NCBI GenBank assembly: GCA_026388015.1
Contig: JAPLKO010000053.1
Span: 7,352-71,351 of the forward strand
Length of the DNA stretch: 64,000 bases
DNA from: Candidatus Firestoneibacteriota bacterium
GTDB lineage: Bacteria; Oederibacteriota; D2-FULL-39-29
Direction: 5' to 3'
Notes under the pieces: generated by a model
Told to the model about the DNA's origin: nothing
The model's database searches: none
What the model saw: the letters and a program-made list of their open reading frames with translations, nothing else
Program-made: the position numbers and the translations under genes
Part shown: positions 1-64,000 of the stretch, piece after piece
How positions within the stretch are numbered: position 1 is the stretch's first letter
Layout of the letters: every line of letters begins with the position of its first letter

Positions 1-2
1 TT

Positions 3-413
3 TTGAAGGCTGAGGGTAACATCACCGGAGAGCTTGCGCTTGCAGAGAAGTTTGAAAACGTAAAGATTTTCAGAAATGACCAGACGCATCCGATGTTCAA
101 TAAAAAAGTAAGAATGGAAGAGCTTAAGAAAAATGCTGAACTTCTTTTTAAGGAAGCAAAAGAAATAATAGCAGGCGGAAAATATGACCTCGTGGTGCTT
201 GATGAAATAAATAATTGCTTGTTTGGCGGGCTTATTAGCACGGAGGAGATGCTCAAAGTTATGAAAGAAAAACCGGCGGAGGTTGAACTGATTTTGACCG
301 GAAGAAGTGTTCCTCAGGAGATAATAAAAAAAGCGGATCTGGTTACGGAGATGCTGGCAATAAAACACCCGTATAATAAAGGGGTAGAGGCGAGGAAAGG
401 AATAGAGTACTAA
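3..413 (+). CDS. cobO: cob(I)yrinic acid a,c-diamide adenosyltransferase (CobA/BtuR type). C-terminal part only, truncated at the 5' end by the window edge.
   Basis: Translation carries the CobA/BtuR C-terminal signature YDLVVLDEI...LILTGR...HPY. It sits directly upstream of cobT-cobU-cobS. Confidence 0.75.
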   Translation: MKAEGNITGELALAEKFENVKIFRNDQTHPMFNKKVRMEELKKNAELLFKEAKEIIAGGKYDLVVLDEINNCLFGGLISTEEMLKVMKEKPAEVELILTGRSVPQEIIKKADLVTEMLAIKHPYNKGVEARKGIEY

Positions 414-414
414 T

Positions 415-449
415 AAGTACGAAGTACGAGGTACAAAGTACGAAGTAAA
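415..449. repeat. Tandem heptamer microsatellite: about 5 copies of AAGTACG (AAGTACG AAGTACG AGGTACA AAGTACG AAGTAAA).
   Basis: Read directly in the cobO-cobT intergenic spacer. Each unit contains the self-complementary GTAC. Confidence 0.8.
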
Positions 450-462
450 AAGAAATAGGAAA

Positions 463-1533
463 GTGCGAAATATTTATAAGGGAGAAAGTATGCAAATAGG
501 AAGGCACGATGTGAAGATAGTAGGTATAGATAAGGCATTACTGGTGGAGACGCAGAAGCGGCTGGATAACCTTACAAAACCGCTTGGGAGTTTGGGGCGG
601 CTGGAAGAGCTTGCGAAAACAGTTGTAGCTATAACGGGAAAGAAGAATCCGGTGTTTAAGAACAAGGCAATCGTTACAATGGCTGCTGATCATGGGATTT
701 CACGGGAGGGGGTTTCGGCTTATCCTATGGAAGTGACTCCTCAGATGGTGCTTAACTTTATAGGGGGCGGCGCGGGGATAAACGTACTTGCGAGGCATGT
801 CGGAGCGAAAGTTATCATAGTGGATATGGGAGTTAACTATGATTTTAAAGGCGTAAAAGGGTTGATAGATAAAAAAATCGGTATGGGTACTAAAAGTTTT
901 ACAAAAGGGTTCGCTATGACAAGAGAGGAGGCTATTAAAAGCGTAGAAGCGGGAATAGATGTCGTTCTTGCCGAAAAAGAGCTGGATCTTGTGGGAACCG
1001 GGGATATGGGGATAGGAAACACCTCGCCGAGCGCGGCTATTACTTCTATATATACAGATAAACCTGTGGCGGACGTTACAGGGCGGGGAACAGGGATAGA
1101 TGATAAGAGCTTGAAAAACAAGATAGAACTTATAGAAAAAGGTGTTGCGTTAAATAAGCCTGACAAAAAAGATGCTTTGGACGTTCTTTCAAAAGTCGGC
1201 GGCTTTGAAATAGGCGGTTTGGCCGGTGTTATTCTCGGCGGAGCGATGCGGAAGGTGCCGGTAATTATAGACGGTTTTATCTCCACCGCGGCGGCGCTTA
1301 TTGCGGTAAATATAGAACCAAAAGCCGGAGAGTATCTTATCTCCTCGCATAACTCTGTAGAAAACGGGCATCGCTATGCTTTGGAATATTTAAAGCTTAA
1401 ACCGATATTAAATCTTGAGCTCCGGCTCGGGGAGGGTACGGGAGCGGCGCTTTCGATGAGCATTGTTGAAGCGGCGGTAAAGATACTGAACGAAATGGCA
1501 ACGTTTGAAGGGGCGGGAGTGAGTAGCAAGTAA
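463..1533 (+). CDS. cobT: Nicotinate-nucleotide--dimethylbenzimidazole phosphoribosyltransferase. The start is more likely the ATG at 490, which has a GGGAGA RBS.
   Basis: Has the GDMGIGNTS motif and the overall CobT architecture. Length is 356 aa. Confidence 0.9.
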   Translation: MRNIYKGESMQIGRHDVKIVGIDKALLVETQKRLDNLTKPLGSLGRLEELAKTVVAITGKKNPVFKNKAIVTMAADHGISREGVSAYPMEVTPQMVLNFIGGGAGINVLARHVGAKVIIVDMGVNYDFKGVKGLIDKKIGMGTKSFTKGFAMTREEAIKSVEAGIDVVLAEKELDLVGTGDMGIGNTSPSAAITSIYTDKPVADVTGRGTGIDDKSLKNKIELIEKGVALNKPDKKDALDVLSKVGGFEIGGLAGVILGGAMRKVPVIIDGFISTAAALIAVNIEPKAGEYLISSHNSVENGHRYALEYLKLKPILNLELRLGEGTGAALSMSIVEAAVKILNEMATFEGAGVSSK

Positions 1534-1568
1534 ACGTTATGAACAAAATTTGTATCGGAGAATAGACT

Positions 1569-2105
1569 ATGAAAGATTGTCGGAAAAATAAATTTATTTT
1601 TATTACCGGCGGAGCCAGGAGCGGGAAATCTTCGTTTGCGGAGAAGCTGGCTTTGAAGAAAGCAAAAGATAGAGTGTATATTGCCACTATGCAGGGATTG
1701 GATGAAGAGATGAAGGAAAGAATAGCTTTGCATAAAGAGCAGCGAGGCCCGAGTTGGAGCACAATAGAGGAGCCGCTTGAACTTTTATTTGCTTTGAAAA
1801 ATAATGACAAGAAAGGCCGAGTGCTTCTGATAGACTGTCTTACCCTCTGGGTTTCAAACAAAATGATGAAAGGACATAAGGAAAAAGAGATATTAAAAGC
1901 GGCGGAGAGTATTACAATGTACTCCGCGGCAGCAAAAGCTTCTGTTATTGTTGTTTCAAATGAAGTCGGGATGGGGCTCGTCCCTGATAATAAATTAGGA
2001 AGGGACTTTAGAGATATTCAGGGGAGAGTTAACCGGATTTTTGCGGAGCGGGCGGCAAAAATGTACTTTGTCGTTTCAGGTGTACCGCTGGAGGTAAAAA
2101 AGTGA
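1569..2105 (+). CDS. cobU: Bifunctional adenosylcobinamide kinase / adenosylcobinamide-phosphate guanylyltransferase
   Basis: P-loop FITGGARSGKSSFAE matches the CobU/CobP signature. Length is 178 aa. Confidence 0.9.
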   Translation: MKDCRKNKFIFITGGARSGKSSFAEKLALKKAKDRVYIATMQGLDEEMKERIALHKEQRGPSWSTIEEPLELLFALKNNDKKGRVLLIDCLTLWVSNKMMKGHKEKEILKAAESITMYSAAAKASVIVVSNEVGMGLVPDNKLGRDFRDIQGRVNRIFAERAAKMYFVVSGVPLEVKK

Positions 2106-2827
2106 GAAGCTTTTTTATAGCTTTGCAGTTTTTGACAAGTATTCCTTTTAAAATGAAAAATATTAAAGCAGCCGAGCTTCCCGGTTCCGTTACGTATTAC
2201 CCTGCAGTCGGAGCTATTGTCGGAGCAGTTCTTGCGTCTTCCTGCTTGTTTTTTAACGTTTTCTTTTCACAGTTTATTTCGCCCTTACTTACGCTCGGTG
2301 TATATATTTTAATTACCGGCGCTTTGCATATTGACGGGTTTGCCGATACCGTAGACGGTTTATACGGGGGAAGGACCAAAAAGGATATTCTTAGAATAAT
2401 GGCGGACAGCGCTACCGGCGCAAAAAGCGTGGTCTGGGTTGTATTTATTATAGCTCTAAAAGCCATTATATTGATTACGCTTCCGTCAAACAGGCTATAT
2501 CCAGCGCTTTTACTTTTTCCGGTCCTCGGGCGGTATTCAATAACGCTTCTAATGAAATACTCCTCCTATGCAAAAGAACAGGGACTCGGCAAAGTGTACT
2601 GCAAAAACGTTACAGGTGTACAGTTCCTAATCCTCAACGTCTTTACCGTTCTTTTTTTAATGCTTTTTGGTCCATTAGGTCTTGTTGCTTTTATTGCCGT
2701 AGTTTTTGTTGCATTTATTATAAAAACATATTTTGAAAATAAATTGGGAGGCGTCACGGGAGATGTCTTTGGTTTTTCGGTTGAAGTCACAGAAGCTGTT
2801 GCGTTATTAATTTTTACAATAAAATAA
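2102..2827 (+). CDS. cobS: Adenosylcobinamide-GDP ribazoletransferase (cobalamin 5'-phosphate synthase)
   Basis: Polytopic membrane protein with the HIDGFADTVDG motif. Its start overlaps the cobU stop. Confidence 0.9.
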   Translation: MRSFFIALQFLTSIPFKMKNIKAAELPGSVTYYPAVGAIVGAVLASSCLFFNVFFSQFISPLLTLGVYILITGALHIDGFADTVDGLYGGRTKKDILRIMADSATGAKSVVWVVFIIALKAIILITLPSNRLYPALLLFPVLGRYSITLLMKYSSYAKEQGLGKVYCKNVTGVQFLILNVFTVLFLMLFGPLGLVAFIAVVFVAFIIKTYFENKLGGVTGDVFGFSVEVTEAVALLIFTIK

Positions 2828-2890
2828 TATTTTTATGAGTGGAATCAGAAAATCTTGTAATCGATGGAATCTATTTAAGGAGGCTGTAAC

Positions 2891-4714
2891 ATGAAAAAGT
2901 TTTTACTCGTACTGTTGCTTGCGGTTTTAGTTTTTGGTGAGGAAGGAAAAATAAAATCCGAGAATAGTTATTTTCAACTGGATGATGTTGTGGTTACCGG
3001 CTCCAGAGTAGAAAAAGCTCTAAGGGAGGCTCCCGGATCTCTGGTCATTGTCGATGACGCCAGAGTAAAAAATGGCGGAGATAAAAATGTAGGTCTGGCA
3101 ATATCTGATATTCCCGGAGTAGACTCCGGAAAAGTCGGTACCATCGGGCAGACCCAAAGCGTTATGATCCGCGGAATAGGATCGGAAGGTACTTTGGTTC
3201 TGATAAACGGAGTGCGCTTAAACTCCTCCTATCAAGGTTTAGTCGATTTTTCTTCGCTTCCGATAGACAACATAGAAAGGATAGAAGTTTTAAAAGGTCC
3301 GGCCTCTTCGCTTTACGGCGCGGATGCGGCGGGCGGAGTGATAAATATTATTACAAAAAGCCGTGCAGAAAAAAAGGTGATGGAATTTTTAGCCTTGTAC
3401 GGTTCTTTTTGCACCTTAGACCTTAGGGCTTCTTACGCGGATAAAATAGGCGCTCTCTCTTTGAACGTTTCCGGTTCTTATCTCACCGCTTCCGGGCAAA
3501 GAGAGAATAGCGATGTTTTAAGCAAGAATCTAAACCTTTCCCTTGCTTATGACTTTACAAAGAAGCATACTTTAAAAACATTTTTAACTGCCTACAAAAG
3601 TGACAGCGGAGCCCCGGGTTCTCTTTCTTGGCTTACGCCGTTAGATCGGCAGCAGCTTGAAAGATCAAGCGTAGGTTTTGACTATAGCCTCCCTCTTACC
3701 GAGGATTCGGATCTTAAACTAAAGATAAACGGCAATAAAAACATCTTGAATTTCTATCAGCCTGGAGTCGCGACTTTGAGCGAGGAGAGAAATGTTTTTA
3801 TGGAAACCACCTATACTTATGATTTTGGCGGGATAAATATTATTACGGCAGGAGTGAGCGGTAACTACAGTGTAAATGAGCAGAATTTTATGGGTGATCA
3901 TAATGCGAATTCAAAAGCTATTTTTGCCCAGGACATTTTTGACCTTCTCGGCTCCTGGATATTTACGGCTTCCGCCCGTTATGACAGTCATTCGGTTTAC
4001 GGAGACTCTTTCAATCCTATGTTTGCACTTGTTTATAACATCGAAGACGGGGTGCAGATTAAAACATCTTACGGTTCTTCTTTCAGAGCTCCGACATTCT
4101 CCGAGCTTTATGCAACCCCGGCTATGGGCGGTCCGGGAAACCCGGCGCTTGAACCCCAAAAAACTTATTCTTTTGAAGCAGGCTTGAACCTAGAGTTTGG
4201 CCGAACGGCAGTACTAAGAACCACATATTTTAACAACCAGATTAAAAATCTTATAGAGTGGGCCCCTGTAGACCCTACCTACCTAACCTCTTTTGACTGG
4301 ACTCCTTCAAATGTGGGAGAGGCGGAGACCTATGGAGTAGAATCGGAGTTAAAAATAATATTCGCCGAAAACCTTAGTGTTTTTTTCGGACACACTTGGC
4401 TGGTTACTTTGAATAAGGTTACCGACCTGGAGCTTATGTACAGGCCAAAAAACAAAGCAAATCTTGGTATTTCTTATAACCTGTGCGGTCAGAAAATAAA
4501 ATTAGATGCGGAGTATTATGATTTACGGCGGGCGGGTTCGGGTTCCCGGCTTCCCGGCTTTATTACCCTGTGTGCAAAGGCAGAACTGACGATTATAAAA
4601 GAAATAGCGCTGGTTTTTTCGGCTAACAATATTTTGGATATTGCTTATGTTCTAAGAGAAGATTATCCTATGCCGGGGAGAACCTTGAATGCCGGGCTGA
4701 AATTTACTTTTTAA
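2891..4714 (+). CDS. btuB: TonB-dependent outer membrane receptor, BtuB-like cobalamin receptor
   Basis: Signal peptide, a TonB box/plug (DDVVVTGSRVEKALREAPGS) and a C-terminal aromatic residue (ends ...LKFTF). It is positioned in the cob salvage operon. Confidence 0.8.
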   Translation: MKKFLLVLLLAVLVFGEEGKIKSENSYFQLDDVVVTGSRVEKALREAPGSLVIVDDARVKNGGDKNVGLAISDIPGVDSGKVGTIGQTQSVMIRGIGSEGTLVLINGVRLNSSYQGLVDFSSLPIDNIERIEVLKGPASSLYGADAAGGVINIITKSRAEKKVMEFLALYGSFCTLDLRASYADKIGALSLNVSGSYLTASGQRENSDVLSKNLNLSLAYDFTKKHTLKTFLTAYKSDSGAPGSLSWLTPLDRQQLERSSVGFDYSLPLTEDSDLKLKINGNKNILNFYQPGVATLSEERNVFMETTYTYDFGGINIITAGVSGNYSVNEQNFMGDHNANSKAIFAQDIFDLLGSWIFTASARYDSHSVYGDSFNPMFALVYNIEDGVQIKTSYGSSFRAPTFSELYATPAMGGPGNPALEPQKTYSFEAGLNLEFGRTAVLRTTYFNNQIKNLIEWAPVDPTYLTSFDWTPSNVGEAETYGVESELKIIFAENLSVFFGHTWLVTLNKVTDLELMYRPKNKANLGISYNLCGQKIKLDAEYYDLRRAGSGSRLPGFITLCAKAELTIIKEIALVFSANNILDIAYVLREDYPMPGRTLNAGLKFTF

Positions 4715-4913
4715 TAACGGCAGAAAAATAGTAATCTTCAAAATTTAGAAATATAAGCATCGGTCTTTCGGTAAACAAGGCAGCTCTTTTATTAGATGAA
4801 AATAGATTTTGCCTGTCTTCATAGGCGCGCATGCTGCTATTTTTGTCGTGCTTTCCTTGAATCCCGTAATAAAATAGGAACAGACCACGCTTCTTGGTCT
4901 GCTTCAAAAACTG

Positions 4914-4941
4914 TTGACATTCTTCTGCAAAGTGATATACT
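4914..4941 (+). promoter_or_regulatory. Sigma70-like promoter: TTGACA, 16-nt spacer, TATACT
   Basis: Read directly from the sequence, about 65 nt upstream of the decarboxylase ATG. Confidence 0.4.
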
Positions 4942-5004
4942 TTACTACAAAGTTGATATCTAAATAAGAAATATTTATATTGCCCTTTTTGGGCGGGAGC
5001 TGAA

Positions 5005-6540
5005 ATGGATTTTTATGAAAGACAGCTAAAGACCCCGTTGTTTGACGCTGTTGTTAACTACGCCAAGAAGAAAAAAATATCTTTTCACACGCCCGGGCAC
5101 AAACACGGGGACGGTATTCCTAAAAAATTCAGAGATTTTGTTGGCGCCAAGATATTTGATATTGACCTTACGCTCCTTGAAGAAGTAGATTCTCTGCAGG
5201 ATCCGAAAACCGTAATCAAAGAGGCGCAGAAGCTTGCGGCGGAAGCTTACGGCGCAGATTTTTCCTTTTTACTGGTAAACGGAACGACAATAGGCAATCA
5301 GGCTATGATTTTATCCTCCTGCATGCCGGGCGATAAGATAATAATTCCTAGAAATGCCCATAAATCCGTAATAGCGGGAGTTATCTTGAGCGGCGCCATC
5401 CCGGTCTATGTCTATCCACAATTCGACAAAGAACTCGGTATTATTACAAATATTACGGCAAATGACGTCGAGGCTAAACTGAAAGAACACCCGGATGCGA
5501 AAGCAATACTGGTAACCAATCCCACGTATAATGGAATTACAACGGACATAAGAGAGATTGTAAGAATAGCTCATAACCATAAAAAAATAATAATGGTAGA
5601 TGAAGCACACGGCCCGCATTTAAAGTTTCATCCGGACCTGCCCACATCTGCAATGGAAGCAGGCGCCGATATGTGCGTCCAAAGCAGTCATAAAATCATT
5701 TCGGGAATGACGCAGGCTTCGATGCTTTTTGCAAGAAAAAGTGTTGACTTGCTGAAATTAAAAAGAATTCTTCAGCTTCTGCACACGACCTCGCCTTCAT
5801 ATATACTGATGGCTTCACTGGATGTTGCCAGGATGCAAATGGCGACTCAGGGAAGAGAGATTCTTTCAAAAGTAATTGCTTTGGCGGAAGAAGCAAGAAA
5901 AGGAATAAAAGCTCAGGGCATCGGCTGTTTTGGTCGTGAAGTAATCGGGCGTGAAGGTGTTTTTGGTCTTGATGTTACAAAACTCAATATCGACGCAACC
6001 GGGATCGGTAATACCGGCTATGAGGTGCAAAAGCTGCTTAATAAGAAATTCAATATTCAGGTGGAGTTTGCCACCCCGACAAGTTTGTTGGCAATAATTA
6101 CACTGGGAAACACAAAAAATGATATATATAAGCTTAACTATGCGCTTAAGGATATTAAAAAGAATTATGTTAAAAATGAAAAAGTTGTAAATGCCATAAA
6201 AAGTGTTCAGTTTCCAAATATTGTTTCCGATGTGGTTTTGACGCCTCGCGAAGCCTCTTTTTCCATTACCAAAAAAGTTCATTTTAAAGATTCAATCGGC
6301 ATGATAAGCGCCGAAGTGGTTTGCCCGTATCCTCCGGGTATTCCTCTCTTAGCGCCCGGCGAAAGGATTACCAAAGAAGTCTATGATTATGTTATGTTTT
6401 TAAAGGAAATGGGGACTATTATGAACGGTCAGGATGATAAAAATCTCAATTTTATCAAGGTTGTTCAAGAAGCTAAACAACAACACGAATTAACTAATAA
6501 TATACTTGAAGTTAGCAAGATAATAGGGTACAAAGGATAG
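5005..6540 (+). CDS. Orn/Lys/Arg decarboxylase family protein (PLP-dependent). Likely an arginine or lysine decarboxylase.
   Basis: PLP-lysine context SSHKIISGMTQASMLF. Length is 511 aa, typical of the family (B. subtilis SpeA-like). Confidence 0.8.
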   Translation: MDFYERQLKTPLFDAVVNYAKKKKISFHTPGHKHGDGIPKKFRDFVGAKIFDIDLTLLEEVDSLQDPKTVIKEAQKLAAEAYGADFSFLLVNGTTIGNQAMILSSCMPGDKIIIPRNAHKSVIAGVILSGAIPVYVYPQFDKELGIITNITANDVEAKLKEHPDAKAILVTNPTYNGITTDIREIVRIAHNHKKIIMVDEAHGPHLKFHPDLPTSAMEAGADMCVQSSHKIISGMTQASMLFARKSVDLLKLKRILQLLHTTSPSYILMASLDVARMQMATQGREILSKVIALAEEARKGIKAQGIGCFGREVIGREGVFGLDVTKLNIDATGIGNTGYEVQKLLNKKFNIQVEFATPTSLLAIITLGNTKNDIYKLNYALKDIKKNYVKNEKVVNAIKSVQFPNIVSDVVLTPREASFSITKKVHFKDSIGMISAEVVCPYPPGIPLLAPGERITKEVYDYVMFLKEMGTIMNGQDDKNLNFIKVVQEAKQQHELTNNILEVSKIIGYKG

Positions 6541-6620
6541 TCATTTTGTAAAATCACGGATGTTAGATTTAATTTGGCTGACCCCGAACGAAACATTTAA
6601 TAGAAAGGAGGAATACGAAA

Positions 6621-6758
6621 TTGCTTTTTTGCTGCGACGAATGCTCACACTACGAAATTTGCAGCGAGTCGGGAACCCTGCTTGACGGCTGCTGTAAAAA
6701 ATGCGTTTACTATAATGATTGCCATATCGAGGAGATATCAGATGAAGAAGAAGAGTAA
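6621..6758 (+). CDS. Unannotated 45-aa cysteine-rich small ORF with a TTG start: MLFCCDECSHYEICSESGTLLDGCCKKCVYYNDCHIEEISDEEEE. Its stop overlaps the dksA start.
   Basis: A perfect SD (AAAGGAGG at 6604-6611) lies 9 nt upstream of the TTG at 6621. The motif CCx2Cx5C is duplicated and the tail is acidic. The ORF ends at TAA 6756-6758, 17 nt into the dksA coding frame. Confidence 0.35.
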   Translation: MLFCCDECSHYEICSESGTLLDGCCKKCVYYNDCHIEEISDEEEE

Positions 6759-7155
6759 AACAATCACTAAACTTAAGAAAAAAAAGGTCGTCAAGGCCAA
6801 GCCAATAAAACTCGCTTCGGCAGAGATTAAAAAATTTAAGGCGCTATTGCTTGCTCAAAAGATAGAGCTTATAGAAGAGTTAAACAAAAATCTAAATGAC
6901 AGCAAAAAAATAGATTTTAATGAAGTTAAAGACTCTGTAGATCTTGCAAGTGACACCTATGATACGGAATTTCTTCATAACTTAAGCGCTACCGAAAAAA
7001 AACAGGTTGAAGATATTGATGAGGCGCTTAATAGAATAGCCTCCGGAACTTTCGGAGTTTGCGAAAATTGCAGTAAAAAGATTAATAATAATCGACTGGT
7101 TGCGTTGCCGCAGGCAAAACTATGCATTGCTTGCCAGCAAAATGTGGGCGGTTAA
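6742..7155 (+). CDS. dksA: DksA/TraR family C4-type zinc-finger transcription factor. The ORF track starts at 6682; the start at 6742 is preferred.
   Basis: C-terminal CENCSKKI...CIACQQ zinc finger. A GAGGAG RBS sits 8 nt upstream of the ATG at 6742. Confidence 0.8.
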   Translation: MKKKSKTITKLKKKKVVKAKPIKLASAEIKKFKALLLAQKIELIEELNKNLNDSKKIDFNEVKDSVDLASDTYDTEFLHNLSATEKKQVEDIDEALNRIASGTFGVCENCSKKINNNRLVALPQAKLCIACQQNVGG

Positions 7156-7177
7156 GTTCGCAGCACGGGGCTGATAA

Positions 7178-9739
7178 ATGGCAGGTAAAAAAAAGAAATT
7201 GTTTTTGATAGACGGTAACTCCTACCTCTATCGAAGCTACTATGCCATAAAAAATTTAAAGACTTCAAAAGGCGCGCCGACCAATGCAGTATTCGGGTTT
7301 GCGCGTCTTTTATTTAGAATACTTAAGGTGTACAAACCGGAGTATCTCGCCTTTACCTTTGACACTAAAGGACCTACTTTCCGCCACAAGGCCTATAAAG
7401 ATTATAAAATTCACAGAGAGCCTCCGCCCGAAGATCTGATAGCCCAGATGCCTGTAACAAAAGATCTTATAAAAGCTTTTAATATGCCCTCTTTTGAACT
7501 TCAGGGATATGAAGCCGACGATATAATAACCTATCTGGCAAGAAAAGGGGAGCAGGCGGGGTTAGAGGTGCTGATTTTAACCGGGGATAAAGATTTACTT
7601 CAGCTGGTTAATGAAAACATTAAAATTATGAGCGCAAACAAAGAGGATTATATTTATGATGCTGCAAAAGTAAAAGAAAAATACGGAATAGAACCGTTAC
7701 AGATGATAGATTTTCTGGCTCTGCTCGGGGATGCGAGTGATAACATACCCGGAGTGGACGGTATAGGGGAAAAGACGGCGTCCGAGCTTCTTAAAGAGTT
7801 TAAAGGTCTGAATGATATATATTCCAACATAGAAAAAGTAAAAAGCGACAAATTAAAGGAAAAATTGCTTAAAGGTAAGGAGTCGGCCTACTTTAGCAGA
7901 CAGCTGGCTACTCTCATTGAACCTCCTCTGGAGATAACCATAGAAGAGCTCGTTTCTAAAATTCCGGATGCCGCAGCTGTACTTGCAAAGCTGGGCGAAC
8001 TGGAGTTTGGCTCTATGCGGGAGGAGTTTAAGAAACTCGGTTTTTCACCGGTAGAAAGCGGGGAAGTAAACCTTTTTTCCGAAGAGAAGAAAGCTGAGTC
8101 AAATATTTTAGAAGTAACAGGTAAAGAGCAGACCGCTGAGGTGTACAAAGAGATTAAAAAATCCGGTAAAGCGGCCGTAAGTTTGCAGGACGGAAAGATT
8201 CTTTTTTCTTATGCCGCGGGTAAGGGGCACAGATTAGAGGTAAACAGAGGTTTAACGGATACTCTCCTTGCAGATAAGGAGCTCTCTCTTTCTTTCTTTG
8301 ATTACAAAGAGTTTCTTAAAGTTTATGACGGTGCAGTTACCAAGGGTGAGGTTTTTGACTGCCGGCTTGCGGCTTACCTGTTAAATCCGGACCGGGGCAG
8401 CTATATGCAGGGGGAGATAATATTCAGTTATCTGGCAAAAAATCCGGCGGAAAAAGAAGAAGTCTGTTTTCTGCTCGAACTTAAAGATGCGCTAAAAAAA
8501 GAGTTAAAGGAGCAGAAGCTTCTGGAGTTATTTGAAAAAATAGAGATGCCGTTAGTGCCGGTGCTTGCTTCTATGGAAAAGCACGGGATCAAACTGGACC
8601 TTCAACATCTAAAGAAACTCTCCGTAGAGCTCGGGAAAACACTGGAGGGGCTGATTAAAAACATCTACGGTCTGGCCGGGGAGGAGTTTAATATTAACTC
8701 TTCGCAGCAGCTCGGAAAAATATTATTTGAAAAACTTAAACTGCCGGTGGTAAAAAAGACGAAGACCGGTAACTCCACCGATGTAGAAGTTTTAGAAGAG
8801 CTTGCCGCAAAATCTCCTCTTCCCGCCTTTTTGCTGGAGTACAGACAGTTAACGAAACTTAAAAATACTTATATTGATTCTCTGCCGTTACTTGCCGACA
8901 AAGAGGATAAAGTTCATACGACGTTTGAGCAGACCGGCGCGGCAACCGGGAGACTCTCCAGTCTTAATCCTAATATTCAAAATATTCCCGTAAGAACGGA
9001 AGTCGGTAAAGAGATAAGAAGGGCTTTTACGGCTTCCGAAAAAGGCTGGAAGCTCATATCTGCGGACTACTCCCAGATAGAGCTGCGTATTCTCGCGCAT
9101 TTTTCAGGAGATAAAAATCTGATTGATGCTTTTGAAAAAGACGAAGATGTGCACAGCCGGACGGCGGCAGAGATATTTAAAATAAAAAAAGACGCCGTAA
9201 CCGGTGACGAAAGGCGCATTGCCAAAACAGTTAATTTTGGTATAATCTATGGCATCTCTGCATTCGGCCTGGCAAAACAACTGAAGATAAGCCGTACGGA
9301 AGCGCAAAAATATATAGACAGTTATCTCGAAAACTACCCGGGTGTTGATAGGTTTATGCAGGAGGCCAAAGAAAAGGCGAAGAAACAGGGCTTTATCGAG
9401 ACCCTCCTCGGAAGAAAGAGGTATATTCCGGATATTGAAAGTAAAAATAAGAATACCCGGGAGTTCGCCGAAAGAGTTGCTGTTAATGCGCCGATTCAGG
9501 GTTCGGCATCGGATATTATTAAAGTTGCAATGGTTAAACTTTACGGTATAATGCAAAAAGAGGTTAAGAAAGGGCGTCTTCTTCTGCAGGTGCATGATGA
9601 GCTTATTCTGGAGTGCCCGGAAAAAGATGTTGAGAGCCTTAAAAAGCTTGTAAAAGAAACGATGGAAGAAGTAATAAAACTGAAAGTACCGCTTAAAGTG
9701 GATGTTAACTCGGGGGATAACTGGCTTGAGTGCAAATAA
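7178..9739 (+). CDS. polA: DNA polymerase I
   Basis: 5'-3' exonuclease N-terminus. Polymerase motif B is RRIAKTVNFGIIYG and motif C is QVHDELILE. Length is 853 aa. Confidence 0.95.
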   Translation: MAGKKKKLFLIDGNSYLYRSYYAIKNLKTSKGAPTNAVFGFARLLFRILKVYKPEYLAFTFDTKGPTFRHKAYKDYKIHREPPPEDLIAQMPVTKDLIKAFNMPSFELQGYEADDIITYLARKGEQAGLEVLILTGDKDLLQLVNENIKIMSANKEDYIYDAAKVKEKYGIEPLQMIDFLALLGDASDNIPGVDGIGEKTASELLKEFKGLNDIYSNIEKVKSDKLKEKLLKGKESAYFSRQLATLIEPPLEITIEELVSKIPDAAAVLAKLGELEFGSMREEFKKLGFSPVESGEVNLFSEEKKAESNILEVTGKEQTAEVYKEIKKSGKAAVSLQDGKILFSYAAGKGHRLEVNRGLTDTLLADKELSLSFFDYKEFLKVYDGAVTKGEVFDCRLAAYLLNPDRGSYMQGEIIFSYLAKNPAEKEEVCFLLELKDALKKELKEQKLLELFEKIEMPLVPVLASMEKHGIKLDLQHLKKLSVELGKTLEGLIKNIYGLAGEEFNINSSQQLGKILFEKLKLPVVKKTKTGNSTDVEVLEELAAKSPLPAFLLEYRQLTKLKNTYIDSLPLLADKEDKVHTTFEQTGAATGRLSSLNPNIQNIPVRTEVGKEIRRAFTASEKGWKLISADYSQIELRILAHFSGDKNLIDAFEKDEDVHSRTAAEIFKIKKDAVTGDERRIAKTVNFGIIYGISAFGLAKQLKISRTEAQKYIDSYLENYPGVDRFMQEAKEKAKKQGFIETLLGRKRYIPDIESKNKNTREFAERVAVNAPIQGSASDIIKVAMVKLYGIMQKEVKKGRLLLQVHDELILECPEKDVESLKKLVKETMEEVIKLKVPLKVDVNSGDNWLECK

Positions 9740-10331
9740 AAATATCGTAATAGGTGTTACCGGCGGGGTGGCTACCGGAAAAAGTACGGTAGTACAGCTC
9801 CTAAGAAAAGATTTCAAATACTTGACAAGCGCCGATGAGAAAGCCCATCAGATAGTGAAACCGGGTAAACCGGCATATAAAAAAATAGTAAAAGCATTCG
9901 GCCGGGAAATTCTTGCCAAAGACGGCACCCTGGACAGAAAGCTTCTGGCAAAATGTATCTTTGCCTCTCCTGCAAAAAGAAAACGCCTTCAAAATATTAC
10001 GCATCCCGAAATCATTTCAGAGATGAAGAGGGATATAGCGAGATTTAAAAAGAGATCCACAATCGTTCTTTTTGAAGCGCCGCTTCTTTTTGAGGCCAAA
10101 ATGGAAAAGCTTGCGGATATAATTATAGTAGTTGCCTCCTCTGTAAAAAACCAGCTGAAAAGATTCGCAAAAAAAGGCCATACAAAAGCGGACACGTTAA
10201 GAAGAATAAAAAGCCAGATACCTTTAAAGACAAAGATAAAAAAAGCGGATATGGTGATTTATAATGACGGAAGCTTAAAAGAGCTGAAAAACTCCGTTAA
10301 GAACCTTGCGGTTATCTTAAAAGAACTTTAG
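9702..10331 (+). CDS. coaE: Dephospho-CoA kinase. The start could be the TTG at 9726; the ATG at 9702 overlaps the polA 3' end.
   Basis: P-loop GVTGGVATGKSTV. polA-coaE is a conserved gene pair. Confidence 0.9.
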   Translation: MLTRGITGLSANKNIVIGVTGGVATGKSTVVQLLRKDFKYLTSADEKAHQIVKPGKPAYKKIVKAFGREILAKDGTLDRKLLAKCIFASPAKRKRLQNITHPEIISEMKRDIARFKKRSTIVLFEAPLLFEAKMEKLADIIIVVASSVKNQLKRFAKKGHTKADTLRRIKSQIPLKTKIKKADMVIYNDGSLKELKNSVKNLAVILKEL

Positions 10332-10342
10332 AAGGAATAAAC

Positions 10343-10696
10343 ATGCCTGAACATTTTCAAACAGAAAGAAGCGCTTTAATAATTAAGCCTTTAGCCCCGT
10401 ACTGGGAGTGGGCAAACTCCATAGAAGACGGTATTCCGCCGGAACAAAAAGGTTTTAACGGTACGGAAAAAGACCATACTGTTTATCTTATCCCGGTTTC
10501 CTCGCCCGAGATGATGGAGAAACACGTAAAAGAACTCTTTCCCAAAATATTTGAAGAGGAATTAAAAGCCTGGTGGACCAACGAAAACGACTGGCCAAAA
10601 AACCGCACCTATAAGATGTTTAAAAAATGGTTTGAAGTAAGTTTCGCGCACGCGGTGTATGATAAGGTAGAACAGTCCGCAGAAATAAAGAATTAA
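10343..10696 (+). CDS. Hypothetical protein (117 aa)
   Basis: Intact ORF preceded by an RBS. No family recognised. Confidence 0.4.
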   Translation: MPEHFQTERSALIIKPLAPYWEWANSIEDGIPPEQKGFNGTEKDHTVYLIPVSSPEMMEKHVKELFPKIFEEELKAWWTNENDWPKNRTYKMFKKWFEVSFAHAVYDKVEQSAEIKN

Positions 10697-10713
10697 TAAT
10701 TTCAATTATTTTT

Positions 10714-11316
10714 CTACAGTACTCCCAGTTTTGCAAGTTCCCGGCGAAGTTGCTTAATATTCTTGTACTTTATTGCTTTTAGACCGACCAGTTCCGCGGC
10801 GTCTACAAACTCTTGAATATCATCAATGTAAACGCATTCTTCCGGCTTGTACCCGGTTAATTTGACAGCTTTTAAATAGATTCCAGGGTGTGGTTTCATA
10901 ATACCTTCCTTATAAGAAAGGACCCCGGTCTCAAAGACTGTTTTTAAAGGCATTTTCTTTAAGACGGTTTCAAAATGTATGATGTTTGTATTTGAGAGAA
11001 AAACAAATTTGTATTTTTTCTTTAGCTTTACATAAAGATTAAAGACCGGAGCAATCAGAGTAAAAATATCCGCAAAGATATCCTTAAAATCCTTATAAGA
11101 GAGCGTAAGTTCAAATCGTTCTTTAACCAGCCTGTAAAACTCCTTTGGCGCAAGCTCTCCGCGGTCAAGACTTATATCAGTTTTATTTCTATAGATGAAA
11201 TTATATACATCCTCAGGCGCGCATTTTGCAAGCTTTGCAAGCCTTCTGCAGGAGATACTATGGTCAAAATTCACAAAAACCCTGCCCAGGTCAGAAATAA
11301 TAGCTTTTATAATCAT
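10714..11316 (-). CDS. HAD-superfamily hydrolase. The ORF extends to 11352; the start is more likely the Met at 11316.
   Basis: HAD motif I-like IISDLGRV, motif II FLSNTN and motif IV YIDD. Confidence 0.7.
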   Translation of the reverse strand: MIIKAIISDLGRVFVNFDHSISCRRLAKLAKCAPEDVYNFIYRNKTDISLDRGELAPKEFYRLVKERFELTLSYKDFKDIFADIFTLIAPVFNLYVKLKKKYKFVFLSNTNIIHFETVLKKMPLKTVFETGVLSYKEGIMKPHPGIYLKAVKLTGYKPEECVYIDDIQEFVDAAELVGLKAIKYKNIKQLRRELAKLGVL

Positions 11317-11602
11317 GTAAAACAGAATACCACGAACAAAAATATTTATCAAGAAATCTCTTCCACCGCAGGATTTAGAATTGGAGATATAAAAACCCGA
11401 TATTGTACATACCCGGCACTTTTGATGCTATCCTCTAAGCGGCAGAAGTTTATGTCAGAAATTGTGAAAAAGGTAGGACCTTAAATACCGGAGACTCTTA
11501 CTTTTGCCTGCCGCAGAGAAAAGATATAGTGGCATAATTAATATCCTTCTTGTATAATTGATAAGCGACACTGCATATAAATAAAGGGCATCGGATATTA
11601 TA

Positions 11603-12022
11603 ATGAGTGATTTTGGAGTGAGCATAGAAAAAAGAAACGCTCTGGAAGCCCGGATGAGAAAGTACGGTATTAAAGAGGGCGAATTTATTGAGAAGTTTCT
11701 TCGCTCCGGCGGCCCAGGCGGGCAGAATGTAAATAAGGTAGAAACCTGTGTTTACTTGAAACATCTGCCGACGGGTACAGAAGTAAAATGCCAAAAAGAA
11801 AGGTCGCAGGCAAAGAACAGGTATTTTGCAAGGAAGATTCTTGTAAATAAGATTGAAGCAAAACTACTGGGTAAACTTTCAGCGGAATCAAAACTGGCGT
11901 ATAAAATAAAAAAACAAAAAAAGAGAAGAAACAGAAGGGCCAAAGAGAATGTGTTGCGGGAAAAACGGATTAACTCCGGCAGAAAAACATTAAGAGCAAA
12001 AAACATAAATTTATCCGAATAA
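11603..12022 (+). CDS. arfB: Peptidyl-tRNA hydrolase ArfB (alternative ribosome-rescue factor, RF-1 domain protein)
   Basis: [16 protein letters not shown] motif plus a basic C-terminal tail ([12 protein letters not shown]). Length is 139 aa. Confidence 0.8.
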
Positions 12023-12114
12023 ATTATCAACTCGATATTAAGGAAGCAGAAAATAATTATACAGAACAAATACTGTTAACAAAATTATGAAAGAAGGATA
12101 AGCAAATAAGTAAC

Positions 12115-12672
12115 TTGGAAAAAAAACCTATACACATAGAAAACACGGTGTTCGTAGTTATCGACTTTGAGACCACAGGCCTAAGTGTAAAATACGGTGA
12201 TGATATCTGTGAAGTAGCGGCAGTCAGGCTCTTAAACGGAGAGATTACAGACAAATACAGTAAGCTTGTTAACCCCGGTTGTCCCATATCTCCGGGTGCT
12301 TCTGCTGTAAATAATATAACAGATGATATGGTAAAAAGCGCCCCCAGGTTTAAGGAAATATGCGAGGAGTTCCTAAGTTTTATTGGAACCGGGGTTATTG
12401 TGGGTCATCACTTGCCTTTTGATATGAGCTTTTTGAATGCAAAATTGAGTCAGCTTAGAAAGCCGCTGTTAGAAAACGACACTCTGGACACCTTGCGTCT
12501 TGCCAGAAAGACATGGCCCCACCTGCCTTCTTTTAAACTTCCGGACTTAAGACGCCAATTTTCCATAGAAATAAAAGACGAACACAGAGCTCTCGGAGAT
12601 GTAGTTGCTACAGCAGCGCTGCTTTGTAAAATACTTGAAAATTATAAGGAAAAAGGAAAGAAAGAAATATAG
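12115..12672 (+). CDS. DnaQ-like 3'-5' exonuclease (DNA polymerase III epsilon family)
   Basis: Exo I motif VVIDFETTGL and Exo III motif HRALGD. Confidence 0.8.
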   Translation: MEKKPIHIENTVFVVIDFETTGLSVKYGDDICEVAAVRLLNGEITDKYSKLVNPGCPISPGASAVNNITDDMVKSAPRFKEICEEFLSFIGTGVIVGHHLPFDMSFLNAKLSQLRKPLLENDTLDTLRLARKTWPHLPSFKLPDLRRQFSIEIKDEHRALGDVVATAALLCKILENYKEKGKKEI

Positions 12673-12796
12673 AATTTACATTCCCGGCAGGCAGTGCGGC
12701 GCTTTATTTGAAGAGTAATTTCTTCTTTGCGGAGTCTCGAGCTGAGAGCAAGCGCTCCGTGATGCAGCCAAAAAAATCCGAACCCAAAGCGTATTT

Positions 12797-14182
12797 CTAT
12801 CGTAATGTCAGTTTTTTTCCGAAAGTCAGATACTCGACAACTCTTTTTTTTGTTCCCGCTTCCGCATAAACTCTGAGTATGGGTTCCGTGCCTGAAGGAC
12901 GCAGAACCAGCCAGGATAGATCTTCCATCGTATATTTTGCACCGTCTTCACGACTGATACTCTTTACTTTTTTACCAAGAATGGTGGTCGGGTTAAACTT
13001 TTCTATGGTATTGAAAATATAATTCTTTTGTTCCGAGGGATACTTAATATCAAGTCTGTCATAGCAGAAGCTGCCATATTTATTTTCCAGATCTTTTAAT
13101 AATTCACTCGGTTTCTTTGCTGTCTCGGCGATCATCTCGAGGAGCATCAAGCCAAGGAGAATGCCGTCTCGTTCCGGCAAGTAGCCCTTTACGCCGATGC
13201 CGCCGCTTTCTTCCGCACCTATAAGGATATCTTCTTTTAGCATCAGGTCGGCGATATTTTTAAAACCGATAGGCGTGTAAAACCTTCTCAGGCCGTTTCT
13301 CCTGGCAATAACTTCGGCCGCTGAAGTTGTTGCGGTCGTTATGACTACTCCGCCCCGCAAGCCTTTACTTTTAAGAAGATATTCCATAAGCAGAGGCATT
13401 ATATGCTGGGTAGAATAAAATATACCTTTATCATCAATTATTGCAAATCTGTCTCCGTCGCCGTCCGTGACCAGACCGATGGCGGCTTTTTCTTTTTTTA
13501 CCGCGTCTTTTGCGTCTTTCAGTAAAAAATCAAGAGGTTCGGGTTTTATTCCGCCAAACATAGCATCCCGAAAGTGATGGAGAGGAAATAGTTTGAGTCT
13601 TGAATGCTTTAAGACTTCAAGCAGAAGACCCTGGGACGAACCATACATAGGCTCGATAATGACTTTGAAGCTGCTCTTGTTTATCTTCTTCATATCGACG
13701 AAGGTTTTAATAAAAGAAAGATAGGGGGTCGTTAAATCAGACGTTTTGTGCGCCTTTAAGCCTTCTTTAACTTTATTTTTAAAGAGGAAAGCCTCTACGC
13801 CATTAGTCTCTTCCTTTGTAGCGGAAGCCCCATTTGCCGTCTTTATTTTGAAACCACTGTATTCGTAAGGGTTATGAGAGGAGGTAATCATTATCCCAAA
13901 AAAAGCTTTTTTACTTACAACACCATACGAAACCGTCGGCGTCGTAACCGCAGCAGAGGAAAGAATAACTTGAAAACCATTTGAGGCTAGTATATCAGCC
14001 GTTATTGCCGCATATTTTTCTGAGAAAAAACGCAGGTCGTACCCTACGATAGCTTTTCTGTTTTTACCGCACACGGTCTTAAAGTAATCCGCAGTTGCTT
14101 GTGCGACGGCTCTTAAATTTACAAAGGTAAAATCCTTTGCTATTATTCCCCGCCAGCCGTCCGTACCGAATTTTATCTCCAT
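12797..14182 (-). CDS. Alpha-D-phosphohexomutase (phosphoglucomutase/phosphomannomutase family)
   Basis: Active-site serine loop GIMITSSHNPYEYSG. Metal-binding loop DGDGDR. Confidence 0.85.
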   Translation of the reverse strand: MEIKFGTDGWRGIIAKDFTFVNLRAVAQATADYFKTVCGKNRKAIVGYDLRFFSEKYAAITADILASNGFQVILSSAAVTTPTVSYGVVSKKAFFGIMITSSHNPYEYSGFKIKTANGASATKEETNGVEAFLFKNKVKEGLKAHKTSDLTTPYLSFIKTFVDMKKINKSSFKVIIEPMYGSSQGLLLEVLKHSRLKLFPLHHFRDAMFGGIKPEPLDFLLKDAKDAVKKEKAAIGLVTDGDGDRFAIIDDKGIFYSTQHIMPLLMEYLLKSKGLRGGVVITTATTSAAEVIARRNGLRRFYTPIGFKNIADLMLKEDILIGAEESGGIGVKGYLPERDGILLGLMLLEMIAETAKKPSELLKDLENKYGSFCYDRLDIKYPSEQKNYIFNTIEKFNPTTILGKKVKSISREDGAKYTMEDLSWLVLRPSGTEPILRVYAEAGTKKRVVEYLTFGKKLTLR

Positions 14183-14293
14183 AAAAAGCTCCCTGTAGGG
14201 CTAAGACTTCTTTGGCTAATTAAGATAATTTTAACATAAAGACTCCTGCATCTCAATTAGTTTTTCATAGATAATTATGGTAAAATAGGTCTT

Positions 14294-14881
14294 ATGGAAA
14301 AAACAATTGTTCTTGCCTCAACCTCCCCGAGAAGAAAAGAACTGCTAAAAAGAATGGGGTTAAGGTTTAAAGTTAGACCTGCAAATATTGAAGAAAATCC
14401 CGGCAGAACATTTTTGCGAAAAGCTCTTATGCGAGTTGCTCTGGAAAAAGCGGCAGCGGTAGCAAAACAGCAAAAGAAAGGTTTAATAATATCCGCGGAT
14501 ACGGTTGTTGTGTTTAAAGGGATTGTATACGGAAAGCCGGGAACTGTAAAGAAAGCAGTGAAAATGCTTTCAACTCTGAGCGGTGTTACGCAGAGCGTCT
14601 GGACTGCGGTTGCCATAATTGATAAATATTCGGAAAAAACAATGATTCGAACTGCTGTCTCTAAAATAAAAATGAAACATCTGTCAGAAACTGAAATACA
14701 ATATCTTTCCCGGAAAAATCTTGATAAGGCAGGCGGCTACGGAATACAGGAGGATGATAAGTTTCTCACTGTTTTAAACGGTTCGCGAACAAACATTGTA
14801 GGTTTACCGACAGAGTTATTATCCAAAATGCTGAAAAGTTTTGGCATATCTGCAAATGGAATTACAAAGTATAGATTTTAA
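14294..14881 (+). CDS. maf: Maf-like nucleoside triphosphate pyrophosphatase (septum formation protein)
   Basis: N-terminal LASTSPRRKELL signature. Length is 195 aa. Confidence 0.9.
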   Translation: MEKTIVLASTSPRRKELLKRMGLRFKVRPANIEENPGRTFLRKALMRVALEKAAAVAKQQKKGLIISADTVVVFKGIVYGKPGTVKKAVKMLSTLSGVTQSVWTAVAIIDKYSEKTMIRTAVSKIKMKHLSETEIQYLSRKNLDKAGGYGIQEDDKFLTVLNGSRTNIVGLPTELLSKMLKSFGISANGITKYRF

Positions 14882-15032
14882 AATTTTAAATCTATTCTCT
14901 CTTGTTGCTTGTCTGTGCCGTCCTTCTCCGTAAATAGCAGTAATTATTTAATAATCTTGAAATACTTATATTCCCAAGTTTTTGTAAGCCGTAACGCTAA
15001 AGAGTTCACCGGAAAAACCTGAAGAATCAAAT

Positions 15033-15056
15033 GTTGCAAGAATTGTTGCAAGAATT
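15033..15056. repeat. Perfect tandem duplication of the 12-mer GTTGCAAGAATT (2 copies)
   Basis: Read directly, immediately upstream of the tRNA-fMet promoter. Confidence 0.8.
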
Positions 15057-15059
15057 GTA

Positions 15060-15088
15060 TTGAAAACAGCCACTATAACTTGTATAAT
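15060..15088 (+). promoter_or_regulatory. Sigma70 promoter: TTGAAA, 17-nt spacer, TATAAT
   Basis: Near-consensus hexamers read directly. The tRNA 5' end lies about 29 nt downstream of the -10. Confidence 0.6.
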
Positions 15089-15116
15089 GTTACACCGTTG
15101 TTAAATATCATAAAAT

Positions 15117-15192
15117 CGCGGGGTGGAGCAGCTGGAAGCTCGTCGGGCTCATAACCCGAAGGTCGACCGTTCGAATCGGTCCCCCGCAACCA
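15117..15192 (+). tRNA. metZ: Initiator tRNA-fMet (anticodon CAT)
   Basis: Near-identical to the E. coli tRNAfMet I remember: CGCGGGG...GGGCTCATAACCC...GGTTCGAATC...CCCCGCAACCA. Has the C1:A72 mismatch, three G-C pairs in the anticodon stem and a CCA 3' end. Confidence 0.92.
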
Positions 15193-15202
15193 GATACTTC
15201 AA

Positions 15203-15240
15203 AAGGCATTGAAAATGCATTCCAATGCCTTTCTTTTTTT
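15203..15240 (+). terminator. Rho-independent terminator. Stem AAGGCATTG/CAATGCCTT followed by TCTTTTTTT.
   Basis: Perfect 9-bp stem and U-run read directly after the tRNA. Confidence 0.8.
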
Positions 15241-15309
15241 GAAAAGCCAAAATCCTCTGTTTTTTATGGGCTTTGCTTTTACCGTTAAATTATATTACAA
15301 TAGTAAGCA

Positions 15310-17154
15310 ATGAAAATAGATAGATATAAAAGATTGCCAGAGCTTGACCCTTTCAAACTTTCAAGAGAAAAATATACGCTTCTGTTTGAAACAGGTTACG
15401 CTGATAAAGCCAACAGAAAAAGTTATTTGTTCTCAAGACCGCATTATGTTATAAGGGCCTATGACCATACCGGACTGATAAGAGCCTTTCGAAAAATAGA
15501 GGAATACTCCAAAAAGTATTATCTTGCGGGTTATCTTGCTTACGAAGCCGGCTATTATTTTGAAGAAGATATATTTTTGCCTGAAAAAACAAGTAAAACC
15601 CCCCTGTTGGAGTTCTTTGTGTACAAAAAAGCCGCCTATTTTGATCATATTTCCGGAAAAAGCAAAAACTTGCGGCAGTTTCTTTTAACCAAAAGTAAAA
15701 AAATTGAAAATGTCTGTTCTGTAGAAAAACCGCAGATCGGCATAAATTACGGTTCCTACAAAAAGCAAATAAACCGGATCAAGAATTATATTAGAAAAGG
15801 CGATACCTATCAGGTGAATTTTACGGACAAAATACATTTCAAGTTTAAAGGAAACAGTTATGACCTATATAATGAACTCAAAAATAAGCAGAGAGTCTCT
15901 TACGGGGCATACCTAAATCTTGACCAAAGCAAAATACTGTCACTTTCTCCCGAGCTTTATTTTAGTCTGAAAGACGGTGTTTTGACAGCGAAACCTATGA
16001 AGGGTACGATTGACCGGGGAAAAGATATTTTTGAAGACAGGAAAAGAATTAGAGAGCTAAAATACAGCATCAAAAACCGGGCCGAGAATATAATGATTGT
16101 TGATATGATAAGGAACGATCTGGGTAGAATCTGCATCAATGGCTCGGTAAAAACCTCAAAAATATTTGAAGTTGAAAAATATAATACGCTCTTTCAGCTT
16201 GTAACTACGGTGTGCGGCAAACTTTTTCCGGGTACATCTTATTACGATATATTTAAGAGTATTTTTCCCGGAGGTTCTATAACGGGCGCTCCAAAGATCA
16301 GAACTATGGAAATAATACGTATGCTTGAAAAGAATAAAAGACGGATATATTGCGGGGCGCTTGGCATAATTTTCCCCGGGAAGAAGAGGGCTGTATTTAA
16401 TATTCCCATAAGAACGGTCCAAATAGAGCGCAGCTGCGGAGAAATGGGCATAGGCGGGGGCATTGTTTGGGATTCTTCACCGAAAAGCGAATATCAGGAA
16501 GCTCTTTTAAAGTCAAAATTTCTAACGGTAAAGCCGGCAGAGTTTTGTTTGCTCGAAACCATACTTTGGAAAAATAAATACTTCTTACTTGCCGGACACT
16601 TATCAAGACTCAAAGCTTCGGCCGAATATTTTTCTTTTCCATTGGCGCTTGATAAAATAAAGAAAAAACTTAAGGAAAAAGAAAATAGGTTTGAGAAACA
16701 TCTTGCTTACAAAATACGTCTGTTTGTTTCAAAAACCGGAGCAGTTAATCTCGAGGCGGCTGTAATACAAAAGGAAAATACCGCAAAAAAAATACTGATA
16801 TCCTCGATACGCGTAAACAGCAAGGACCCGTATTTATACCATAAAACAACAAAAAGATCGTTATATGATACAGAGAGAGGGCGATATGTCAAAGGAGACA
16901 TACTGGATGTTTTGTTCCTAAACGAAAACAAAGAAATAACAGAAGGCGCAATATCAAACATATTTATTGCAAAGAATGGACGATCTTATACCCCGCCGGT
17001 ATCTTCCGGACTTCTTCCGGGTGTTTACAGGTCTTATTATATAAAGAAGACAGCTGCCCTGGAAAAACCGCTGTTTCTAGATGATCTCAAAACGGCTGAT
17101 AAAATAATATTAACTAATTCGGTCAGGGGCGCAAGTCTAGTGACTCTCGTCTGA
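15310..17154 (+). CDS. pabBC: Aminodeoxychorismate synthase component I fused to aminodeoxychorismate lyase (PabB-PabC fusion)
   Basis: N-terminal half is a chorismate-binding enzyme (GDTYQVNFT, PELYF, GAPK). C-terminal half has the class IV aminotransferase/ADC-lyase fold. Length is 614 aa. Confidence 0.8.
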   Translation: MKIDRYKRLPELDPFKLSREKYTLLFETGYADKANRKSYLFSRPHYVIRAYDHTGLIRAFRKIEEYSKKYYLAGYLAYEAGYYFEEDIFLPEKTSKTPLLEFFVYKKAAYFDHISGKSKNLRQFLLTKSKKIENVCSVEKPQIGINYGSYKKQINRIKNYIRKGDTYQVNFTDKIHFKFKGNSYDLYNELKNKQRVSYGAYLNLDQSKILSLSPELYFSLKDGVLTAKPMKGTIDRGKDIFEDRKRIRELKYSIKNRAENIMIVDMIRNDLGRICINGSVKTSKIFEVEKYNTLFQLVTTVCGKLFPGTSYYDIFKSIFPGGSITGAPKIRTMEIIRMLEKNKRRIYCGALGIIFPGKKRAVFNIPIRTVQIERSCGEMGIGGGIVWDSSPKSEYQEALLKSKFLTVKPAEFCLLETILWKNKYFLLAGHLSRLKASAEYFSFPLALDKIKKKLKEKENRFEKHLAYKIRLFVSKTGAVNLEAAVIQKENTAKKILISSIRVNSKDPYLYHKTTKRSLYDTERGRYVKGDILDVLFLNENKEITEGAISNIFIAKNGRSYTPPVSSGLLPGVYRSYYIKKTAALEKPLFLDDLKTADKIILTNSVRGASLVTLV

Positions 17155-17164
17155 GCGCTCATAA

Positions 17165-17180
17165 TGTGAAGATAATCACA
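17165..17180 (+). promoter_or_regulatory. Rex operator 1: TGTGA-AGATAA-TCACA, a perfect palindrome
   Basis: Matches the Rex consensus TTGTGAnnnnnnTCACAA. It lies about 130 nt upstream of the hndA-like gene. Confidence 0.7.
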
Positions 17181-17246
17181 ATATAGCTCTTGTTTTACGC
17201 ATGTATCTGCTATTGCAGTAAACATTTAGTCATAAACAGATTTATA

Positions 17247-17275
17247 TTGACATTAATATAGCAATTTATTATAAT
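17247..17275 (+). promoter_or_regulatory. Consensus sigma70 promoter: TTGACA, 17-nt spacer, TATAAT
   Basis: Perfect hexamers and spacing read directly. The -10 abuts and overlaps Rex operator 2. Confidence 0.75.
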
Positions 17276-17292
17276 TGTGACATAAATCACAA
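17275..17292 (+). promoter_or_regulatory. Rex operator 2: TTGTGA-CATAAA-TCACAA, perfect 18-bp consensus
   Basis: Exact match to the Rex box consensus. It overlaps the -10/+1 region, a classic repressor position. It shares the 13-mer AATCACAATATAG with operator 1. Confidence 0.8.
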
Positions 17293-17308
17293 TATAGAGG
17301 GAGAATTT

Positions 17309-17788
17309 ATGGTAAAAAAAGATAAGCTGCAGGCAGATTTGGAAGGGCTTGTCAAAAAGTGGAAGGACAAGAAAGGCAACCTGATAATGATTCTTCATAG
17401 CATTGAAAACATTTACGGGTATGTTCCTAGGGATACGTCCATAAAATTGTCCAGACTTCTTGATGTGCCTTTGGCAAGAATCTATGAAGTGATTACTTTT
17501 TATAATTATTTTAAGTTAGAGCCTCCCGCAAAACACAATGTTGCCGTTTGTATGGGGACCGCATGCTACCTGAAAAATGCAGCATCGCTAATAGAGGAAA
17601 TCGAAAAGATCCTTCACATTAAAGAAGGTCAAAGCACTAAGGATGGGATGTTTCATCTGGATGTTGTGAGATGCCTTGGCTGCTGCGGCTTGGCTCCCGT
17701 AATGATGATAGACGAAAAAGTCTACGGAAAGGTTAAGAAGAGCGAGATTGTGGATATTTTATCCAAGTACGTGAAGGAAGAGGAATAG
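17309..17788 (+). CDS. hndA: [FeFe]-hydrogenase diaphorase subunit, NuoE-like [2Fe-2S] protein (HndA/HydC-like)
   Basis: CMGTACYLKN...VRCLGCCGLAPV thioredoxin-like [2Fe-2S] motif. Confidence 0.85.
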   Translation: MVKKDKLQADLEGLVKKWKDKKGNLIMILHSIENIYGYVPRDTSIKLSRLLDVPLARIYEVITFYNYFKLEPPAKHNVAVCMGTACYLKNAASLIEEIEKILHIKEGQSTKDGMFHLDVVRCLGCCGLAPVMMIDEKVYGKVKKSEIVDILSKYVKEEE

Positions 17789-17791
17789 TAT

Positions 17792-18136
17792 ATGAAAAAA
17801 ATTACAAAAGAAGATATAGAAAAAGTAGATCCCTCAAAAAAAGATCTGGGTAAAAACTGGATTAAGGTCGGAATGAGTACGTGTGGAGTTGCCGCCGGTG
17901 CAGATGAAGTCTATGCGGCCTTAATTGATGAAGCAAAAAAAAGAAATATTGAGATAGATATTAGAAAATGCGGCTGTCAGGGCGCCTGCTCGGTGGAGCC
18001 GCTGGTGGAAGTGAACGTGGAAGGTCTGCCCAAAGTTCTCTACGGTAGAGTTACCAAAGACGTTGCCGTCACCATTCTTGAGCGCCATGTGAGGAATAAG
18101 AAACTGCTACATGATTATATTTTCGAAATTAATTAG
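17792..18136 (+). CDS. hndB: Small thioredoxin-like [2Fe-2S] ferredoxin subunit (HndB-like)
   Basis: GMSTCGVAAGADEV...CGCQGACSVEP pattern. Length is 114 aa. Confidence 0.75.
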   Translation: MKKITKEDIEKVDPSKKDLGKNWIKVGMSTCGVAAGADEVYAALIDEAKKRNIEIDIRKCGCQGACSVEPLVEVNVEGLPKVLYGRVTKDVAVTILERHVRNKKLLHDYIFEIN

Positions 18137-18151
18137 AAAAGGACGAGAGCT

Positions 18152-19894
18152 ATGGAAAAGAAAATAATATATATAAGAGATACGGACTCCGCCCAGAAGG
18201 AACGCATTAATGACTACTTTACACTCTTCTCAAATGAACTGAGAGACGCAAATCTTCTGGAGCAGGTCCAGCTTGTGAAAGTAGCAGATATCGGCTTGTA
18301 TGAAAAAGGCGTTGCGGTTAAGATTATACCGGAAAACATTGTTTATAGCGGAATAAAAACCACTGATGTTAAAGAAATAGTGGAAGAAACAATTAGGGGT
18401 GGCAAAATAATCAAGGATTTGCTTTGCGGAAAAAAATCAAAACAACTGAGAGCGGTTCTTAAAAACTGCGGGTATATAGACCCGGAAAGCCTGGAAGATT
18501 ATATTGCTGCAGGCGGCTACAAGGCTCTGGTTAAAGTTCTTACGGAGATGAAGCCGGAAGCAGTGGTGGAAGAGCTTAAAAAAAGCGGACTTCGCGGCAG
18601 AGGCGGCGCCGGCTACCCCACCTGGATGAAATGGAATTTTGCCCGGGGAATGAATTCTCCGGAAAAATATGTTATCTGCAACGGCGACGAAGGAGATCCC
18701 GGCGCGTATATGGACAGGAGCGTACTTGAAGGAGATCCTCATTCCGTTTTGGAAGGTATGATAATAGCCGGCTACACCATCGGTTCTACAAAAGGGTACT
18801 TCTATATTAGAGCAGAGTATCCTCTTGCCGTGGAAAGGGTTCAGAAAGCGATAGATCAGGCGACTTCTGCAGGACTTCTGGGCAATAATATTCTGGGGAG
18901 TAACTTTAATTTTGAGCTCGAGATAAGACTGGGAGCGGGCGCCTTTGTCTGCGGTGAAGAAACATCTCTGATTGCTTCAATAGAAGGTAAGCGGGGGACT
19001 CCGCATCCCAGGCCGCCCTATCCTTCGGTTAAGGGTCTTTGGGGAAAACCAACAATCATTAATAATGTAGAGACCCTGGCTAATATACCATTGTTAATTG
19101 CCGGCGGCGGAACAAAATTTGCCTCAGTCGGAACAGAAAAAAGTAAGGGCACAAAAGTATTTGCGCTTACGGGAAAAGTAAAAAACTCGGGTTTGGTTGA
19201 AGTTCCCATGGGTATAACTCTACGTGAGATTGTTTATGACATCGGGGGCGGAATAATTAATAATCGCGACATTAAGGCGATTCAGACCGGCGGTCCCTCC
19301 GGCGGGGTCATTCCTCAGGAGTTTCTGGATACTCCAGTAGACTACGAAAACCTCGGCAAACTCGGCTCCATCATGGGCTCCGGCGGCATGATAGCAATAG
19401 ATGATACCGATTGCTTGGTAGATCTGGCAAAGTTCTATCTTGAATTTTGCGTTGACGAATCCTGCGGTAAGTGCGCGCCCTGCCGTCTCGGAGGCTACCA
19501 GCTTCTTCAAATACTTAAAAAAATATCCGGCGGTAACGGAGAACTTGAAGACTTAAACAGGCTAAAGAAAATTTCCTACGCTATGCAAAAAGCTTCGCTT
19601 TGCGGTTTGGGTCAATCAGCTTCCAATCCGGTATTCTCAACAATAAGATACTTTGAGGAAGAATACAAAAGGCACATTGTTGATAAAAAATGCCCGGCCG
19701 GAAAGTGTAAAGCGCTTATTAGTTTTAAGGTAATTTCTGAAAAGTGCAAGAAGTGCGGGCTTTGTATGAAAAACTGTCCGGCAAATGCTATTACGGGAAG
19801 CCGCGAAGCCGGCTATATTGTTGATTCGCAAAAATGTATCAAATGCGGTGTTTGTTTTGATGTCTGCAAGTTTAAAGCCGTGATGAAGGAGTAG
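18152..19894 (+). CDS. hndC: NuoF-like NAD(P)H-binding FMN/[4Fe-4S] subunit with a C-terminal 2x[4Fe-4S] ferredoxin domain (HndC/HydB-like)
   Basis: [12 protein letters not shown] (FMN/NADH site), a CGKCAPC cluster motif, and C-terminal [12 protein letters not shown]...[11 protein letters not shown]. Confidence 0.9.
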
Positions 19895-19899
19895 GATAA

Positions 19900-21651
19900 A
19901 TGTATAAAATGATAGAAGCTAAAATTAACGGTATCACCGTGGAAGTCAAAGAAGGGACGACAGTCATGGAGGCGGCCAAAAAAGTCCAGATTAAAATACC
20001 GACACTTTGCAAGCACCCGGACCTTCCGCCTTCCGCCGCCTGCGGTCTTTGTATCGTAAAGGTGAAAGGTTCCAATAAAATGCTTCGCGCCTGTTGTACT
20101 CCGCTTGAAGACAAGATGGAGATAACCACAAATGATCCGGATATTGTAGAGGTAAGAAAAACTGTTTTAGAGCTGATAATCTCGAATCATCCTAATGACT
20201 GTTTGAAATGCGGTCGTAACGGTAATTGCGAGCTTCAGAGTATGGCGGCAGATTTTGGTATTCGCGAAGATGTTTTTGGAAAGTTCCTCCGGGATATTCC
20301 TATAGATTCATCAACCGGTACTGTTGTTCTCGAGCCTTCAAAATGCATTCTTTGCGGACGCTGTATAGAAGTCTGTCAGAATATGCAGGATGTTTGGGCT
20401 CTCTCTTTTCTTGAGAGAGGACTTGATACCAGAATTTCCCCGGCCGGAGATATTAAACTTTCTGAATCTCCCTGTGTTAAGTGCGGCCAATGCTCAGCAC
20501 ATTGTCCTACCGGCGCAATATTTGAAAAAGATGATACACAGCTGGTCTGGGATGCGCTTAAGAATCAGGATAAATATTGTGTAATTCAGATAGCTCCCGC
20601 AGTCAGGGTGGCCATAGGCGAGGCGTTTGGTGCTACAGGCAAGAACCTTACAAAAAAGCTTTATGCTCTATTCAGAAGAATGGGATTTAAGGCGGTTTTT
20701 GATACCAACTTCGGTGCTGATGTTACAATTATGGAAGAAGCAAGCGAATTTGTAGAACGCTTTGTTCATAAAAAAAGCGAACTGCCTTTGATTACTTCCT
20801 GCTGTCCGGCGTGGGTTGACTTTATGGAAAAGTTTCATTCCGACATGATAAATCATTTCTCCACCTGCAAATCCCCGCACGAAATTGTTGGTACACTTTC
20901 TAAAACTTATTATGCGGAGAAGGCGGGGGTTGATCCGTCTAAGATTTATATGGCGTCTGTAATGCCCTGCACGGCAAAAAAATATGAGATTACCAGATCC
21001 GATGAGATGTTTGCTTCAGGTTATCAGGATATAGATGTTGCCATTACAACGCGCGAACTTGCGCGCATGATAAAACAGGCGGGAATAGATTTTATGAATC
21101 TGCCTGACGAAGAAGCGGACAGTTTGCTCGGTGATTATACCGGTGCAGGTGTTATCTTCGGCGCGACCGGCGGCGTTATGGAAGCAGCTCTTAGGACGGC
21201 GTACAATCTTGTTACAAAAAAAGAACTGGAAGATGTCAATTTTGTAAACACAAGAGGACTGGAGTTCATAAAGGAAGCAGAAATAGACATAGAAGGGACA
21301 AAAGTCAAGATTGCCGTTGCGCACGGACTTTCACATGTCGAAGAAGTTTTGGAAAGAGTGAGACAGGCAAAGAAGGAAGGAAAAGAAGTTCCTTATCACT
21401 TTATTGAGGTAATGGCTTGCCCCGGCGGTTGTGTCGGCGGCGGCGGTCAGCCCTATAATGTAACGGACAGTCTAAGATTAAAAAGAGCTTCTGCAATCTA
21501 CCAGGATGATAAAGAAAAAACAGTGCGCTGTTCGCATAATAATGTATATGTAAAAAAACTGTATAAAGATTTCCTGGGAAAACCACTCGGGGAGAAATCT
21601 CATAAGCTTTGTCACACCGAGTATAAGGCAAGACCGATTTACGTAAGATAA
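19900..21651 (+). CDS. hndD: [FeFe]-hydrogenase catalytic subunit, group A bifurcating/NAD(P)-linked type (HndD/HydA-like)
   Basis: H-cluster motifs TSCCPAWV, MPCTAKKYE and EVMACPGGCVGGGGQP. N-terminal [2Fe-2S] and [4Fe-4S] ferredoxin domains. Confidence 0.92.
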   Translation: MYKMIEAKINGITVEVKEGTTVMEAAKKVQIKIPTLCKHPDLPPSAACGLCIVKVKGSNKMLRACCTPLEDKMEITTNDPDIVEVRKTVLELIISNHPNDCLKCGRNGNCELQSMAADFGIREDVFGKFLRDIPIDSSTGTVVLEPSKCILCGRCIEVCQNMQDVWALSFLERGLDTRISPAGDIKLSESPCVKCGQCSAHCPTGAIFEKDDTQLVWDALKNQDKYCVIQIAPAVRVAIGEAFGATGKNLTKKLYALFRRMGFKAVFDTNFGADVTIMEEASEFVERFVHKKSELPLITSCCPAWVDFMEKFHSDMINHFSTCKSPHEIVGTLSKTYYAEKAGVDPSKIYMASVMPCTAKKYEITRSDEMFASGYQDIDVAITTRELARMIKQAGIDFMNLPDEEADSLLGDYTGAGVIFGATGGVMEAALRTAYNLVTKKELEDVNFVNTRGLEFIKEAEIDIEGTKVKIAVAHGLSHVEEVLERVRQAKKEGKEVPYHFIEVMACPGGCVGGGGQPYNVTDSLRLKRASAIYQDDKEKTVRCSHNNVYVKKLYKDFLGKPLGEKSHKLCHTEYKARPIYVR

Positions 21652-21655
21652 TAAA

Positions 21656-21704
21656 AAGGGCAAATTTATCGTGAATAATAGTGCACATAATTTGCCCTTT
21701 TTTG
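21656..21704 (+). terminator. Rho-independent terminator: 11-bp stem AAGGGCAAATT/AATTTGCCCTT with a large loop, then TTTTTTG
   Basis: Read directly after the hndD stop. Confidence 0.65.
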
Positions 21705-21871
21705 TTTATAGTGATAGAGTGACTATATATTGTGATACGACGCGCGCAACCATATAGTAAGTATTATTCTGTAATGCTTATTTTGGTTTGACAAATGCAG
21801 ATAAAACACCAAAAATACAATAATATTGACAGGTAAAAACAAATCCTATATAATGTGAAAGGTGGTACAAT

Positions 21872-22522
21872 ATGTCGGAATCTAAGAATTGTATATTAAG
21901 GCTTTGCAGATACAGACGGACCTTGAAAGATCTTAAAGAACTGGGATATGTGAAGATCTTTTCGGATAATCTCGGAGAAGCAACCGGTGTTACCGCCGCC
22001 CAGGTAAGGAAGGATTTTTCGCTCTTCGGTATTTCCGGAAATAAAAAGGGCGGCTATCTGATTGATAACCTTATCGAGAAGATAAATTCAATACTCGGCA
22101 AAGATGAAGTGCAGAAAGTTATCATGGTGGGTGCCGGAAATCTTGGCAGCGCTCTTGCCCGGTACCGAGGTTTTGAAAAAGAGGATATTGATATAGTTGC
22201 CGCGTTTGATGCCGATCCGGCCAAACAGGGTAAAATAAACAATATTCAGGTTTATCCGATAAAGGATGTTTTTGAATATGTCAGAAACAACAAGGTGCGA
22301 GTGGCTGTTCTTGCGGTTCCTGCAACAGTGGCTCAGGAAGTAAGCGAGATCCTTGTGTCCGCGGGAATAAAAGGAATTCTAAATTTTGCGCCGGTTACTT
22401 TGCGGGTGCCGGAAAGGATGGTAATAAATAACGTCAGTCTGGCTATAGAGCTGGAGAACGTTATCTACTATGTTAATGCTAGAGCGCGCGGCGAAAAACA
22501 AAAAAACGAGATTAACCCTTAA
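21872..22522 (+). CDS. rex: Redox-sensing transcriptional repressor Rex
   Basis: N-terminal winged helix (RLCRYRRTLKDLKELGYVKIFSDNLGEATGVTAAQVRKD) and a Rossmann fold VIMVGAGNLGSAL. A TTGACA-17-TATAAT promoter sits at about 21827-21855. Confidence 0.9.
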   Translation: MSESKNCILRLCRYRRTLKDLKELGYVKIFSDNLGEATGVTAAQVRKDFSLFGISGNKKGGYLIDNLIEKINSILGKDEVQKVIMVGAGNLGSALARYRGFEKEDIDIVAAFDADPAKQGKINNIQVYPIKDVFEYVRNNKVRVAVLAVPATVAQEVSEILVSAGIKGILNFAPVTLRVPERMVINNVSLAIELENVIYYVNARARGEKQKNEINP

Positions 22523-22642
22523 ACACCAAGACTCCCGTCTCTCTTTTTATTTTGTAAACATTCGCAGGTTTTCCTTCGGCAATTTCCTTTCAAATAAAAT
22601 AACTGTCAAATCAGATTTCATATTTTCAAAAGGAGCGTTACT

Positions 22643-25600
22643 ATGAACAGTCCGCTTGAAAAAGTAAAGGTACTGAAACAAAAAGCAATAAAGAGCAACA
22701 TTCCTAAATGGAACGCCGATATTCGGTTTAGTATTGGTATGTCCACCTGCGAAATAGCCGCAGGTTCAAAAAAAGTTTTAGCCGCCCTGCAGGAAGAGAT
22801 AAAGAAGAGAAAGCTTAAGGGTGTGTGTATAACGGAAAAAGGCTGCGCAGGCAGGTGTCATGTTGAACCTACGCTAGAAGTATTTGTTCCGGGAAGAAAA
22901 CCCGCAGAGTTTGAGAATGTCGATGAAAAGAAAGTAAAAAGGATTCTAGCGGAGTATGCTTACAAAAAAGTAAAGAGAAACAATAAAGTACTTCCTGCGC
23001 CTGCGGATTTTGGACATGAGTTTCTGACCGATCGTTCCGCCTATATTTTTGGAGATCTGGTAGAGTTCTCAAAACAAAAAAGAATGGCGCTAAGAAATTG
23101 CGGAGCGATAGATCCGGAATCAATCGATGATTATCTTTGTGTAAGAGGTTATGAAGCACTTGGAAAGGTGCTGACGGCTTACAAACCGGAGATGGTTGTA
23201 GAAGATATTATAAAATCAGGGCTCCGGGGTCGAGGGGGTGGGGGCTTTAAGACCGGCACAAAATGGGGCTTTGTTGCCGCACAGAATAATACTGTAAAAT
23301 ATGTTATCTGTAACGCCGACGAGGGTGATCCGGGCGCATTTATGGACCGGAGTATGATAGAGGGAGATCCGTTTAGCTTGTTAGAGGCTATGGCCATAGG
23401 CGGGTATGCGGTCGGGTCCAATGCGGGAATAGTTTATATACGCGCGGAATATCCTTTGGCAGTAAAGAGATTAAAAATTGCTATTGAAATCGCTAAGAAA
23501 AAGAACCTTCTCGGGAAAAATATTCTTGGAAGTGATTTTACCTTTGACGTAGATATCGTGCTTGGGGCAGGCGCTTTTGTTTGCGGTGAGGAAACAGCTC
23601 TTATCAATTCTATAGAAGGAAAGCGCGGAATGCCTATAACGAGACCGCCCTATCCTTCTGTAAAAGGTCTCTGGGGCCGTCCGACGCTTATTAACAATGT
23701 AGAAACCTGGGCAAATATTCCGTTAATCATACTTGACGGATGGGAATTTTTCTCTTCTGTCGGCACGGATAAATCGAGAGGAACCAAAGTATTTGCGCTT
23801 GCCGGAAAGATTAAGAACACCGGACTCGTGGAAGTTCCTATGGGTACGACTCTCGGAGAGGTTATCTTTGATATCGGCGGGGGCACTAAAACTGACGCAA
23901 AATTCAAAGCTGCGCAGACCGGCGGGCCTTCGGGAGGTTGTCTTCCCACCCAGTTTCTTAACACTCCTATAGATTATGATTCTCTTATCTCAGCAGGCTC
24001 TATTATGGGTTCCGGCGGACTTATTATTATGGATGAAAAAGATTGCATGGTGGATGTTGCAAAGTTCTTCCTGGAGTTTACCCAAGATGAGTCCTGCGGT
24101 AAGTGTACACCCTGCAGAGAAGGAACCAAAAGAATGCTCGAGATACTCGAAAGGATCACCGGCGGAAAAGGCGAAGAAGGCGATATAGAAAAACTTGAAA
24201 GACTCGGGAACAGCATAAAAAAAACTGCTTTATGCGGACTGGGGCAGACAGCGCCGAATCCGGTGCTTTCCACGATTAAATATTTTAGAAATGAGTATGA
24301 ATCCCACATAAGGGACAGAAAATGTAAATCCGCAGTTTGCGGCGAACTCTTTGTGTCGCCCTGTCAGCATACCTGTCCGGTAAACATAGATATTCCCGGC
24401 TTCATAGGAAATATCAGAGAAGACAGATTGAAGGACAGTATTGAATTGATCCTAAAAAGAAATCCTTTGCCTTCTGTTTGCGGCCGGGTTTGTCATCATC
24501 CGTGCGAAACAAACTGCAGAAGAGGGAAGATGGAAGAGCCTATCTCCATTATGATGTTGAAAAGATTTGCAGCGGATTACACTGCCGGAGATAAAGGTAT
24601 TGCGATAGAAAAATATAAGGGTAAAACCTTGAAGGCTTCCGTTGCAATAATCGGAAGCGGTCCGGCGGGTCTTTCTGCGGCGTATCACCTGGCAAAAAGA
24701 GGTTATCAGGTTACAGTTTATGAATCTGAAAAAGTAGCCGGCGGCATGCTTACTTTGGGTATTCCGGAGTACAGGTTGCCCAAAGATATAGTAGACCGGG
24801 ATATTAAACGTCTCATAAGCGCTGGTGTAAAAATAAAAACCGGCGTGCATTTTGGAAAGGATATATCTCTGAAAGATCTAAAGGATAAAGGCTTCCAGGC
24901 CGTCTTCCTTGCCATCGGTGCCTGGAAAGAAGTACCGCTTAAAATTCACGGTACGGATCTCTTTGGATTTATGGGTTCTCTTTCTTTCCTTAAAAACTAC
25001 AACACCGAAAAGATTGTGAAGATTAAAGGTGTCTACTCCATAGTAATAGACGAAGAACATAATATGCCGGTAACGGGCCAAAGGGTCGCAGTCATCGGAG
25101 GCGGAAATGCCGCTATGGATGTGGCGAGAACTTGTCTCCGTCTCGGTGCTTCCGAAGTTCATGTTGTATATAGAAGAGACCGCGCGGATATGCCAGCAAT
25201 TCCCGAGGAAGTTCACGAGTGTGAAAAAGAGGGCGCAAAACTGCATTTCCTTCTGATACCTAATAATATTAAAGGCAAATTCGGTAAGATTCAGGAGCTT
25301 GAATGCCTTCATACAAAACCGGGAGAGTTCGATGCTACCGGAAGAAGAAAACCGGTTCCTACGGAAGAGAAATTTGTTCTGCCCGTGGATATTATCATAA
25401 GCGCCATCGGCGGCAAACCCAACTGCGCCGAGCTTTCCAAGGATAAACTTATTATGACGGATTGGGATACGGTCTCTGTTGATAAAAGGACTCTGGCTAC
25501 GAATATCCCGTGGGTTTTTGCCGGAGGGGACGTTGTTACCGGAGGCGGTACGGTTATAGAGTCTGTGGCAGACGGTGAAAAGGCGGCAATTTCCATCGAT

Positions 25601-25849
25601 AGGTACCTTCAGGGAAAAAGAGGCGATGAACTTTTCAGAGACCGTTTTGTGGTTAAAGGGGAAAGAAAAGTCGTTTCGTATATTGATCCTGCAAAAGAAG
25701 TAAAAGAAAAAGCGAGAATAAAGCATGCTAAGCTCACTATGGAAAAACGTTTGCAGGCTTTCACAGAAGTAGAACTCGGCTATACAAAGAGCCAGGCTAT
25801 GGAAGAGTGTGACCGCTGCTTACGCTGCGATAAAAAGGAGGTTGAATAA
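22643..25849 (+). CDS. 1068-aa three-module fusion: HndB-like [2Fe-2S] domain, then NuoF-like FMN/NAD(H) module, then GltD/NfnB-like FAD/NAD(P)H module
   Basis: N-terminus GMSTCEIAAGSKKV. Middle GLRGRGGGGFKTG plus CGKCTPC. C-terminus has a GltD Fe-S region (CQHTCPVNIDIP...CHHPCETNC) and two dinucleotide folds (AIIGSGPAGLSAAY and VAVIGGGNAAMDVA). Confidence 0.85.
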   Translation: MNSPLEKVKVLKQKAIKSNIPKWNADIRFSIGMSTCEIAAGSKKVLAALQEEIKKRKLKGVCITEKGCAGRCHVEPTLEVFVPGRKPAEFENVDEKKVKRILAEYAYKKVKRNNKVLPAPADFGHEFLTDRSAYIFGDLVEFSKQKRMALRNCGAIDPESIDDYLCVRGYEALGKVLTAYKPEMVVEDIIKSGLRGRGGGGFKTGTKWGFVAAQNNTVKYVICNADEGDPGAFMDRSMIEGDPFSLLEAMAIGGYAVGSNAGIVYIRAEYPLAVKRLKIAIEIAKKKNLLGKNILGSDFTFDVDIVLGAGAFVCGEETALINSIEGKRGMPITRPPYPSVKGLWGRPTLINNVETWANIPLIILDGWEFFSSVGTDKSRGTKVFALAGKIKNTGLVEVPMGTTLGEVIFDIGGGTKTDAKFKAAQTGGPSGGCLPTQFLNTPIDYDSLISAGSIMGSGGLIIMDEKDCMVDVAKFFLEFTQDESCGKCTPCREGTKRMLEILERITGGKGEEGDIEKLERLGNSIKKTALCGLGQTAPNPVLSTIKYFRNEYESHIRDRKCKSAVCGELFVSPCQHTCPVNIDIPGFIGNIREDRLKDSIELILKRNPLPSVCGRVCHHPCETNCRRGKMEEPISIMMLKRFAADYTAGDKGIAIEKYKGKTLKASVAIIGSGPAGLSAAYHLAKRGYQVTVYESEKVAGGMLTLGIPEYRLPKDIVDRDIKRLISAGVKIKTGVHFGKDISLKDLKDKGFQAVFLAIGAWKEVPLKIHGTDLFGFMGSLSFLKNYNTEKIVKIKGVYSIVIDEEHNMPVTGQRVAVIGGGNAAMDVARTCLRLGASEVHVVYRRDRADMPAIPEEVHECEKEGAKLHFLLIPNNIKGKFGKIQELECLHTKPGEFDATGRRKPVPTEEKFVLPVDIIISAIGGKPNCAELSKDKLIMTDWDTVSVDKRTLATNIPWVFAGGDVVTGGGTVIESVADGEKAAISIDRYLQGKRGDELFRDRFVVKGERKVVSYIDPAKEVKEKARIKHAKLTMEKRLQAFTEVELGYTKSQAMEECDRCLRCDKKEVE

Positions 25850-25850
25850 C

Positions 25851-27638
25851 ATGGAAAAGAAAATGATTAACCTCATAATTGACGGAATAGCGGTTAAAGT
25901 ATCTGAAGATTCAACGGTTATGCAGGCTGCGGATTCGGTCGGTATTCATATTCCGAGACTTTGTTACCATCCGAGACTTTCAAGTGTCGGCGCCTGCCGG
26001 GTGTGCGTTGTTGAAGTAGACGGCGCAAAAAACTTTCCGGCATCCTGTGTTACCGCGGTATTTGAAGGGATGAAAGTAAAAACAAATACTCCCGCCATAA
26101 GGGAAGCAAGAAGGGATGTTGTTGAGTTAATCTTGGATAATCATCCGAAGGAATGTCAAATCTGCGAGCGGAACAACAATTGCGAACTGCAGCAGCTCGC
26201 AACCACCCTCGGGGTGGAGGATTATTTTTACGCCGGCGAAAGAAAACAGTTCCCGATAGACAGCTCTTCTTGTTCTATCGTGAGAGACCCTGATAAGTGT
26301 ATCCTTTGCGGAAAATGCGTAAGGGTTTGTTCCGAGATTCAGGGCGTCAATGCGCTTTCCATATCTGCGAGAGGCTATAAAACCAATGTAGGTCCCGCTT
26401 ATAATATGGATATGAAAGACAGCGTTTGCATTAACTGCGGACAGTGTACGCTGGTTTGTCCCACCGCAGCGCTTACGGAAAAAGACGGCATTAAGGAAAC
26501 GTTTAAAAATCTGAGTAATCCGGATAAAGTATGTATAGTTCAGATTGCCCCGGCGGTAAGAGTTGCAGTCGGCGAGGCGTTTGGTTTTGCTCCCGGTACG
26601 GATAAAACATACGAGATGGTGACAGCTCTCAGAATGATGGGTTTTAAAGTTGTTTTCGACACCCAGTTCTCGGCGGACCTTACCATAATAGAAGAAGGTC
26701 ACGAGTTCATAAAAAGACTTACAACAGGCGGAAAACTTCCGATGTTCACCTCCTGTTCTCCGGGGTGGATCAAGTATCTGGAAACGTTCCATCCTGAGTT
26801 TATTGAAAATGTGTCTACCTGCAAATCACCGCAACAGATGATGGGTGCGTTAATAAAGACTTTCTATGCAAAAAAAGTCGGAATTGATCCCGCAAAGATT
26901 TTCTCTGTTTCCATAATGCCTTGCACGGCAAAAAAATATGAGTGTGCAAGGCCGGAGATGAATTCGAGCGGCTTTAGAGATGTTGACGTAGTGCTCACGA
27001 CCAGAGAACTTGCGAAGATGATAAAACAAGCCGGAATAAAATTCACGGAATTGAAGAAGGGTGAGTTCGATGAACCCCTGGGTGAATCAACGGGTGCTGC
27101 TCCTATCTTTGGCGTTACCGGCGGAGTAATGGAAGCGGCCCTGCGTACTGCGTATGAAGTTATAACAAAAAAAGAGCTCCCTTCTATTGATTTTAAAGAT
27201 GTCAGAGGCTTAAACGGCATCAGGGAAGCGATAGTGGATGTGGCCGGCACTAAAGTAAGCGTTGCCGTGGTAAACGGTCTGGCGAATGTGCACAAGCTCC
27301 TGACGGAAATAAAAGAAGGAAAACGTAAATATCACTTTGTGGAAGTTATGACTTGCCCCGGAGGTTGTATCGGCGGCGGCGGGCAGATCTATCCTCAGGG
27401 AGATATTGAAGCGATGGATAAAAATCTTTACACTCAGCGGTCCGACGGGCTTTATGATATTGATGAAAAGAAAAAGCTCCGAAAGTCTCACGAGAATCCG
27501 CATATAACGGCTGTCTATAAAGAATTTTTACAGAAACCGCTTGGAGAGCTTTCACACAAATTACTTCATACGCATTATCACAAGGCCTGCCCGAAAGGCG
27601 TGCCGTCGGAAGTCAGAGATACCGTGAGCATCGGTTAA
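25851..27638 (+). CDS. Second [FeFe]-hydrogenase catalytic subunit, paralog of hndD. The start is at the internal ATG 25851; the ORF track starts at 25809, overlapping the upstream gene.
   Basis: H-cluster motifs TSCSPGWIKY, MPCTAKKYE and EVMTCPGGCIGGGGQ. A GGAGG RBS lies before 25851. Confidence 0.9.
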   Translation: MEKKMINLIIDGIAVKVSEDSTVMQAADSVGIHIPRLCYHPRLSSVGACRVCVVEVDGAKNFPASCVTAVFEGMKVKTNTPAIREARRDVVELILDNHPKECQICERNNNCELQQLATTLGVEDYFYAGERKQFPIDSSSCSIVRDPDKCILCGKCVRVCSEIQGVNALSISARGYKTNVGPAYNMDMKDSVCINCGQCTLVCPTAALTEKDGIKETFKNLSNPDKVCIVQIAPAVRVAVGEAFGFAPGTDKTYEMVTALRMMGFKVVFDTQFSADLTIIEEGHEFIKRLTTGGKLPMFTSCSPGWIKYLETFHPEFIENVSTCKSPQQMMGALIKTFYAKKVGIDPAKIFSVSIMPCTAKKYECARPEMNSSGFRDVDVVLTTRELAKMIKQAGIKFTELKKGEFDEPLGESTGAAPIFGVTGGVMEAALRTAYEVITKKELPSIDFKDVRGLNGIREAIVDVAGTKVSVAVVNGLANVHKLLTEIKEGKRKYHFVEVMTCPGGCIGGGGQIYPQGDIEAMDKNLYTQRSDGLYDIDEKKKLRKSHENPHITAVYKEFLQKPLGELSHKLLHTHYHKACPKGVPSEVRDTVSIG

Positions 27639-27653
27639 AGGAGGAAATAAAAA

Positions 27654-28184
27654 ATGAATACGTGTACCTGCGCTCCTGAATTAAAAGAAAAAGAAAAACA
27701 AGACGGTTTAAAAGAATTAAAAGATTTTATAAAAACCGGTAAACAGCTCCACGATAAACAGGGTGCGTTAATGAACGTGCTCCATAAGGTTCAGGAGATA
27801 TTCGGCTACATACCGAGAGAAGCTATGGATGTGGTCTCGGAAGAACTCTGTGTCCCTACAGCTCATATTTATGGGATGGCGACGTTCTATAACTTCTTCT
27901 CGCTTAAACCCAAAGCCAAGTACCAGATTTATGTCTGTAAAGGTACAGCCTGCTATGTGGCCGGGGGAGCCAGGCTTCTGGAACGTATCGAAGACGAGCT
28001 TAAGATAAAGCTTGGCGATGTTACTCCCGATGGGCTATTTGGCCTTGCTATTACAAGGTGTCTCGGCTGCTGCGGTCTTTCTCCCGTAGTTCAGGTAAAT
28101 GATGAAGTGTTTGTAAGACTTGTTCCGGAAAAGATCCCCGGTATTCTGGATAAGTTCAGAAAAATGGAAAAGAAAACGAAATAG
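27654..28184 (+). CDS. NuoE-like [2Fe-2S] subunit of the second hydrogenase complex
   Basis: CKGTACYVAGG...TRCLGCCGLSPV. Confidence 0.85.
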   Translation: MNTCTCAPELKEKEKQDGLKELKDFIKTGKQLHDKQGALMNVLHKVQEIFGYIPREAMDVVSEELCVPTAHIYGMATFYNFFSLKPKAKYQIYVCKGTACYVAGGARLLERIEDELKIKLGDVTPDGLFGLAITRCLGCCGLSPVVQVNDEVFVRLVPEKIPGILDKFRKMEKKTK

Positions 28185-28208
28185 GGCGGTAGGGTAAATG
28201 TTATTCCA

Positions 28209-28238
28209 GGGGCCGGCAAAAAACCGGCCCTTCTTTTT
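28209..28238 (+). terminator. Rho-independent terminator: GGGGCCGG-CAAAAAA-CCGGCCC then TTCTTTTT
   Basis: GC-rich hairpin plus U-run read directly after the operon. Confidence 0.8.
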
Positions 28239-28303
28239 AATGCTTCCTTTTTCATGTAAACCGTAAAAATCACACAAATATTTAATCTGTATGACATTTA
28301 TCA

Positions 28304-29080
28304 TTGAAAAACCGTTTGATAAGCATATATAATATAGTAATGAAGATGAATTTATCTGTAACCGAGAAAAAAATATACAAAAGGCAGATAATGCTTTTTG
28401 GAGAGAAAGGGCAGAAAAACCTTAAAAAATCAACTGTTTTTATAGTTGGTGCCGGAGGCCTTGGAAGCGCTGCTGCTTTTTACCTTGCCGGGGGCGGAGT
28501 CGGGAGAATCATAATTGTTGACTCCGATAAAGTGGAGCTTTCAAATCTCAACCGGCAGATACTGCATGGATTTAGAAGGGTAGGAAAAAACAAAGCGCTC
28601 TCGGCGCAAACTACACTTCGAGCCTTAAACGGTAATATTAAAATTGAGTCTGTCACAGAAAGAATAACGGCTGCAAATATTGATAAATACGCAGGCAAGG
28701 CGGATCTCCTTCTTGATTGTCTGGATAATTTTGAGACGAGGTTTGTACTTAACGAATACGCATTTAAAAATAAAAAGCCTCTTATTTTTGGAGCCATCTT
28801 CGGGTATTTTGGTCAAATTGCCTTTATAAGACCCGGAAAAAGTTTTTGTCTGGCTTGTCTCTTTGAAGGTTCACCGGCAAAAGGAGTTTTTCCGGTAGTA
28901 GGCGCAACCCCAGGTGTTATCGGTTCGCTTCAAGCTATGGAAGCGATAAAATATCTTTCGGGTGCCGGCAGTAATCTGAACAGCGAGCTTTTGACGTGGA
29001 ACGGGTTGAAGCAGGAGTTCCGTAAGGTAAAATTTAAAAGAAATTCACACTGCAAAGTATGCAGGAAGGAAAAAAAATGA
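28304..29080 (+). CDS. ThiF/MoeB/HesA-family E1-like adenylyltransferase. The true start is possibly the Met at about 28340-28346.
   Basis: Nucleotide-binding loop VFIVGAGGLGSAAAFYLAGGGVGRIIIVD. C-terminal CLAC...CKVC zinc motif. Confidence 0.8.
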   Translation: MKNRLISIYNIVMKMNLSVTEKKIYKRQIMLFGEKGQKNLKKSTVFIVGAGGLGSAAAFYLAGGGVGRIIIVDSDKVELSNLNRQILHGFRRVGKNKALSAQTTLRALNGNIKIESVTERITAANIDKYAGKADLLLDCLDNFETRFVLNEYAFKNKKPLIFGAIFGYFGQIAFIRPGKSFCLACLFEGSPAKGVFPVVGATPGVIGSLQAMEAIKYLSGAGSNLNSELLTWNGLKQEFRKVKFKRNSHCKVCRKEKK

Positions 29081-30444
29081 GTTTTATAGATGAAGCAAGG
29101 ATACTTAAGGTCCTCGAAAAAACCAAAGAACCTGATGTTAAGCTGGCTGAAAGTGTTATTAACAAAGCCAAAGAAAGAAAAGGCCTGAATCTCGAAGAGG
29201 TCGGAGTGCTTATAAATCTTAAGGACCCGCGCCTTCTTAAAGAGATGTTCGACACAGCTGCTAAAATTAAAGAGGAGATCTACGGCGAACGGCTTGTTTT
29301 TTTCGCGCCGCTTTACGTTTCTGATTTTTGCGTGAACGACTGCGCCTACTGTAATTTTCATCAGACGAACAAATCTCTAAAGCGGAGCAAGCTTACGCTT
29401 GAACAGGTGAGAGAGCAGGTTAAAATACTTATCAACATGGGGCATAAGAGAGTGCTTCTTGAGTTCGGCGAAGATCAAAAAGAAAACCCTATCGATTATG
29501 TTGTTGATGTGATAAATGAGATCTATAAAGTGAAAACGGAAAAAGGAAGCATCCGCAGGGTTAATGTAAATATTGCCGCAACGACCGTGGAAAACTACAA
29601 AAAAATAAAAGCGACGAACATCGGGACGTATCAACTGTTTCAGGAAACGTACCACCGCCCTACATATGAAAAACTGCATAAAGGTCCTAAAGGTGATTAT
29701 GACAGACAGCTTACAGCCCAGGATAGAGCGCTTGAAGCGGGGATTGATGACAGAGGCCTCGGAGTTCTCTTCGGACTTTATGATTGGAAGTTTGAAGTGC
29801 TCGGGCTTATTGCCCATGCGGAGCATCTTGATAAAGTCGGCGGTGTCGGGCCGCATACCATATCCGTACCAAGGCTCTGTGAAGCGCCTACGGTAAAATA
29901 CATTCCGGAGCACCCTGTATCAGATGAAGATTTTTTAAAGATAATTGCCATACTTCGTCTTGCTGTCCCGTACACCGGTATGATAATATCGACCCGAGAA
30001 ACTCCCGAGATTAGAAGAAAAGCTTTTAAGATCGGTATCTCCCAGACTTCCGCAGCTTCGGTAACTTCTACCGGCGGTTATGGAAAGAAGATGGATTCCG
30101 TACAATTCACTTCGCATGATCCGAGAAGTCTTGAAGAAGTGATCAAGGATGCACTGAAAGACAAGCTTTTACCGTCCTTTTGCACCGCCTGCTACCGTTT
30201 GGGCAGGACGGGAGAGGATTTTATGTATCTTTCCAAACCCGGAGAAATCCATAAGTTCTGCCGCACGAACGGTCTCCTGACTTTTGCGGAGTACCTTGAA
30301 GATTTTGCTTCGGAAGAGTTGAAAAAAGAAGGTTATAATGTTATCAGGTACTACATGGATAAAATTGACGAACCGGAACTTCTTCAAAGAGCAAAAGAAG
30401 GATTAGCAAATATCAGACAAGGGAAAAGAGATATTTATTACTAG
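29059..30444 (+). CDS. hydG: [FeFe]-hydrogenase maturase HydG (radical SAM tyrosine lyase). The start is likely the Met at 29077.
   Basis: Radical SAM CVNDCAYC near the N-terminus, plus the HydG-specific C-terminal auxiliary cluster motif CTAC-x22-C (Cx2Cx22C). The 461-aa length is too long for ThiH. Confidence 0.8.
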   Translation: MQEGKKMSFIDEARILKVLEKTKEPDVKLAESVINKAKERKGLNLEEVGVLINLKDPRLLKEMFDTAAKIKEEIYGERLVFFAPLYVSDFCVNDCAYCNFHQTNKSLKRSKLTLEQVREQVKILINMGHKRVLLEFGEDQKENPIDYVVDVINEIYKVKTEKGSIRRVNVNIAATTVENYKKIKATNIGTYQLFQETYHRPTYEKLHKGPKGDYDRQLTAQDRALEAGIDDRGLGVLFGLYDWKFEVLGLIAHAEHLDKVGGVGPHTISVPRLCEAPTVKYIPEHPVSDEDFLKIIAILRLAVPYTGMIISTRETPEIRRKAFKIGISQTSAASVTSTGGYGKKMDSVQFTSHDPRSLEEVIKDALKDKLLPSFCTACYRLGRTGEDFMYLSKPGEIHKFCRTNGLLTFAEYLEDFASEELKKEGYNVIRYYMDKIDEPELLQRAKEGLANIRQGKRDIYY

Positions 30445-30464
30445 AAAAAATCCATAGAAGGGGA

Positions 30465-32873
30465 GTGTTTTTGCCTGGCGCCTCATCCAACATATTTGAT
30501 ATCTCAAAAAACATCATCGTTTCCGCTCCTGCGGGATCTGGAAAAACGGAAAAACTCGCCAGACGGTATATCGCACTCCTATCTGCGGGCGTGGGACCCG
30601 AAAGAATTCTTGCCATTACTTTTACGGAAAAAGCTGCCGCTGAAATGAAGGAGCGTATTCTCCGTATCTTAAAAACGGAAAACCCGGAACTTTACAAAAC
30701 CATTATAGAAAAAATATTTTTGATGAGAATCTCTACCATTCACAGTTTTTGCCTGGGACTCTTAAAGCGGTTTGCGTTTGAGCTAGATCTGGATCCGAAC
30801 TTTGAAATAGTTGATCCGAAAGACTCCGGGCTTATCGAAAACGTGCTCTCCTTTTCGTTTACCAGAATTATAGAGCTGAAAAAAGAAAAGGGCGAGGATA
30901 ATATGGAGGTGTTAAGAGAGCATCTTCTTGAACTTACTTCAAGGTACGGCTGGGGTAAATTAAAAGAAACCGTGGAAAAGTTATTTGCGCTAAGACCTGC
31001 TACTCTGGTGGGGCGCCCCAAGCCTCTTGATATCTCCAATTTTAAGAAAGCGCTATTTTCTGCCGTGACGGCGATTAAGGAACTGGAGTATTTTAGAGAA
31101 AATTACGGTGATTTACTAAAAGAAGAAGCTCCGGAAAAGATTATATATGCAGTAGATACGGTTAAGGATCTCCTTCTTACGACCGGAGGGATTCCGAGAA
31201 AACAGCCGCCCAGAGGTTTGAAGCTTAAAATCACCAAAGAAGAATATTTTACTGTTAACGAAAAAATATTTGTGCTTTATAATGAGGCTAAAAGGTTCGC
31301 ATATAATACAGAGCTTAACCGGTTTTACGATATTTTCATTTTTTGTAATGCAGAATATAAAAAGAAAAAGAAAGAGCTGAATGTTCTGGATTTTAATGAT
31401 CTCGAATACCTCACGTACGATCTGCTTAAAAATCACGAAGGAGTGGATAATATACTTTTTGCGTTTGACGAGCAGACGGACCATATTTTTGTGGACGAAT
31501 TCCAAGATACAAACTTTCTGCAATGGGCGATAATAAATAAACTGACGGAGGAGTGGCGCTCCGGGCAGGGAAGTAAAAGGGAGGGCGGGATTACGCCGAC
31601 GCTTTTTATTGTAGGGGATGAGAAACAGTCCATCTTCGGGTTTAGGAGTGCAAACGTCGAGGTGTTTGAAACGGCGGCTATGGAGATGCAGAAGTGGTAC
31701 GGGAAGGACTTTATATTTCAGCAGGTGGCGGAAAACTACCGGAGCGGTATAAATATTATAGATTTTGTTAACAGAACTTTTGCACGGATAATGCAAAGAG
31801 GCCGGCTTGGGCCGAAATGGAGAACTCAATACGAGAGCTTTAATGCTATTAGAGGAATAACAGGAAAGGTGGAACTTCTTGAAACAAAAAAAGGTGAAAA
31901 TGAGAATCAAAACGAGGCCGAAAATGTGGCAAAAAGGATTGGCGAGCTGGTCGGTAAAGAGGATATATATGTAAGAGGCGCGGATAACCGGGAAGTAAAA
32001 AGAAAGGTCAAACAGGGGGATATTGCGATTCTTCTTAGAAAACGTACCCACCTGGCAGATTTTGAAGAGGCATTAACCAAGAAAAAGGTAGATTACGTTG
32101 TGGTTAACGGTCTCGGTTTTTACCAGCAGCCGGAGATTATTATAATAAGAGCGCTCCTTTTCTCCTTGCTTGAGCCGTCGGATGATTACAACCTCTACTT
32201 GCTTCTTAAAAGCAGAATATTCTCCGTAACCGATGAACAGATATTTGAGATGATCTCCCGGGAGGGGCTTACATTTTACGATAAGATTAAAGCAAATAAA
32301 AAATTAAAAATAATACTGGAGCATGCAGCTCTTATTAACGATCTTCCGCTTAGCCATATTCTTGAAAGCTTTATGGAAAAAACAGAAGGGTGGAAAATTT
32401 TCTGGGAAAAGCAGAGGGCAGCGAACATTAAAAAGTTTATTGAAATTGTCCAGAATTTTGAAACCCGGGGTGATTCTTTTCAAGATATAAGGGCTTACTT
32501 TGAAGCGAGAGTTGAAAAAGATGAAGAACCGAAAGCAAACGTGAACACCGAGGATACGGATGTGGTTAAGATAATGACCGTGCATACCGCCAAAGGGCTG
32601 GAGTTTCCGGTGGTGTTTTTTGTAAGGATGGGGGAAGAGCTCAGAAAAGACAGAGACTCCATAAAGATAAATGAAGGCAGGGAGAGTACGGGAATTCTCT
32701 ACTGTCCCGATAGGAAGATTAGAGAGCAGGTGGATGAATTTAAGGAGCTGGCCTTAAAAGAAGAGGAAGAAGAAAAAAGAATATTTTATGTTGCGGTCAC
32801 AAGAGCGAGAGACCTTCTTGTACTTTCGGGAGTAAGAGACGAGAAGAATAAAGGTTTCTGGAAATACTTATAA
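30465..32873 (+). CDS. UvrD/PcrA/AddA-type superfamily-1 DNA helicase
   Basis: Walker A SAPAGSGKTEKLARR. Motif VI region VHTAKGLEFPVVFF. Length is 802 aa. Confidence 0.8.
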   Translation: MFLPGASSNIFDISKNIIVSAPAGSGKTEKLARRYIALLSAGVGPERILAITFTEKAAAEMKERILRILKTENPELYKTIIEKIFLMRISTIHSFCLGLLKRFAFELDLDPNFEIVDPKDSGLIENVLSFSFTRIIELKKEKGEDNMEVLREHLLELTSRYGWGKLKETVEKLFALRPATLVGRPKPLDISNFKKALFSAVTAIKELEYFRENYGDLLKEEAPEKIIYAVDTVKDLLLTTGGIPRKQPPRGLKLKITKEEYFTVNEKIFVLYNEAKRFAYNTELNRFYDIFIFCNAEYKKKKKELNVLDFNDLEYLTYDLLKNHEGVDNILFAFDEQTDHIFVDEFQDTNFLQWAIINKLTEEWRSGQGSKREGGITPTLFIVGDEKQSIFGFRSANVEVFETAAMEMQKWYGKDFIFQQVAENYRSGINIIDFVNRTFARIMQRGRLGPKWRTQYESFNAIRGITGKVELLETKKGENENQNEAENVAKRIGELVGKEDIYVRGADNREVKRKVKQGDIAILLRKRTHLADFEEALTKKKVDYVVVNGLGFYQQPEIIIIRALLFSLLEPSDDYNLYLLLKSRIFSVTDEQIFEMISREGLTFYDKIKANKKLKIILEHAALINDLPLSHILESFMEKTEGWKIFWEKQRAANIKKFIEIVQNFETRGDSFQDIRAYFEARVEKDEEPKANVNTEDTDVVKIMTVHTAKGLEFPVVFFVRMGEELRKDRDSIKINEGRESTGILYCPDRKIREQVDEFKELALKEEEEEKRIFYVAVTRARDLLVLSGVRDEKNKGFWKYL

Positions 32874-32970
32874 AAAAAGCACGATTAAGGAATGACAACT
32901 TGTTATTAACGGGAAAACAACGCTGTGATATTTATTGAATAAAACTCCTCAAATAGCAACTAATCGATAG

Positions 32971-33378
32971 TCAATAGTGCTTATTTCTTTTTACGGGATC
33001 TTGTTTTTTTATTTTCGCACCAGAGGTTTTCTTGCTTTTTTCGAATCTTTCCAGGAGTAAGGCTAAGAGGCTCCCGAGAAACGTTAGGAGCGTGGTAAAC
33101 GGGCTTTTGATATTTTCAATGGAAGTCCTTACGCTTTTTACGGCTTCTTCCGCGGCAGCTATCACGCTGCCCACTTTTGAAATATTTTCTTTTGCTTTTC
33201 CGAGTATCTCCAGAAAGTTCTCTTTAACTTTCCCGACCAAATCGTTAAAATTATGTAAAAGAACACCGATGCTTTTTATGGTCTTTCGTAGCTGAAGCAG
33301 GACCAGAATAATTACAAAGGTCACAAGAAGTACACAAACTGCGCTTATTACCAGAAAAATTTTTAGAACTGGCTCCAT
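32971..33378 (-). CDS. Small membrane protein: N-terminal TM helix plus coiled coil, DUF948-like
   Basis: Hydrophobic N-terminus and overall architecture. The call is by resemblance only. Confidence 0.45.
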   Translation of the reverse strand: MEPVLKIFLVISAVCVLLVTFVIILVLLQLRKTIKSIGVLLHNFNDLVGKVKENFLEILGKAKENISKVGSVIAAAEEAVKSVRTSIENIKSPFTTLLTFLGSLLALLLERFEKSKKTSGAKIKKQDPVKRNKHY

Positions 33379-33644
33379 AAAAACTCCTTTGTTGCGGCAT
33401 TAGAAGACGCATAACCATTCTATTGCAAGAAAGGGCAAATTTCAATGAAATATTAAATTAAAAAACGGGTAATCGGTAAAAACACAGAAAAAAACATATT
33501 ATCGCGTAGTTGAAGATTATTATGAAACACAGACACTCCGGACCTGACATTGAAAAACCGCCTAAAAGCCTGATTGACAAAGATTCATTTCTATAATATA
33601 CTTAATGTGTTGAATAAAGATGTCAAAAACTGTACGGAGGATTT

Positions 33645-35477
33645 ATGAAAAAAGCTATTCTGCTAATGCTTGGGATGATTTCTGCTTGTGCGCTTTACGG
33701 CGAGGAATTTTCGACTGCAAAAATAACCGCAATTACAGGAGTGGTAGAAGTGGCAAAAGTTGCGGAAACAGGGAAAGAACAGGTATGGTTACCCGCAAAA
33801 TTGGATATGCTGCTCTCTGAAAGCGAAGATATACGGACGAAGGAAGGCAAAGCTGAGTTAACCTTCGAAGACGGCAGTAAAATAAGACTTAGCGACAGCA
33901 CCTCCTTGTCGCTTGCTAAAATGAAAGATAAAGAGCAGAAAGGCGACGCTCTGGTAAAACTCTGGGCCGGCAAGATAAGAGCAAAATTTACGGTTCAGAA
34001 AGAAAAGTCTACTTTTCAATTACAGACAAAAAACATTGTTGCGGCTGTAAAGGGTACCGACCTCGTTCTTGATGCCGATTTTAACGGTGGTTTTCTTGAG
34101 GTAATTGAAGGAATTGTTTCGTTCATTGATTCTCTTACAAAAAAAGAGCTCTTTGTTAAGGCCGGAGAAAAGGCTTCTTATGCCGGCGCCTTCCAAGGTA
34201 ACCCTGAAGGAATGAATCAAGAAGAAAAAGATAAACTTGAAGAAGAATGGAACGGTAAAGAAAAGAAGCCGGCTGGAGAGAAAAAAGCTCCGGAAGCTCC
34301 GGTTTTGGCGCCAAGGGAAGAGGTAAAGGCGCCCGAGGCTCCCGCCGGAGAAGGTCTCGGCGCAAGTTTTGGAGCTGTTTCTATAGACGGCAAGACCTAC
34401 TATATGATGAGCTTTCTCTTTGAGCTTTCTTTAGGTAAAATCGCGGCAGGATTTGACGTAAGATTGCTGTGGAATGACGACGGCATTAGAGAAGACGACT
34501 GGAAGGATTGGCAGAGGTCTCTGCAGAGTATGTTTAAATATATCCGGTATGGCGTAAAGGGAGAGCCGGTTTATCTTAAGCTCGGGGTTCTTGATAGTAC
34601 TTCTCTAGGTCACGGTTTTCTTGTCAGAAGGTATTCAAATGTTGGCATAGATGTTTACAAGCGCACTTTTGGTCTTGAGCTGGATGTGAAACCGGGCGCG
34701 TTTGGACTTGAAGGCTTTACAAATGACATTATGTGGGGTCGCTTATATGCAGGCCGTTTTTACTGGGATCTTCTACCAAACTTCCTTCAGGCTGGTGTTA
34801 CCGGGGTTTATGATTTCAATCCGAATAAGGATAGATTTAAACTCGTTGGCACCAACAAAGTTGCCTTACCGGACTCCGGACCTCTTGTTGAATATGGCGT
34901 AGACATAGGTTTTTCTCTTATTAAAACCCCTCTTTTAAGTGTTTTAGTTTATGCGGATTATGCGCTCCTACGCGATGGCGGGGAAGGTTTTGCGGCGCCG
35001 GGTGTTATGGGAAAAATTGCAATATTTGATTATCAGCTTGAATACAGATCTCTTCAATCAAACTTTATAGCAGGTCTCTTTGACTACATCTATGAAGATC
35101 GCCGGCCGATAAATCTTGCGGCTTTACCTTTGGGAGAGAGATTAAAAGGTATCTTTGGCCAGCTTAGCGCGGCTCCCGTTTCCTGGTTGACCATGATTAT
35201 GGCTTATGAACAATATGAAGGCTCAAAGCCTTATGTCAGGGCAGAGGTCTGCTATAAAGGCAGATTTATTCCGAAGATTTCTGAAGTTGCTGTCGGTTAC
35301 GAACAAAAGGATATTGATACTATTTCAATAAAAAGTCCAAATACGGTAGCTTACGCAAGAGTCGGTATGGAAATGGCGCCAGGTGTAATCTTTCTATTTA
35401 CAATGAGACAAACTTATGATGACGCCGCAGATGTTTTCAAAAGATCAACAATGATGGCTATGCAGATGAAATTTTAA
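33645..35477 (+). CDS. Secreted protein: N-terminal FecR-like domain, Pro/Ala/Lys-rich linker, C-terminal putative outer-membrane beta-barrel
   Basis: Signal peptide. FecR-domain-like block (AAVKGTDLVLDADFNGGFLEVIEGIVSF). Linker KAPEAPVLAPREEVKAPEAP. Ends ...MQMKF with a terminal Phe. Confidence 0.5.
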   Translation: MKKAILLMLGMISACALYGEEFSTAKITAITGVVEVAKVAETGKEQVWLPAKLDMLLSESEDIRTKEGKAELTFEDGSKIRLSDSTSLSLAKMKDKEQKGDALVKLWAGKIRAKFTVQKEKSTFQLQTKNIVAAVKGTDLVLDADFNGGFLEVIEGIVSFIDSLTKKELFVKAGEKASYAGAFQGNPEGMNQEEKDKLEEEWNGKEKKPAGEKKAPEAPVLAPREEVKAPEAPAGEGLGASFGAVSIDGKTYYMMSFLFELSLGKIAAGFDVRLLWNDDGIREDDWKDWQRSLQSMFKYIRYGVKGEPVYLKLGVLDSTSLGHGFLVRRYSNVGIDVYKRTFGLELDVKPGAFGLEGFTNDIMWGRLYAGRFYWDLLPNFLQAGVTGVYDFNPNKDRFKLVGTNKVALPDSGPLVEYGVDIGFSLIKTPLLSVLVYADYALLRDGGEGFAAPGVMGKIAIFDYQLEYRSLQSNFIAGLFDYIYEDRRPINLAALPLGERLKGIFGQLSAAPVSWLTMIMAYEQYEGSKPYVRAEVCYKGRFIPKISEVAVGYEQKDIDTISIKSPNTVAYARVGMEMAPGVIFLFTMRQTYDDAADVFKRSTMMAMQMKF

Positions 35478-35572
35478 TAAAGCAAACTTGAAGCATTAAA
35501 TTCGAAATTCGAAAGCAGGAAGATGGACAGACTCCGGGTCTTTTTAGCCGGGGTTTGTTTTTGGGAGGAGAG

Positions 35573-35902
35573 ATGAACAAAAAAACAGATATTCGCGGAA
35601 AAGTTTTTAATACCAAGGAGTTTGCGGAGTATCAGAAGTCAGCGGTAGTGAGCCGTGAAGTGATAAACAGAAAGACGGGTACGGTGACGATATTTTCTTT
35701 TGCGAAAGGGGAGGGACTGAGCGAGCATACTGCGCCTTTTGACGCGCTTGTTTGTGTTCTTGACGGGAAAGTAAAAATAACAATAGAAAAAAAAGCCTGT
35801 ATAGTAAAACACGGGGAATCAATAATACTTCCTGCAGGAAAGCCCCATGCGCTAAAATCCATTACAAAATTTAAAATGATGCTCGTAATGATCAGATCAT
35901 AA
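35573..35902 (+). CDS. Cupin-domain protein. The ORF track starts at 35555.
   Basis: Small cupin-2-like beta-barrel pattern (GLSEHTAPFDALVCVLDGKVKI...GESIILPAGKPHAL). Confidence 0.6.
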   Translation: MNKKTDIRGKVFNTKEFAEYQKSAVVSREVINRKTGTVTIFSFAKGEGLSEHTAPFDALVCVLDGKVKITIEKKACIVKHGESIILPAGKPHALKSITKFKMMLVMIRS

Positions 35903-36030
35903 ACAGGATAATCTTTATGAGACCAATTTCCGGATTAATAGATATAAGAATAAGACTCGGCGCCGGCCTTATTTCACTTCAAAAAAACCCGGGAAAACTG
36001 TCATGCCTTTCGAGAGGAGTGGAGGGTTAA

Positions 36031-37233
36031 GTGCTGGATTTGCTTGTAATAGGGGGTGGACCTGCCGGTATAATGGCGGCAATAACCGCAGCCGGAAAAA
36101 ATAAAAATGTCCTCCTGCTTGATAAAAACCCCTCTCTCGGGCGCAAACTGCTTGCCTCCGGCAACGGAAAGTGCAATCTTTCAAATTCTACTCTGGTTCC
36201 TGATAACTACTTTGGAAACAAACTCTTCCTGAAAAATATATTCGCTAAGTTCAACAATAAAACTCTGGATAATTTTTTTAAGAAAAGAGGAGTTCTATTA
36301 AAGACGGAAGAGTTCGGTCGGGTGCTTCCTTTTACGGAGAGTTCCGCAAGTATCCTTGATTGCCTGCAGGAAGAGATTGCAGTAAATAAAGTTATGGTCA
36401 AAAACAGCGAGCAGGTGCTTTCTATAGAAAAAAATGAAAATATCTTTACGGTGAAGACCGGTAGAGGTGTCTATGAAACCAGAAATATACTGATAGCCGC
36501 AGGGAGTTCCGCCTACCCGCAGCTTGGCAGTACCGGTTCGGGGTACGAGCTGGCGGGAAACCTCGGTCATACCATCAAACCTCTCCGGCCTGCTCTTGTC
36601 CCGCTTGAGCTTGAGGGTAACTGGTTTCATAAGCTTCAGGGTGTGCATGTTGACGCCGGGATATTTATAGAAAAGAATGGGAAAAAAAAAGATTACTTTG
36701 GTGAGCTTCTTTTTACAAAATATGGAATCTCCGGACCTGTTACTTTGGATGCCTCACTTTCTATAATTGACGGAATTAAAGAGAGAGCAGAGGTCTATTT
36801 AAACCTGCTTCCGGTTTACGAAGATTTTATTCATCCTGAACTTAAGGCAATGCTCTCTTTCAGGCCGGAAAAAACTATAGTTGCTTTTCTCTCGGGCTTT
36901 CTGCCAAAAAAAATTGCCGTTCATCTTTTACCTCAGATGGAGATTGACCCGTTGACAAAAGTCAAAGATCTTAGCCGGGAAGATATAGAAAAGATATTTA
37001 ATACACTACGTAATTGGCATGTAAAAGTAATAGGCCCGAAGTCTTACTCCGAAGCAATGGCTGTTGCCGGGGGAGTCTCGACAGATGAAATAAGCGCTGA
37101 TACAATGGAGTCAAAGCTGGTTCCCGGAGTTTATTTTGCCGGTGAAGTAATTGACGTGGTCGGTGAATCCGGTGGTTTCAATATCCAGTTCGCTTTTTCA
37201 AGCGGCTATATAGCGGGAAAGTCAATTAAGTAA
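36031..37233 (+). CDS. HI0933-family NAD(P)/FAD-dependent flavoprotein (BaiN-like), with a GTG start
   Basis: N-terminal LLVIGGGPAGIMAAITAAG dinucleotide fold. Length is 400 aa. Confidence 0.75.
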   Translation: MLDLLVIGGGPAGIMAAITAAGKNKNVLLLDKNPSLGRKLLASGNGKCNLSNSTLVPDNYFGNKLFLKNIFAKFNNKTLDNFFKKRGVLLKTEEFGRVLPFTESSASILDCLQEEIAVNKVMVKNSEQVLSIEKNENIFTVKTGRGVYETRNILIAAGSSAYPQLGSTGSGYELAGNLGHTIKPLRPALVPLELEGNWFHKLQGVHVDAGIFIEKNGKKKDYFGELLFTKYGISGPVTLDASLSIIDGIKERAEVYLNLLPVYEDFIHPELKAMLSFRPEKTIVAFLSGFLPKKIAVHLLPQMEIDPLTKVKDLSREDIEKIFNTLRNWHVKVIGPKSYSEAMAVAGGVSTDEISADTMESKLVPGVYFAGEVIDVVGESGGFNIQFAFSSGYIAGKSIK

Positions 37234-37481
37234 AGTAGATATTAAAAAGATGTACCCTTTCGAAAGAGCATTGCGGCACCCACATCTGGGTTTTTGCAGA
37301 TTTCAGAGGCGGCCAGCACAAAGGCCGGGTAGGGAGTAACTGGAAGGGCGTTTTCACCCGTGACCGTCACCCTAAACTTTTAGCCCATACCCTAAGAAAA
37401 CACTGGAAAGGGAAATAAACCGAGAATTGCAGAGAAATAAGGTTTCTTTACCATATTATAGTAACTCACTATAAAATAAAT

Positions 37482-37727
37482 TTGACAGAGAAGCTTAATT
37501 CGAGACAGAAAAAAGTTATCACCCGTATGTTGGAAGCAGGACCCGGAGGATTTACCGGAGGTTTGACAACAAGAAAATATGCAGGTCTTACAAAAACCAG
37601 CCGTGCTACAGCCTTCAGGGAAATCTCTGATATGCTTGATAAGGGTGTCCTTTATCATCTTCCGGGAAAAGGCCGTAACGTTCATTATGAACTGAAAATT
37701 AATGGAGAGAGTGGAGACAGGTTTTGA
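37482..37727 (+). pseudogene. Remnant encoding only the C-terminal winged-helix of a Fic-family protein
   Basis: The translation NSRQKKVITRMLEAGPGGFTGGLTTRKYAGLTKTSRATAFREISDMLDKGVLYHLPGKGRNVHYEL matches the Fic-protein C-terminal wHTH. The Fic catalytic domain upstream is absent and that frame is closed by stops. Confidence 0.5.
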
Positions 37728-37801
37728 CCAAAAAAATGGACGATTAATCTGACAGGTGAGGTTCTTATTGTCCGAATGTAAATGTAAAAGGAGATTGAAG
37801 A

Positions 37802-38290
37802 ATGTTAATAAGAAAGGCCACAGCAAAAGATGCTCTTGCGATAAGTAAAATATATAATTATTATATTAAGAATACGGTTATTACTTTTTAAACAAAGGTG
37901 GTGCCGCCTGCGGAAATAAGACGAAGAATGAAGATTGGGTCACCTTTAAAGCATCCCTGGATAGTCGGAGTCGTTGATGGGAGAGTGGTCGGATATGCTT
38001 ATTTCGATAAATTCCAGTAAAGAGATACTTACAGGTATTCAGTTGAACTTACGGTATATTTGGACAACATGGTTCGTGGTCAAGGTTACGGAAAAGCGCT
38101 ATACGGCCATCTTATATCGATGCTAAAGAAAACTGATGTTGCGGTAATGATCGGAGGCGTAGCTCTGCCAAATGAAGCAAGTGTCAAACTGCATGAATAT
38201 TTCGGTTTTAAGAAAGTTGCTCACTTTAAGAAAGCTGGTTTTAAACTTAAAAAGTGGATTGACGTGGAGTACTGGGAAAGGATAGTTTGA
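37802..38290 (+). pseudogene. GNAT-family N-acetyltransferase (phosphinothricin-acetyltransferase-like). The reading frame is collinear but interrupted by two in-frame TAA codons at 37889-37891 and about 37997-37999.
   Basis: With the two TAA codons removed, one frame gives a full-length GNAT (MLIRKATAKDALAISKIYNYYIKNTVITF*TKVVPPAEIRRRMKIGSPLKHPWIVGVVDGRVVGYAYFDKFQ*RDTYRYSVELTVYLDNMVRGQGYGKALYGHLISML...). There are no frameshifts. Confidence 0.6.
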
Positions 38291-38440
38291 GGAGTGGAAG
38301 AGAATATATAGCAAGGAAAATAGTGAAAAACTGTTCCTTTTATCTTTGTTGACACAGAAACTCGCCTATGCTATTATTATCTCAGAAAGTAGGCATGCGC
38401 GTTTAAATTAGTTAGTGATAATAATCCGTATTGGAGTGAT

Positions 38441-39760
38441 ATGAGCGCAAAATTTAAAATTAATATCGCTTTTGTTTTCCTCTTTTGTTTTCTTTTCGTT
38501 TTTACCTCCCTGCACCTGTATGCTCAAGAAACAGAAAAAGTAGTTTACAAGTTTAAGTCTACAAACAGGATGGAGCTTGATAAGCTTTTGGCAAAATATA
38601 AAGACAAACCTTGGGAAATTAAGGCTATTTTTGAAAATGATGACGGGCATATCGGTACTTTCGGAGTTGGAGATAGGATAAGAGAAAAACCGGGCGACGG
38701 CTTTTTGCGTTTTAGTATTGGGCCGGTCGGTCTTGACGGTGAGGGATATTTTGTTCAGACAAAAAAATTATCCAATTTCTTGAAAGTTGTTGCTGTCATG
38801 TGTCTTATGGATAAGGGCAAAGTTGTAGAGAAAGTACCACTTACTATCGACTATTGTTGAACGGGCCTTTCCCCGTACGCCGTGCGCGTACCCTCAAACT
38901 TCCCTCCGGGGCGGCACCGGATATCAGTAACCTATAAAGGCAAAGAGGTAAAGGTGCCTGAACGTCATTTTACTTTTGATGTAGAAAATCCTAACTATGG
39001 AAAATCACAGGTAGATTCTGATACTCAATCGCTTCAGAGAAAGCATGCCGGAGCTGTTGTTGAAGTATTTCAGCAGGGGCAGGATTGTACTTCTTTGCCT
39101 GTTAAAAAGTATGAAGGGTGTAAGGATGTTTGGATTAACTCTTTAGGTCTTAACCACGGAAAGAGTATTTATCTTAAAGTCGGGAAGTATAGTGTCGACA
39201 TGAAATCTTTAATCAAATATGATCTCTCCAAACTTCCTAAAAATGCAAAAATAGAGGGCGCATATCTAAAAATGTATTCATTCAATATTTCCTACGCAAA
39301 GGATATGCCGGTTTACCGGATGCTTTCGTCCTGGGGGGCCGGGACCGGGAGCGACTCTATTGTGTTGGATAATCTTGTTTATGAATATGAAAAAGTGAAA
39401 TTTGGAACTGTCCCGAAGGAAGGTGAGTGCAGCTGGACGTACTCTGAAAAACCGGAAAAATGGGAAGGGGTCGGAGTTTCTAAAACCGGAGAAGACCGTG
39501 AAGGTGCGGCGTTGGATAGGGCGCGTGAAATTCCGGAAAAAACAAAAATAGCAGTAAAGGATGAGGCGAGGGGCTGGGTATCTTGGGATGTTACAAAAGC
39601 TGCAAAAGAATGGGTTTCCGATCCGGAGAATAATTTTGGTGTACTTTTAGAAAAAAAACTTGAGGGAAAAGATGTATATACTCAATTCTTATCTTCTGAT
39701 CATTATGATAAACCGTTCCGTCCGAAACTTATAATATTCTATAAGACCGATAAAAAATAG
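38441..39760 (+). CDS. Secreted protein with an N-terminal domain and a DNRLRE-type C-terminal domain. It is encoded by two collinear ORFs joined by a single in-frame TGA at 38858-38860, making it a candidate selenoprotein (...DYC-U-TGLSPY...) or else a nonsense-disrupted gene.
   Basis: ORFs 38441..38860 and 38882..39760 share a frame and only the TGA separates them. The signal peptide is on the first ORF only. No RBS precedes the second ORF. A SECIS-like hairpin lies at 38875-38891. The second half shows DNRLRE-domain-like blocks (IKYDLSKLPKNAKIEGAYLKMYSF; WVSDPENNFGVLLE). Confidence 0.45.
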
Positions 39761-40124
39761 ATAAAGAACTACCTGGGATAATTCCTGTAGAACTGAAAGC
39801 CGAACCGTCCCCGCCTGTGTTTCCCTTCAATGAACTCTCTAATGTTTTAACTATAGATGCCTTTTTCTCTTGTTCTGGCAGGTATTTACTGAAACACCGC
39901 TCTGTTTTACTATTTATTCAGCTATTTTCCCTCAGCCTGCCATAATATATCAGCCTTATTATCATACAAATTTGATTTGTTGTTTTTGTCGCTCTTGGTA
40001 TTGTATAATTGTTATAATATTTTACCGGGTTTTGGGACAGGTCTAAGTGATTGTGGACACCGCTAATACGTCAGATAATTCAATAGAAACCAATAAATAT
40101 TTCCTGAAAATTGGAGTTGTTTGA

Positions 40125-41702
40125 ATGAAGATAAAAGTCAATCTATCAAAGCGCAAACGGATAATGCAACGGTCAAAAAAGCTCGGGCATTGTATTTGTG
40201 ACCCGAAAAAGCATTGTCCTTGTGATGTCTTTATGAAAAAAGGGCTTTGTCCCTGCGCGGGTGAACGTCCGGAGCCGACCGATATTTCCAATATTCAGCT
40301 TACCAAACTTGTACATAATGCAGGCTGTGCTTCAAAAATTCCTGCTTCAGACCTTGAAGCTCTTCTTGCAAGGTTACCTGTAGTTTCTGATTCGGCTATT
40401 ATTTCAGGGCTGGCGGCAGGTGATGATGCGGCTGTCTATAAAATAAACGACACAACAAATCTTGTTCAGACCGTAGATGTATTTACCCCCTGTGTTGATG
40501 ATCCGTATGCTTTCGGAAAAATCTGCGCCTGTAACTGCCTTTCGGATATATACGCAATGGGTGGAGTGCCCCGTACGGCTTTAAGTATTCTGGCTTTTCC
40601 GGTTGAAACTCAGGATAAAGAGATAATGTACTTGATGCTAAAAGGCGCTATGGAAGTGCTGCAGGAGGCCGGATGCAGTTTGCTCGGCGGCCACAGTATA
40701 AAAGATGAGGAGATAAAACTTGGTTTTGCAATTACAGGTACTATTGATACGGGAAAATCGGTATCTCTTGAAACAGCAGTTGATGGCGACGTGTTGGTGC
40801 TGACCAAACCTATAGGAACAGGCGTGTTAACATTTGCAAATCAGATAGAGCGCAAAAATGAAAGAGGAGTTGCAGCGGCGGAAATTTCAATGATGACTCT
40901 AAATAAAGCGGCTGCGGAGGCTATGATTGCAACCGGAGTTTCGGCCTGTACGGATATAACCGGGTTTGGTTTGTACGGGCACCTGGCTCGCATGATGCGC
41001 CATTCAAAAACTTCGGCAAGAATATTTACAAACACTCTGCCTGTTTTTGAAGGGGCACTTGAACTTTTAAAGGAAGGGGTGATTCCCGGGGCGAACGAAA
41101 GAAATGCCGAGTTCGTCGGGGAAGATCTTCTTGCCGGAAAAACTGTCAGTGAAGAGTATAAAAATATCGGATTTTCTTCCGAAACATCAGGCGGGTTGCT
41201 TATCTCAGTGCCTGAAAATAAATATAAAACCCTTGCAGCTGAACTAAAAGAGCGTAATGTTACTTTTGCTGTTATCGGAGAGGTCTTTTCCGGCAAGCCG
41301 GGAGTTATAAAACTTGATAATATCAAAGGCAAAGGAGAAGAGATGAAACATCAAAAAAAAGAGGAAAAAGGTTGTTGCTGTTCGGAGTCTGATTGCGCAG
41401 AGGCCGGAATGAGCGCCGGAGGAACGAGTACGGTTCCTGCCTCCATAAAAGCATTTGGCGAGCTTCTTGCTTCTGTAACTGCAACTGGGAAAATTGATAA
41501 ACGCGTAAAAGAGCTGATTGTTTTTTCTCTTGTGGTTCTACAGCGCTGTGAGTCCTGTGTTGATTTGCATTATACAAAAGCCCTCGGTATGGGTATCACA
41601 AAAGAAGAGCTTGACGAGGCTGCCTGGTGCGCTATTTTGATCGGCGGCGCTCCTGTAAAAATGTGCTATGCGACTTTTTTGAGCAAACGTAACAGCAAAT
41701 AG
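40125..41702 (+). CDS. selD: Selenide, water dikinase (selenophosphate synthetase, Cys type) with an N-terminal Cys-rich extension and a C-terminal AhpD/CMD-like CxxCxxxH domain
   Basis: SelD core: LVHNAGCASKIP aligns with the E. coli HGAGCGCKISP region, on an AIR-synthase-like fold. N-terminal extension HCICDPKKHCPCDVFMKKGLCPCAG. C-terminal about 125 aa carry CESCVDLH, the AhpD-type CxxCxxxH. Confidence 0.8.
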   Translation: MKIKVNLSKRKRIMQRSKKLGHCICDPKKHCPCDVFMKKGLCPCAGERPEPTDISNIQLTKLVHNAGCASKIPASDLEALLARLPVVSDSAIISGLAAGDDAAVYKINDTTNLVQTVDVFTPCVDDPYAFGKICACNCLSDIYAMGGVPRTALSILAFPVETQDKEIMYLMLKGAMEVLQEAGCSLLGGHSIKDEEIKLGFAITGTIDTGKSVSLETAVDGDVLVLTKPIGTGVLTFANQIERKNERGVAAAEISMMTLNKAAAEAMIATGVSACTDITGFGLYGHLARMMRHSKTSARIFTNTLPVFEGALELLKEGVIPGANERNAEFVGEDLLAGKTVSEEYKNIGFSSETSGGLLISVPENKYKTLAAELKERNVTFAVIGEVFSGKPGVIKLDNIKGKGEEMKHQKKEEKGCCCSESDCAEAGMSAGGTSTVPASIKAFGELLASVTATGKIDKRVKELIVFSLVVLQRCESCVDLHYTKALGMGITKEELDEAAWCAILIGGAPVKMCYATFLSKRNSK

Positions 41703-41714
41703 GAGAAGAGTTTA

Positions 41715-42947
41715 ATGCCGGAATGTAAAAAGAATAAATGTTGCGCCGACATAAAAAAAGATGAGACTGCCGATTGTCCTATAAATTATTTCCAGAACCA
41801 GGTGGAGAATTCACTGGATTATGCAGAGTCTATGAAAGCTGAAGGAGCCAAAATTGTCGGTATTATGTGTGAATACACTCCGCGTGAGTTAATCATGGCG
41901 GCAGGGGGTGTGCCGGTGTGTCTTTGCGGAGGTTCAGTCGAGATGGTTGAGCCGGCGGAAAAGGTTTTGCCTGCGAATCTATGCCCTTTAATAAAATCCA
42001 CGTTTGGCTTTAGTCTTTTGAAAGAAAACCCTTTTCTGGAAATGTCAGATCTTCTTGTTGCCGAAATCACTTGTGACGGGAAGAAAAAGATGTATGAACT
42101 TTTAGCAAAGATGCATCCTTTGCACGTGCTTGAACTTCCGCAAAAACCGGAGGATAAAGACGCTTTCAAGCACTGGGTGGCGGAACTTAACAAATTGAAA
42201 ACCGCACTGGAACAAAGATTTTCTGTTAAAATCACTGCTAAAAAATTAAAAGAAGCTGTCCGGGTTATGAACAGGGAAAGAAAATTAAAACGAGAACTGG
42301 CAGCTCTTATGAAATCCGATAATCCGCCGCTTACGGGCCGTGAACTTCTTGATATGAAAAGTTTGATCTCCGGAATGCCCGAGGATTTTAAGCAGTATGA
42401 GAAAGCCTTGAAAATGCTTCCGGGTAGAAAGATTAAACCTGCCGCGGGCAAAAGAGTAAGAGTGCTTTTGACCGGAGTCCCTATGCCTCATGGAGCGGAG
42501 AGGGTTATGGATATCCTTGAAGAAAACGGCGGGCTGGTGGTTTGCCAGGAAAACTGTACCGGGTTAAAACCGATTTTAGAGGATGTCAAAGAGAATACGG
42601 GGGATCTCCTTACAGCAATTGCCAAAAAATATTTTAATATACCCTGTTCTGTTATGACGCCGAACAAGAAAAGACTTGTTCAAATCAAACAGCTTGCGGC
42701 AGAATATAAAGCTGATTGCGTTATTGAAGTTATCTGGCGCACCTGTATAACTTATGATGTGGAGTCTGTGCTGGTCAAAAAAATGACGGAAGAGGAGTTA
42801 AACCTCCCATATTTAAAAATTGAAACTGATTACTCGCCTTCTGACACTGCCCGTATAGCGCTAAGAGTGCAGGCATTATATGAGACTGTCAAAGGCAGAA
42901 AGAGTTCCGGAAGATTTGAAAAGAAAAAAACAAGAAAGGGAAGATAA
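41715..42947 (+). CDS. HgdB/BcrC-family protein (2-hydroxyacyl-CoA dehydratase-like / double-cubane-cluster protein type)
   Basis: Cys-rich N-terminus. About 410 aa. It is translationally coupled to a BadF/BadG/BcrA/BcrD-type activase downstream. The family call is by architecture and memory. Confidence 0.55.
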   Translation: MPECKKNKCCADIKKDETADCPINYFQNQVENSLDYAESMKAEGAKIVGIMCEYTPRELIMAAGGVPVCLCGGSVEMVEPAEKVLPANLCPLIKSTFGFSLLKENPFLEMSDLLVAEITCDGKKKMYELLAKMHPLHVLELPQKPEDKDAFKHWVAELNKLKTALEQRFSVKITAKKLKEAVRVMNRERKLKRELAALMKSDNPPLTGRELLDMKSLISGMPEDFKQYEKALKMLPGRKIKPAAGKRVRVLLTGVPMPHGAERVMDILEENGGLVVCQENCTGLKPILEDVKENTGDLLTAIAKKYFNIPCSVMTPNKKRLVQIKQLAAEYKADCVIEVIWRTCITYDVESVLVKKMTEEELNLPYLKIETDYSPSDTARIALRVQALYETVKGRKSSGRFEKKKTRKGR

Positions 42948-43723
42948 TGTATTTTGCCGGAGTGGATGCGGGATCCCGCACTATAAAAGTGGTAATTATT
43001 AAAGGGTCTGATTTAACCGTTTCCGGTTTCGGTATTGTTGATCAAGGGGTAAGACAGGCAGTTAAAGCAAAGGAGCTCCTTGATAAAGTAATCCGTAACT
43101 CAAAAATAAAAATTAAAGATATCGGAGGAATTGTTGCCACGGGTTACGGAAGGAACGCTTTAAGCTGGGCGGACAGTAAAGTAACCGAGATCACCTGTCA
43201 GGCGTATGGAGTAAAGCAGGAAATACCCAATGCTCGTATGATAATTGACATCGGTGGACAAGATAGTAAAATAATTCATCTGGACTCAAATGGTATCGTC
43301 AACGATTTTGTTATGAATGACAGGTGCGCAGCCGGAACAGGCCGTTTTCTTGAAGTTGTTGCGGATAGGCTTGAAATAAAACTTAAGGATATCGGCAGAT
43401 ATTCGGATAAAGCCGCATCTCCTTCGAAAATAAGCAGTATGTGTGTAGTTTTTGCTGAAGCCGAAATAGTGGGCCTTCTTGCTGCTGAAGAAGCCCCGGA
43501 AAATATTTTGGCCGGGGTTCAAAACTCTATTGCAAAACGTATATGCATTATGGCCGGTTCAGGTTTTAAAGGGCCGGTTGTTTTTACCGGAGGCGTTGCG
43601 CTTCTTCCCGGCATGAAAAAAGCGCTTCAGGACTGTTTGGAGCATTCTATAAACGTTGTAAAGACTCCGCAATTTACCGGAGCTTTTGGCGCGGCCTTGC
43701 TGGCGGCAAAAGATAAATATTAA
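42947..43723 (+). CDS. BadF/BadG/BcrA/BcrD-family ATPase (HgdC-like activase / CoA-substrate-specific enzyme activase)
   Basis: N-terminal YFAGVDAGSRTIKVVII actin-fold phosphate-1 motif. Length is 258 aa. Its start overlaps the upstream stop (TAATG). Confidence 0.7.
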   Translation: MYFAGVDAGSRTIKVVIIKGSDLTVSGFGIVDQGVRQAVKAKELLDKVIRNSKIKIKDIGGIVATGYGRNALSWADSKVTEITCQAYGVKQEIPNARMIIDIGGQDSKIIHLDSNGIVNDFVMNDRCAAGTGRFLEVVADRLEIKLKDIGRYSDKAASPSKISSMCVVFAEAEIVGLLAAEEAPENILAGVQNSIAKRICIMAGSGFKGPVVFTGGVALLPGMKKALQDCLEHSINVVKTPQFTGAFGAALLAAKDKY

Positions 43724-43831
43724 GCAGTTAATAAAAAATAGTATATAATATATCTGTTATCATAGAAAAAGCCTTGTTGTAATTTAAGCAATTGTGAAAT
43801 ATTTCTAAATAGATTATTAGGGAGGTGTTTA

Positions 43832-45316
43832 GTGCCTGGTGACGCTCGCAGTCTTCAAAACTGTCGCGGGACTGATAAGGTTCCGGGTGGGTTCAATTCC
43901 CATACACCTCCGCCAATTTCAGAGTTACTGAAAAAGATCCCTTCCGTTTCGCTGCTTTTGGAAACATTGGAACTCCAAAAGTTGTCAAAAAGATTCGGCG
44001 GCGAGATACTTAAATCGGAGCTTCGCCTGCTTCTTGAAGAGTTAAGGAATAAGATTAAAAACGGTAAAAGCTGCGGTATTCCGGAAATAAATAAAATAAC
44101 GGAACAGCTCGAGACCCGCCTGACACGTTTTACCTCTCCCGAAGGAAGAAGAGCTATTAATGCTACAGGAATACTACTCCATACGGGACTTGGTCGTTCA
44201 CCTTTATGCAGTGAAGCCCTCGAAGCGCTTGCAGGAATGGGGACGTACTCTCTTTTACAAGCTGACCTTGCGTCGGGAAAACGCTCGTTGCGCGAGGAAA
44301 AAATAGAAAGGATGCTTATCCGGCTGACCGGATGTGAAGCCGCAACCGTAGTAAATAATAATGCGGCGGCTACCATGCTCATTTTAAATACCTTAGCGGC
44401 CGGAAAAAAAGTTATTTTAAGCCGGGGCCAGCTTATTGAAATAGGCGGAGAGTTCCGCATGCCGGATGTGATGGCGAGAAGTTCCGTCATTATGCAGGAG
44501 ATCGGGACCACTAACCGGACGCACCTTAAGGATTACGAGAAGGCTATTGATGAAAATACGGGCGCTCTTTTACACGTGCATACTTCGAATTTCCGTGTAC
44601 GGGGCTTTTCCGGAACTCCGGACATTAAAGAACTTTGCAGTTTAGCAAAAAAATATAATCTTCCGGTAATTGACGATTTAGGGAGCGGAGCTCTGGTACC
44701 GCTTTCAAGATACGGCATTACAGATGAGCCTCTGGTTTCTGATTCGATAAAGGCCGGGAGTTCCGTAATATGTTTTAGCGGAGATAAGCTTATCAACGGA
44801 CCCCAGGCCGGAATAATTTGCGGGAAAAAAGAGTTTATTCAAAACATCAGAAAAAATCCGTTTGCCCGGATGTTTCGTGTTTGTAAGCTTACGCTTGCGG
44901 CGCTCGAGGCAACACTTGTGCATTTTGTAAACGATACACAGGGTGAAGCGCTTCCATTTTATAAGATGTTGACGATCTCTGCTCAAAATCTCGAGAAAAA
45001 AGCAAAACTGCTTGCTGATTTGGCCGGAAAGATTAAAGGGGTTAAAGCAAAAATAATAGATGATGTGTCTTATGTCGGCAGCGGTTCACTCCCGGATGAA
45101 GGAATACCGACGAAGGTTGTGTGTGTCAGCTTTGATAACGCAAACAAAAGTAAAAAGAGTATAGAAGAAATTGCAATATGCCTGAGGCTCGGAGTTCCGT
45201 CGGTTTTTTGCAGAGTAAAAGATGATGCGCTGTATTTTGATATGCGGACGTTATTTGACAAAGAGGAGAGGGAAATAGCAGAAGCATTAAGCAGTGTTAT
45301 GAAGGGTTGCTCCTGA
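43832..45316 (+). CDS. selA: L-seryl-tRNA(Sec) selenium transferase, with a GTG start
   Basis: PLP-lysine region CFSGDKLINGPQAGIICGKKEF. N-terminal INATGILLHTGLGRS. Confidence 0.85.
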   Translation: MPGDARSLQNCRGTDKVPGGFNSHTPPPISELLKKIPSVSLLLETLELQKLSKRFGGEILKSELRLLLEELRNKIKNGKSCGIPEINKITEQLETRLTRFTSPEGRRAINATGILLHTGLGRSPLCSEALEALAGMGTYSLLQADLASGKRSLREEKIERMLIRLTGCEAATVVNNNAAATMLILNTLAAGKKVILSRGQLIEIGGEFRMPDVMARSSVIMQEIGTTNRTHLKDYEKAIDENTGALLHVHTSNFRVRGFSGTPDIKELCSLAKKYNLPVIDDLGSGALVPLSRYGITDEPLVSDSIKAGSSVICFSGDKLINGPQAGIICGKKEFIQNIRKNPFARMFRVCKLTLAALEATLVHFVNDTQGEALPFYKMLTISAQNLEKKAKLLADLAGKIKGVKAKIIDDVSYVGSGSLPDEGIPTKVVCVSFDNANKSKKSIEEIAICLRLGVPSVFCRVKDDALYFDMRTLFDKEEREIAEALSSVMKGCS

Positions 45317-47247
45317 TGCCGGAGTATAAAATCAAAACCCCGGAAATTATACCGGTTATGATAGGTACAGCCGGTCATGTTGATCACGGTAAAACAGCTC
45401 TTGTTCGACTGCTTACGGGTTGCGAGACGGATATCCTGCCGGAAGAAAAAAAAAGAGGAATGAGCATAGACTTGGGGTTCGCGCCGTTTTTGCTGGACGA
45501 TAACAGGATGGCGGGGATTATCGATGTGCCCGGTCATGAAGATTTTATCAGGAACATGATTGCTGGCGCCTCATCCATAGATGTTCTTATTCTTATTATT
45601 GCGGCGGATGACGGGGTGATGCCCCAGACGATAGAACACCTGAAGATAATGAGCTTGCTTCAAACTCCTGAGGTTATGGCCGTAATTACCAAGATAGATA
45701 TAGTGGGTAAAGAGCGGCAGCAGGAAGTAAGTAACCAGGTTCATGAATTACTCAAAGAGTACGGTTTTTCCGGAGTTCCTGTTATTTTGGAATCGAATAT
45801 AACGGGGGAGGGGCTCGGAGAGGTCAGAGAAGAGGTAAATAAGCTGGTGTGCCGTATTCAGCGTCCAAAGGAGACAAAACCTTTCAGGATGAATATCGAA
45901 AGAGTTTTTTCGGTGAAAGGTTACGGTACGGTGGTTACGGGTATTCCTCTTTCAGGAAAATGCGTTATAGATGAGGAACTGGAGCTCTTGCCGGGTCCTC
46001 ATAGCGTAATCTGCCGCTCTATCCAGAAGTACAGTGTGGATTCTTCCGATGCGACTGCTCATGCCTGCTCAGCTATTAATCTGAGAGCGGCAAAACTACC
46101 TGAGATTGAACGCGGGATGACGCTCGCTTCGACCGGAGTCTATAGGAAAACTGTTTCAGCGGTTTTAAGTATAAAAAATGTTCATGAGTCGTTGCCGCTT
46201 AAACGGCGACAGGAACTGCGTTTTTGTTGCGGGACTTCCAACAGAATAGTTTTGAGTGTGTTGCTTGGAAAAAATGAAGTTTTGTCTCCGGGAGAGAATG
46301 GTTTTATACAGATAAAACTTTCCGAACCTGTCGTTTTAGCGGCCGGCGACAGGTTTATTTTAAGAACTCTCTCTCCTTCTGCGACAGTAGCAGGAGGCGT
46401 GGTTCTTTCTGCAAATCCTCCGGAAGGGAAGAAAAAAGCAAAAGTTGACACCGTTAAACTGGAAAAGGCGCGCATAGCTGCAGAGCAAGGCGACTATTTT
46501 TTTAGTGAAATTATAGCAGGTGGTTTTTCCGTGATAAACAAAAATGAGCTTGCTTTTCTTGTTCAGGAAGACGAAGAAAGCATAAAAATTGCAATTGAGG
46601 AGAAGATTAAAGCCGGCGTACTTATACCTGCCGGTAAAACACAGTGGATTATCAAAGACCGTATAGTTGAACTTGAAGAAAAATTAAGATTCTTGTTAAC
46701 GGCATATCACAAAGAAAATAAGATTTCTCGCGGCATGCCTTTTGCCGGGGTGTGCTCTTTTTTAGGGCTGGATAAAGAAAGCTATCCGGATTTGAGTAAA
46801 ATATTTGCCGGAAGCGGAGTTCTTTCGGTGCAAAGTGACTGTGTTTCTTTGAAAAGTTTTGCCGTTGAAATGACCGCAAAACAAAAGAATATCAGGGAAA
46901 AGATTATAGGGATGCTTTCGAAAGCCGAGAACTCCGCTGTAGCGCTCAATACTATTGAAGCTGAACTTAAAGTTGATATGCCTGAACTCAGGATTGTTAT
47001 GCGTTTTTTAACAGAAGAAGGGGTGATATATACTCTGGATAAATATGTAATTTTTTCTAAGGTAGTTATTAACGCTCTGGATAAGTTAAAGGAGCATTTT
47101 AAAAACGAAAGTACGGTTGAGTTGAGCCATTTTAGGGAGCTGACCGGACTTTCCAGGAATGTAGCCGTACCTGTTCTCGAATATTTTGATTCAAAAGGTA
47201 TAACGTGTCGAGAGGGAAAAGCTCGCAGGCTTGCAAATAAGAGTTAA
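45307..47247 (+). CDS. selB: Selenocysteine-specific translation elongation factor
   Basis: GTPase G1 motif GTAGHVDHGKT and G3 motif DVPGHE. Long C-terminal winged-helix extension; 646 aa. It overlaps the selA 3' end by 10 nt. Confidence 0.88.
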   Translation: MLLMPEYKIKTPEIIPVMIGTAGHVDHGKTALVRLLTGCETDILPEEKKRGMSIDLGFAPFLLDDNRMAGIIDVPGHEDFIRNMIAGASSIDVLILIIAADDGVMPQTIEHLKIMSLLQTPEVMAVITKIDIVGKERQQEVSNQVHELLKEYGFSGVPVILESNITGEGLGEVREEVNKLVCRIQRPKETKPFRMNIERVFSVKGYGTVVTGIPLSGKCVIDEELELLPGPHSVICRSIQKYSVDSSDATAHACSAINLRAAKLPEIERGMTLASTGVYRKTVSAVLSIKNVHESLPLKRRQELRFCCGTSNRIVLSVLLGKNEVLSPGENGFIQIKLSEPVVLAAGDRFILRTLSPSATVAGGVVLSANPPEGKKKAKVDTVKLEKARIAAEQGDYFFSEIIAGGFSVINKNELAFLVQEDEESIKIAIEEKIKAGVLIPAGKTQWIIKDRIVELEEKLRFLLTAYHKENKISRGMPFAGVCSFLGLDKESYPDLSKIFAGSGVLSVQSDCVSLKSFAVEMTAKQKNIREKIIGMLSKAENSAVALNTIEAELKVDMPELRIVMRFLTEEGVIYTLDKYVIFSKVVINALDKLKEHFKNESTVELSHFRELTGLSRNVAVPVLEYFDSKGITCREGKARRLANKS

Positions 47248-47348
47248 CTTTTCAAGGTCTAAATTGCAAGTGAGCTGTTTCCGTCTTAAGAATTTCATTG
47301 CCACAGTCTAATTAATGGTGAGTACAGAAATTCAGAATGCAGTTTTTC

Positions 47349-47378
47349 TTGACAGTAAATACGTTCTTATGCTATATT
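47349..47378 (+). promoter_or_regulatory. Sigma70-like promoter: TTGACA, 18-nt spacer, TATATT
   Basis: Read directly, upstream of the ilv leader. Confidence 0.45.
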
Positions 47379-47383
47379 CTGAT

Positions 47384-47482
47384 ATGCTTACTATAAAGGA
47401 AAATAAGTTCCAACCAAAAGGAGAGTTTCTTACCTCTTTGTTTTCTTTATTGGTAGTAAGCGTTTTGGTAGTAGTGGGCTGA
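47384..47482 (+). CDS. Putative ilv attenuator leader peptide (32 aa): MLTIKENKFQPKGEFLTSLFSLLVVSVLVVVG
   Basis: Short ORF ending in a Val/Leu run, 125 nt upstream of ilvD. The stop codon is embedded in the hairpin GTGGGC-TGAC-GCCCAC. An in-frame TTG with an AAGGAGAG RBS gives a shorter alternative (FSLLVVSVLVVVG). Confidence 0.5.
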   Translation: MLTIKENKFQPKGEFLTSLFSLLVVSVLVVVG

Positions 47483-47607
47483 CGCCCACATCTAATCCTA
47501 CATAATATAATACCCCCAAAAAACAAGCAAAACCTGAATTATATTAGATATTAGCAATGGTTTTTGATATAATCTAATTTGAAGCAGACTAAATACTAGG
47601 AGGAGCT

Positions 47608-49284
47608 ATGCGTAGTGATGCTATGAAGAAAGGCCTGGAAAAGGCGCCGCACCGTTCGCTTTTTAAGGCTTGCGGATACACAAATGAAGAGATTCAAAGG
47701 CCCATGATAGGTATCGTTAACTCCGCAAATGAGATAATTCCGGGGCACGTTCACCTTGATAAAATTACAGAGTCCGTAAAGAAAGGCGTTTTAATGGCAG
47801 GCGGGACGCCTATTGAGTTCGGAGTCATCGGGATTTGCGACGGTATAGCGATGAACCACGACGGAATGAAGTACTCCCTTCCGAGCCGCGAGGTTATTGC
47901 GGATTCTATTGAGTGCGAATGTATGGGACATCCTTTTGACGGGCTTGTCTTTGTACCGAATTGCGACAAGATAATTCCCGGAATGCTTATGGCGGCTGCA
48001 AGGTTAAATGTGCCTTCTATCTTTATTAGCGGCGGGCCTATGCTTGCGGGTGTAAGTAACGGAGTTAAGACGGACCTTGTGAAAGGAATGTTTGAAGGTG
48101 TCGGAAAAGTAAAAGCCGGCGAGATGACTATGGCAGAGCTGGACAAACTCGAAGATGTGGCGTGTCCGGGTTGCGGTTCATGCGCCGGAATGTTTACGGC
48201 TAATTCTATGAACTGCATAACAGAGGCTCTTGGTATGGGTCTTCCCGGTAACGGAACCATCCCTGCGGTTTACGCCGAAAGGTTACGGCTGGCGAAGTAT
48301 GCCGGTATGGAGATACTTGAGATAGTAAAGAAAAATATTAAGCCCCGCGATATTATGACGATGAAGGCGTTCGAAAATGCCATTACCGTTGATATGGCGT
48401 TTGGTGGTTCGTCTAACACTGCGCTTCACTTACTTGCGGTCGCTTCGGAGGCGGGAATAAATCTCGACCTGAAGAAGTTCGACGATATCAGTAAAAAAAC
48501 AAAATATATCTGCTCCTTATCTCCGGGCGGACCTCACTTCCTGGAAGATTTATATTTTGCAGGCGGGATCCCTGCGCTATTAAAAGTGTTGGCAGAGAAC
48601 AAAAGACTTCATCTAGACTGCAAGACTGTTTATGGAAAAAAGATAGGAGATGTGGTAAAAGGGGCAGAGGTGAAAAATTCAGATGTTGTGCGCCCCTGGA
48701 AAAACCCTTACAGACAAGAAGGTGGTATGGCAGTACTTTACGGGAATATTGCAAAAGGCGGATCTATAGTAAAACAGTCCGCTGTTTCCCCCGATATGAT
48801 GAAACATATAGGTTCTGCAAAGGTTTTCGACTCCGAGCAGAATACGATCAAAGCAATTCTCGGCGGCAAGATTGTTAAGGGTGATGTTATAGTCGTTCGT
48901 TATGAGGGACCGAGAGGCGGGCCGGGAATGCAGGAGATGCTTTCTCTCACCGCGGCGGTTGCCGGTATGAAAATTAAGGACGTTGCTTTGATTACTGACG
49001 GAAGATTTTCCGGCGGGACGAAAGGCGCCTCCATCGGACACATCTGTCCCGAAGCTGCAGACGGCGGCGAGATTGCAGTAATAAAAGACGGGGATATTAT
49101 AGAGATGGATATTCCAAACAGAGTACTTCGGGTAAAGCTTTCGGATAAAGAGCTGAAAGATCGGCTGGCAAAATGGGTAAAGCCGAAACCGAAAGTGACC
49201 TCCGGGTATTTGGCAAGATACGCAAAGATGGTCACCCCTTCAAATCAGGGGGCAATATTTAAGAAAGAGATTTGTGATTTATAA
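47608..49284 (+). CDS. ilvD: Dihydroxy-acid dehydratase
   Basis: [16 protein letters not shown] Fe-S motif. Length is 558 aa. Confidence 0.92.
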
Positions 49285-49329
49285 AAAAAATTATTTTATT
49301 CCGCATAAGTGCGGGACAGGGAGCTTAAA

Positions 49330-51018
49330 ATGAAGAAAAAAGGTGCAGAAATATTAATAGAATGTCTGGAAAGAGAAGGCGTTGATATTGTTTGGGGAAT
49401 ACCCGGAGGACAGGCCATCCCTATCTTTGATGCGCTTTTTGACAGCAAAAAAATAAAGTTAGTGCTGACAAGACACGAACAGGGCGCAGCTCATATGGCT
49501 GACGGTTATGCAAGGGCTACGGGAAAGATCGGGGTTTGCGTGGCTACTTCGGGACCCGGGGCTACGAATTTGGTGACCGGACTTGCAACTGCATATATGG
49601 ATTCCATTCCCATGATTGCAATTACGGCGCAGGTACCGACGAAGCTTATAGGTAACGATGCTTTTCAGGAAGCGGATGTTGTGGGTATTACTCGACCGAT
49701 TACAAAACATAATTATCTGGTAAAAGATGTCAAAGAGCTGGCAAGAACCGTCAGAGAGGCTTTTCATATTGCGACTACAGGAAGAAAGGGTCCGGTTCTT
49801 ATAGACCTTCCGTCGGATGTGGCAAAGACGGAAACCGAATTTGAATGGCCGGATAAAATTGTAATGAAGAATTACAGCCCTAATTATAAAGGTAATCCAA
49901 GCCAGATAAAAAAAGCAGCCGAAGAGATAAGTAATTCAAAAAAACCGTTTATTTATGCGGGCGGCGGTATACTTTCTTCCGGAGCGAGTAAGGAGTTGAA
50001 AGCTTTTGCCGAAAAAACCGGCGCTCCCGTCGGACTTACTATGCTTGGCCTGGGATGTTTTCCGGGAACGCACAGCCAGTTTGTGGGGATGCTTGGCATG
50101 CACGGAACCAGGGCTTCTAATCTGGCAATGAACGAGTCTGATCTTATTGTTGCTGTCGGAGCAAGATTTGACGATAGGGTTACCGGCAATCTTGCGCATT
50201 TTGCAAAAAAGGCAAAGATAATTCATATTGATATAGACCCGTCTTCTATCAGCAAAAGTGTTAAGGCGGATATTCCTATTGTAGGAGATGCGAAGAGCGT
50301 GCTTCCGGAACTCACCAAACAGGTCCTTCAAAGGAAACATTCCGAGTGGTGGGCCAAAATAGGCGAATGGCAGAAAAGTTTCCCTCTTCTTTATTCAAGA
50401 AAAGGCGCTCTTAAGCCACAGTATGTTATTGAGCAGATTTATGAAATGACCAAAGGCAAGGCGATAATCGTGACGGAAGTAGGCCAACATCAGATGTGGG
50501 CCGCACAATTCTATAAATACGACGCACCCAGGACATTTATCTCGTCCGGCGGACTCGGGACAATGGGGTTCGGACTCCCTGCTTCTATAGGCTCTCAGTT
50601 TGGAAAGCCGAATTCGCTCGTTTTTGATATTTCCGGAGACGGCTCTATTCAGATGAATATTCAGGAACTTATTATTGCGGTAGAGCATAAACTACCGATT
50701 AAAATAGTAATATTGAACAACGGCTATCTGGGGATGGTTCGTCAATGGCAGCAGCTTTTTTGGAAAAAGCGCTACTCGGGAGTGGATCTTTCTATACAGC
50801 CCGATTTTGTTAAACTTGCAGAGGCCTACGGCGCAGTCGGCATGAGAGTTACCAAAGAAGAAGAAGTGAAAGAAGCTCTTGAAAAGGCTATTAAAATTAC
50901 CGACAGACCGACGTTGATTGATTTTAAGGTTGCCCCGGAAGAAAATGTGCTCCCCATGGTGCCTGCAGGCGCAGCTATAACAGAAGCGATAGATTACAAG
51001 GATGTGGAACTAGCATAA
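49330..51018 (+). CDS. ilvB: Acetolactate synthase large subunit (TPP-dependent). The ORF track starts at 49309.
   Basis: TPP-enzyme N-terminus GAEILIECLEREGVDIVWGIPGG. TPP-binding region GDGSIQMNIQEL...NNGYLGMVRQWQ. Confidence 0.9.
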   Translation: MKKKGAEILIECLEREGVDIVWGIPGGQAIPIFDALFDSKKIKLVLTRHEQGAAHMADGYARATGKIGVCVATSGPGATNLVTGLATAYMDSIPMIAITAQVPTKLIGNDAFQEADVVGITRPITKHNYLVKDVKELARTVREAFHIATTGRKGPVLIDLPSDVAKTETEFEWPDKIVMKNYSPNYKGNPSQIKKAAEEISNSKKPFIYAGGGILSSGASKELKAFAEKTGAPVGLTMLGLGCFPGTHSQFVGMLGMHGTRASNLAMNESDLIVAVGARFDDRVTGNLAHFAKKAKIIHIDIDPSSISKSVKADIPIVGDAKSVLPELTKQVLQRKHSEWWAKIGEWQKSFPLLYSRKGALKPQYVIEQIYEMTKGKAIIVTEVGQHQMWAAQFYKYDAPRTFISSGGLGTMGFGLPASIGSQFGKPNSLVFDISGDGSIQMNIQELIIAVEHKLPIKIVILNNGYLGMVRQWQQLFWKKRYSGVDLSIQPDFVKLAEAYGAVGMRVTKEEEVKEALEKAIKITDRPTLIDFKVAPEENVLPMVPAGAAITEAIDYKDVELA

Positions 51019-51152
51019 TTGCTTTGCAGCGGGGATCATCCCGTAAAAAAGGCAGCAAACAGGGTTTGAAAAAGTAAACAGAGCTGCCAAAAGGCGTACA
51101 TTAGATTACGGAAATATGAAACATGATTTACTAACTGGATAAGGAGAAAAAT

Positions 51153-51656
51153 ATGAAACATACAATATCGGTATTGGTAGAGAATAAGCCGGGGGTGCTG
51201 GCGCGGGTAGTGGGGCTGTTTTCCGGCAGGGGCTTTAATATAGAGAGTTTGACCGTCGGGGAGACGGAGGATGTTTGTGTCTCCAGGATGACCATTGTGG
51301 TCGGCGGGGATGATATGATTTTGGAGCAGGTGAGCAAGCAGCTTAACAAGCTTGTCGATATAATAAAAGTAATAGATATGACTGAAAAGCAGTTCATTAA
51401 TCGCGAGCTTGCGCTTATCAAGGTGGCAGTTAACTCCGGAAACCGCGGAGAGGTAATACAGGTGGTAAACATTTTTCGGGGAAAGGTTGTAGACATAAGT
51501 TCTAAAACCTTTACCGTAGAAGTGACAGGCTCCGACGACAAGATAAATGCACTTATAGAGATCCTGTTGCCTTTTGGAATCAAAGAGATGGTGCGCACCG
51601 GCGCCGTAGCAATAAATCGCGAATGGCAGAAAGAAGAAACCAAGAAAAATAAATAA
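51153..51656 (+). CDS. ilvN: Acetolactate synthase small (regulatory) subunit, ACT domain
   Basis: MKHTISVLVENKPGVLARVVGLFSGRGFNIESLTV ACT signature. Confidence 0.9.
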   Translation: MKHTISVLVENKPGVLARVVGLFSGRGFNIESLTVGETEDVCVSRMTIVVGGDDMILEQVSKQLNKLVDIIKVIDMTEKQFINRELALIKVAVNSGNRGEVIQVVNIFRGKVVDISSKTFTVEVTGSDDKINALIEILLPFGIKEMVRTGAVAINREWQKEETKKNK

Positions 51657-51841
51657 AATAATATCACTTTTCGGCAGAGCCGGTTATCCGGAGCGTTATA
51701 TTTACCTTTGTTTTACAAGTGTTTACAGAAACAAAGTGCTGGCTTGCGTCGGGCCTGTAGTATAAATGGCTAGAAGTATAATTTTAAAAAGTGTATAATA
51801 AAATTAATATAAGCTTAAGCACAGAAATCAAAGGGGGCTAT

Positions 51842-52750
51842 ATGAAAAGAACAATAGTTGCGGTATTTGCTCTTGTTTTATTGTTTTCAGCGGGTTTTCC
51901 TGCGGCATCAAGATTCCAAACGGAGCTTCAAAAAAAAGCAGATGCATTTTCTTCCGAAAGACCGCTCTTGCTCCTGGCCTTCGATACGACAAGAGAAAAA
52001 AAAGAAGAATATACAACTGAAGTTTTTATACCTGATACGTCTTTTATGGGGAAAGTAAAAAAGTTTTTTACAAGAAAAGATTCGGGAAAATACAAAACCG
52101 AGACCATTATAAGAGATGTAAAAGTAACAGACCGGCTTAAGCTCTATAGCGAGAGTAAAAGAAAAATGCTGGAGGTGCTGGAGGTTTCCCCATCGGATAT
52201 TTATGTAAAAAGCAAGCGCATTTTTGACGGCGGTGACTTCTGGGATATAAAAAGAAAGGCAGGAAGCTCTATTGGTAAGATTAGCGTTGATTTTATTGCA
52301 GCAAGCGTTCTTCCGGACTGGTATTATATGCATAAAAAATATATTAAAGACGCCATGGAAATTGAAGAAAAGGTTGATGGAGTGACTTACAGGCTTATCA
52401 AAGGAAAAATGCGGTATTACATTAACAAAGACACTTGTCTGCCGGCGATAATTGAGTATGACGCCACGGAAAAGGAAAAAAAGGTGGTTAATAAAGTAGT
52501 TTTTGGCCCGGGCACTTTTAAACAGGGCAAGAGTGATATAGTAAGTAAAGTGTCTGTCTACAAAAACAACAAGCTGATCAAGAAGTACAATGTTTCGGTT
52601 CTAAATACGGTCGAGATGCTCAAAGACCAGGTCTTTGATCCTGAAACGCAAACAAGAGAAGTCAACAGACCGACTCAAAAAAGAAAAGTACCCGGTGAAA
52701 AAACAAATGAAAAGGTAAAGGATGTAAGAGCGGAGGAAATAAAAGAATAA
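51842..52750 (+). CDS. Hypothetical secreted protein. The ORF track starts at 51791.
   Basis: Signal peptide MKRTIVAVFALVLLFSAGFPAA. No recognisable family. Confidence 0.45.
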   Translation: MKRTIVAVFALVLLFSAGFPAASRFQTELQKKADAFSSERPLLLLAFDTTREKKEEYTTEVFIPDTSFMGKVKKFFTRKDSGKYKTETIIRDVKVTDRLKLYSESKRKMLEVLEVSPSDIYVKSKRIFDGGDFWDIKRKAGSSIGKISVDFIAASVLPDWYYMHKKYIKDAMEIEEKVDGVTYRLIKGKMRYYINKDTCLPAIIEYDATEKEKKVVNKVVFGPGTFKQGKSDIVSKVSVYKNNKLIKKYNVSVLNTVEMLKDQVFDPETQTREVNRPTQKRKVPGEKTNEKVKDVRAEEIKE

Positions 52751-52775
52751 CAAGGCTGCGCAAATAAAGATGTTA

Positions 52776-52805
52776 AGAGCGGCAGTTCTTGCCGCTCTTT
52801 TTTTA
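52776..52805 (+). terminator. Rho-independent terminator: AGAGCGGCA-GTTCT-TGCCGCTCT then TTTTTTT
   Basis: Perfect 9-bp stem plus U-run, read directly. Confidence 0.85.
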
Positions 52806-52957
52806 CCTGAAATAATTAGGGAAATAGTGCAGCCATAAAAAAAGCCTAAATTTAAAGGCCCGCCCTAGCTTCCTTTGTCCTTGCGCGGACAATATCAATT
52901 TTCGTATTGACTTACTGTGTTTTATAAGGTAAAATATTCGTTTTATAAGGCAAAAAT

Positions 52958-53482
52958 ATGATTTTAGATATAAGTAAGCAAAAAGAAGGAATTTCCTGTT
53001 TTGATATTATTGAACCTGCTGCAAAGCTTGGATTAATTGACACAGATGAACTCAAATATATAGGTCCCGTTAAAGCTAATATAGAATTTAATAATTTGGT
53101 GGAAAAATTTGCGGTAAAAGGTCGGGCAAAAGCCGGTTATGAAACTGTTTGCGCCCGTTGCGGCAAAGCTTTTAAAGGGATGCTTAACGTAGAGTTTGAT
53201 TATAAGTATTTAAAAAACACCTCTACTGAAAATGGACAGATAAATAAAGCCGGCCTTGACGAAGAACGCCTAAAAGGAAATGAATTGAATCTTGGCGAAG
53301 ACATAAGGCAGGCTGTTTTACTTGAGATTTCTGAAAAAACTGTTTGCCAAGAAAAATGCAAAGGTCTCTGCCCGGGTTGCGGCAAGAACCTGAATGAATC
53401 AAATTGTTCCTGTAAAGAGGGAAATAAGGCCCCCTTCGCAGACTTAAAGAAGCTTTTAAGAGAAAAGAAAGGAAAAAGGTAA
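52958..53482 (+). CDS. yceD: YceD/DUF177-family protein (23S rRNA accumulation protein)
   Basis: C-terminal CxxC...CxxC (CPGCGKNL...CSCK). It sits in the conserved position immediately upstream of rpmF. Confidence 0.7.
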   Translation: MILDISKQKEGISCFDIIEPAAKLGLIDTDELKYIGPVKANIEFNNLVEKFAVKGRAKAGYETVCARCGKAFKGMLNVEFDYKYLKNTSTENGQINKAGLDEERLKGNELNLGEDIRQAVLLEISEKTVCQEKCKGLCPGCGKNLNESNCSCKEGNKAPFADLKKLLREKKGKR

Positions 53483-53492
53483 GGAGGAAATT

Positions 53493-53666
53493 ATGGCAAA
53501 TCCAAAGAGAAGATTTTCTGCATCAAGAAGGGATCACAGAAGGTCCCAGTGGAAATTAAAAAGTCCGGGTTTATCTGTTTGCCCGCAATGCAAACAAAGC
53601 AAGCTCCCTCACAGGGTTTGTGAAAATTGCGGTTATTACGGAAAAAAAGAAGTATTGGATGTCTAG
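53493..53666 (+). CDS. rpmF: 50S ribosomal protein L32. Below the ORF-track size cut-off.
   Basis: MANPKRRFSASRRDHRRSQWKLKSPGLSVCPQCKQSKLPHRVCENCGYYGKKEVLDV. AGGAGG RBS. Conserved rpmF-plsX context. Confidence 0.9.
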   Translation: MANPKRRFSASRRDHRRSQWKLKSPGLSVCPQCKQSKLPHRVCENCGYYGKKEVLDV

Positions 53667-53705
53667 CCGCAGTCCTCGTTTTATTGAGGAAGTCCGGAAG
53701 ATTAT

Positions 53706-54716
53706 ATGAAAATAGCGCTGGATGCAATGGGTGGTGACAATGCGCCGGAAATAGAAGTTGAAGGCGCAGTTTTAGCCGCAAAAGAATTCGGTATTGAAGT
53801 CATTCTCGTCGGGGACAAACTCAGAATAGAGACCGAATTGCTGAAACACAAGACCAAAGACCTGCCAATTTCTATTGTGCATGCCTCGGAAGTTATTGGC
53901 ATGCATGAGTCTCCCGCTGAAGCATACAAACAAAAGAAAGATTCATCAATTGTTGTCGGCATGAAACTTGTTAAAGAGAAAAAGGCGGATGCTTTGATAT
54001 CGGCCGGCAATACCGGCGCAGTGATGGCGGCCGCGCTCTTTGAACTGGGAAGAATTAAAGGCGTTGCTCGTCCGGCGTTATGCACTTTTTTCCCGTCCCA
54101 AAGAGGACGGGCTCTATTCTTAGATGCCGGCGCAAATGCGGATTGCAAACCGAAACACCTGCAACAGTTTGCAGTCATGGCTTCGGTATATTTTAAATAT
54201 TTTGAAAAAGTGGAAAGCCCGAGGGTCGGTCTGCTCAGTATAGGGGAAGAAGAAACAAAGGGCAATGAACTTACAATAGAAGCAGCTAAGCTGATAAAAA
54301 CAACAAACCTAAATTTCATAGGAAATATAGAAGGCCGGGATATTCTTTCGGACAAGGCAGATATTATTGTTTGCGATGGTTTTGTAGGAAATATAGTTTT
54401 AAAGTTTGCCGAAAGTCTAGCCAGAAATTTCTTTAAAATATTAAAACATGAAGTCTCGGACAAAGGAATATTTATTTCTATAGGAGCCTTGCTGTTGAAG
54501 CCGGTCTTTAAAGGTATAATAAAAAAGACGGATTATGCGGAATATGGCAGCGCTCCGCTCCTCGGTATTAACGGTTACGTTTTTGTCGGTCATGGTAGTT
54601 CGAATGCAAAAGCAGTAAAAAATTCTTTTAAGACAGCTTCAAGAACCATAGACAGAAGTGTGCATATGCATATTGCCGAAGAAATTAGTAAACTTGGATA
54701 TAATGAAACGGAGTAA
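53706..54716 (+). CDS. plsX: Phosphate acyltransferase
   Basis: MKIALDAMGGDNAPE N-terminus. Length is 336 aa. Confidence 0.92.
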   Translation: MKIALDAMGGDNAPEIEVEGAVLAAKEFGIEVILVGDKLRIETELLKHKTKDLPISIVHASEVIGMHESPAEAYKQKKDSSIVVGMKLVKEKKADALISAGNTGAVMAAALFELGRIKGVARPALCTFFPSQRGRALFLDAGANADCKPKHLQQFAVMASVYFKYFEKVESPRVGLLSIGEEETKGNELTIEAAKLIKTTNLNFIGNIEGRDILSDKADIIVCDGFVGNIVLKFAESLARNFFKILKHEVSDKGIFISIGALLLKPVFKGIIKKTDYAEYGSAPLLGINGYVFVGHGSSNAKAVKNSFKTASRTIDRSVHMHIAEEISKLGYNETE

Positions 54717-54718
54717 AA

Positions 54719-55711
54719 ATGTCAAATATTTCTGCTAAGATAATAGGAGCCGGCTTTGGTGTTCCTGAAAAAATACTAACCAATAAAGACCTGGAAAAAC
54801 TTGTCGATACGTCTGATGAGTGGATTAAAAGCCGTACCGGCATGTCAGAGCGCCACATTGCTGATGCTAATACGGCGACCTCAGATTTAGCAACTATAGC
54901 TGCCTTAAGAGCTCTTGAAACGGCAAAAATATCGGCTGAAGAGCTTGATGTAATAATTGTAGGAACAGTTACAGGCGATATGTTTTTCCCATCCACAGCG
55001 TGTTTTGTCCAAAACAACATTAAAGCCGTTAAAGCCGCCGCTTTTGATTTAAGCGCAGCTTGTTCGGGTTTTATCTACGGGCTTTCTGTAGCCAAGGCTA
55101 TGATAGCCGCCGGCGAGGCAAAAACTATTCTTGTAATTGGCGCTGACTGTCTTTCAAAACTTACCGATTGGACGGACCGGAACACCTGTGTTTTATTTGG
55201 GGATGGCGCCGGGGCCGTAATATTACAGGCCACAGAAGAAGCGGCAGGTATACTCTCTACATATATATTCTCTGATGCTTCAAAGACGCATCTTTTACAG
55301 GTTCCAGGAGGAGGCTCGAGAAAGCCTTTCTCGGAAGAAGTATTAAAAGATAAATCCAATTATATTAAGATGGAAGGTAATGAAATATTCAAAAATGCCG
55401 TAAAAGGGATGGAGCGCGCTATTGATTCCGCTCTTGCAAAAGCAGGATTAAAATATGAGGATGTGTCTCTAGTAATACCTCATCAGGCAAATATTAGAAT
55501 AATAGAGTCAATAGCAAAGAGAATGAAGCTGCCTGCCGAAAAGGTCTTTATTAATCTTGATAAGTACGGTAACACCTCTTCTGCTTCAATACCGATTGCT
55601 ATTTCCGAGGCCTATGCGACAGGAAGACTTAAAAAAGGCGACATCCTTGTCATAACAGCGTTTGGAGGCGGCTTGACGATGGGTGCGTCCGTTATAAGGT
55701 GGTCTATATGA
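54719..55711 (+). CDS. fabH: 3-oxoacyl-ACP synthase III
   Basis: Active-site Cys in AACSGF. C-terminal GNTSSAS. Confidence 0.92.
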   Translation: MSNISAKIIGAGFGVPEKILTNKDLEKLVDTSDEWIKSRTGMSERHIADANTATSDLATIAALRALETAKISAEELDVIIVGTVTGDMFFPSTACFVQNNIKAVKAAAFDLSAACSGFIYGLSVAKAMIAAGEAKTILVIGADCLSKLTDWTDRNTCVLFGDGAGAVILQATEEAAGILSTYIFSDASKTHLLQVPGGGSRKPFSEEVLKDKSNYIKMEGNEIFKNAVKGMERAIDSALAKAGLKYEDVSLVIPHQANIRIIESIAKRMKLPAEKVFINLDKYGNTSSASIPIAISEAYATGRLKKGDILVITAFGGGLTMGASVIRWSI

Positions 55712-56622
55712 AAACGGCATTTCTTTTTCCGGGACAGGGTTCTCAATACGTCGGCATGGGTATGGAGTTTTTCGGAAAATTTTCCAAGGCAAAGAGCATC
55801 TATGATGCTGCGGACACCGCGCTTGGCCTAAAAATTTCAGATATTTGTTTTCTTGGTCCCGAGGAGATATTAAAAAGTACGGAAAATGCCCAGCCTGCTA
55901 TACTTACTACCAGCATAGCGATACTGCAGGAAGTTCTACCTTTTGTAAAGCCAGATGTTGTTGCAGGACATTCTTTAGGGGAATATTCTGCTCTGGTTGC
56001 GGCCGGCGTTCTTGATTTTTCCGAAGCGGTAAAGCTGGTTAAAAAACGCGGAGATTTTATGAAAGCTGCTTCCGGCGGAACTATGGCGGCCATCTTAATG
56101 CTTCCGAGAGAAAAAGTTGAACAGCTTTGTAAAGATGCGTCACGGATAGGCCTTGTAGCTCCGGCTAACTATAACTCTCCCGGGCAGATTGCGGTCTCGG
56201 GGACTAAAGAGGGCGTAGAAGAAATGTGCAAATTAGCCAAGACGGCGGGAGGAAAGGCTATACCTCTTGCGGTAAGCGCGCCCTTCCACTCTACTTTGCT
56301 TACAAGTGTGCAGGCTAAACTTGCCTTAGAGCTGGCAAATGCAAAGCTGAATAATCCGGAAATAGGCTTTATTGCCAATGTAACTGCAGATTATGTAAAA
56401 GAGGCAAGCGCGGTGCGGGAACTTCTGGTTAAGCAGGCTGTTTCAAGCGTTCTCTGGGAAGATACGATAAACAGGATGATAAAAGACGGGGTTGACCTGT
56501 TTGTAGAGGTAGGTCCGGGAAAAGTACTTTCCGGACTTGTTAAAAAAATTAAGAAAGACGCTCGCATCTATAATATAGAAAATACCGACACTCTGGACAA
56601 ATTTAAGACCGAAGTAAAATAA
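55708..56622 (+). CDS. fabD: Malonyl-CoA:ACP transacylase. The start overlaps the fabH stop (ATATGA).
   Basis: FLFPGQGSQYVGMG and GHSLGEYSA motifs. Confidence 0.92.
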   Translation: MKTAFLFPGQGSQYVGMGMEFFGKFSKAKSIYDAADTALGLKISDICFLGPEEILKSTENAQPAILTTSIAILQEVLPFVKPDVVAGHSLGEYSALVAAGVLDFSEAVKLVKKRGDFMKAASGGTMAAILMLPREKVEQLCKDASRIGLVAPANYNSPGQIAVSGTKEGVEEMCKLAKTAGGKAIPLAVSAPFHSTLLTSVQAKLALELANAKLNNPEIGFIANVTADYVKEASAVRELLVKQAVSSVLWEDTINRMIKDGVDLFVEVGPGKVLSGLVKKIKKDARIYNIENTDTLDKFKTEVK

Positions 56623-56747
56623 ATATTGAGCCGGTTTCAAGCAGCCGCTAAGCAGAATGCGTTCAAAAATTAATTCCGCAATTCATCCTTGTTCTGTATA
56701 TTTTGATTTCCTCTTGACTTTAATTTTTAAAGTTATATAATTTATAA

Positions 56748-57641
56748 ATGATATATGAAGAAATAACTGCAAATAAAAGAAAGACCGTTGTTTTGTTAAT
56801 TGCTTTTATAGCGGTAATATTAGTCCTGGGTTACATCTTTGGTAAAACAGCGGGTTTTGGGCTTTTTGGAATGTTGTTTGCGGCAAGCATTTCTTTGATT
56901 ATGGCCTGGGGCAGTTATTACTACAGCGATAAAATAGTTCTTTCTATGTCCCATGCTGTTTTGGCGGATCCTAAGGACCATCTGTATTTAATTAATACCG
57001 TGGAAGGACTTTGCCTGGCAGGCGGGTTGCCGAAACCGCAGGTTTATGTAATCTATGACGAAGCGCCAAATGCTTTTGCTGCCGGCCGGGACCCCGGGCA
57101 CTCTGCGGTAGTTTTTACCAGCGGCTTAATAGAAAAGCTGAACCGGCAGGAGCTGGAAGGCGTTATAGCCCACGAACTCTCCCACATTAGAAATTATGAT
57201 ATTTTAATATCCACTATTTCTGTTGTACTGGTAGGTACGGTTACCTTGCTTTCTGACTGGATGCTTCGCAATGTAAAATGGTCCAGACTCGGGGGAAAAG
57301 GTAGGGGAGAGGGAGGCTACTTCGGGGCTGCGCTTCTTATAGTTTCCGCACTCCTTGCTGTCTTATCTCCTTTGATCGCTCAACTGATGCATTTTGCCGT
57401 TTCCAGAAGACGGGAGTATCAGGCTGATTCTTCCGCCGCATTATTGACCAGATATCCTCCGGGGCTCGCCGCAGCGCTTGAAAAAATAGCCAAAGACAAG
57501 GAGTCTCTCGAAGTTGCCAACAAAGCCACCGCGCATCTTTTTATTGTCAATCCCTTCAAAAATATTAAAGGTGGGGCGGGCAAGCTATTTGACACCCATC
57601 CACCGATAGAAGAAAGAATCAGGATACTAAGGGCTATGTAA
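56748..57641 (+). CDS. htpX: M48-family membrane zinc metalloprotease
   Basis: Two N-terminal TM helices. HELSHIRNYD contains the HExxH motif. Confidence 0.85.
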   Translation: MIYEEITANKRKTVVLLIAFIAVILVLGYIFGKTAGFGLFGMLFAASISLIMAWGSYYYSDKIVLSMSHAVLADPKDHLYLINTVEGLCLAGGLPKPQVYVIYDEAPNAFAAGRDPGHSAVVFTSGLIEKLNRQELEGVIAHELSHIRNYDILISTISVVLVGTVTLLSDWMLRNVKWSRLGGKGRGEGGYFGAALLIVSALLAVLSPLIAQLMHFAVSRRREYQADSSAALLTRYPPGLAAALEKIAKDKESLEVANKATAHLFIVNPFKNIKGGAGKLFDTHPPIEERIRILRAM

Positions 57642-57892
57642 TGCCGCTGTCAGTTGGTTTTCTTGAATTTCCGCAGAAGGTCTTAGTTAGCGCGGTGAGA
57701 GAAATATCAGGGCCGCCGAAAAAAATTCAAAATACGGCAAGACATTCATTTTTCCAGTTTTTTGTGTTATAATTATAAGGATTCATTGGCTTGCAATGGG
57801 TTTACAGGGGCCTTGTTTGTGATAATGGCGGGAGTTTTTAGAACTGCGAAGAGGTGTTTTGCTTTTATATTATTTGGTTGGGAGGGTTAAAT

Positions 57893-58444
57893 ATGAGTTT
57901 AATAGTCTTGCCGGTAATTCTTGCGATGATAATAGGTTTTGCCATTGTTGCCGTTTATAACGGTCTGGTGACACGGCGCAACAGATGTGAAAACGCCTGG
58001 GCACAGGTGGACGTGCAGCTTAAAAAAAGAGCGGACTTGGTACCGAATCTGGTCGAGACCGTTAAAGGTTATGCTTCACACGAAAAAGGCGTATTTGAGG
58101 CGGTAACAAAAGCAAGAGCTTCAATAATGTCCGCCGGCTCTGTGGCCGATATGCAGACTGCTCAAAACGGACTTACTGCCGCTTTAAAAAGCCTGTTTGC
58201 TGTTGTGGAGGCCTATCCGCAGCTAAAGGCGGACTCGCAGTTTATTTTGCTGCAGGAACAACTGGACGGAATAGAGAGCAAGATTGCCTATGCCAGACAG
58301 TTTTATAATGACGAAGTTCTGGGCTACTCCAATACACTTCAGGTTTTTCCGACCAACATCATAGCCGGTATGTTTAACTTCAAAGCCAAAGATTACTTCC
58401 AGGTTGCAGAAGCGGAGAAGGAACCGGTAAAAGTAAAATTCTAA
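57893..58444 (+). CDS. lemA: LemA-family protein. The ORF track starts at 57854.
   Basis: N-terminal TM plus the YNGLVTRRNRCENAWAQVDVQLKKRADLVPNLV LemA signature. Confidence 0.8.
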   Translation: MSLIVLPVILAMIIGFAIVAVYNGLVTRRNRCENAWAQVDVQLKKRADLVPNLVETVKGYASHEKGVFEAVTKARASIMSAGSVADMQTAQNGLTAALKSLFAVVEAYPQLKADSQFILLQEQLDGIESKIAYARQFYNDEVLGYSNTLQVFPTNIIAGMFNFKAKDYFQVAEAEKEPVKVKF

Positions 58445-61400
58445 ATGGATGAAAATAAAACCGAGGGACTGCTTTTACAAAGCGAAGCGTACCGAAAACT
58501 CCTCAATAAAATAAAGGAAAACGAATTTGTCAGAATCAGCGGAATTAAAGGTTCCGCTGATTCTTTTTTTGCGTACTCTCTTAACAACGACACCTCCCGT
58601 CCGGTTGTCCTGATACTTCCTGATAATGATTCTGCTCTCAGGGCTTATTATGATTTGCTTACTTTTATGGAAGAAGGAGTGTTTGTTTTTCCCGCGGTGG
58701 AAGAACTTGAAGGCGTCAGACTTCCGGCTTCAAGTGAAATCATCGAGCAGAGAATCACGGGTCTTCGGGAACTTCTTCAGGATAATTTTAAAGCCGTAAT
58801 ATTTACCGGCGCCTCTTTTTTGCAGCCGGTGCCGAAAAGAAAACTATATGAACTCTCTATCTTTAAGCTTGAAACGGGTAAAGAGGTTAAACTTGTCGAT
58901 CTCGTTGAAAACCTTATTAAAATAGGGTATGCAATGGAATCCTATGTTGAAAAAAAAGGGGAGATCTCTGTCCGGGGAGGTATCCTTGATATTTACCCTT
59001 TTACGCAGGAAAAACCCGTCCGGCTGGATTTCTTCGGCGATACAATAGAAACTATAAGGAGTTTTGATCCGGTTACACAAAAGTCAATAAAAACGGAGGA
59101 GGAATTAGTTGTATATCCCGCAGCGGAAACTTGTTTTTCTGAAGGGGTAATTACGGAGTATCTTCCGGATGATTCTGTGATATATATGGAAGAAAATATT
59201 TTCGAAGAGAGTAAAATACCGGGAGTTAAAGCTTATGCCTCAATTTTAAGTACGCGCTTTGAAAACGCCGAGATCCTATTTAATATTAAGAGCAATCCTT
59301 CATTTAATGGCGATGCAGGGGAAGCTATTATACAGCTGGCAAAGCTGGAGGCTTCCGGAAAAAAAGTGTTTATACTGTTTAACAGTGCCGGCGAAAAAGA
59401 AAGATTCACAGAGCTGCTCTTAGACAGCAAAATATCTTTTGGAGGCGTGTATCTTGAGGGCTCTTTGCAGACCGGGTTTAACTTTGCCGAAGCGGGAGTC
59501 TGCTTTATAACGGATAATGAGATATTTGGCCGCTATGCCAACGCAAGGCCGGCTGCAAAAAGAAGAAAAAGATTTTTTAAAGAAGGCTCGCCGGTCAGCA
59601 ATATCTTTGAGATAAATACCGGAGAAGTCGTAGTACACGAAAACTACGGTATAGGAAGGTTCCTCGGCTTAAACAGTATAACGGTCGGCGGCGCAAAAAA
59701 AGATTTTGTTACACTTGAATATTTTAATAATGACAAACTTTATGTGCCGGTTGAAGATATTAACAAGATCCAAAAGTATGTAGGATTTGAAGAGAAACCG
59801 GTGCTTTCCAATCTCGGTACCTCGCAATGGGAAAAGGCAAAAGAAAAGGCAAAAGAAGATGTAAAAAAGATGGCGGCGGATTTGTTGGAGCTTTATGCGG
59901 CGAGGGAATCCCTCCCCGGATTCAGTTTTTCCGCGGATACGGAGTGGCAGAAAGAGTTTGAAAGTGCATTTATGTACGAAGAGACGGAAGATCAGCTCCG
60001 CTCCGTAAAGGAAGTGAAAGACGACATGGAAAAAGGAAAACCCATTGACCGTCTGGTCTGCGGGGATGTGGGTTTCGGTAAAACTGAAGTGGCTCTTCGG
60101 GCTGCTTTCAAATGCGCTATGGACGGGAAACAGGCGGCGTTTGTATGCCCTACAACTATTCTTGCCGAGCAGCATTATAATACGTTTAAGGAGAGGATGG
60201 CGGATTACCCCGTAAAAATAGAAATGCTCTCCAGATTCGGCAGAAAAAAAGAACATACAAAAACAATCGCAAAACTTAAAGCGGGGGGAGTGGATATCGT
60301 CATCGGAACGCACAGGCTCCTTCAAAATGATATTATTTTTAAAGATCTCGGAATGATAATACTGGATGACGAACAGAAGTTCGGGGTTGCGCAAAAGGAG
60401 AAGCTAAAAAAGTTAAAACAGAGTGTATACTGTCTGAGTTTGTCGGCAACACCTATTCCCCGTACCCTTTACCTCTCCCTTTCCGGGATAAGAGAGATAA
60501 GCAATATCAACACACCTCCGGCGGGAAGAATGCCGATTCAAACTTATATTATCGAGCATAACGATAAGATAGTAAAAGGAGCAATTCTAAAAGAGCTAAA
60601 ACGCGGGGGTGAAGTGTATTATGTGTATAACAAGGTAAAAACTATAAACCGCGCAGCGGAGAGACTGGCAAGGCTTGTCCCTGAGGCAAAAATAGCCGTT
60701 GCGCACGGTCAGCTTCCGGGGCCTCAGCTTGAAAAAATAATGATGGATTTCTACAAAAAAAAGTATAATGTTCTGCTTTGCTCCACCATAATCGAAGCCG
60801 GGTTAGACAATCCTTCTGCGAATACAATAATAATCGAAAATGCCGATGACCTGGGACTTTCACAATTGTATCAGCTCCGGGGACGGGTGGGAAGAAGCCG
60901 GGTGCAGGCTTATGCTTATTTTACGTATCCTGCGAAAAGGTCCCTCTCGGAAACAGCTATGAAACGGCTTAATGCAATTGAAGAGTGCGACGAACTCTCC
61001 ATGGGGTACTCCATAGCAATGAAGGACCTGGAAATACGGGGCGCCGGAAATATTCTGGGCCGGGAACAGCACGGCCAGATCGGCAGGATCGGTCTTGATT
61101 TATACATGAAACTTTTAAAAGAAGCGGTTAATATAGCCAAGGGGCTGAAAGAAACTCCCGTAGAGGAGAATATCCAGATAGATATTCAAACTAATGCCTA
61201 TCTTCCGGATTACTACATCAAAGACAGCTTCCGGAAGATTAATATTTATAAGGATATGATGGCGGCGGAAAGTTTTGCGGAAACCGAAAAAATAAAAGAA
61301 GAGCTTCTTGACCGGTTCGGAAGGCTTCCTCAGGAAGTAGAGAATCTCTTGAAAGTGGTTCGTATCCGTATTTGCGCAAAAGCCGCTTCTATTACGGGTA

Positions 61401-61528
61401 TAAGGGAAGAGGGAAGCAGCGTCTATTTTGAGATGAAAAAAGGCGGTAGAGGCTCTTTTAAGCCCTCTCCCGCCGGTAAATTGGAAGATACATTAAATTA
61501 TTTTAAGAGTTTGGCCGGATTAAATTAA
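58445..61528 (+). CDS. mfd: Transcription-repair coupling factor
   Basis: Helicase motif I GDVGFGKTEVALRAA, a DEQKFG region and a TRCF C-terminal domain. Length is 1027 aa. Confidence 0.9.
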   Translation: MDENKTEGLLLQSEAYRKLLNKIKENEFVRISGIKGSADSFFAYSLNNDTSRPVVLILPDNDSALRAYYDLLTFMEEGVFVFPAVEELEGVRLPASSEIIEQRITGLRELLQDNFKAVIFTGASFLQPVPKRKLYELSIFKLETGKEVKLVDLVENLIKIGYAMESYVEKKGEISVRGGILDIYPFTQEKPVRLDFFGDTIETIRSFDPVTQKSIKTEEELVVYPAAETCFSEGVITEYLPDDSVIYMEENIFEESKIPGVKAYASILSTRFENAEILFNIKSNPSFNGDAGEAIIQLAKLEASGKKVFILFNSAGEKERFTELLLDSKISFGGVYLEGSLQTGFNFAEAGVCFITDNEIFGRYANARPAAKRRKRFFKEGSPVSNIFEINTGEVVVHENYGIGRFLGLNSITVGGAKKDFVTLEYFNNDKLYVPVEDINKIQKYVGFEEKPVLSNLGTSQWEKAKEKAKEDVKKMAADLLELYAARESLPGFSFSADTEWQKEFESAFMYEETEDQLRSVKEVKDDMEKGKPIDRLVCGDVGFGKTEVALRAAFKCAMDGKQAAFVCPTTILAEQHYNTFKERMADYPVKIEMLSRFGRKKEHTKTIAKLKAGGVDIVIGTHRLLQNDIIFKDLGMIILDDEQKFGVAQKEKLKKLKQSVYCLSLSATPIPRTLYLSLSGIREISNINTPPAGRMPIQTYIIEHNDKIVKGAILKELKRGGEVYYVYNKVKTINRAAERLARLVPEAKIAVAHGQLPGPQLEKIMMDFYKKKYNVLLCSTIIEAGLDNPSANTIIIENADDLGLSQLYQLRGRVGRSRVQAYAYFTYPAKRSLSETAMKRLNAIEECDELSMGYSIAMKDLEIRGAGNILGREQHGQIGRIGLDLYMKLLKEAVNIAKGLKETPVEENIQIDIQTNAYLPDYYIKDSFRKINIYKDMMAAESFAETEKIKEELLDRFGRLPQEVENLLKVVRIRICAKAASITGIREEGSSVYFEMKKGGRGSFKPSPAGKLEDTLNYFKSLAGLN

Positions 61529-61535
61529 CACGCGG

Positions 61536-62723
61536 TCAGAAACTCATAGAAACACCTGCCGAAGCAGAGATTATCCTAAAGTTATATTTCACATAGTCCT
61601 GATACTTCATATTTGAATCAACGGTCGTATAGGACATTCCCGCGACTGCGTTAAAATTCTTATCCAGCGGATACTTAAAAGAAACGCCTAACGTGTTCTC
61701 GAGATCACACTGGTTTTCTCCGGTGTAGGCCCCGCCGCCGGTTCTTGCTTTTCTGTTGCCGTAATTTCTGACAAGAAGTTGATAAAAAATAGCCGTGTTC
61801 AGATTTCCCAGTACATTGAAAGAATAATAGGGTTTAAGCGCCAGACTGGCAAAGCTATAATAATTGTCCGTGTAAACAAGATTGTCTGAGTCGAAGATAC
61901 TGCCGTTTGAGGCGTAAAGCGTGTAGTCAGCATCCGTGCCAAAAAAAGTCTTATTGGCCGAAGGAAGCTGAAGCGAAAGAGAAAGGTAATGCGCTGCGTC
62001 GGCGCGCAAAGTGTCCGAGATGGCGCCCTGAGCAGTTCTTGTAAAAGCGTCCGGATAGTTTTTCAAAACAAGATTATAGGCCGCCTCCGCAAATATTTGC
62101 GAAAACATAGTTTTATAATTTACAGTAAAAGCCACGGCATTAAAATCCTTAGGGGCGGCTTCTTTTCCTCCTGTTAAAGCAGCTATTGTTGTGTTCGTGG
62201 AGCCAAGCGATGTATAGTTGGGATATTTTCTCTGGTAATACTTTATTCCGAAAGTCAGAGGGAGCGAGGTTTCGTTATAAAAACTGTTAAAAGAGACTGA
62301 CCCTGAAAAACCCAGATCGTACAGGTCGTAAAGGCCCTTACCGAAAGGCTCATCCTTTGTTTCCATATTGAAATTATATCTGGCGTCAAAAGAAAGTTTC
62401 CCTTCCAGCTCCTTGCTGAATTTATGCTTGTAAGCAATTGAACCGAGGTTGTTCATTCTTTTTAAGAATAAAGTCTCTTCTTCGATTACTCTTTCACTTA
62501 AGGAAATATTAACATTAAAGACGGGAAGGATATAATCTTCTTCAGAAAGTTTCATTGCCGGCATAAAAAAAAGCCAGCCGGAACCGGCATACCCTCCGCT
62601 GCTTTCTACTACAGAAGAGTAAGCCAGCCGGATATCCGCGTCAAAAATAGGGATAAGTTTGAACTCGGCCTTTGCGGATACTGCCAAAATAAATAACACA
62701 AAAAAAACAAAATACCTTCGCAT
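61536..62723 (-). CDS. Putative outer-membrane beta-barrel protein
   Basis: Signal peptide. Tyr/Asn/Ser/Phe-rich alternating pattern. Terminal ...SMSF. Confidence 0.5.
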   Translation of the reverse strand: MRRYFVFFVLFILAVSAKAEFKLIPIFDADIRLAYSSVVESSGGYAGSGWLFFMPAMKLSEEDYILPVFNVNISLSERVIEEETLFLKRMNNLGSIAYKHKFSKELEGKLSFDARYNFNMETKDEPFGKGLYDLYDLGFSGSVSFNSFYNETSLPLTFGIKYYQRKYPNYTSLGSTNTTIAALTGGKEAAPKDFNAVAFTVNYKTMFSQIFAEAAYNLVLKNYPDAFTRTAQGAISDTLRADAAHYLSLSLQLPSANKTFFGTDADYTLYASNGSIFDSDNLVYTDNYYSFASLALKPYYSFNVLGNLNTAIFYQLLVRNYGNRKARTGGGAYTGENQCDLENTLGVSFKYPLDKNFNAVAGMSYTTVDSNMKYQDYVKYNFRIISASAGVSMSF

Positions 62724-62795
62724 CCCAAACCTCCGTTGTAAAATAAAATATAAATTACAAATGACTGATTACAAAACAAGGCATTGCTTTGTTTT

Positions 62796-64000
62796 CTAAA
62801 AAAGCTCGCCGAATATTGCGGGTAAAACTATCAAGTCTATGGTACGGGGGCCGAACTCATTTGCTTTATAAATCATTTCCCAGGTAAGATTGCCTTTGTC
62901 AATATCTTTTAGAGGTTGAACCAGACCGGCGTCATTAATCAGATAAATATATTTTTCAAGAAATGTGCCGTCTTTGTAAGTGTCTTTGAAAAGTATTCCC
63001 CCGTCTGAGGTTAAAGAAGCTTTAGAAATATCATAGGGCAGCGTGGTTCCGGTAGACTCTCCGTCGGATATCACGTCAATTTTATTATTAAAATATTCTT
63101 CAGTAAACTTTTCTGTAGCAGCAGCATAGTTGTAATCGTGCCTCCATTTCATTTTATCATTAATTGAAAATTTTTCTTTAAAAGGCTGCTCCCACATTGG
63201 CTTGGTTAGATCCTTGTTCCACTCAGGATTTGAAAGCGCCACCTCATCAAGTATGACATCTCCGTAAGGATTTCTTATCGCCGCTGTTTCCTTCTCCAAA
63301 AAGTATTCAGGGCGATTCAATTTGTCAAACCACCCTTTCTGATTTTTAAGCGCGATTTTTACATCCATATAGTTTGGCGGAAGATTTTTATTGAAGGTAT
63401 CATTAATTTCAAAAGAGGAGATACCGGCGTTTGGTCCGCCTTCTCTTTTTGTAATGTTCAGCATCTGAAGCATTTTTGGTTCGGGGCGAAGGACATAGTT
63501 ATCCGTCCTTACTCTGTATCCGTGCATATCCATTGTTGTTTTTCCGAGCTGAACATCGGAGATTCTTTCAAGTAAATCCTGCTTGTCTTCCAGATTTGAT
63601 CTGTCTTTAAGCTCTGCCAGATCATTTCTAAGCTCGCGCAGCTCTTTGACTTCTTTTTCAATATCAGCTCCGCCAAGTCCCGGGGTTCTCGCGCCTGCGC
63701 CCGGCGCCGCCCTGCCCGAAAAATCAAAACCTTCTCTGACTCTATTAATTTCCGAAGGATCCATCTGTCTTGGATTCTCGAGCAGACCGTCCCTGAAAGC
63801 CGCTTTCTCATTTTCTCTTACGAAAAACTCTTTTTCTTTTAGCAAATCAGAAATCGCAACAACTCCTTCAAGTACTTGAAGTTCTGTCAATTCATTAGTT
63901 GTGTCCAGCGCAAACTCTGTTCCTTTAACGGCGGCTATAATCTTCGGGGATTGAACATCAAAAGAACCGCCTTGGCCTAATTTTACGACTTTGGCCTTAA
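62796..64000 (-). CDS. FecR-domain-containing hypothetical protein. The 5' part runs off the window edge.
   Basis: The reading frame continues to the window end. The out-of-track N-terminal part reads AAVKGTEFALDTTNELTELQVLEGVVA, paralogous to the FecR-like block of the 33645 protein. Confidence 0.5.
   Translation of the reverse strand, partial: KAKVVKLGQGGSFDVQSPKIIAAVKGTEFALDTTNELTELQVLEGVVAISDLLKEKEFFVRENEKAAFRDGLLENPRQMDPSEINRVREGFDFSGRAAPGAGARTPGLGGADIEKEVKELRELRNDLAELKDRSNLEDKQDLLERISDVQLGKTTMDMHGYRVRTDNYVLRPEPKMLQMLNITKREGGPNAGISSFEINDTFNKNLPPNYMDVKIALKNQKGWFDKLNRPEYFLEKETAAIRNPYGDVILDEVALSNPEWNKDLTKPMWEQPFKEKFSINDKMKWRHDYNYAAATEKFTEEYFNNKIDVISDGESTGTTLPYDISKASLTSDGGILFKDTYKDGTFLEKYIYLINDAGLVQPLKDIDKGNLTWEMIYKANEFGPRTIDLIVLPAIFGELF

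Follow-up and report, generated by a model that had tools for sequence, protein, structure and literature searches.

The window (the whole 64-kb stretch of DNA analysed here) carries a sel gene cluster with the order selD(fusion)-DCCP-reductase-selC-selA-selB, the middle of which is formed by the genes for a double-cubane-cluster protein (DCCP) and an ATP-dependent reductase, or activase (Table 1). Every feature described in an earlier sequence-only reading was found at the position it had been given, including the placement of the pair between selD and selA-selB, although the tRNA-Sec gene (selC) that precedes selA had been overlooked; selD had been correctly identified (TIGR00476), but its three-part fusion had escaped notice. 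The selD, DCCP, activase, selA and selB genes are all on the + strand, and the operon-like packing of the pair with the sel genes is real: the gap between the selD stop and the DCCP ATG is 12 nt and contains GGAGAAGAG (a ribosome-binding site), the DCCP/activase junction is GATAATGTAT, in which a single base belongs to both the TAA stop and the ATG (TAATG), and the selA TGA stop overlaps the likely selB ATG (TGATG). An AT-rich 97-nt spacer divides the cluster into two blocks, selD-DCCP-activase and selC-selA-selB, and 'tightly packed' is apt within each block but not across the spacer.

Table 1. Genes and other features of the DCCP-containing sel cluster, in window coordinates.
Feature	Coordinates	Strand	Details
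Candidate Cys-Sec selenoprotein gene	38441-39760		TGA at 38858
Gap upstream of selD	39761-40124		364 nt, non-coding
Possible promoter -10 elements TGTATAAT and TGTTATAAT	40002-40009 and 40010-40018	+	upstream of selD; by-eye reading, weak evidence
selD, three-part fusion	40125-41702	+	525 aa; TIGR00476, PF00586, PF02769, PF02627, TIGR00778
SelD six-Cys motif	40152-40268		residues 10-48, N-terminal
SelD core			residues 59-397, with AGCASK (Cys68/Lys71)
SelD linker CC	41376-41381		residues 418-419, near-invariant
SelD AhpD/CMD domain	41445-41660		residues 441-512; C475-xx-C478-xxx-H482
Double-cubane-cluster protein (DCCP)	41715-42947	+	410 aa; NF040772, PF06050, structure model
DCCP Cys-rich tail	41715-41777		residues 1-21, disordered in model
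ATP-dependent reductase/activase (DCCP-R, 'archerase')	42947-43723	+	258 aa; TIGR00241, PF01869
Spacer activase/selC	43724-43820	+	97 nt, AT-rich; sequence and consensus scan
selC, tRNA-Sec gene	43821-43915	+	anticodon TCA; ARAGORN, Rfam RF01852
selA, selenocysteine synthase	43916-45316	+	TIGR00474; true start uncertain
selB, Sec-specific elongation factor	45316-47247	+	TIGR00475; likely ATG 45316
Promoter-like site	47349-47378		after selB, ahead of ilvD

A promoter or terminator isolating the DCCP-activase pair was looked for, and the consensus scan shows none, with zero sites inside the cluster, the selD/DCCP/activase junctions and the spacer included; such scans are weak evidence in either direction, and the totals are near the shuffled expectation (16 promoter-like sites vs 14.6, and 14 terminator-like sites vs 9.2). 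The -10 candidates upstream of selD are absent from the scan output because the scan demands a -35 hexamer. The other neighbours, by profile annotation, are ThiF, a radical-SAM ThiH-like protein, UvrD, IlvD, IlvB, PlsX, FabH and FabD. The closest named relatives are a 'Deltaproteobacteria' MAG by DCCP (71%) and a Syntrophus sp. MAG by SelD (71%).

The selC gene matches RF01852 with 75.1 bits (gathering score 47, E = 1.4e-13), and its position relative to selA is the same in the closest relative of the window (L001). SelA scores 508.5 bits against TIGR00474 (cut-off 267.9), with model position 1 at ORF residue 33. Its listed start, GTG 43832 after GGGAGGTG, is the first canonical start and falls inside selC, and between the tRNA end and the conserved SelA N-terminal domain the only starts are ATT 43916 and CTG 43928, a layout that is alike in L001. 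SelB, which scores 342.7 bits against TIGR00475 (cut-off 242.25), begins at TTG 45307 in the ORF listing.

By its model score, seven cysteines, fold and adjoining reductase gene, the product of the gene following selD is a predicted double-cubane-cluster protein. It scores 419.3 bits against NF040772, 'double-cubane-cluster-containing anaerobic reductase' (cut-off 350; model positions 3-371 of 372), an equivalog model that is also 'cluster IV' of the FldB/C family, and matches PF06050 with E = 5.7e-103, in agreement with the earlier description of a 410-aa HgdB/BcrC-family protein with a Cys-rich N-terminus, which begins MPECKKNKCCADIKKDETADCP. The best PDB sequence matches are 7YYL and 6ENO (214 bits). 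With the AF2 model (pLDDT 83.7, pTM 0.83; residues 1-17 below 50), the top five Foldseek matches are DCCP chains, and 6ENO aligns with TM 0.84/0.82 and an rmsd of 2.0 A over 387 columns. Cys 52, 71, 90, 120, 281, 311 and 344 are invariant in alignment A1 and align with cysteines of the solved DCCP sequence, the seven comprising six cluster ligands and one adjacent Cys. Their spacing, C-x18-C-x18-C-x29-C-x160-C-x29-C-x32-C, has three gaps equal to those of the published pattern, CX19CX18-19CX29CX166-170CX32-34CX32C (PMC7317905), and three that are 1-6 residues shorter. The type DCCP too departs slightly from the published pattern, by a count from the alignment. As a family member, the window protein would be expected to form a homodimer, to bind an [8Fe-9S] cluster and to reduce small molecules in dependence on ATP.

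The discovery of DCCPs, as a nitrogenase-like ATP-driven reductase system, dates from 2018. The pair of Carboxydothermus hydrogenoformans (CHY_0487/0488; 6ENO, 7YYL, 7YZM) has its two-gene architecture and fold in common with the pair described here, and its seven DCCP cysteines and the two cluster cysteines of its ATPase partner are conserved in the window, but the two DCCPs are only 31% identical. The window pair is embedded in a sel operon. The alignment of the window DCCP to the C. hydrogenoformans chain begins at residue 39 of the former and residue 63 of the latter, with 38 residues of the window DCCP preceding this point, and its shorter N-terminus is disordered in the first 17-21 residues (1-17 by model confidence). 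Its length suggests a class II-like protein, the shorter type in the 2020 review (PMC7317905); the class I feature is an N-terminal extension closing the substrate channel. Of 116 clade members, 75 have a Cys-rich tail and 29 a tail without any Cys. We know of no sel-operon context for YjiM/YjiL of Escherichia coli, an uncharacterised DCCP-type pair. It is of similar length without a long N-terminal extension (PMC7317905), is placed in NF040772 by Haft & Gwadz, and is likened to the window pair by description.

The activase scores 246.8 bits against TIGR00241, 'acyl-CoA dehydratase activase' (cut-off 125.4, residues 4-252), and 179.4 bits against PF01869 (cut-off 31.5), and the one-base overlap bears out the TAATG coupling to a BadF/BadG/BcrA/BcrD-type ATPase noted from the sequence. 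Its PDB matches are MbdQ (187 bits), HadI (179), HgdC (173) and DCCP-R 7YYL_E (151). Cys127 (NDRCAAGTGRF) and Cys166 (SSMCVVFAEAE) align to conserved cysteines of MbdQ and are the predicted cluster-binding residues, presumably with the same numbering as in HgdC. In DCCP-R, C115 and C152, two Cys per subunit, bind the bridging [4Fe-4S] cluster (PMC9351452).

The DCCP/activase-type assignment is correct by NF040772, TIGR00241 and Pfam profiling, and we reject identification as a 2-hydroxyacyl-CoA dehydratase or benzoyl-CoA reductase. BzdNO/PQ, HadBC/HadI and HgdAB/HgdC have the superfamily and the ATP-dependent 'archerase' donor in common with the window pair, BzdN likewise bears an [8Fe-9S] cluster, and the window activase matches MbdQ, HadI and HgdC no less well than DCCP-R. 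However, BzdNO/PQ, HadBC and HgdAB are heterodimers of two HGD-D paralogues that act on CoA esters, whereas there is one HGD-D gene here; a tblastn search of the 64-kb window with the extra paralogues of relatives matches only the DCCP itself. CoA-ester pathway genes (CoA transferase, acyl-CoA dehydrogenase, ETF and similar) are absent among the neighbours. Firm homology to a characterised CoA-ester dehydratase was looked for and is absent, the DCCP scoring 100.1 bits against HadC (cut-off 700), 94.1 against BzdN (453.8) and 53.6 against BcrC (421).

The fused SelD scores 336.6 bits against TIGR00476 (cut-off 125), and its C-terminal domain 50.6 against PF02627 (cut-off 23) and 40.3 against TIGR00778 (27.8). 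C68 and K71, which we take to correspond to E. coli Cys17 and Lys20, are invariant in a 14-sequence alignment (A2), as are the six-Cys motif and C475, C478 and H482 of the CxxCxxxH motif, the active-site motif as defined for M. tuberculosis AhpD. The CMD fusion is common to 118 of the 120 best SelD homologues. With a six-Cys motif beside the catalytic loop, the CC linker and the AhpD CxxCxxxH, this SelD appears specialised on its input side. The six-Cys motif has no Pfam match at E <= 10 and, searched as a profile, no PDB match at E <= 10, and the idea that it resembles the CPC/CHC motifs of ferredoxin-thioredoxin reductase found no support in these searches. A NapH-like membrane ferredoxin recurs beside fused selD, with or without a DCCP.

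The arrangement is reminiscent in concept of the NifS-like Sec lyase-SelD fusions (PMC4561486) and of PRDX6-SEPHS2 in mammals, where reactive selenium reaches SelD from a dedicated protein, and the AhpD-type domain would be comparable to the thiol-peroxidase-type selenium carrier named in PMC11327102. Those systems use PLP lyase or thiol chemistry, whereas the proposal made below is for ATP-driven iron-sulfur reduction, and the SelD fusions described so far are all N-terminal (PMC4561486), whereas that of the window is C-terminal with a small N-terminal Cys motif in addition.

Beyond the non-coding gap upstream of selD there is a candidate Cys-Sec selenoprotein gene, whose product is probably exported because it has a signal peptide. 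The SECIS-like hairpin after its TGA has a fold energy no better than shuffles (z = -0.3 to -1.2), so the case for a selenoprotein rests on conservation. On the contigs of its homologues, this gene is not linked to sel or DCCP genes.

Loci were scored as linked where selD, selA or selB lies within 10 kb of the DCCP gene, and as fully flanked where at least 8 kb is available on both sides. Among DCCPs at least 50% identical to that of the window, 28 of 59 loci are linked, and 18 of the 27 that are fully flanked; among those below 50% identity the counts are 1 of 21 and 1 of 13, respectively (18/27 vs 1/13, Fisher p = 5e-4). By chance a sel neighbour is expected at about 2% per locus, against 67% observed. 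The sel-linked loci occupy one clade of a neighbor-joining tree, and the linkage is kept in at least eight gene orders and at least seven phylum-level groups (Planctomycetota, Verrucomicrobiota/Kiritimatiellia, Myxococcota, Armatimonadota, Hydrogenedentota, Omnitrophota and 'Deltaproteobacteria'), with selD directly adjoining the DCCP/activase genes in many gene orders. The adjacency to selD is kept in related genomes, and this DCCP clade has a conserved, rearrangement-resistant linkage to sel genes, which is established together with the family memberships and the translational coupling. The earlier suggestion of a selenium-linked function is backed by the conserved adjacency and by the absence of isolating promoter/terminator consensus sites and of dehydratase homology.

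The linkage is facultative: at 9 of the 27 clade loci with full flanks, no sel gene lies within 10 kb. Counted from the SelD side, an activase or DCCP gene is nearby in 5 of 15 cases where SelD has the N-terminal Cys motif and in 1 of 65 where SelD is plain (p = 7e-4). Obligate coupling of the fused SelD to a DCCP is rejected: in a sample of fused selD loci chosen for long contigs and by no other criterion, a DCCP is nearby in only 2 of 8, and the fused-SelD loci L093 and L094 have none nearby.

The general selenium link of DCCPs is already published, and the sequence-only reading went too far in stating that neither reduction of selenium for SelD nor partnership with a selenoprotein had been described for this family. 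Haft & Gwadz (bioRxiv 10.1101/2022.07.06.499078; J Bacteriol 2023) reported 955 of 970 NF040772 proteins in SelD-containing genomes, and put forward two hypotheses, that DCCPs process selenium compounds or that they have a selenium-bridged cofactor; these cover the main readings given here. A Slackia sel cluster includes HgdB-like and activase genes in a STRING table (Lin et al. 2015, PMC5322559), and DCCP and DCCP-R are drawn in clusters together with selABD in PMC10418091. The family and the inferred selenium connection of Haft & Gwadz are the same as ours, but their evidence is genome-level co-occurrence and adjacency to an organometallic 'SAO' locus, whereas here the coupling to selD is physical and translational, and the linkage is mainly confined to one clade and goes with a particular fused SelD. 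A search of their preprint text found no mention of selD adjacency, no SAO genes were seen in the annotated part of the window, and a literature search found no experimental work tying DCCPs to selenide, selenite or selenophosphate. The reduction of small molecules by DCCPs requires ATP and DCCP-R, neither dithionite nor Ti(III) citrate can reduce their cluster, and papers of 2020, 2022 and 2025 give their biological function as unknown (PMC7317905, PMC9351452, PMC11971306). Handling of a chalcogen atom on the cluster is known from the superfamily member TudS.

The reading that we tentatively prefer, at somewhat less than an even chance, is that the pair uses ATP to reduce a bound selenium species to selenide, which is handed to SelD via cysteine relays. 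A cellular low-potential donor would reduce the [4Fe-4S] cluster of the reductase, ATP hydrolysis would push the electrons onto the [8Fe-9S] cluster of the DCCP, and this cluster would reduce a selenium species that is not yet selenide, with thiol-bound Se(0), a perselenide or selenotrisulfide, and possibly a carbon-bound selenium compound as candidate substrates. A potential near -0.7 V for the Se(0)/HSe- couple would be in keeping with a requirement for ATP-energised electrons. Selenide would then travel to the active-site Cys68 of SelD along relays for which the candidates are the disordered Cys-rich tail of the DCCP and, in the fused SelD, the CC linker, the AhpD-type CxxCxxxH domain and the six-Cys motif; SelD would make selenophosphate, and SelA would use it on tRNA-Sec. 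What we infer in this scheme is the substrate, the cysteine relay and a flow in which the DCCP lies upstream of SelD. The recurrence of the linkage in many phyla makes 'prepares selenium for the cell' a testable idea.

Several observations count against a supply role. The linkage is facultative, both for DCCPs (9/27 unlinked) and for fused SelDs (2/8), and the Cys tails are variable. DCCPs are not generally required to feed SelD, because SelD is present in 38% of representative genomes and DCCP in 4.7% (Haft & Gwadz). An ATP-driven step is not obviously needed, since in other bacteria the reduction of selenite for making selenoproteins is already done by thiol/NADPH systems, thioredoxin among them (PMC8538045).

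The adjacency to selD also fits a DCCP that consumes the product of SelD, with selenium from selenophosphate held in its cluster or in a maturation intermediate, for example bridging between the cubanes. Haft & Gwadz treat this as a formal possibility, nearly all DCCPs being in SelD genomes and most SelD genomes being without DCCP, and further points in its favour are the many gene orders that place selD itself next to the DCCP, the order DCCP-activase-selD-selC at locus L029, where neither selA nor selB lies within 10 kb, and the presence in the Omnitrophota cluster L167 of small cluster-carrier proteins of the NifX-like 'Nitro_FeMo-Co' kind. We nonetheless consider it unlikely: the minimal cluster of the window has no spare selenium transferase gene comparable to SelA, YbbB or YqeB/C, the C. 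hydrogenoformans DCCP is active when obtained from E. coli and was modelled with a bridging sulfide (PMC7317905), the fused domains of SelD look like input-side thiol relays, and selA, selB and selC are linked too, which a cofactor role does not require. If this reading is true, selenium utilisation would have one more trait, in addition to selenocysteine, selenouridine and the selenium-molybdenum cofactor. We also give a small probability to the double-cubane cluster itself carrying selenium at its bridge, either as a permanent [8Fe-8S-Se] cofactor made with selenophosphate from SelD or as a transient catalytic intermediate in which selenium is reduced before it leaves as selenide for SelD; DCCPs would then be chalcogen-handling enzymes, and the operon would reveal the missing physiological role of the family.

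It is improbable, too, that the pair has nothing to do with selenium, serving strict anaerobes as a general reductase of small molecules or CoA esters and adjoining sel genes through shared regulation, hitch-hiking or chance. The demonstrated DCCP activities are only on acetylene, hydrazine and azide, the unlinked clade loci and the distant loci without a sel neighbour (12 of 13 fully flanked, 20 of 21 overall) agree with such a role, and as both traits are enriched in anaerobes their co-occurrence could be inflated; a rate of 67% against about 2%, kept through so many rearrangements and groups, and the translational coupling to selD in the window argue otherwise, as do the missing CoA-pathway context and the dehydratase and benzoyl-CoA reductase scores far under the cut-offs.

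A role in metalloid methylation or demethylation, or in salvage of organo-selenium, with the DCCP reducing, or cleaving by reduction, methylated or carbon-bound selenium or arsenic species, would explain the sel neighbours if the salvaged selenium ends in selenoproteins. An ArsM/DVU_1556-like SAM methyltransferase gene is immediately 5' of the DCCP in 26 of 59 clade loci, about 30 have a further two HGD-D paralogues after the DCCP, DCCP genes occur in corrinoid methyltransferase clusters with a proposed methyl-selenide recycling (PMC10418091), and Haft & Gwadz tie DCCPs to the SAO locus. The reading is distinctly unlikely here, as both the window and L001 keep selD-DCCP-activase without methyltransferase, extra HGD-D or corrinoid genes, and the methyltransferase is far under every curated family cut-off (43 vs 155 bits).

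That the DCCP and its reductase keep a partner protein reduced (an oxidised selenoprotein, or the fused SelD at its CxxC disulfide or its six-Cys site) is very unlikely: the three redox-type Cys motifs on SelD, the recurrent NapH-like ferredoxin as another electron-supply protein, and the candidate selenoprotein gene 364 nt upstream of selD would suit it, but thioredoxin-type systems reduce CxxC disulfides, a reductase working below the dithionite potential seems unnecessary, and the candidate selenoprotein is probably exported, with homologues unlinked to sel or DCCP genes.

Should the proposal of selenide supply be wrong, what remains is a standard sel operon with another uncharacterised DCCP pair beside it. 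The SelD fusion, with its six-Cys motif, SelD core and AhpD domain, is widespread yet unremarked, and offers a second handle on how selenide is generated and delivered to SelD in anaerobes. For the DCCPs, a clade that is translationally coupled to selD, and whose sel linkage survives many rearrangements, directs the search for their function towards selenium chemistry.

The ORFs that the sequence-only reading had described as an HgdB-like protein and its activase are both present with the features it gave, matching PF06050 and NF040772 (the NCBIfam equivalog 'double-cubane-cluster-containing anaerobic reductase', curated cut-off 350) and PF01869 and TIGR00241, respectively, with the stop of the double-cubane-cluster protein (DCCP) gene and the start of the activase gene sharing one base (TAATG). 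The flanking selD, selA and selB genes are bona fide, with matches to TIGR00476, TIGR00474 and TIGR00475 that are all far above cut-off. The order proposed in that reading holds for selD-DCCP-activase and for selA-selB, but selC, located between the activase and selA, had been overlooked, so the true order is selD-DCCP-activase-selC-selA-selB. The selD stop codon is 12 nt from the DCCP ATG, with GGAGAAGAG in between, selA and selB are coupled through a TGATG overlap, and the sole sizeable gap inside the cluster is a 97-nt AT-rich spacer 5' of selC. A consensus scan found no promoter- or terminator-like sites in this spacer or in the selD/DCCP/activase junctions, and a promoter-like site 3' of selB, ahead of ilvD.

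We note that selC lies immediately next to the reading frame of selA. The sole canonical start codon for selA, GTG 43832, is preceded by GGGAGGTG and sits within the tRNA gene; between the tRNA 3' end and the conserved SelA N-terminal domain only ATT 43916 or CTG 43928 are available as starts. The arrangement is the same in L001, the closest relative.

Features of the window and of related loci (L numbers), in the coordinates of each
Feature	Locus	Coordinates	Strand	Length	Details
Two ORFs in one frame	window	38441-38860; 38882-39760	+		sole separator TGA 38858-38860
selD	window	40125-41702		525 aa	N-terminal Cys motif, SelD core with AGCASK, C-terminal CMD/AhpD domain
DCCP	window	41715-42947	+	410 aa	N-terminus MPECKKNKCCADIKKDETADCP; PF06050 E = 5.7e-103; NF040772 419.3 bits
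DCCP Cys-rich tail	window	41715-41777			
Activase	window	42947-43723	+	258 aa	PF01869; TIGR00241 246.8 bits (cut-off 125.4)
selC (tRNA-Sec)	window	43821-43915			between activase and selA; ARAGORN; Rfam RF01852 75.1 bits (gathering score 47)
selC/selA abutment	window	43821-43930			
selC/selA abutment	L001	13856-13965			
SelD, two DCCPs, activase	L064	7297-11865			Desulfotomaculaceae MAG
Tandem SelD-core-like ORFs	L056	13850-15768		328 and 305 aa	
Larger DCCP operon	L167	11614-16920			
Larger DCCP operon	L170	11737-16986			
Larger DCCP operon	L011	8932-14347			
NapH/MauN-like ferredoxin	L001	12653-13513			PF12801 Fer4_5
NapH/MauN-like ferredoxin	L168	13398-14285			PF12801 Fer4_5
NapH/MauN-like ferredoxin	L171	10256-11143			PF12801 Fer4_5
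NapH/MauN-like ferredoxin	L172	11630-12556			PF12801 Fer4_5
NapH/MauN-like ferredoxin	L167	4464-5309; 18169-19032			PF12801 Fer4_5

Both proteins belong to known families and are unexceptional within them. The best solved relative of the DCCP by sequence is that of C. hydrogenoformans (7YYL, 6ENO; 214 bits, with BzdN at 86 and HadC at 78), and Cys 52, 71, 90, 120, 281, 311 and 344 align with cysteines of the solved protein and are invariant across a 20-sequence alignment spanning many phyla. An AlphaFold model (pLDDT 83.7, pTM 0.83) superimposes on 6ENO with a TM score of 0.84 and an rmsd of 2.0 A, and predicts residues 1–17, the Cys-rich tail, to be disordered. Among 116 members of the DCCP clade this tail commonly opens with M-x-x-C-C-G/N and closes with D-C-P-(I/L/V)-(T/S)-(Y/W); a CC pair is present in 52 and at least two cysteines in 75, and 29 have none. 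In the activase, Cys127 and Cys166 fall in the motifs holding the bridging [4Fe-4S] cluster of solved archerases, the equivalents in the DCCP reductase (DCCP-R) being C115 and C152 (PMC9351452). The hallmarks of CoA-ester dehydratases and benzoyl-CoA reductases are missing: those systems have two HGD-D genes whereas the window cluster has one, scores against their models are far under cut-off (HadC 100 vs 700, BzdN 94 vs 454), and the neighbours are housekeeping genes rather than a CoA pathway.

Homologues of the DCCP at 63–74% identity occur in Omnitrophica, Elusimicrobiota, Aminicenantes, Verrucomicrobiota, Kiritimatiellae, Myxococcota, Planctomycetes and others. Neighbourhoods were sampled at 80 loci in species-representative genomes, with SelD, SelA, SelB and the activase placed by tblastn. 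The sel adjacency, whose conservation in relatives had been proposed as a check, is kept: selD, selA or selB lies within 10 kb at 28/59 loci of the clade (DCCPs at least 50% identical to the query), and at 18/27 of those with at least 8 kb of flank on both sides, vs 1/21 and 1/13 for DCCPs less than 50% identical to the query (Fisher p = 5e-4 for the fully flanked comparison), where a generous chance expectation is ~2% per locus. In a neighbour-joining tree the linked loci all fall in one large clade bar L064, and linkage is scattered throughout that clade. The linkage is preserved in eight or more distinct gene orders (ACT, activase; MT, an ArsM/DVU_1556-like SAM methyltransferase; hgd, HGD-D paralogue): selD>DCCP>ACT>selC>selA>selB, selD>MT>DCCP>hgd>hgd>ACT, MT>DCCP>hgd>hgd>ACT>selD>selC, DCCP>ACT>selD>selC, DCCP>selD, DCCP>ACT>selA>selB, selA>selB>DCCP, selA>selD>selB…DCCP, and the divergent <selB<selA…DCCP>. 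They are found in Planctomycetota, Verrucomicrobiota/Kiritimatiellia, Myxococcota, Armatimonadota, Hydrogenedentota, Omnitrophota and 'Deltaproteobacteria', and selC is present at 15 of 30 sel-linked loci, often immediately 3' of selD. That the genes have stayed linked while their order changed points to selection for the linkage, and not to descent from one ancestral operon.

At the exceptional L064, a plain SelD that lacks the N-terminal motif precedes a tandem pair of DCCP genes and an activase, apparently an independent case of selD-DCCP adjacency. At L056, two tandem SelD-like ORFs, 33–36% identical to the window core, stand 3' of selB-selC-selA-DCCP-activase-NapH and may represent a SelD pair that has duplicated or diverged.

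Many relatives carry additional genes. The methyltransferase is upstream of the DCCP at 26/59 clade loci, two further HGD-D paralogues are located between DCCP and activase at about 30, and other additions include a NapH/MauN-like membrane ferredoxin and DUF3034. A larger operon of methyltransferase, DCCP, two HGD-D and activase is seen at L167, L170, L011 and about 30 other loci; its extra paralogues (~330 and ~460 aa) match NF040772 weakly (58–62 bits) and may form a heterodimeric partner. None of these accessory genes is encoded in the whole 64-kb window which, like L001, is a minimal version of the cluster.

The window SelD is a three-part fusion that the sequence-only reading overlooked. 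Across an alignment of 14 such fusions, both the N-terminal motif R..M.RS...GHCIC.P...CPC........C.CAGE and the AhpD-type C475-xx-C478-xxx-H482 are invariant, and the linker is variable except for a nearly invariant CC pair. The six-Cys motif has no Pfam or PDB matches even at E <= 10. The fusion is widespread: PF02627 (CMD) is present in 118 of the 120 best SelD homologues, every one annotated just 'SelD'. The fusions surveyed by Mariotti et al. 2015 are N-terminal only, of NADH-dehydrogenase-like, NifS-like and methyltransferase types, and do not include the six-Cys/SelD/AhpD form (PMC4561486); two reviews (2022, 2026) mention neither the SelD-AhpD fusion nor DCCPs. In a metagenome scan, an activase or DCCP was near 5/15 SelDs with the N-terminal Cys motif, several of them on short contigs, vs 1/65 plain SelDs (p = 7e-4). 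Among eight fused SelDs selected solely for having the longest contigs, two have a DCCP set beside selD (L167, Omnitrophota; L170, Myxococcota), and the other six belong to selA-selB-selD operons that lack a DCCP within 10 kb. Together with the 18/27 seen from the DCCP side, the linkage is thus strong viewed from DCCP and facultative viewed from SelD. The NapH/MauN-like ferredoxin adjoins fused selD repeatedly, with or without DCCP, and this recurrence suggests electron supply to the fused SelD as a general theme; at L167 it comes together with small Nitro_FeMo-Co (PF02579) and PDZ proteins.

Upstream of selD, the two in-frame ORFs separated by TGA 38858 would, if read through, encode …PLTIDY-C-U-TGLSPYAVRVPS… within a protein of roughly 49 kDa that carries a signal peptide and, at its C-terminus, a CBM96/DNRLRE domain. 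The N-terminal half has only four homologues in 1.84 billion representative proteins, the closest three of which all terminate in Cys-stop. An in-frame ORF comes next in the homologues at 91%, 56% and 40% identity, which have this Cys-stop ending; on the contigs of the 56%-identical one the next gene begins 21 nt past the stop codon, in the same frame. In the ~40%-identical homologue (L173) the stop is also TGA and in frame, conservation continues in the residues past it (C-U-GGMMPYAVSVPSFMPPGRH), and a SECIS-like hairpin, GUACGC-(CGUGN)-GCGUAC, is located at +17 to +34 (19/20 nt identical). The joined ORF is a strong candidate for a new Cys-Sec ('CU') selenoprotein and matches none of the NCBIfam selenoprotein models.

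The selenium link, which had been put forward as undescribed, is not new. NF040772 was built by Haft & Gwadz, who found 955/970 members in SelD-containing genomes and proposed selenium-compound processing or a selenium-bridged cluster; HgdB-like and activase genes of a Slackia sel cluster appear, undiscussed, in a STRING table (Lin et al. 2015); and DCCP and DCCP-R are drawn with selABD in some methyltransferase clusters, the DCCP being 'provisionally linked' to selenium (PMC10418091). Reported DCCP substrates are acetylene, hydrazine and azide, reduced only with DCCP-R and ATP, and the cluster is not reducible by dithionite or Ti(III) citrate (PMC7317905, PMC9351452, PMC11971306).

We tentatively favor the pair being an ATP-driven selenium-mobilising reductase that makes selenide for SelD. 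The Se(0)/HSe- couple has a strongly negative potential, and TudS, with a [4Fe-5S] cluster, is a chalcogen-handling member of the DCCP superfamily. The pair would generate selenide with SelD as the recipient, and selenium would be carried by cysteine relays comprising the DCCP tail (Cys-rich in 75/116 clade members), the SelD CC linker, the AhpD CxxC motif and the six-Cys motif. Against selenide supply, the linkage is facultative, DCCP is missing from most SelD organisms, selenite is reduced elsewhere by thiol/NADPH systems (PMC8538045), and nothing here fixes the direction of selenium flow. That the DCCP cluster itself contains selenium, the second proposal of Haft & Gwadz, is unlikely; a function unrelated to selenium, weighed between the facultative distribution and the conserved linkage, is equally so. 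Processing of organo- or methyl-metalloid compounds, set beside a methyltransferase common in relatives and absent from the window, is a little less likely again, and it is very improbable that the pair maintains the redox state of a partner protein.

The observation that began this analysis is confirmed and its interpretation borne out in part only. The additions to earlier work are a physical linkage that is specific to the clade and has withstood rearrangement, translational coupling to selD, and a SelD fusion that co-occurs. The locus is a clean minimal example in which the physiological role of DCCP becomes directly testable.

Follow-up and report, generated by a model that had tools for sequence, protein, structure and literature searches.

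The window, by which the whole stretch of 64 kb of DNA that was analysed is meant, carries on its plus strand the genes ilvD, ilvB and ilvN, preceded by a small open reading frame (ORF) rich in codons for branched-chain amino acids. The three genes had been named in the initial annotation, and their identities were confirmed by NCBIfam models. The locus comprises the following features:

47349..47378, plus strand: promoter P1, TTGACA-18-TATATT, TG-extended, score 11/12
47384..47482, plus strand: leader ORF, 32 codons and TGA, MLTIKENKFQPKGEFLTSLFSLLVVSVLVVVG; the stop codon TGA is 47480-47482
47384..47463, plus strand: 5' structured domain, single fold z = -3.6
47384-47394 with 47453-47463, plus strand: outer stem, pairing the AUG region to the first Val codons
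47396-47407 with 47437-47448, plus strand: helix H1, found by RNAalifold, with compensatory changes
47409-47436, plus strand: two small inner hairpins, where relatives have a single hairpin, H2
47438..47476, plus strand: presumed regulatory codons 19-31 (L F S L L V V S V L V V V), 6 Val and 4 Leu
47474..47489, plus strand: hairpin H3, GTGGGC-TGAC-GCCCAC, arms 47474-47479 and 47484-47489, loop 47480-47483
47490..47543, plus strand: A/C-rich, G-poor spacer (A27 C13 G2 T12), candidate Rho-utilisation (rut) tract
47544..47573, plus strand: ilvD-proximal promoter P2, TTAGAT/TAGATA, 17-18 nt spacer, TG-extended TATAAT, kept in relatives
47598..47610, plus strand: ilvD Shine-Dalgarno sequence AGGAGG and ATG start, read from the sequence
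47608..49284, plus strand: ilvD, dihydroxy-acid dehydratase (NCBIfam NF002068 and TIGR00110, E ~1e-231 or better)
49309..51018, plus strand: ilvB, acetolactate synthase large subunit (TIGR00118, E = 7.9e-251)
51153..51656, plus strand: ilvN, acetolactate synthase small subunit (TIGR00119, E = 1.5e-65)

The coordinates of ilvB are those of the longest ORF, and its true start may lie a few codons further in.

The 32-codon ORF with its Val/Leu-rich tail lies at 47384-47482 as initially annotated, and only the count of its codons needs correction: the last 13 residues contain 6 Val and 3 Leu instead of 7 Val and 4 Leu, and the last 14 residues 6 Val and 4 Leu. The run of Val and Leu codons extends up to the penultimate codon. 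Among the 389 ATG-initiated ORFs of 20-60 codons on both strands of the window, it is the only one with at least 5 Val in the last 12 residues, having 6 where the runner-up has 4, and across the 973 kb of loci fetched, small Val-rich ORFs with their stop codon in a hairpin loop occur solely at Firestonebacteria ilvD leaders. The choice of Val codons within the run gives no rare-codon signal, as GTA dominates yet makes up 27% of the Val codons of the window's genes. An exact look-up of the leader peptides in public protein collections found them mostly absent and named nowhere. Gene callers skip the leader ORF or miscall it as a nameless protein of 55 amino acids. The corresponding 55-codon extension to an ATG at 47315 was rejected, since this start falls upstream of the -35 box of P1, and the region was kept as promoter and not as coding sequence.

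How could such an ORF be translated? The sequence upstream of its ATG is promoter. P1 is present as initially described, TG extension included, and ends 5 nt before the leader ATG in the window; its geometry, TTGACA-17/18-TGnTAnnnT, recurs in all six leader-bearing loci described below, in each of which the ATG lies 5-9 nt past the TG-extended -10 box and no Shine-Dalgarno sequence precedes it. The other promoters of the window are followed by ordinary 5' UTRs. From the promoter geometry we infer that the 5' end of P1 transcripts coincides with the AUG or lies beside it, and that translation of these mRNAs is leaderless. In the window and in L005, where the -10 box is just 5 nt away from the ATG, transcription could begin on the T or the G and thus exclude the start codon. 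Two modes of initiation had been left open by the initial annotation, leaderless translation or an internal TTG start. The position of the ATG in 6/6 loci favours the former, whereas the TTG with its proposed AAGGAGAG ribosome-binding site is not conserved and has a spacing of 14 nt, and the GGAGAG taken for a ribosome-binding site forms the 5' side of a short local stem-loop located where relatives carry the covarying H2.

The second promoter, P2, lies between the leader and ilvD and had been overlooked. A P2-type element, TTAGAT-17/18-TGATATAAT or a variant of it, is present in all leader-bearing loci; moreover, P2 is retained in the leader-less locus L162 and an equivalent promoter precedes ilvD in L164. 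Because these two loci keep the proximal promoter without the leader, P2 appears to be a genuine ilvD promoter and the P1-leader unit a separable add-on. With P2 present, ilvD could therefore be expressed without the leader.

By its IlvD, the window belongs to Candidatus Firestonebacteria. The best genome matches of this IlvD are Firestonebacteria metagenome-assembled genomes (MAGs) with 86-88% identity (L002, L003, L004) or 77% identity (L005, L006, L007), and in the Logan contig L001 both IlvD and the 450-nt upstream region are identical to those of the window. As L006 and L167 are the same as L005, the distinct leader-bearing loci are six: the window, L002, L003, L004, L005 and L007. The whole module, consisting of P1, the leader ORF, H1-H3, the spacer, P2 and the ilvD Shine-Dalgarno sequence, is found at all six of these Firestonebacteria ilvD loci. 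The genes upstream of the module differ between the loci, selB in the window and others elsewhere, suggesting that the module travels with ilvD. The leader ORF is absent from several further IlvD loci of the Firestonebacteria clade (L162, L164-L166, L169-L172, L173), which argues for P1 and the leader being a discrete module. A metagenome scan with the IlvD N-terminus added no further Firestonebacteria among the matches listed. Other lineages have Ile/Leu/Val-rich leader ORFs of their own, 86-110 nt upstream of ilvD, namely a Desulfobacteraceae MAG (L022) and unclassified metagenome contigs (L095, L098, L112, L115, L118). Their leader ORFs are unrelated to the Firestonebacteria version, which points to widespread control of ilvD by leader peptides and to an independent origin of the version in Firestonebacteria.

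Several properties of the six leaders indicate that the ORF is coding. Frame 1 is open in 6/6 leaders and frames 2 and 3 are closed by several stops each. The distances from ATG to stop are 99, 108, 108, 105, 99 and 111 nt, multiples of three throughout despite indels, so that the ORFs are 32-36 codons long. The peptides themselves have little in common. All six end in a Val-dominated tail followed by Gly and the stop and share nothing else; over the N-terminal two-thirds the window group, L005 and L007 show no relationship to one another, and L002 and L003, although a close pair, are separated by 11 nonsynonymous and 3 synonymous codon changes. A conserved arrest-peptide motif was not found in the six leaders, the Val-rich tail and the terminal Gly being the shared parts. 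Conservation of the peptide, to which the initial annotation had pointed as a check, thus holds for the Val-rich tail and the Gly-stop in 6/6 and does not extend to the remainder. Since the tail is kept while the rest of the peptide drifts, a leader peptide is the better reading than a functional protein: to judge from the aligned sequences, an open frame and a kept Val/Leu/Ile run in an otherwise drifting peptide are the signature of a regulatory leader peptide and not of a functional small protein. A functional tie of the Val/Leu-rich small ORF to ilvD-ilvB-ilvN is likewise supported by this comparison, and the sensor part of the reading, a leader peptide connected to ilv, is likely to be correct.

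The leader RNA of the window folds far better than shuffled sequences do, with the z of -3.6 listed above, and RNAalifold recovers three helices from the six leaders, H1, H2 and H3. H1 pairs codons ~4-8 with codons ~19-23. In H1 and H2 85-87% of the cells are paired and 7 of 14 pairs are changed on both sides; in H3 100% are paired in the six sequences and 3 of 6 pairs are compensatory, for example TTGGGC/GCCCAA in L004 and GTGGGT/ACCCAC in L005. For H1-H3 together 90% are paired, compared to 44-55% with slid partners, and 10 of 20 pairs are changed on both sides. The covariation of H1-H3 rests on six independent sequences, and the observed values are reached by 0 or 1 of 500 shuffles, depending on the measure. 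H3, already described in the initial annotation and the single match of its motif in the window, encloses the stop codon of the leader ORF in its loop, and the two sense codons just before the stop make up its 5' arm. In the six loci the stop-codon hairpin has 6-8 bp and is G+C-rich. The segment AGTAGTCCTTGTAG-GGGCTAA is near-identical at the nucleotide level in the otherwise divergent L002 and L007.

No U-tract follows H3. An intrinsic terminator, that is a hairpin with a U-tract, was found neither in 47483-47607 of the window, where the initial annotation had likewise seen no convincing U-rich one, nor in the five homologous leaders. A T-run before ilvD was considered as a terminator tail and rejected, as it is the spacer of promoter P2. 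Elsewhere in the window a canonical terminator exists, at 52775-52799 (11 bp and T6), where it ends the next transcription unit. When the six leaders were folded with a ribosome placed over the early Val codons, over the late ones or over the stop codon, no conserved antiterminator/terminator alternative appeared, and in the same ribosome-masked folds the ilvD ribosome-binding site was not sequestered in a leader-dependent manner. Pairing of the leader with the ilvD Shine-Dalgarno sequence was also considered and rejected, since the matches cover 4-6 nt only and are not conserved. The layout is thus not the classic one of attenuation, as it had initially been called, for which folding was expected to reveal alternative terminator and antiterminator structures; the accompanying reservation that the mechanism may differ from the enteric model proved well placed.

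What follows H3 instead is the spacer, 50-55 nt long with C13-15 and G2-6 across the six loci. In a purely compositional test its C-minus-G bias places it among the top 0.3-2.5% of windows at every one of the six loci; for the 60-nt window 47483-47542, covering the 3' side of H3 and the spacer, only a fraction of 9e-5 of the plus-strand windows reach an equal bias. Upstream of the promoter of the leader-less relatives this bias is absent. In all folds and simulated ribosome states the spacer is predicted to stay single-stranded, and no conserved structure that would mask the candidate rut tract was found in the six leaders. CUACAUA and CAAAACC are conserved motifs within it. A YUUACAUAC motif lies 10-25 nt past H3 and CAAAACC stands before P2, both being conserved. 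In E. coli Rho-dependent 3' ends lie just past stable stem-loops without a U-tract, rut sites are located immediately downstream, and the stem-loop protects the trimmed 3' end (PMC6061677). H3 followed by the C-rich tract matches this layout, suggesting a Rho-dependent output. Factor-dependent termination is proposed here because an intrinsic terminator is missing and H3, devoid of a U-tract, precedes an unstructured C-rich tract. Such an output of the leader is plausible from the anatomy of the region, although we hold it only tentatively, as a possible rather than a probable outcome. The 64-kb window itself contains no rho gene.

How might the leader control the operon? It could be imagined that transcription from the strong P1 sets in at the ATG or a few nucleotides away from it and that the 32-codon leader is translated leaderless. 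Under a shortage of charged tRNA-Val, -Leu or -Ile the ribosome would linger on the codon run, by analogy with established attenuators; when charged tRNA is plentiful, it would reach the stop codon and leave. After such a normal termination H3 would fold, Rho would load on the spacer and P1 transcripts would stop before ilvD. If, on the other hand, the ribosome were held on the terminal Val codons, it would melt or occupy H3 and the start of the tract and hinder the loading of Rho, so that transcription from P1 would read into ilvDBN and add to the unregulated basal expression that P2 may supply. A precedent for the shielding step is found in tnaC, speFL and cruR, where a ribosome stalled at the end of the upstream ORF (uORF) shields the adjacent rut site (PMC12360218). 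The steps that involve Rho are the least supported part of this mechanism. From a stall at the first Val codons (codon 24) the ribosome would extend no further than ~47465 and cover neither H3 nor the spacer. As a stall at codon 24 would shield nothing, the shielding model needs stalls at the last Val codons or an additional feature.

The different parts of this reading merit different degrees of confidence. That the initial annotation recognized an ilv leader peptide is borne out by an ORF that is conserved in six lineages with its frame kept; attenuation itself we infer from anatomy and conservation. A leaderless, ribosome-mediated attenuator that senses the supply of branched-chain amino acids for ilvD-ilvB-ilvN, with a Rho-type output proposed for it, appears to us evenly poised between right and wrong. 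The specific form in which no terminator hairpin takes part, a leaderless uORF with hungry codons against its stop and a held ribosome that blocks the loading of Rho on the C-rich tract, would seem somewhat improbable when taken as a whole.

Alternatively, H3 may itself be an intrinsic terminator that works without a U-tract. A ribosome on the last Val codons would block its folding, and such an occlusion of one hairpin would make an antiterminator unnecessary. H3 is stable, fully conserved and covarying, no other conserved hairpin lies downstream, and with the last two sense codons as its 5' arm it must be melted by a ribosome on the terminal Val codons. However, H3 has just 6 bp and is followed by AUCUAAUCC and not by a run of U, whereas the terminator at the operon end of the same genome is canonical (11 bp and T6). 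Moreover, under amino acid sufficiency a ribosome at the stop codon would also melt H3 while RNA polymerase is just downstream, and H3 would not be touched by a ribosome stalled at the early Val codons. The regulation would thus have the wrong sign, and we regard termination at H3 as unlikely.

The leader RNA could also act on translation, hiding the ilvD ribosome-binding site on P1 transcripts until a stall in the Val run releases it. A precedent for such a design are the polycysteine leaderless sensory small ORFs of mycobacteria (10.1101/834739), and short CCU/CCUU motifs are present in the Val run and just past H3 at several loci. Against this idea, the ilvD Shine-Dalgarno sequence is 115-270 nt downstream with a promoter in between, the complementarities of 4-6 nt are not conserved in position, and in constrained folds the ribosome-binding site pairs only locally and identically in all ribosome states. 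Translational attenuation is therefore very improbable. We assign the same low probability to a structured non-coding leader RNA, be it a binding site for a protein, a tRNA or a metabolite, or a small RNA made from P1, in which the open frame would be incidental. The strong covariation in three helices, the conserved motifs of the spacer and the nucleotide conservation of AGTAGTCCTTGTAG-GGGCTAA between L002 and L007, which exceeds what the peptide needs, would all fit such an RNA. Yet the frame is open and its length a multiple of three in 6/6 loci despite indels, the ATG is locked to the promoter, and the codon run is specific to the products of the pathway. In addition, the RNA has no match to an Rfam family, T-box included: at the gathering score the whole window yielded tRNAs only and no T-box, leader or riboswitch family, and at permissive E-values the region 47200-47700 gave chance-level matches alone (E >= 0.8). 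Even less probable is a small hydrophobic membrane peptide or type I toxin-like product made independently from a P1-to-H3 transcript and adjacent to ilvD by chance or co-regulation, for although the last 14-19 residues have the hydrophobicity that a short membrane helix requires, strong folding of the P1-to-H3 RNA recalls the mRNAs of type I toxins and P2 shows ilvD to be independent of P1, the Val-rich tail alone is conserved while the other two-thirds change freely and the RNA pairing is kept, the element is found only before ilvD in six different genomic contexts, and the peptide has neither a match to a Pfam family nor a name in any source.

Attenuation by a leader peptide that senses branched-chain amino acids, the reading preferred here, can be compared with several known systems. 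The enterobacterial leaders ilvL (upstream of ilvGMEDA) and ivbL (upstream of ilvBN) likewise encode peptides of ~32 codons with dense Val/Leu/Ile codons upstream of ilv genes; the ivbL peptide contains ...VVVVRVVVVVG.... They sense charged tRNA through the speed of the ribosome, and the same is presumed for the Firestonebacteria leader. In the enterobacterial leaders a Shine-Dalgarno sequence and a pause hairpin are present, antiterminator and terminator hairpins exclude each other, and the terminator has a U-tract. The Firestonebacteria leader, in contrast, shares no sequence homology with them, has no Shine-Dalgarno sequence, U-tract terminator or alternative pairing, carries its stop codon in a hairpin loop and its codon run up to the penultimate codon. 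Having neither terminator nor antiterminator, it departs in two defining features from the classical attenuator family, whose sensor it nevertheless has.

In lacking a ribosome-binding site it resembles the actinobacterial ilvB leaders more closely than enterobacterial ilvL and ivbL; the leader peptide of Corynebacterium glutamicum was reportedly found by Morbach and colleagues in 2000 to be made without such a site. Leader peptides with branched-chain codons precede the acetolactate synthase genes in C. glutamicum (ilvBNC) and in Mycobacterium tuberculosis (ilvB1) (PMC11857589; PMC13236596). These actinobacterial ilvB leaders possess a Rho-independent terminator with a U-tract and an antiterminator (PMC13236596), whereas the Firestonebacteria leader, from an unrelated phylum, has neither. 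Furthermore, it precedes ilvD and not ilvB as in Actinobacteria, and an extra promoter separates it from the operon.

Regulation without an intrinsic terminator is known from uORF-dependent Rho attenuation, as in tnaC-tnaAB, speFL-speF and cruR-bfrG (PMC12360218). There, as in the Firestonebacteria leader, the stop codon of the uORF lies directly beside an unstructured C-rich tract. The peptides of tnaC, speFL and cruR are arrest peptides with conserved motifs that sense free Trp, ornithine and Cu at the stop codon, whereas the Firestonebacteria peptide is not conserved, its proposed trigger are hungry Val/Leu/Ile codons and the role of Rho is putative. Among the uORF-Rho attenuators listed in the same source no leaderless system with hungry codons is found (PMC12360218). 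The mycobacterial polycysteine leaderless small ORFs, the 'Cys ribulon', combine a run of cognate codons with a position as first cistron of a biosynthetic operon (10.1101/834739), and the two designs are alike in being leaderless sensory small ORFs with cognate codons. In the Cys ribulon, however, a stalled ribosome unmasks a downstream ribosome-binding site; no duplex of this kind was found in the Firestonebacteria leaders, in which the ilvD ribosome-binding site is >115 nt away and behind a second promoter.

Leader-peptide attenuation is a textbook mechanism that has been worked out in only few phyla. To these the locus described here adds an uncultured candidate phylum, with a well-conserved example in the form of an ilv leader peptide that had escaped annotation, is supported by comparison of the six leader sequences and has kept the sensor while the terminator/antiterminator switch is absent. 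The leader apparently has no ribosome-binding site and is followed by a predicted signature of Rho-type termination and by a second promoter. If the proposed output is true, leader peptides that sense starvation can be wired to factor-dependent termination, and regulatory small ORFs that lack annotation could be sought more widely in metagenomes. If the reading without a terminator is true as well, the input of classical attenuation would be joined to a Rho output of the tnaC type in a phylum without cultured members.

Directly upstream of ilvD lies a second predicted promoter, P2, which also has counterparts in two Firestonebacteria relatives devoid of the leader ORF.

47544-47573, P2, a conserved TG-extended promoter
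L162:about 735-765 and L164:about 1455-1485, counterparts of P2 in the relatives without leader ORF

Since P2 is retained in these leader-less relatives, ilvD is predicted to be transcribed from it independently of the leader. In the relative L004 the interval from P2 to ilvD is longer by about 150-190 nt (L004:2460-2614), and the extra stretch contains short repeats (CTAGG..., GTACGAAGTACGAGG) and looks, by its sequence, like a repeat element inserted into the 5' UTR.

Two further conserved motifs, (Y)UUACAUAC at 10-25 nt 3' of the stop-codon hairpin (47494-47506 in the window, with homologous positions in L002, L003, L005 and L007) and CAAAACC at ~10 nt 5' of P2, are accounted for neither by pairing nor by promoter geometry in the window and these four loci. 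The former loosely resembles boxA.

Unrelated leader ORFs rich in Ile/Leu/Val, with peptides such as MNTRLVLVTLILILVLVVVLISDYGAPGMIMA and MKNLFAINNLISLIILLVVDVLICCEAQG, are found 86-110 nt upstream of ilvD in a Desulfobacteraceae MAG (L022) and in unclassified metagenome contigs (L095, L098, L112, L115, L118), where they are probably conventional attenuators.

Downstream of ilvN follow an ORF without match in Pfam or NCBIfam, which may be co-transcribed with ilvDBN, and an intrinsic terminator, the sole one in this region that is both strong and canonical.

51842-52750, ORF of about 300 aa with N-terminal signal peptide
52775-52805, terminator at the end of this ORF, 11-bp stem and T6

Immediately upstream of the leader, a selenocysteine machinery cluster (40125-47247) comprises a selD-like ORF, tRNA-Sec (43821-43911), selA and selB, with a double-cubane-cluster reductase and its activase between selD and tRNA-Sec. 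As the SelD domain is confined to residues about 55-397 of 525 aa, the selD-like ORF bears extra sequence.

NuoF-like genes and genes for group A6 NADH-dependent [FeFe] hydrogenase are arranged as two tandem sets (18152-27638); together with hydG (29059-30444), they indicate a fermentative anaerobe.
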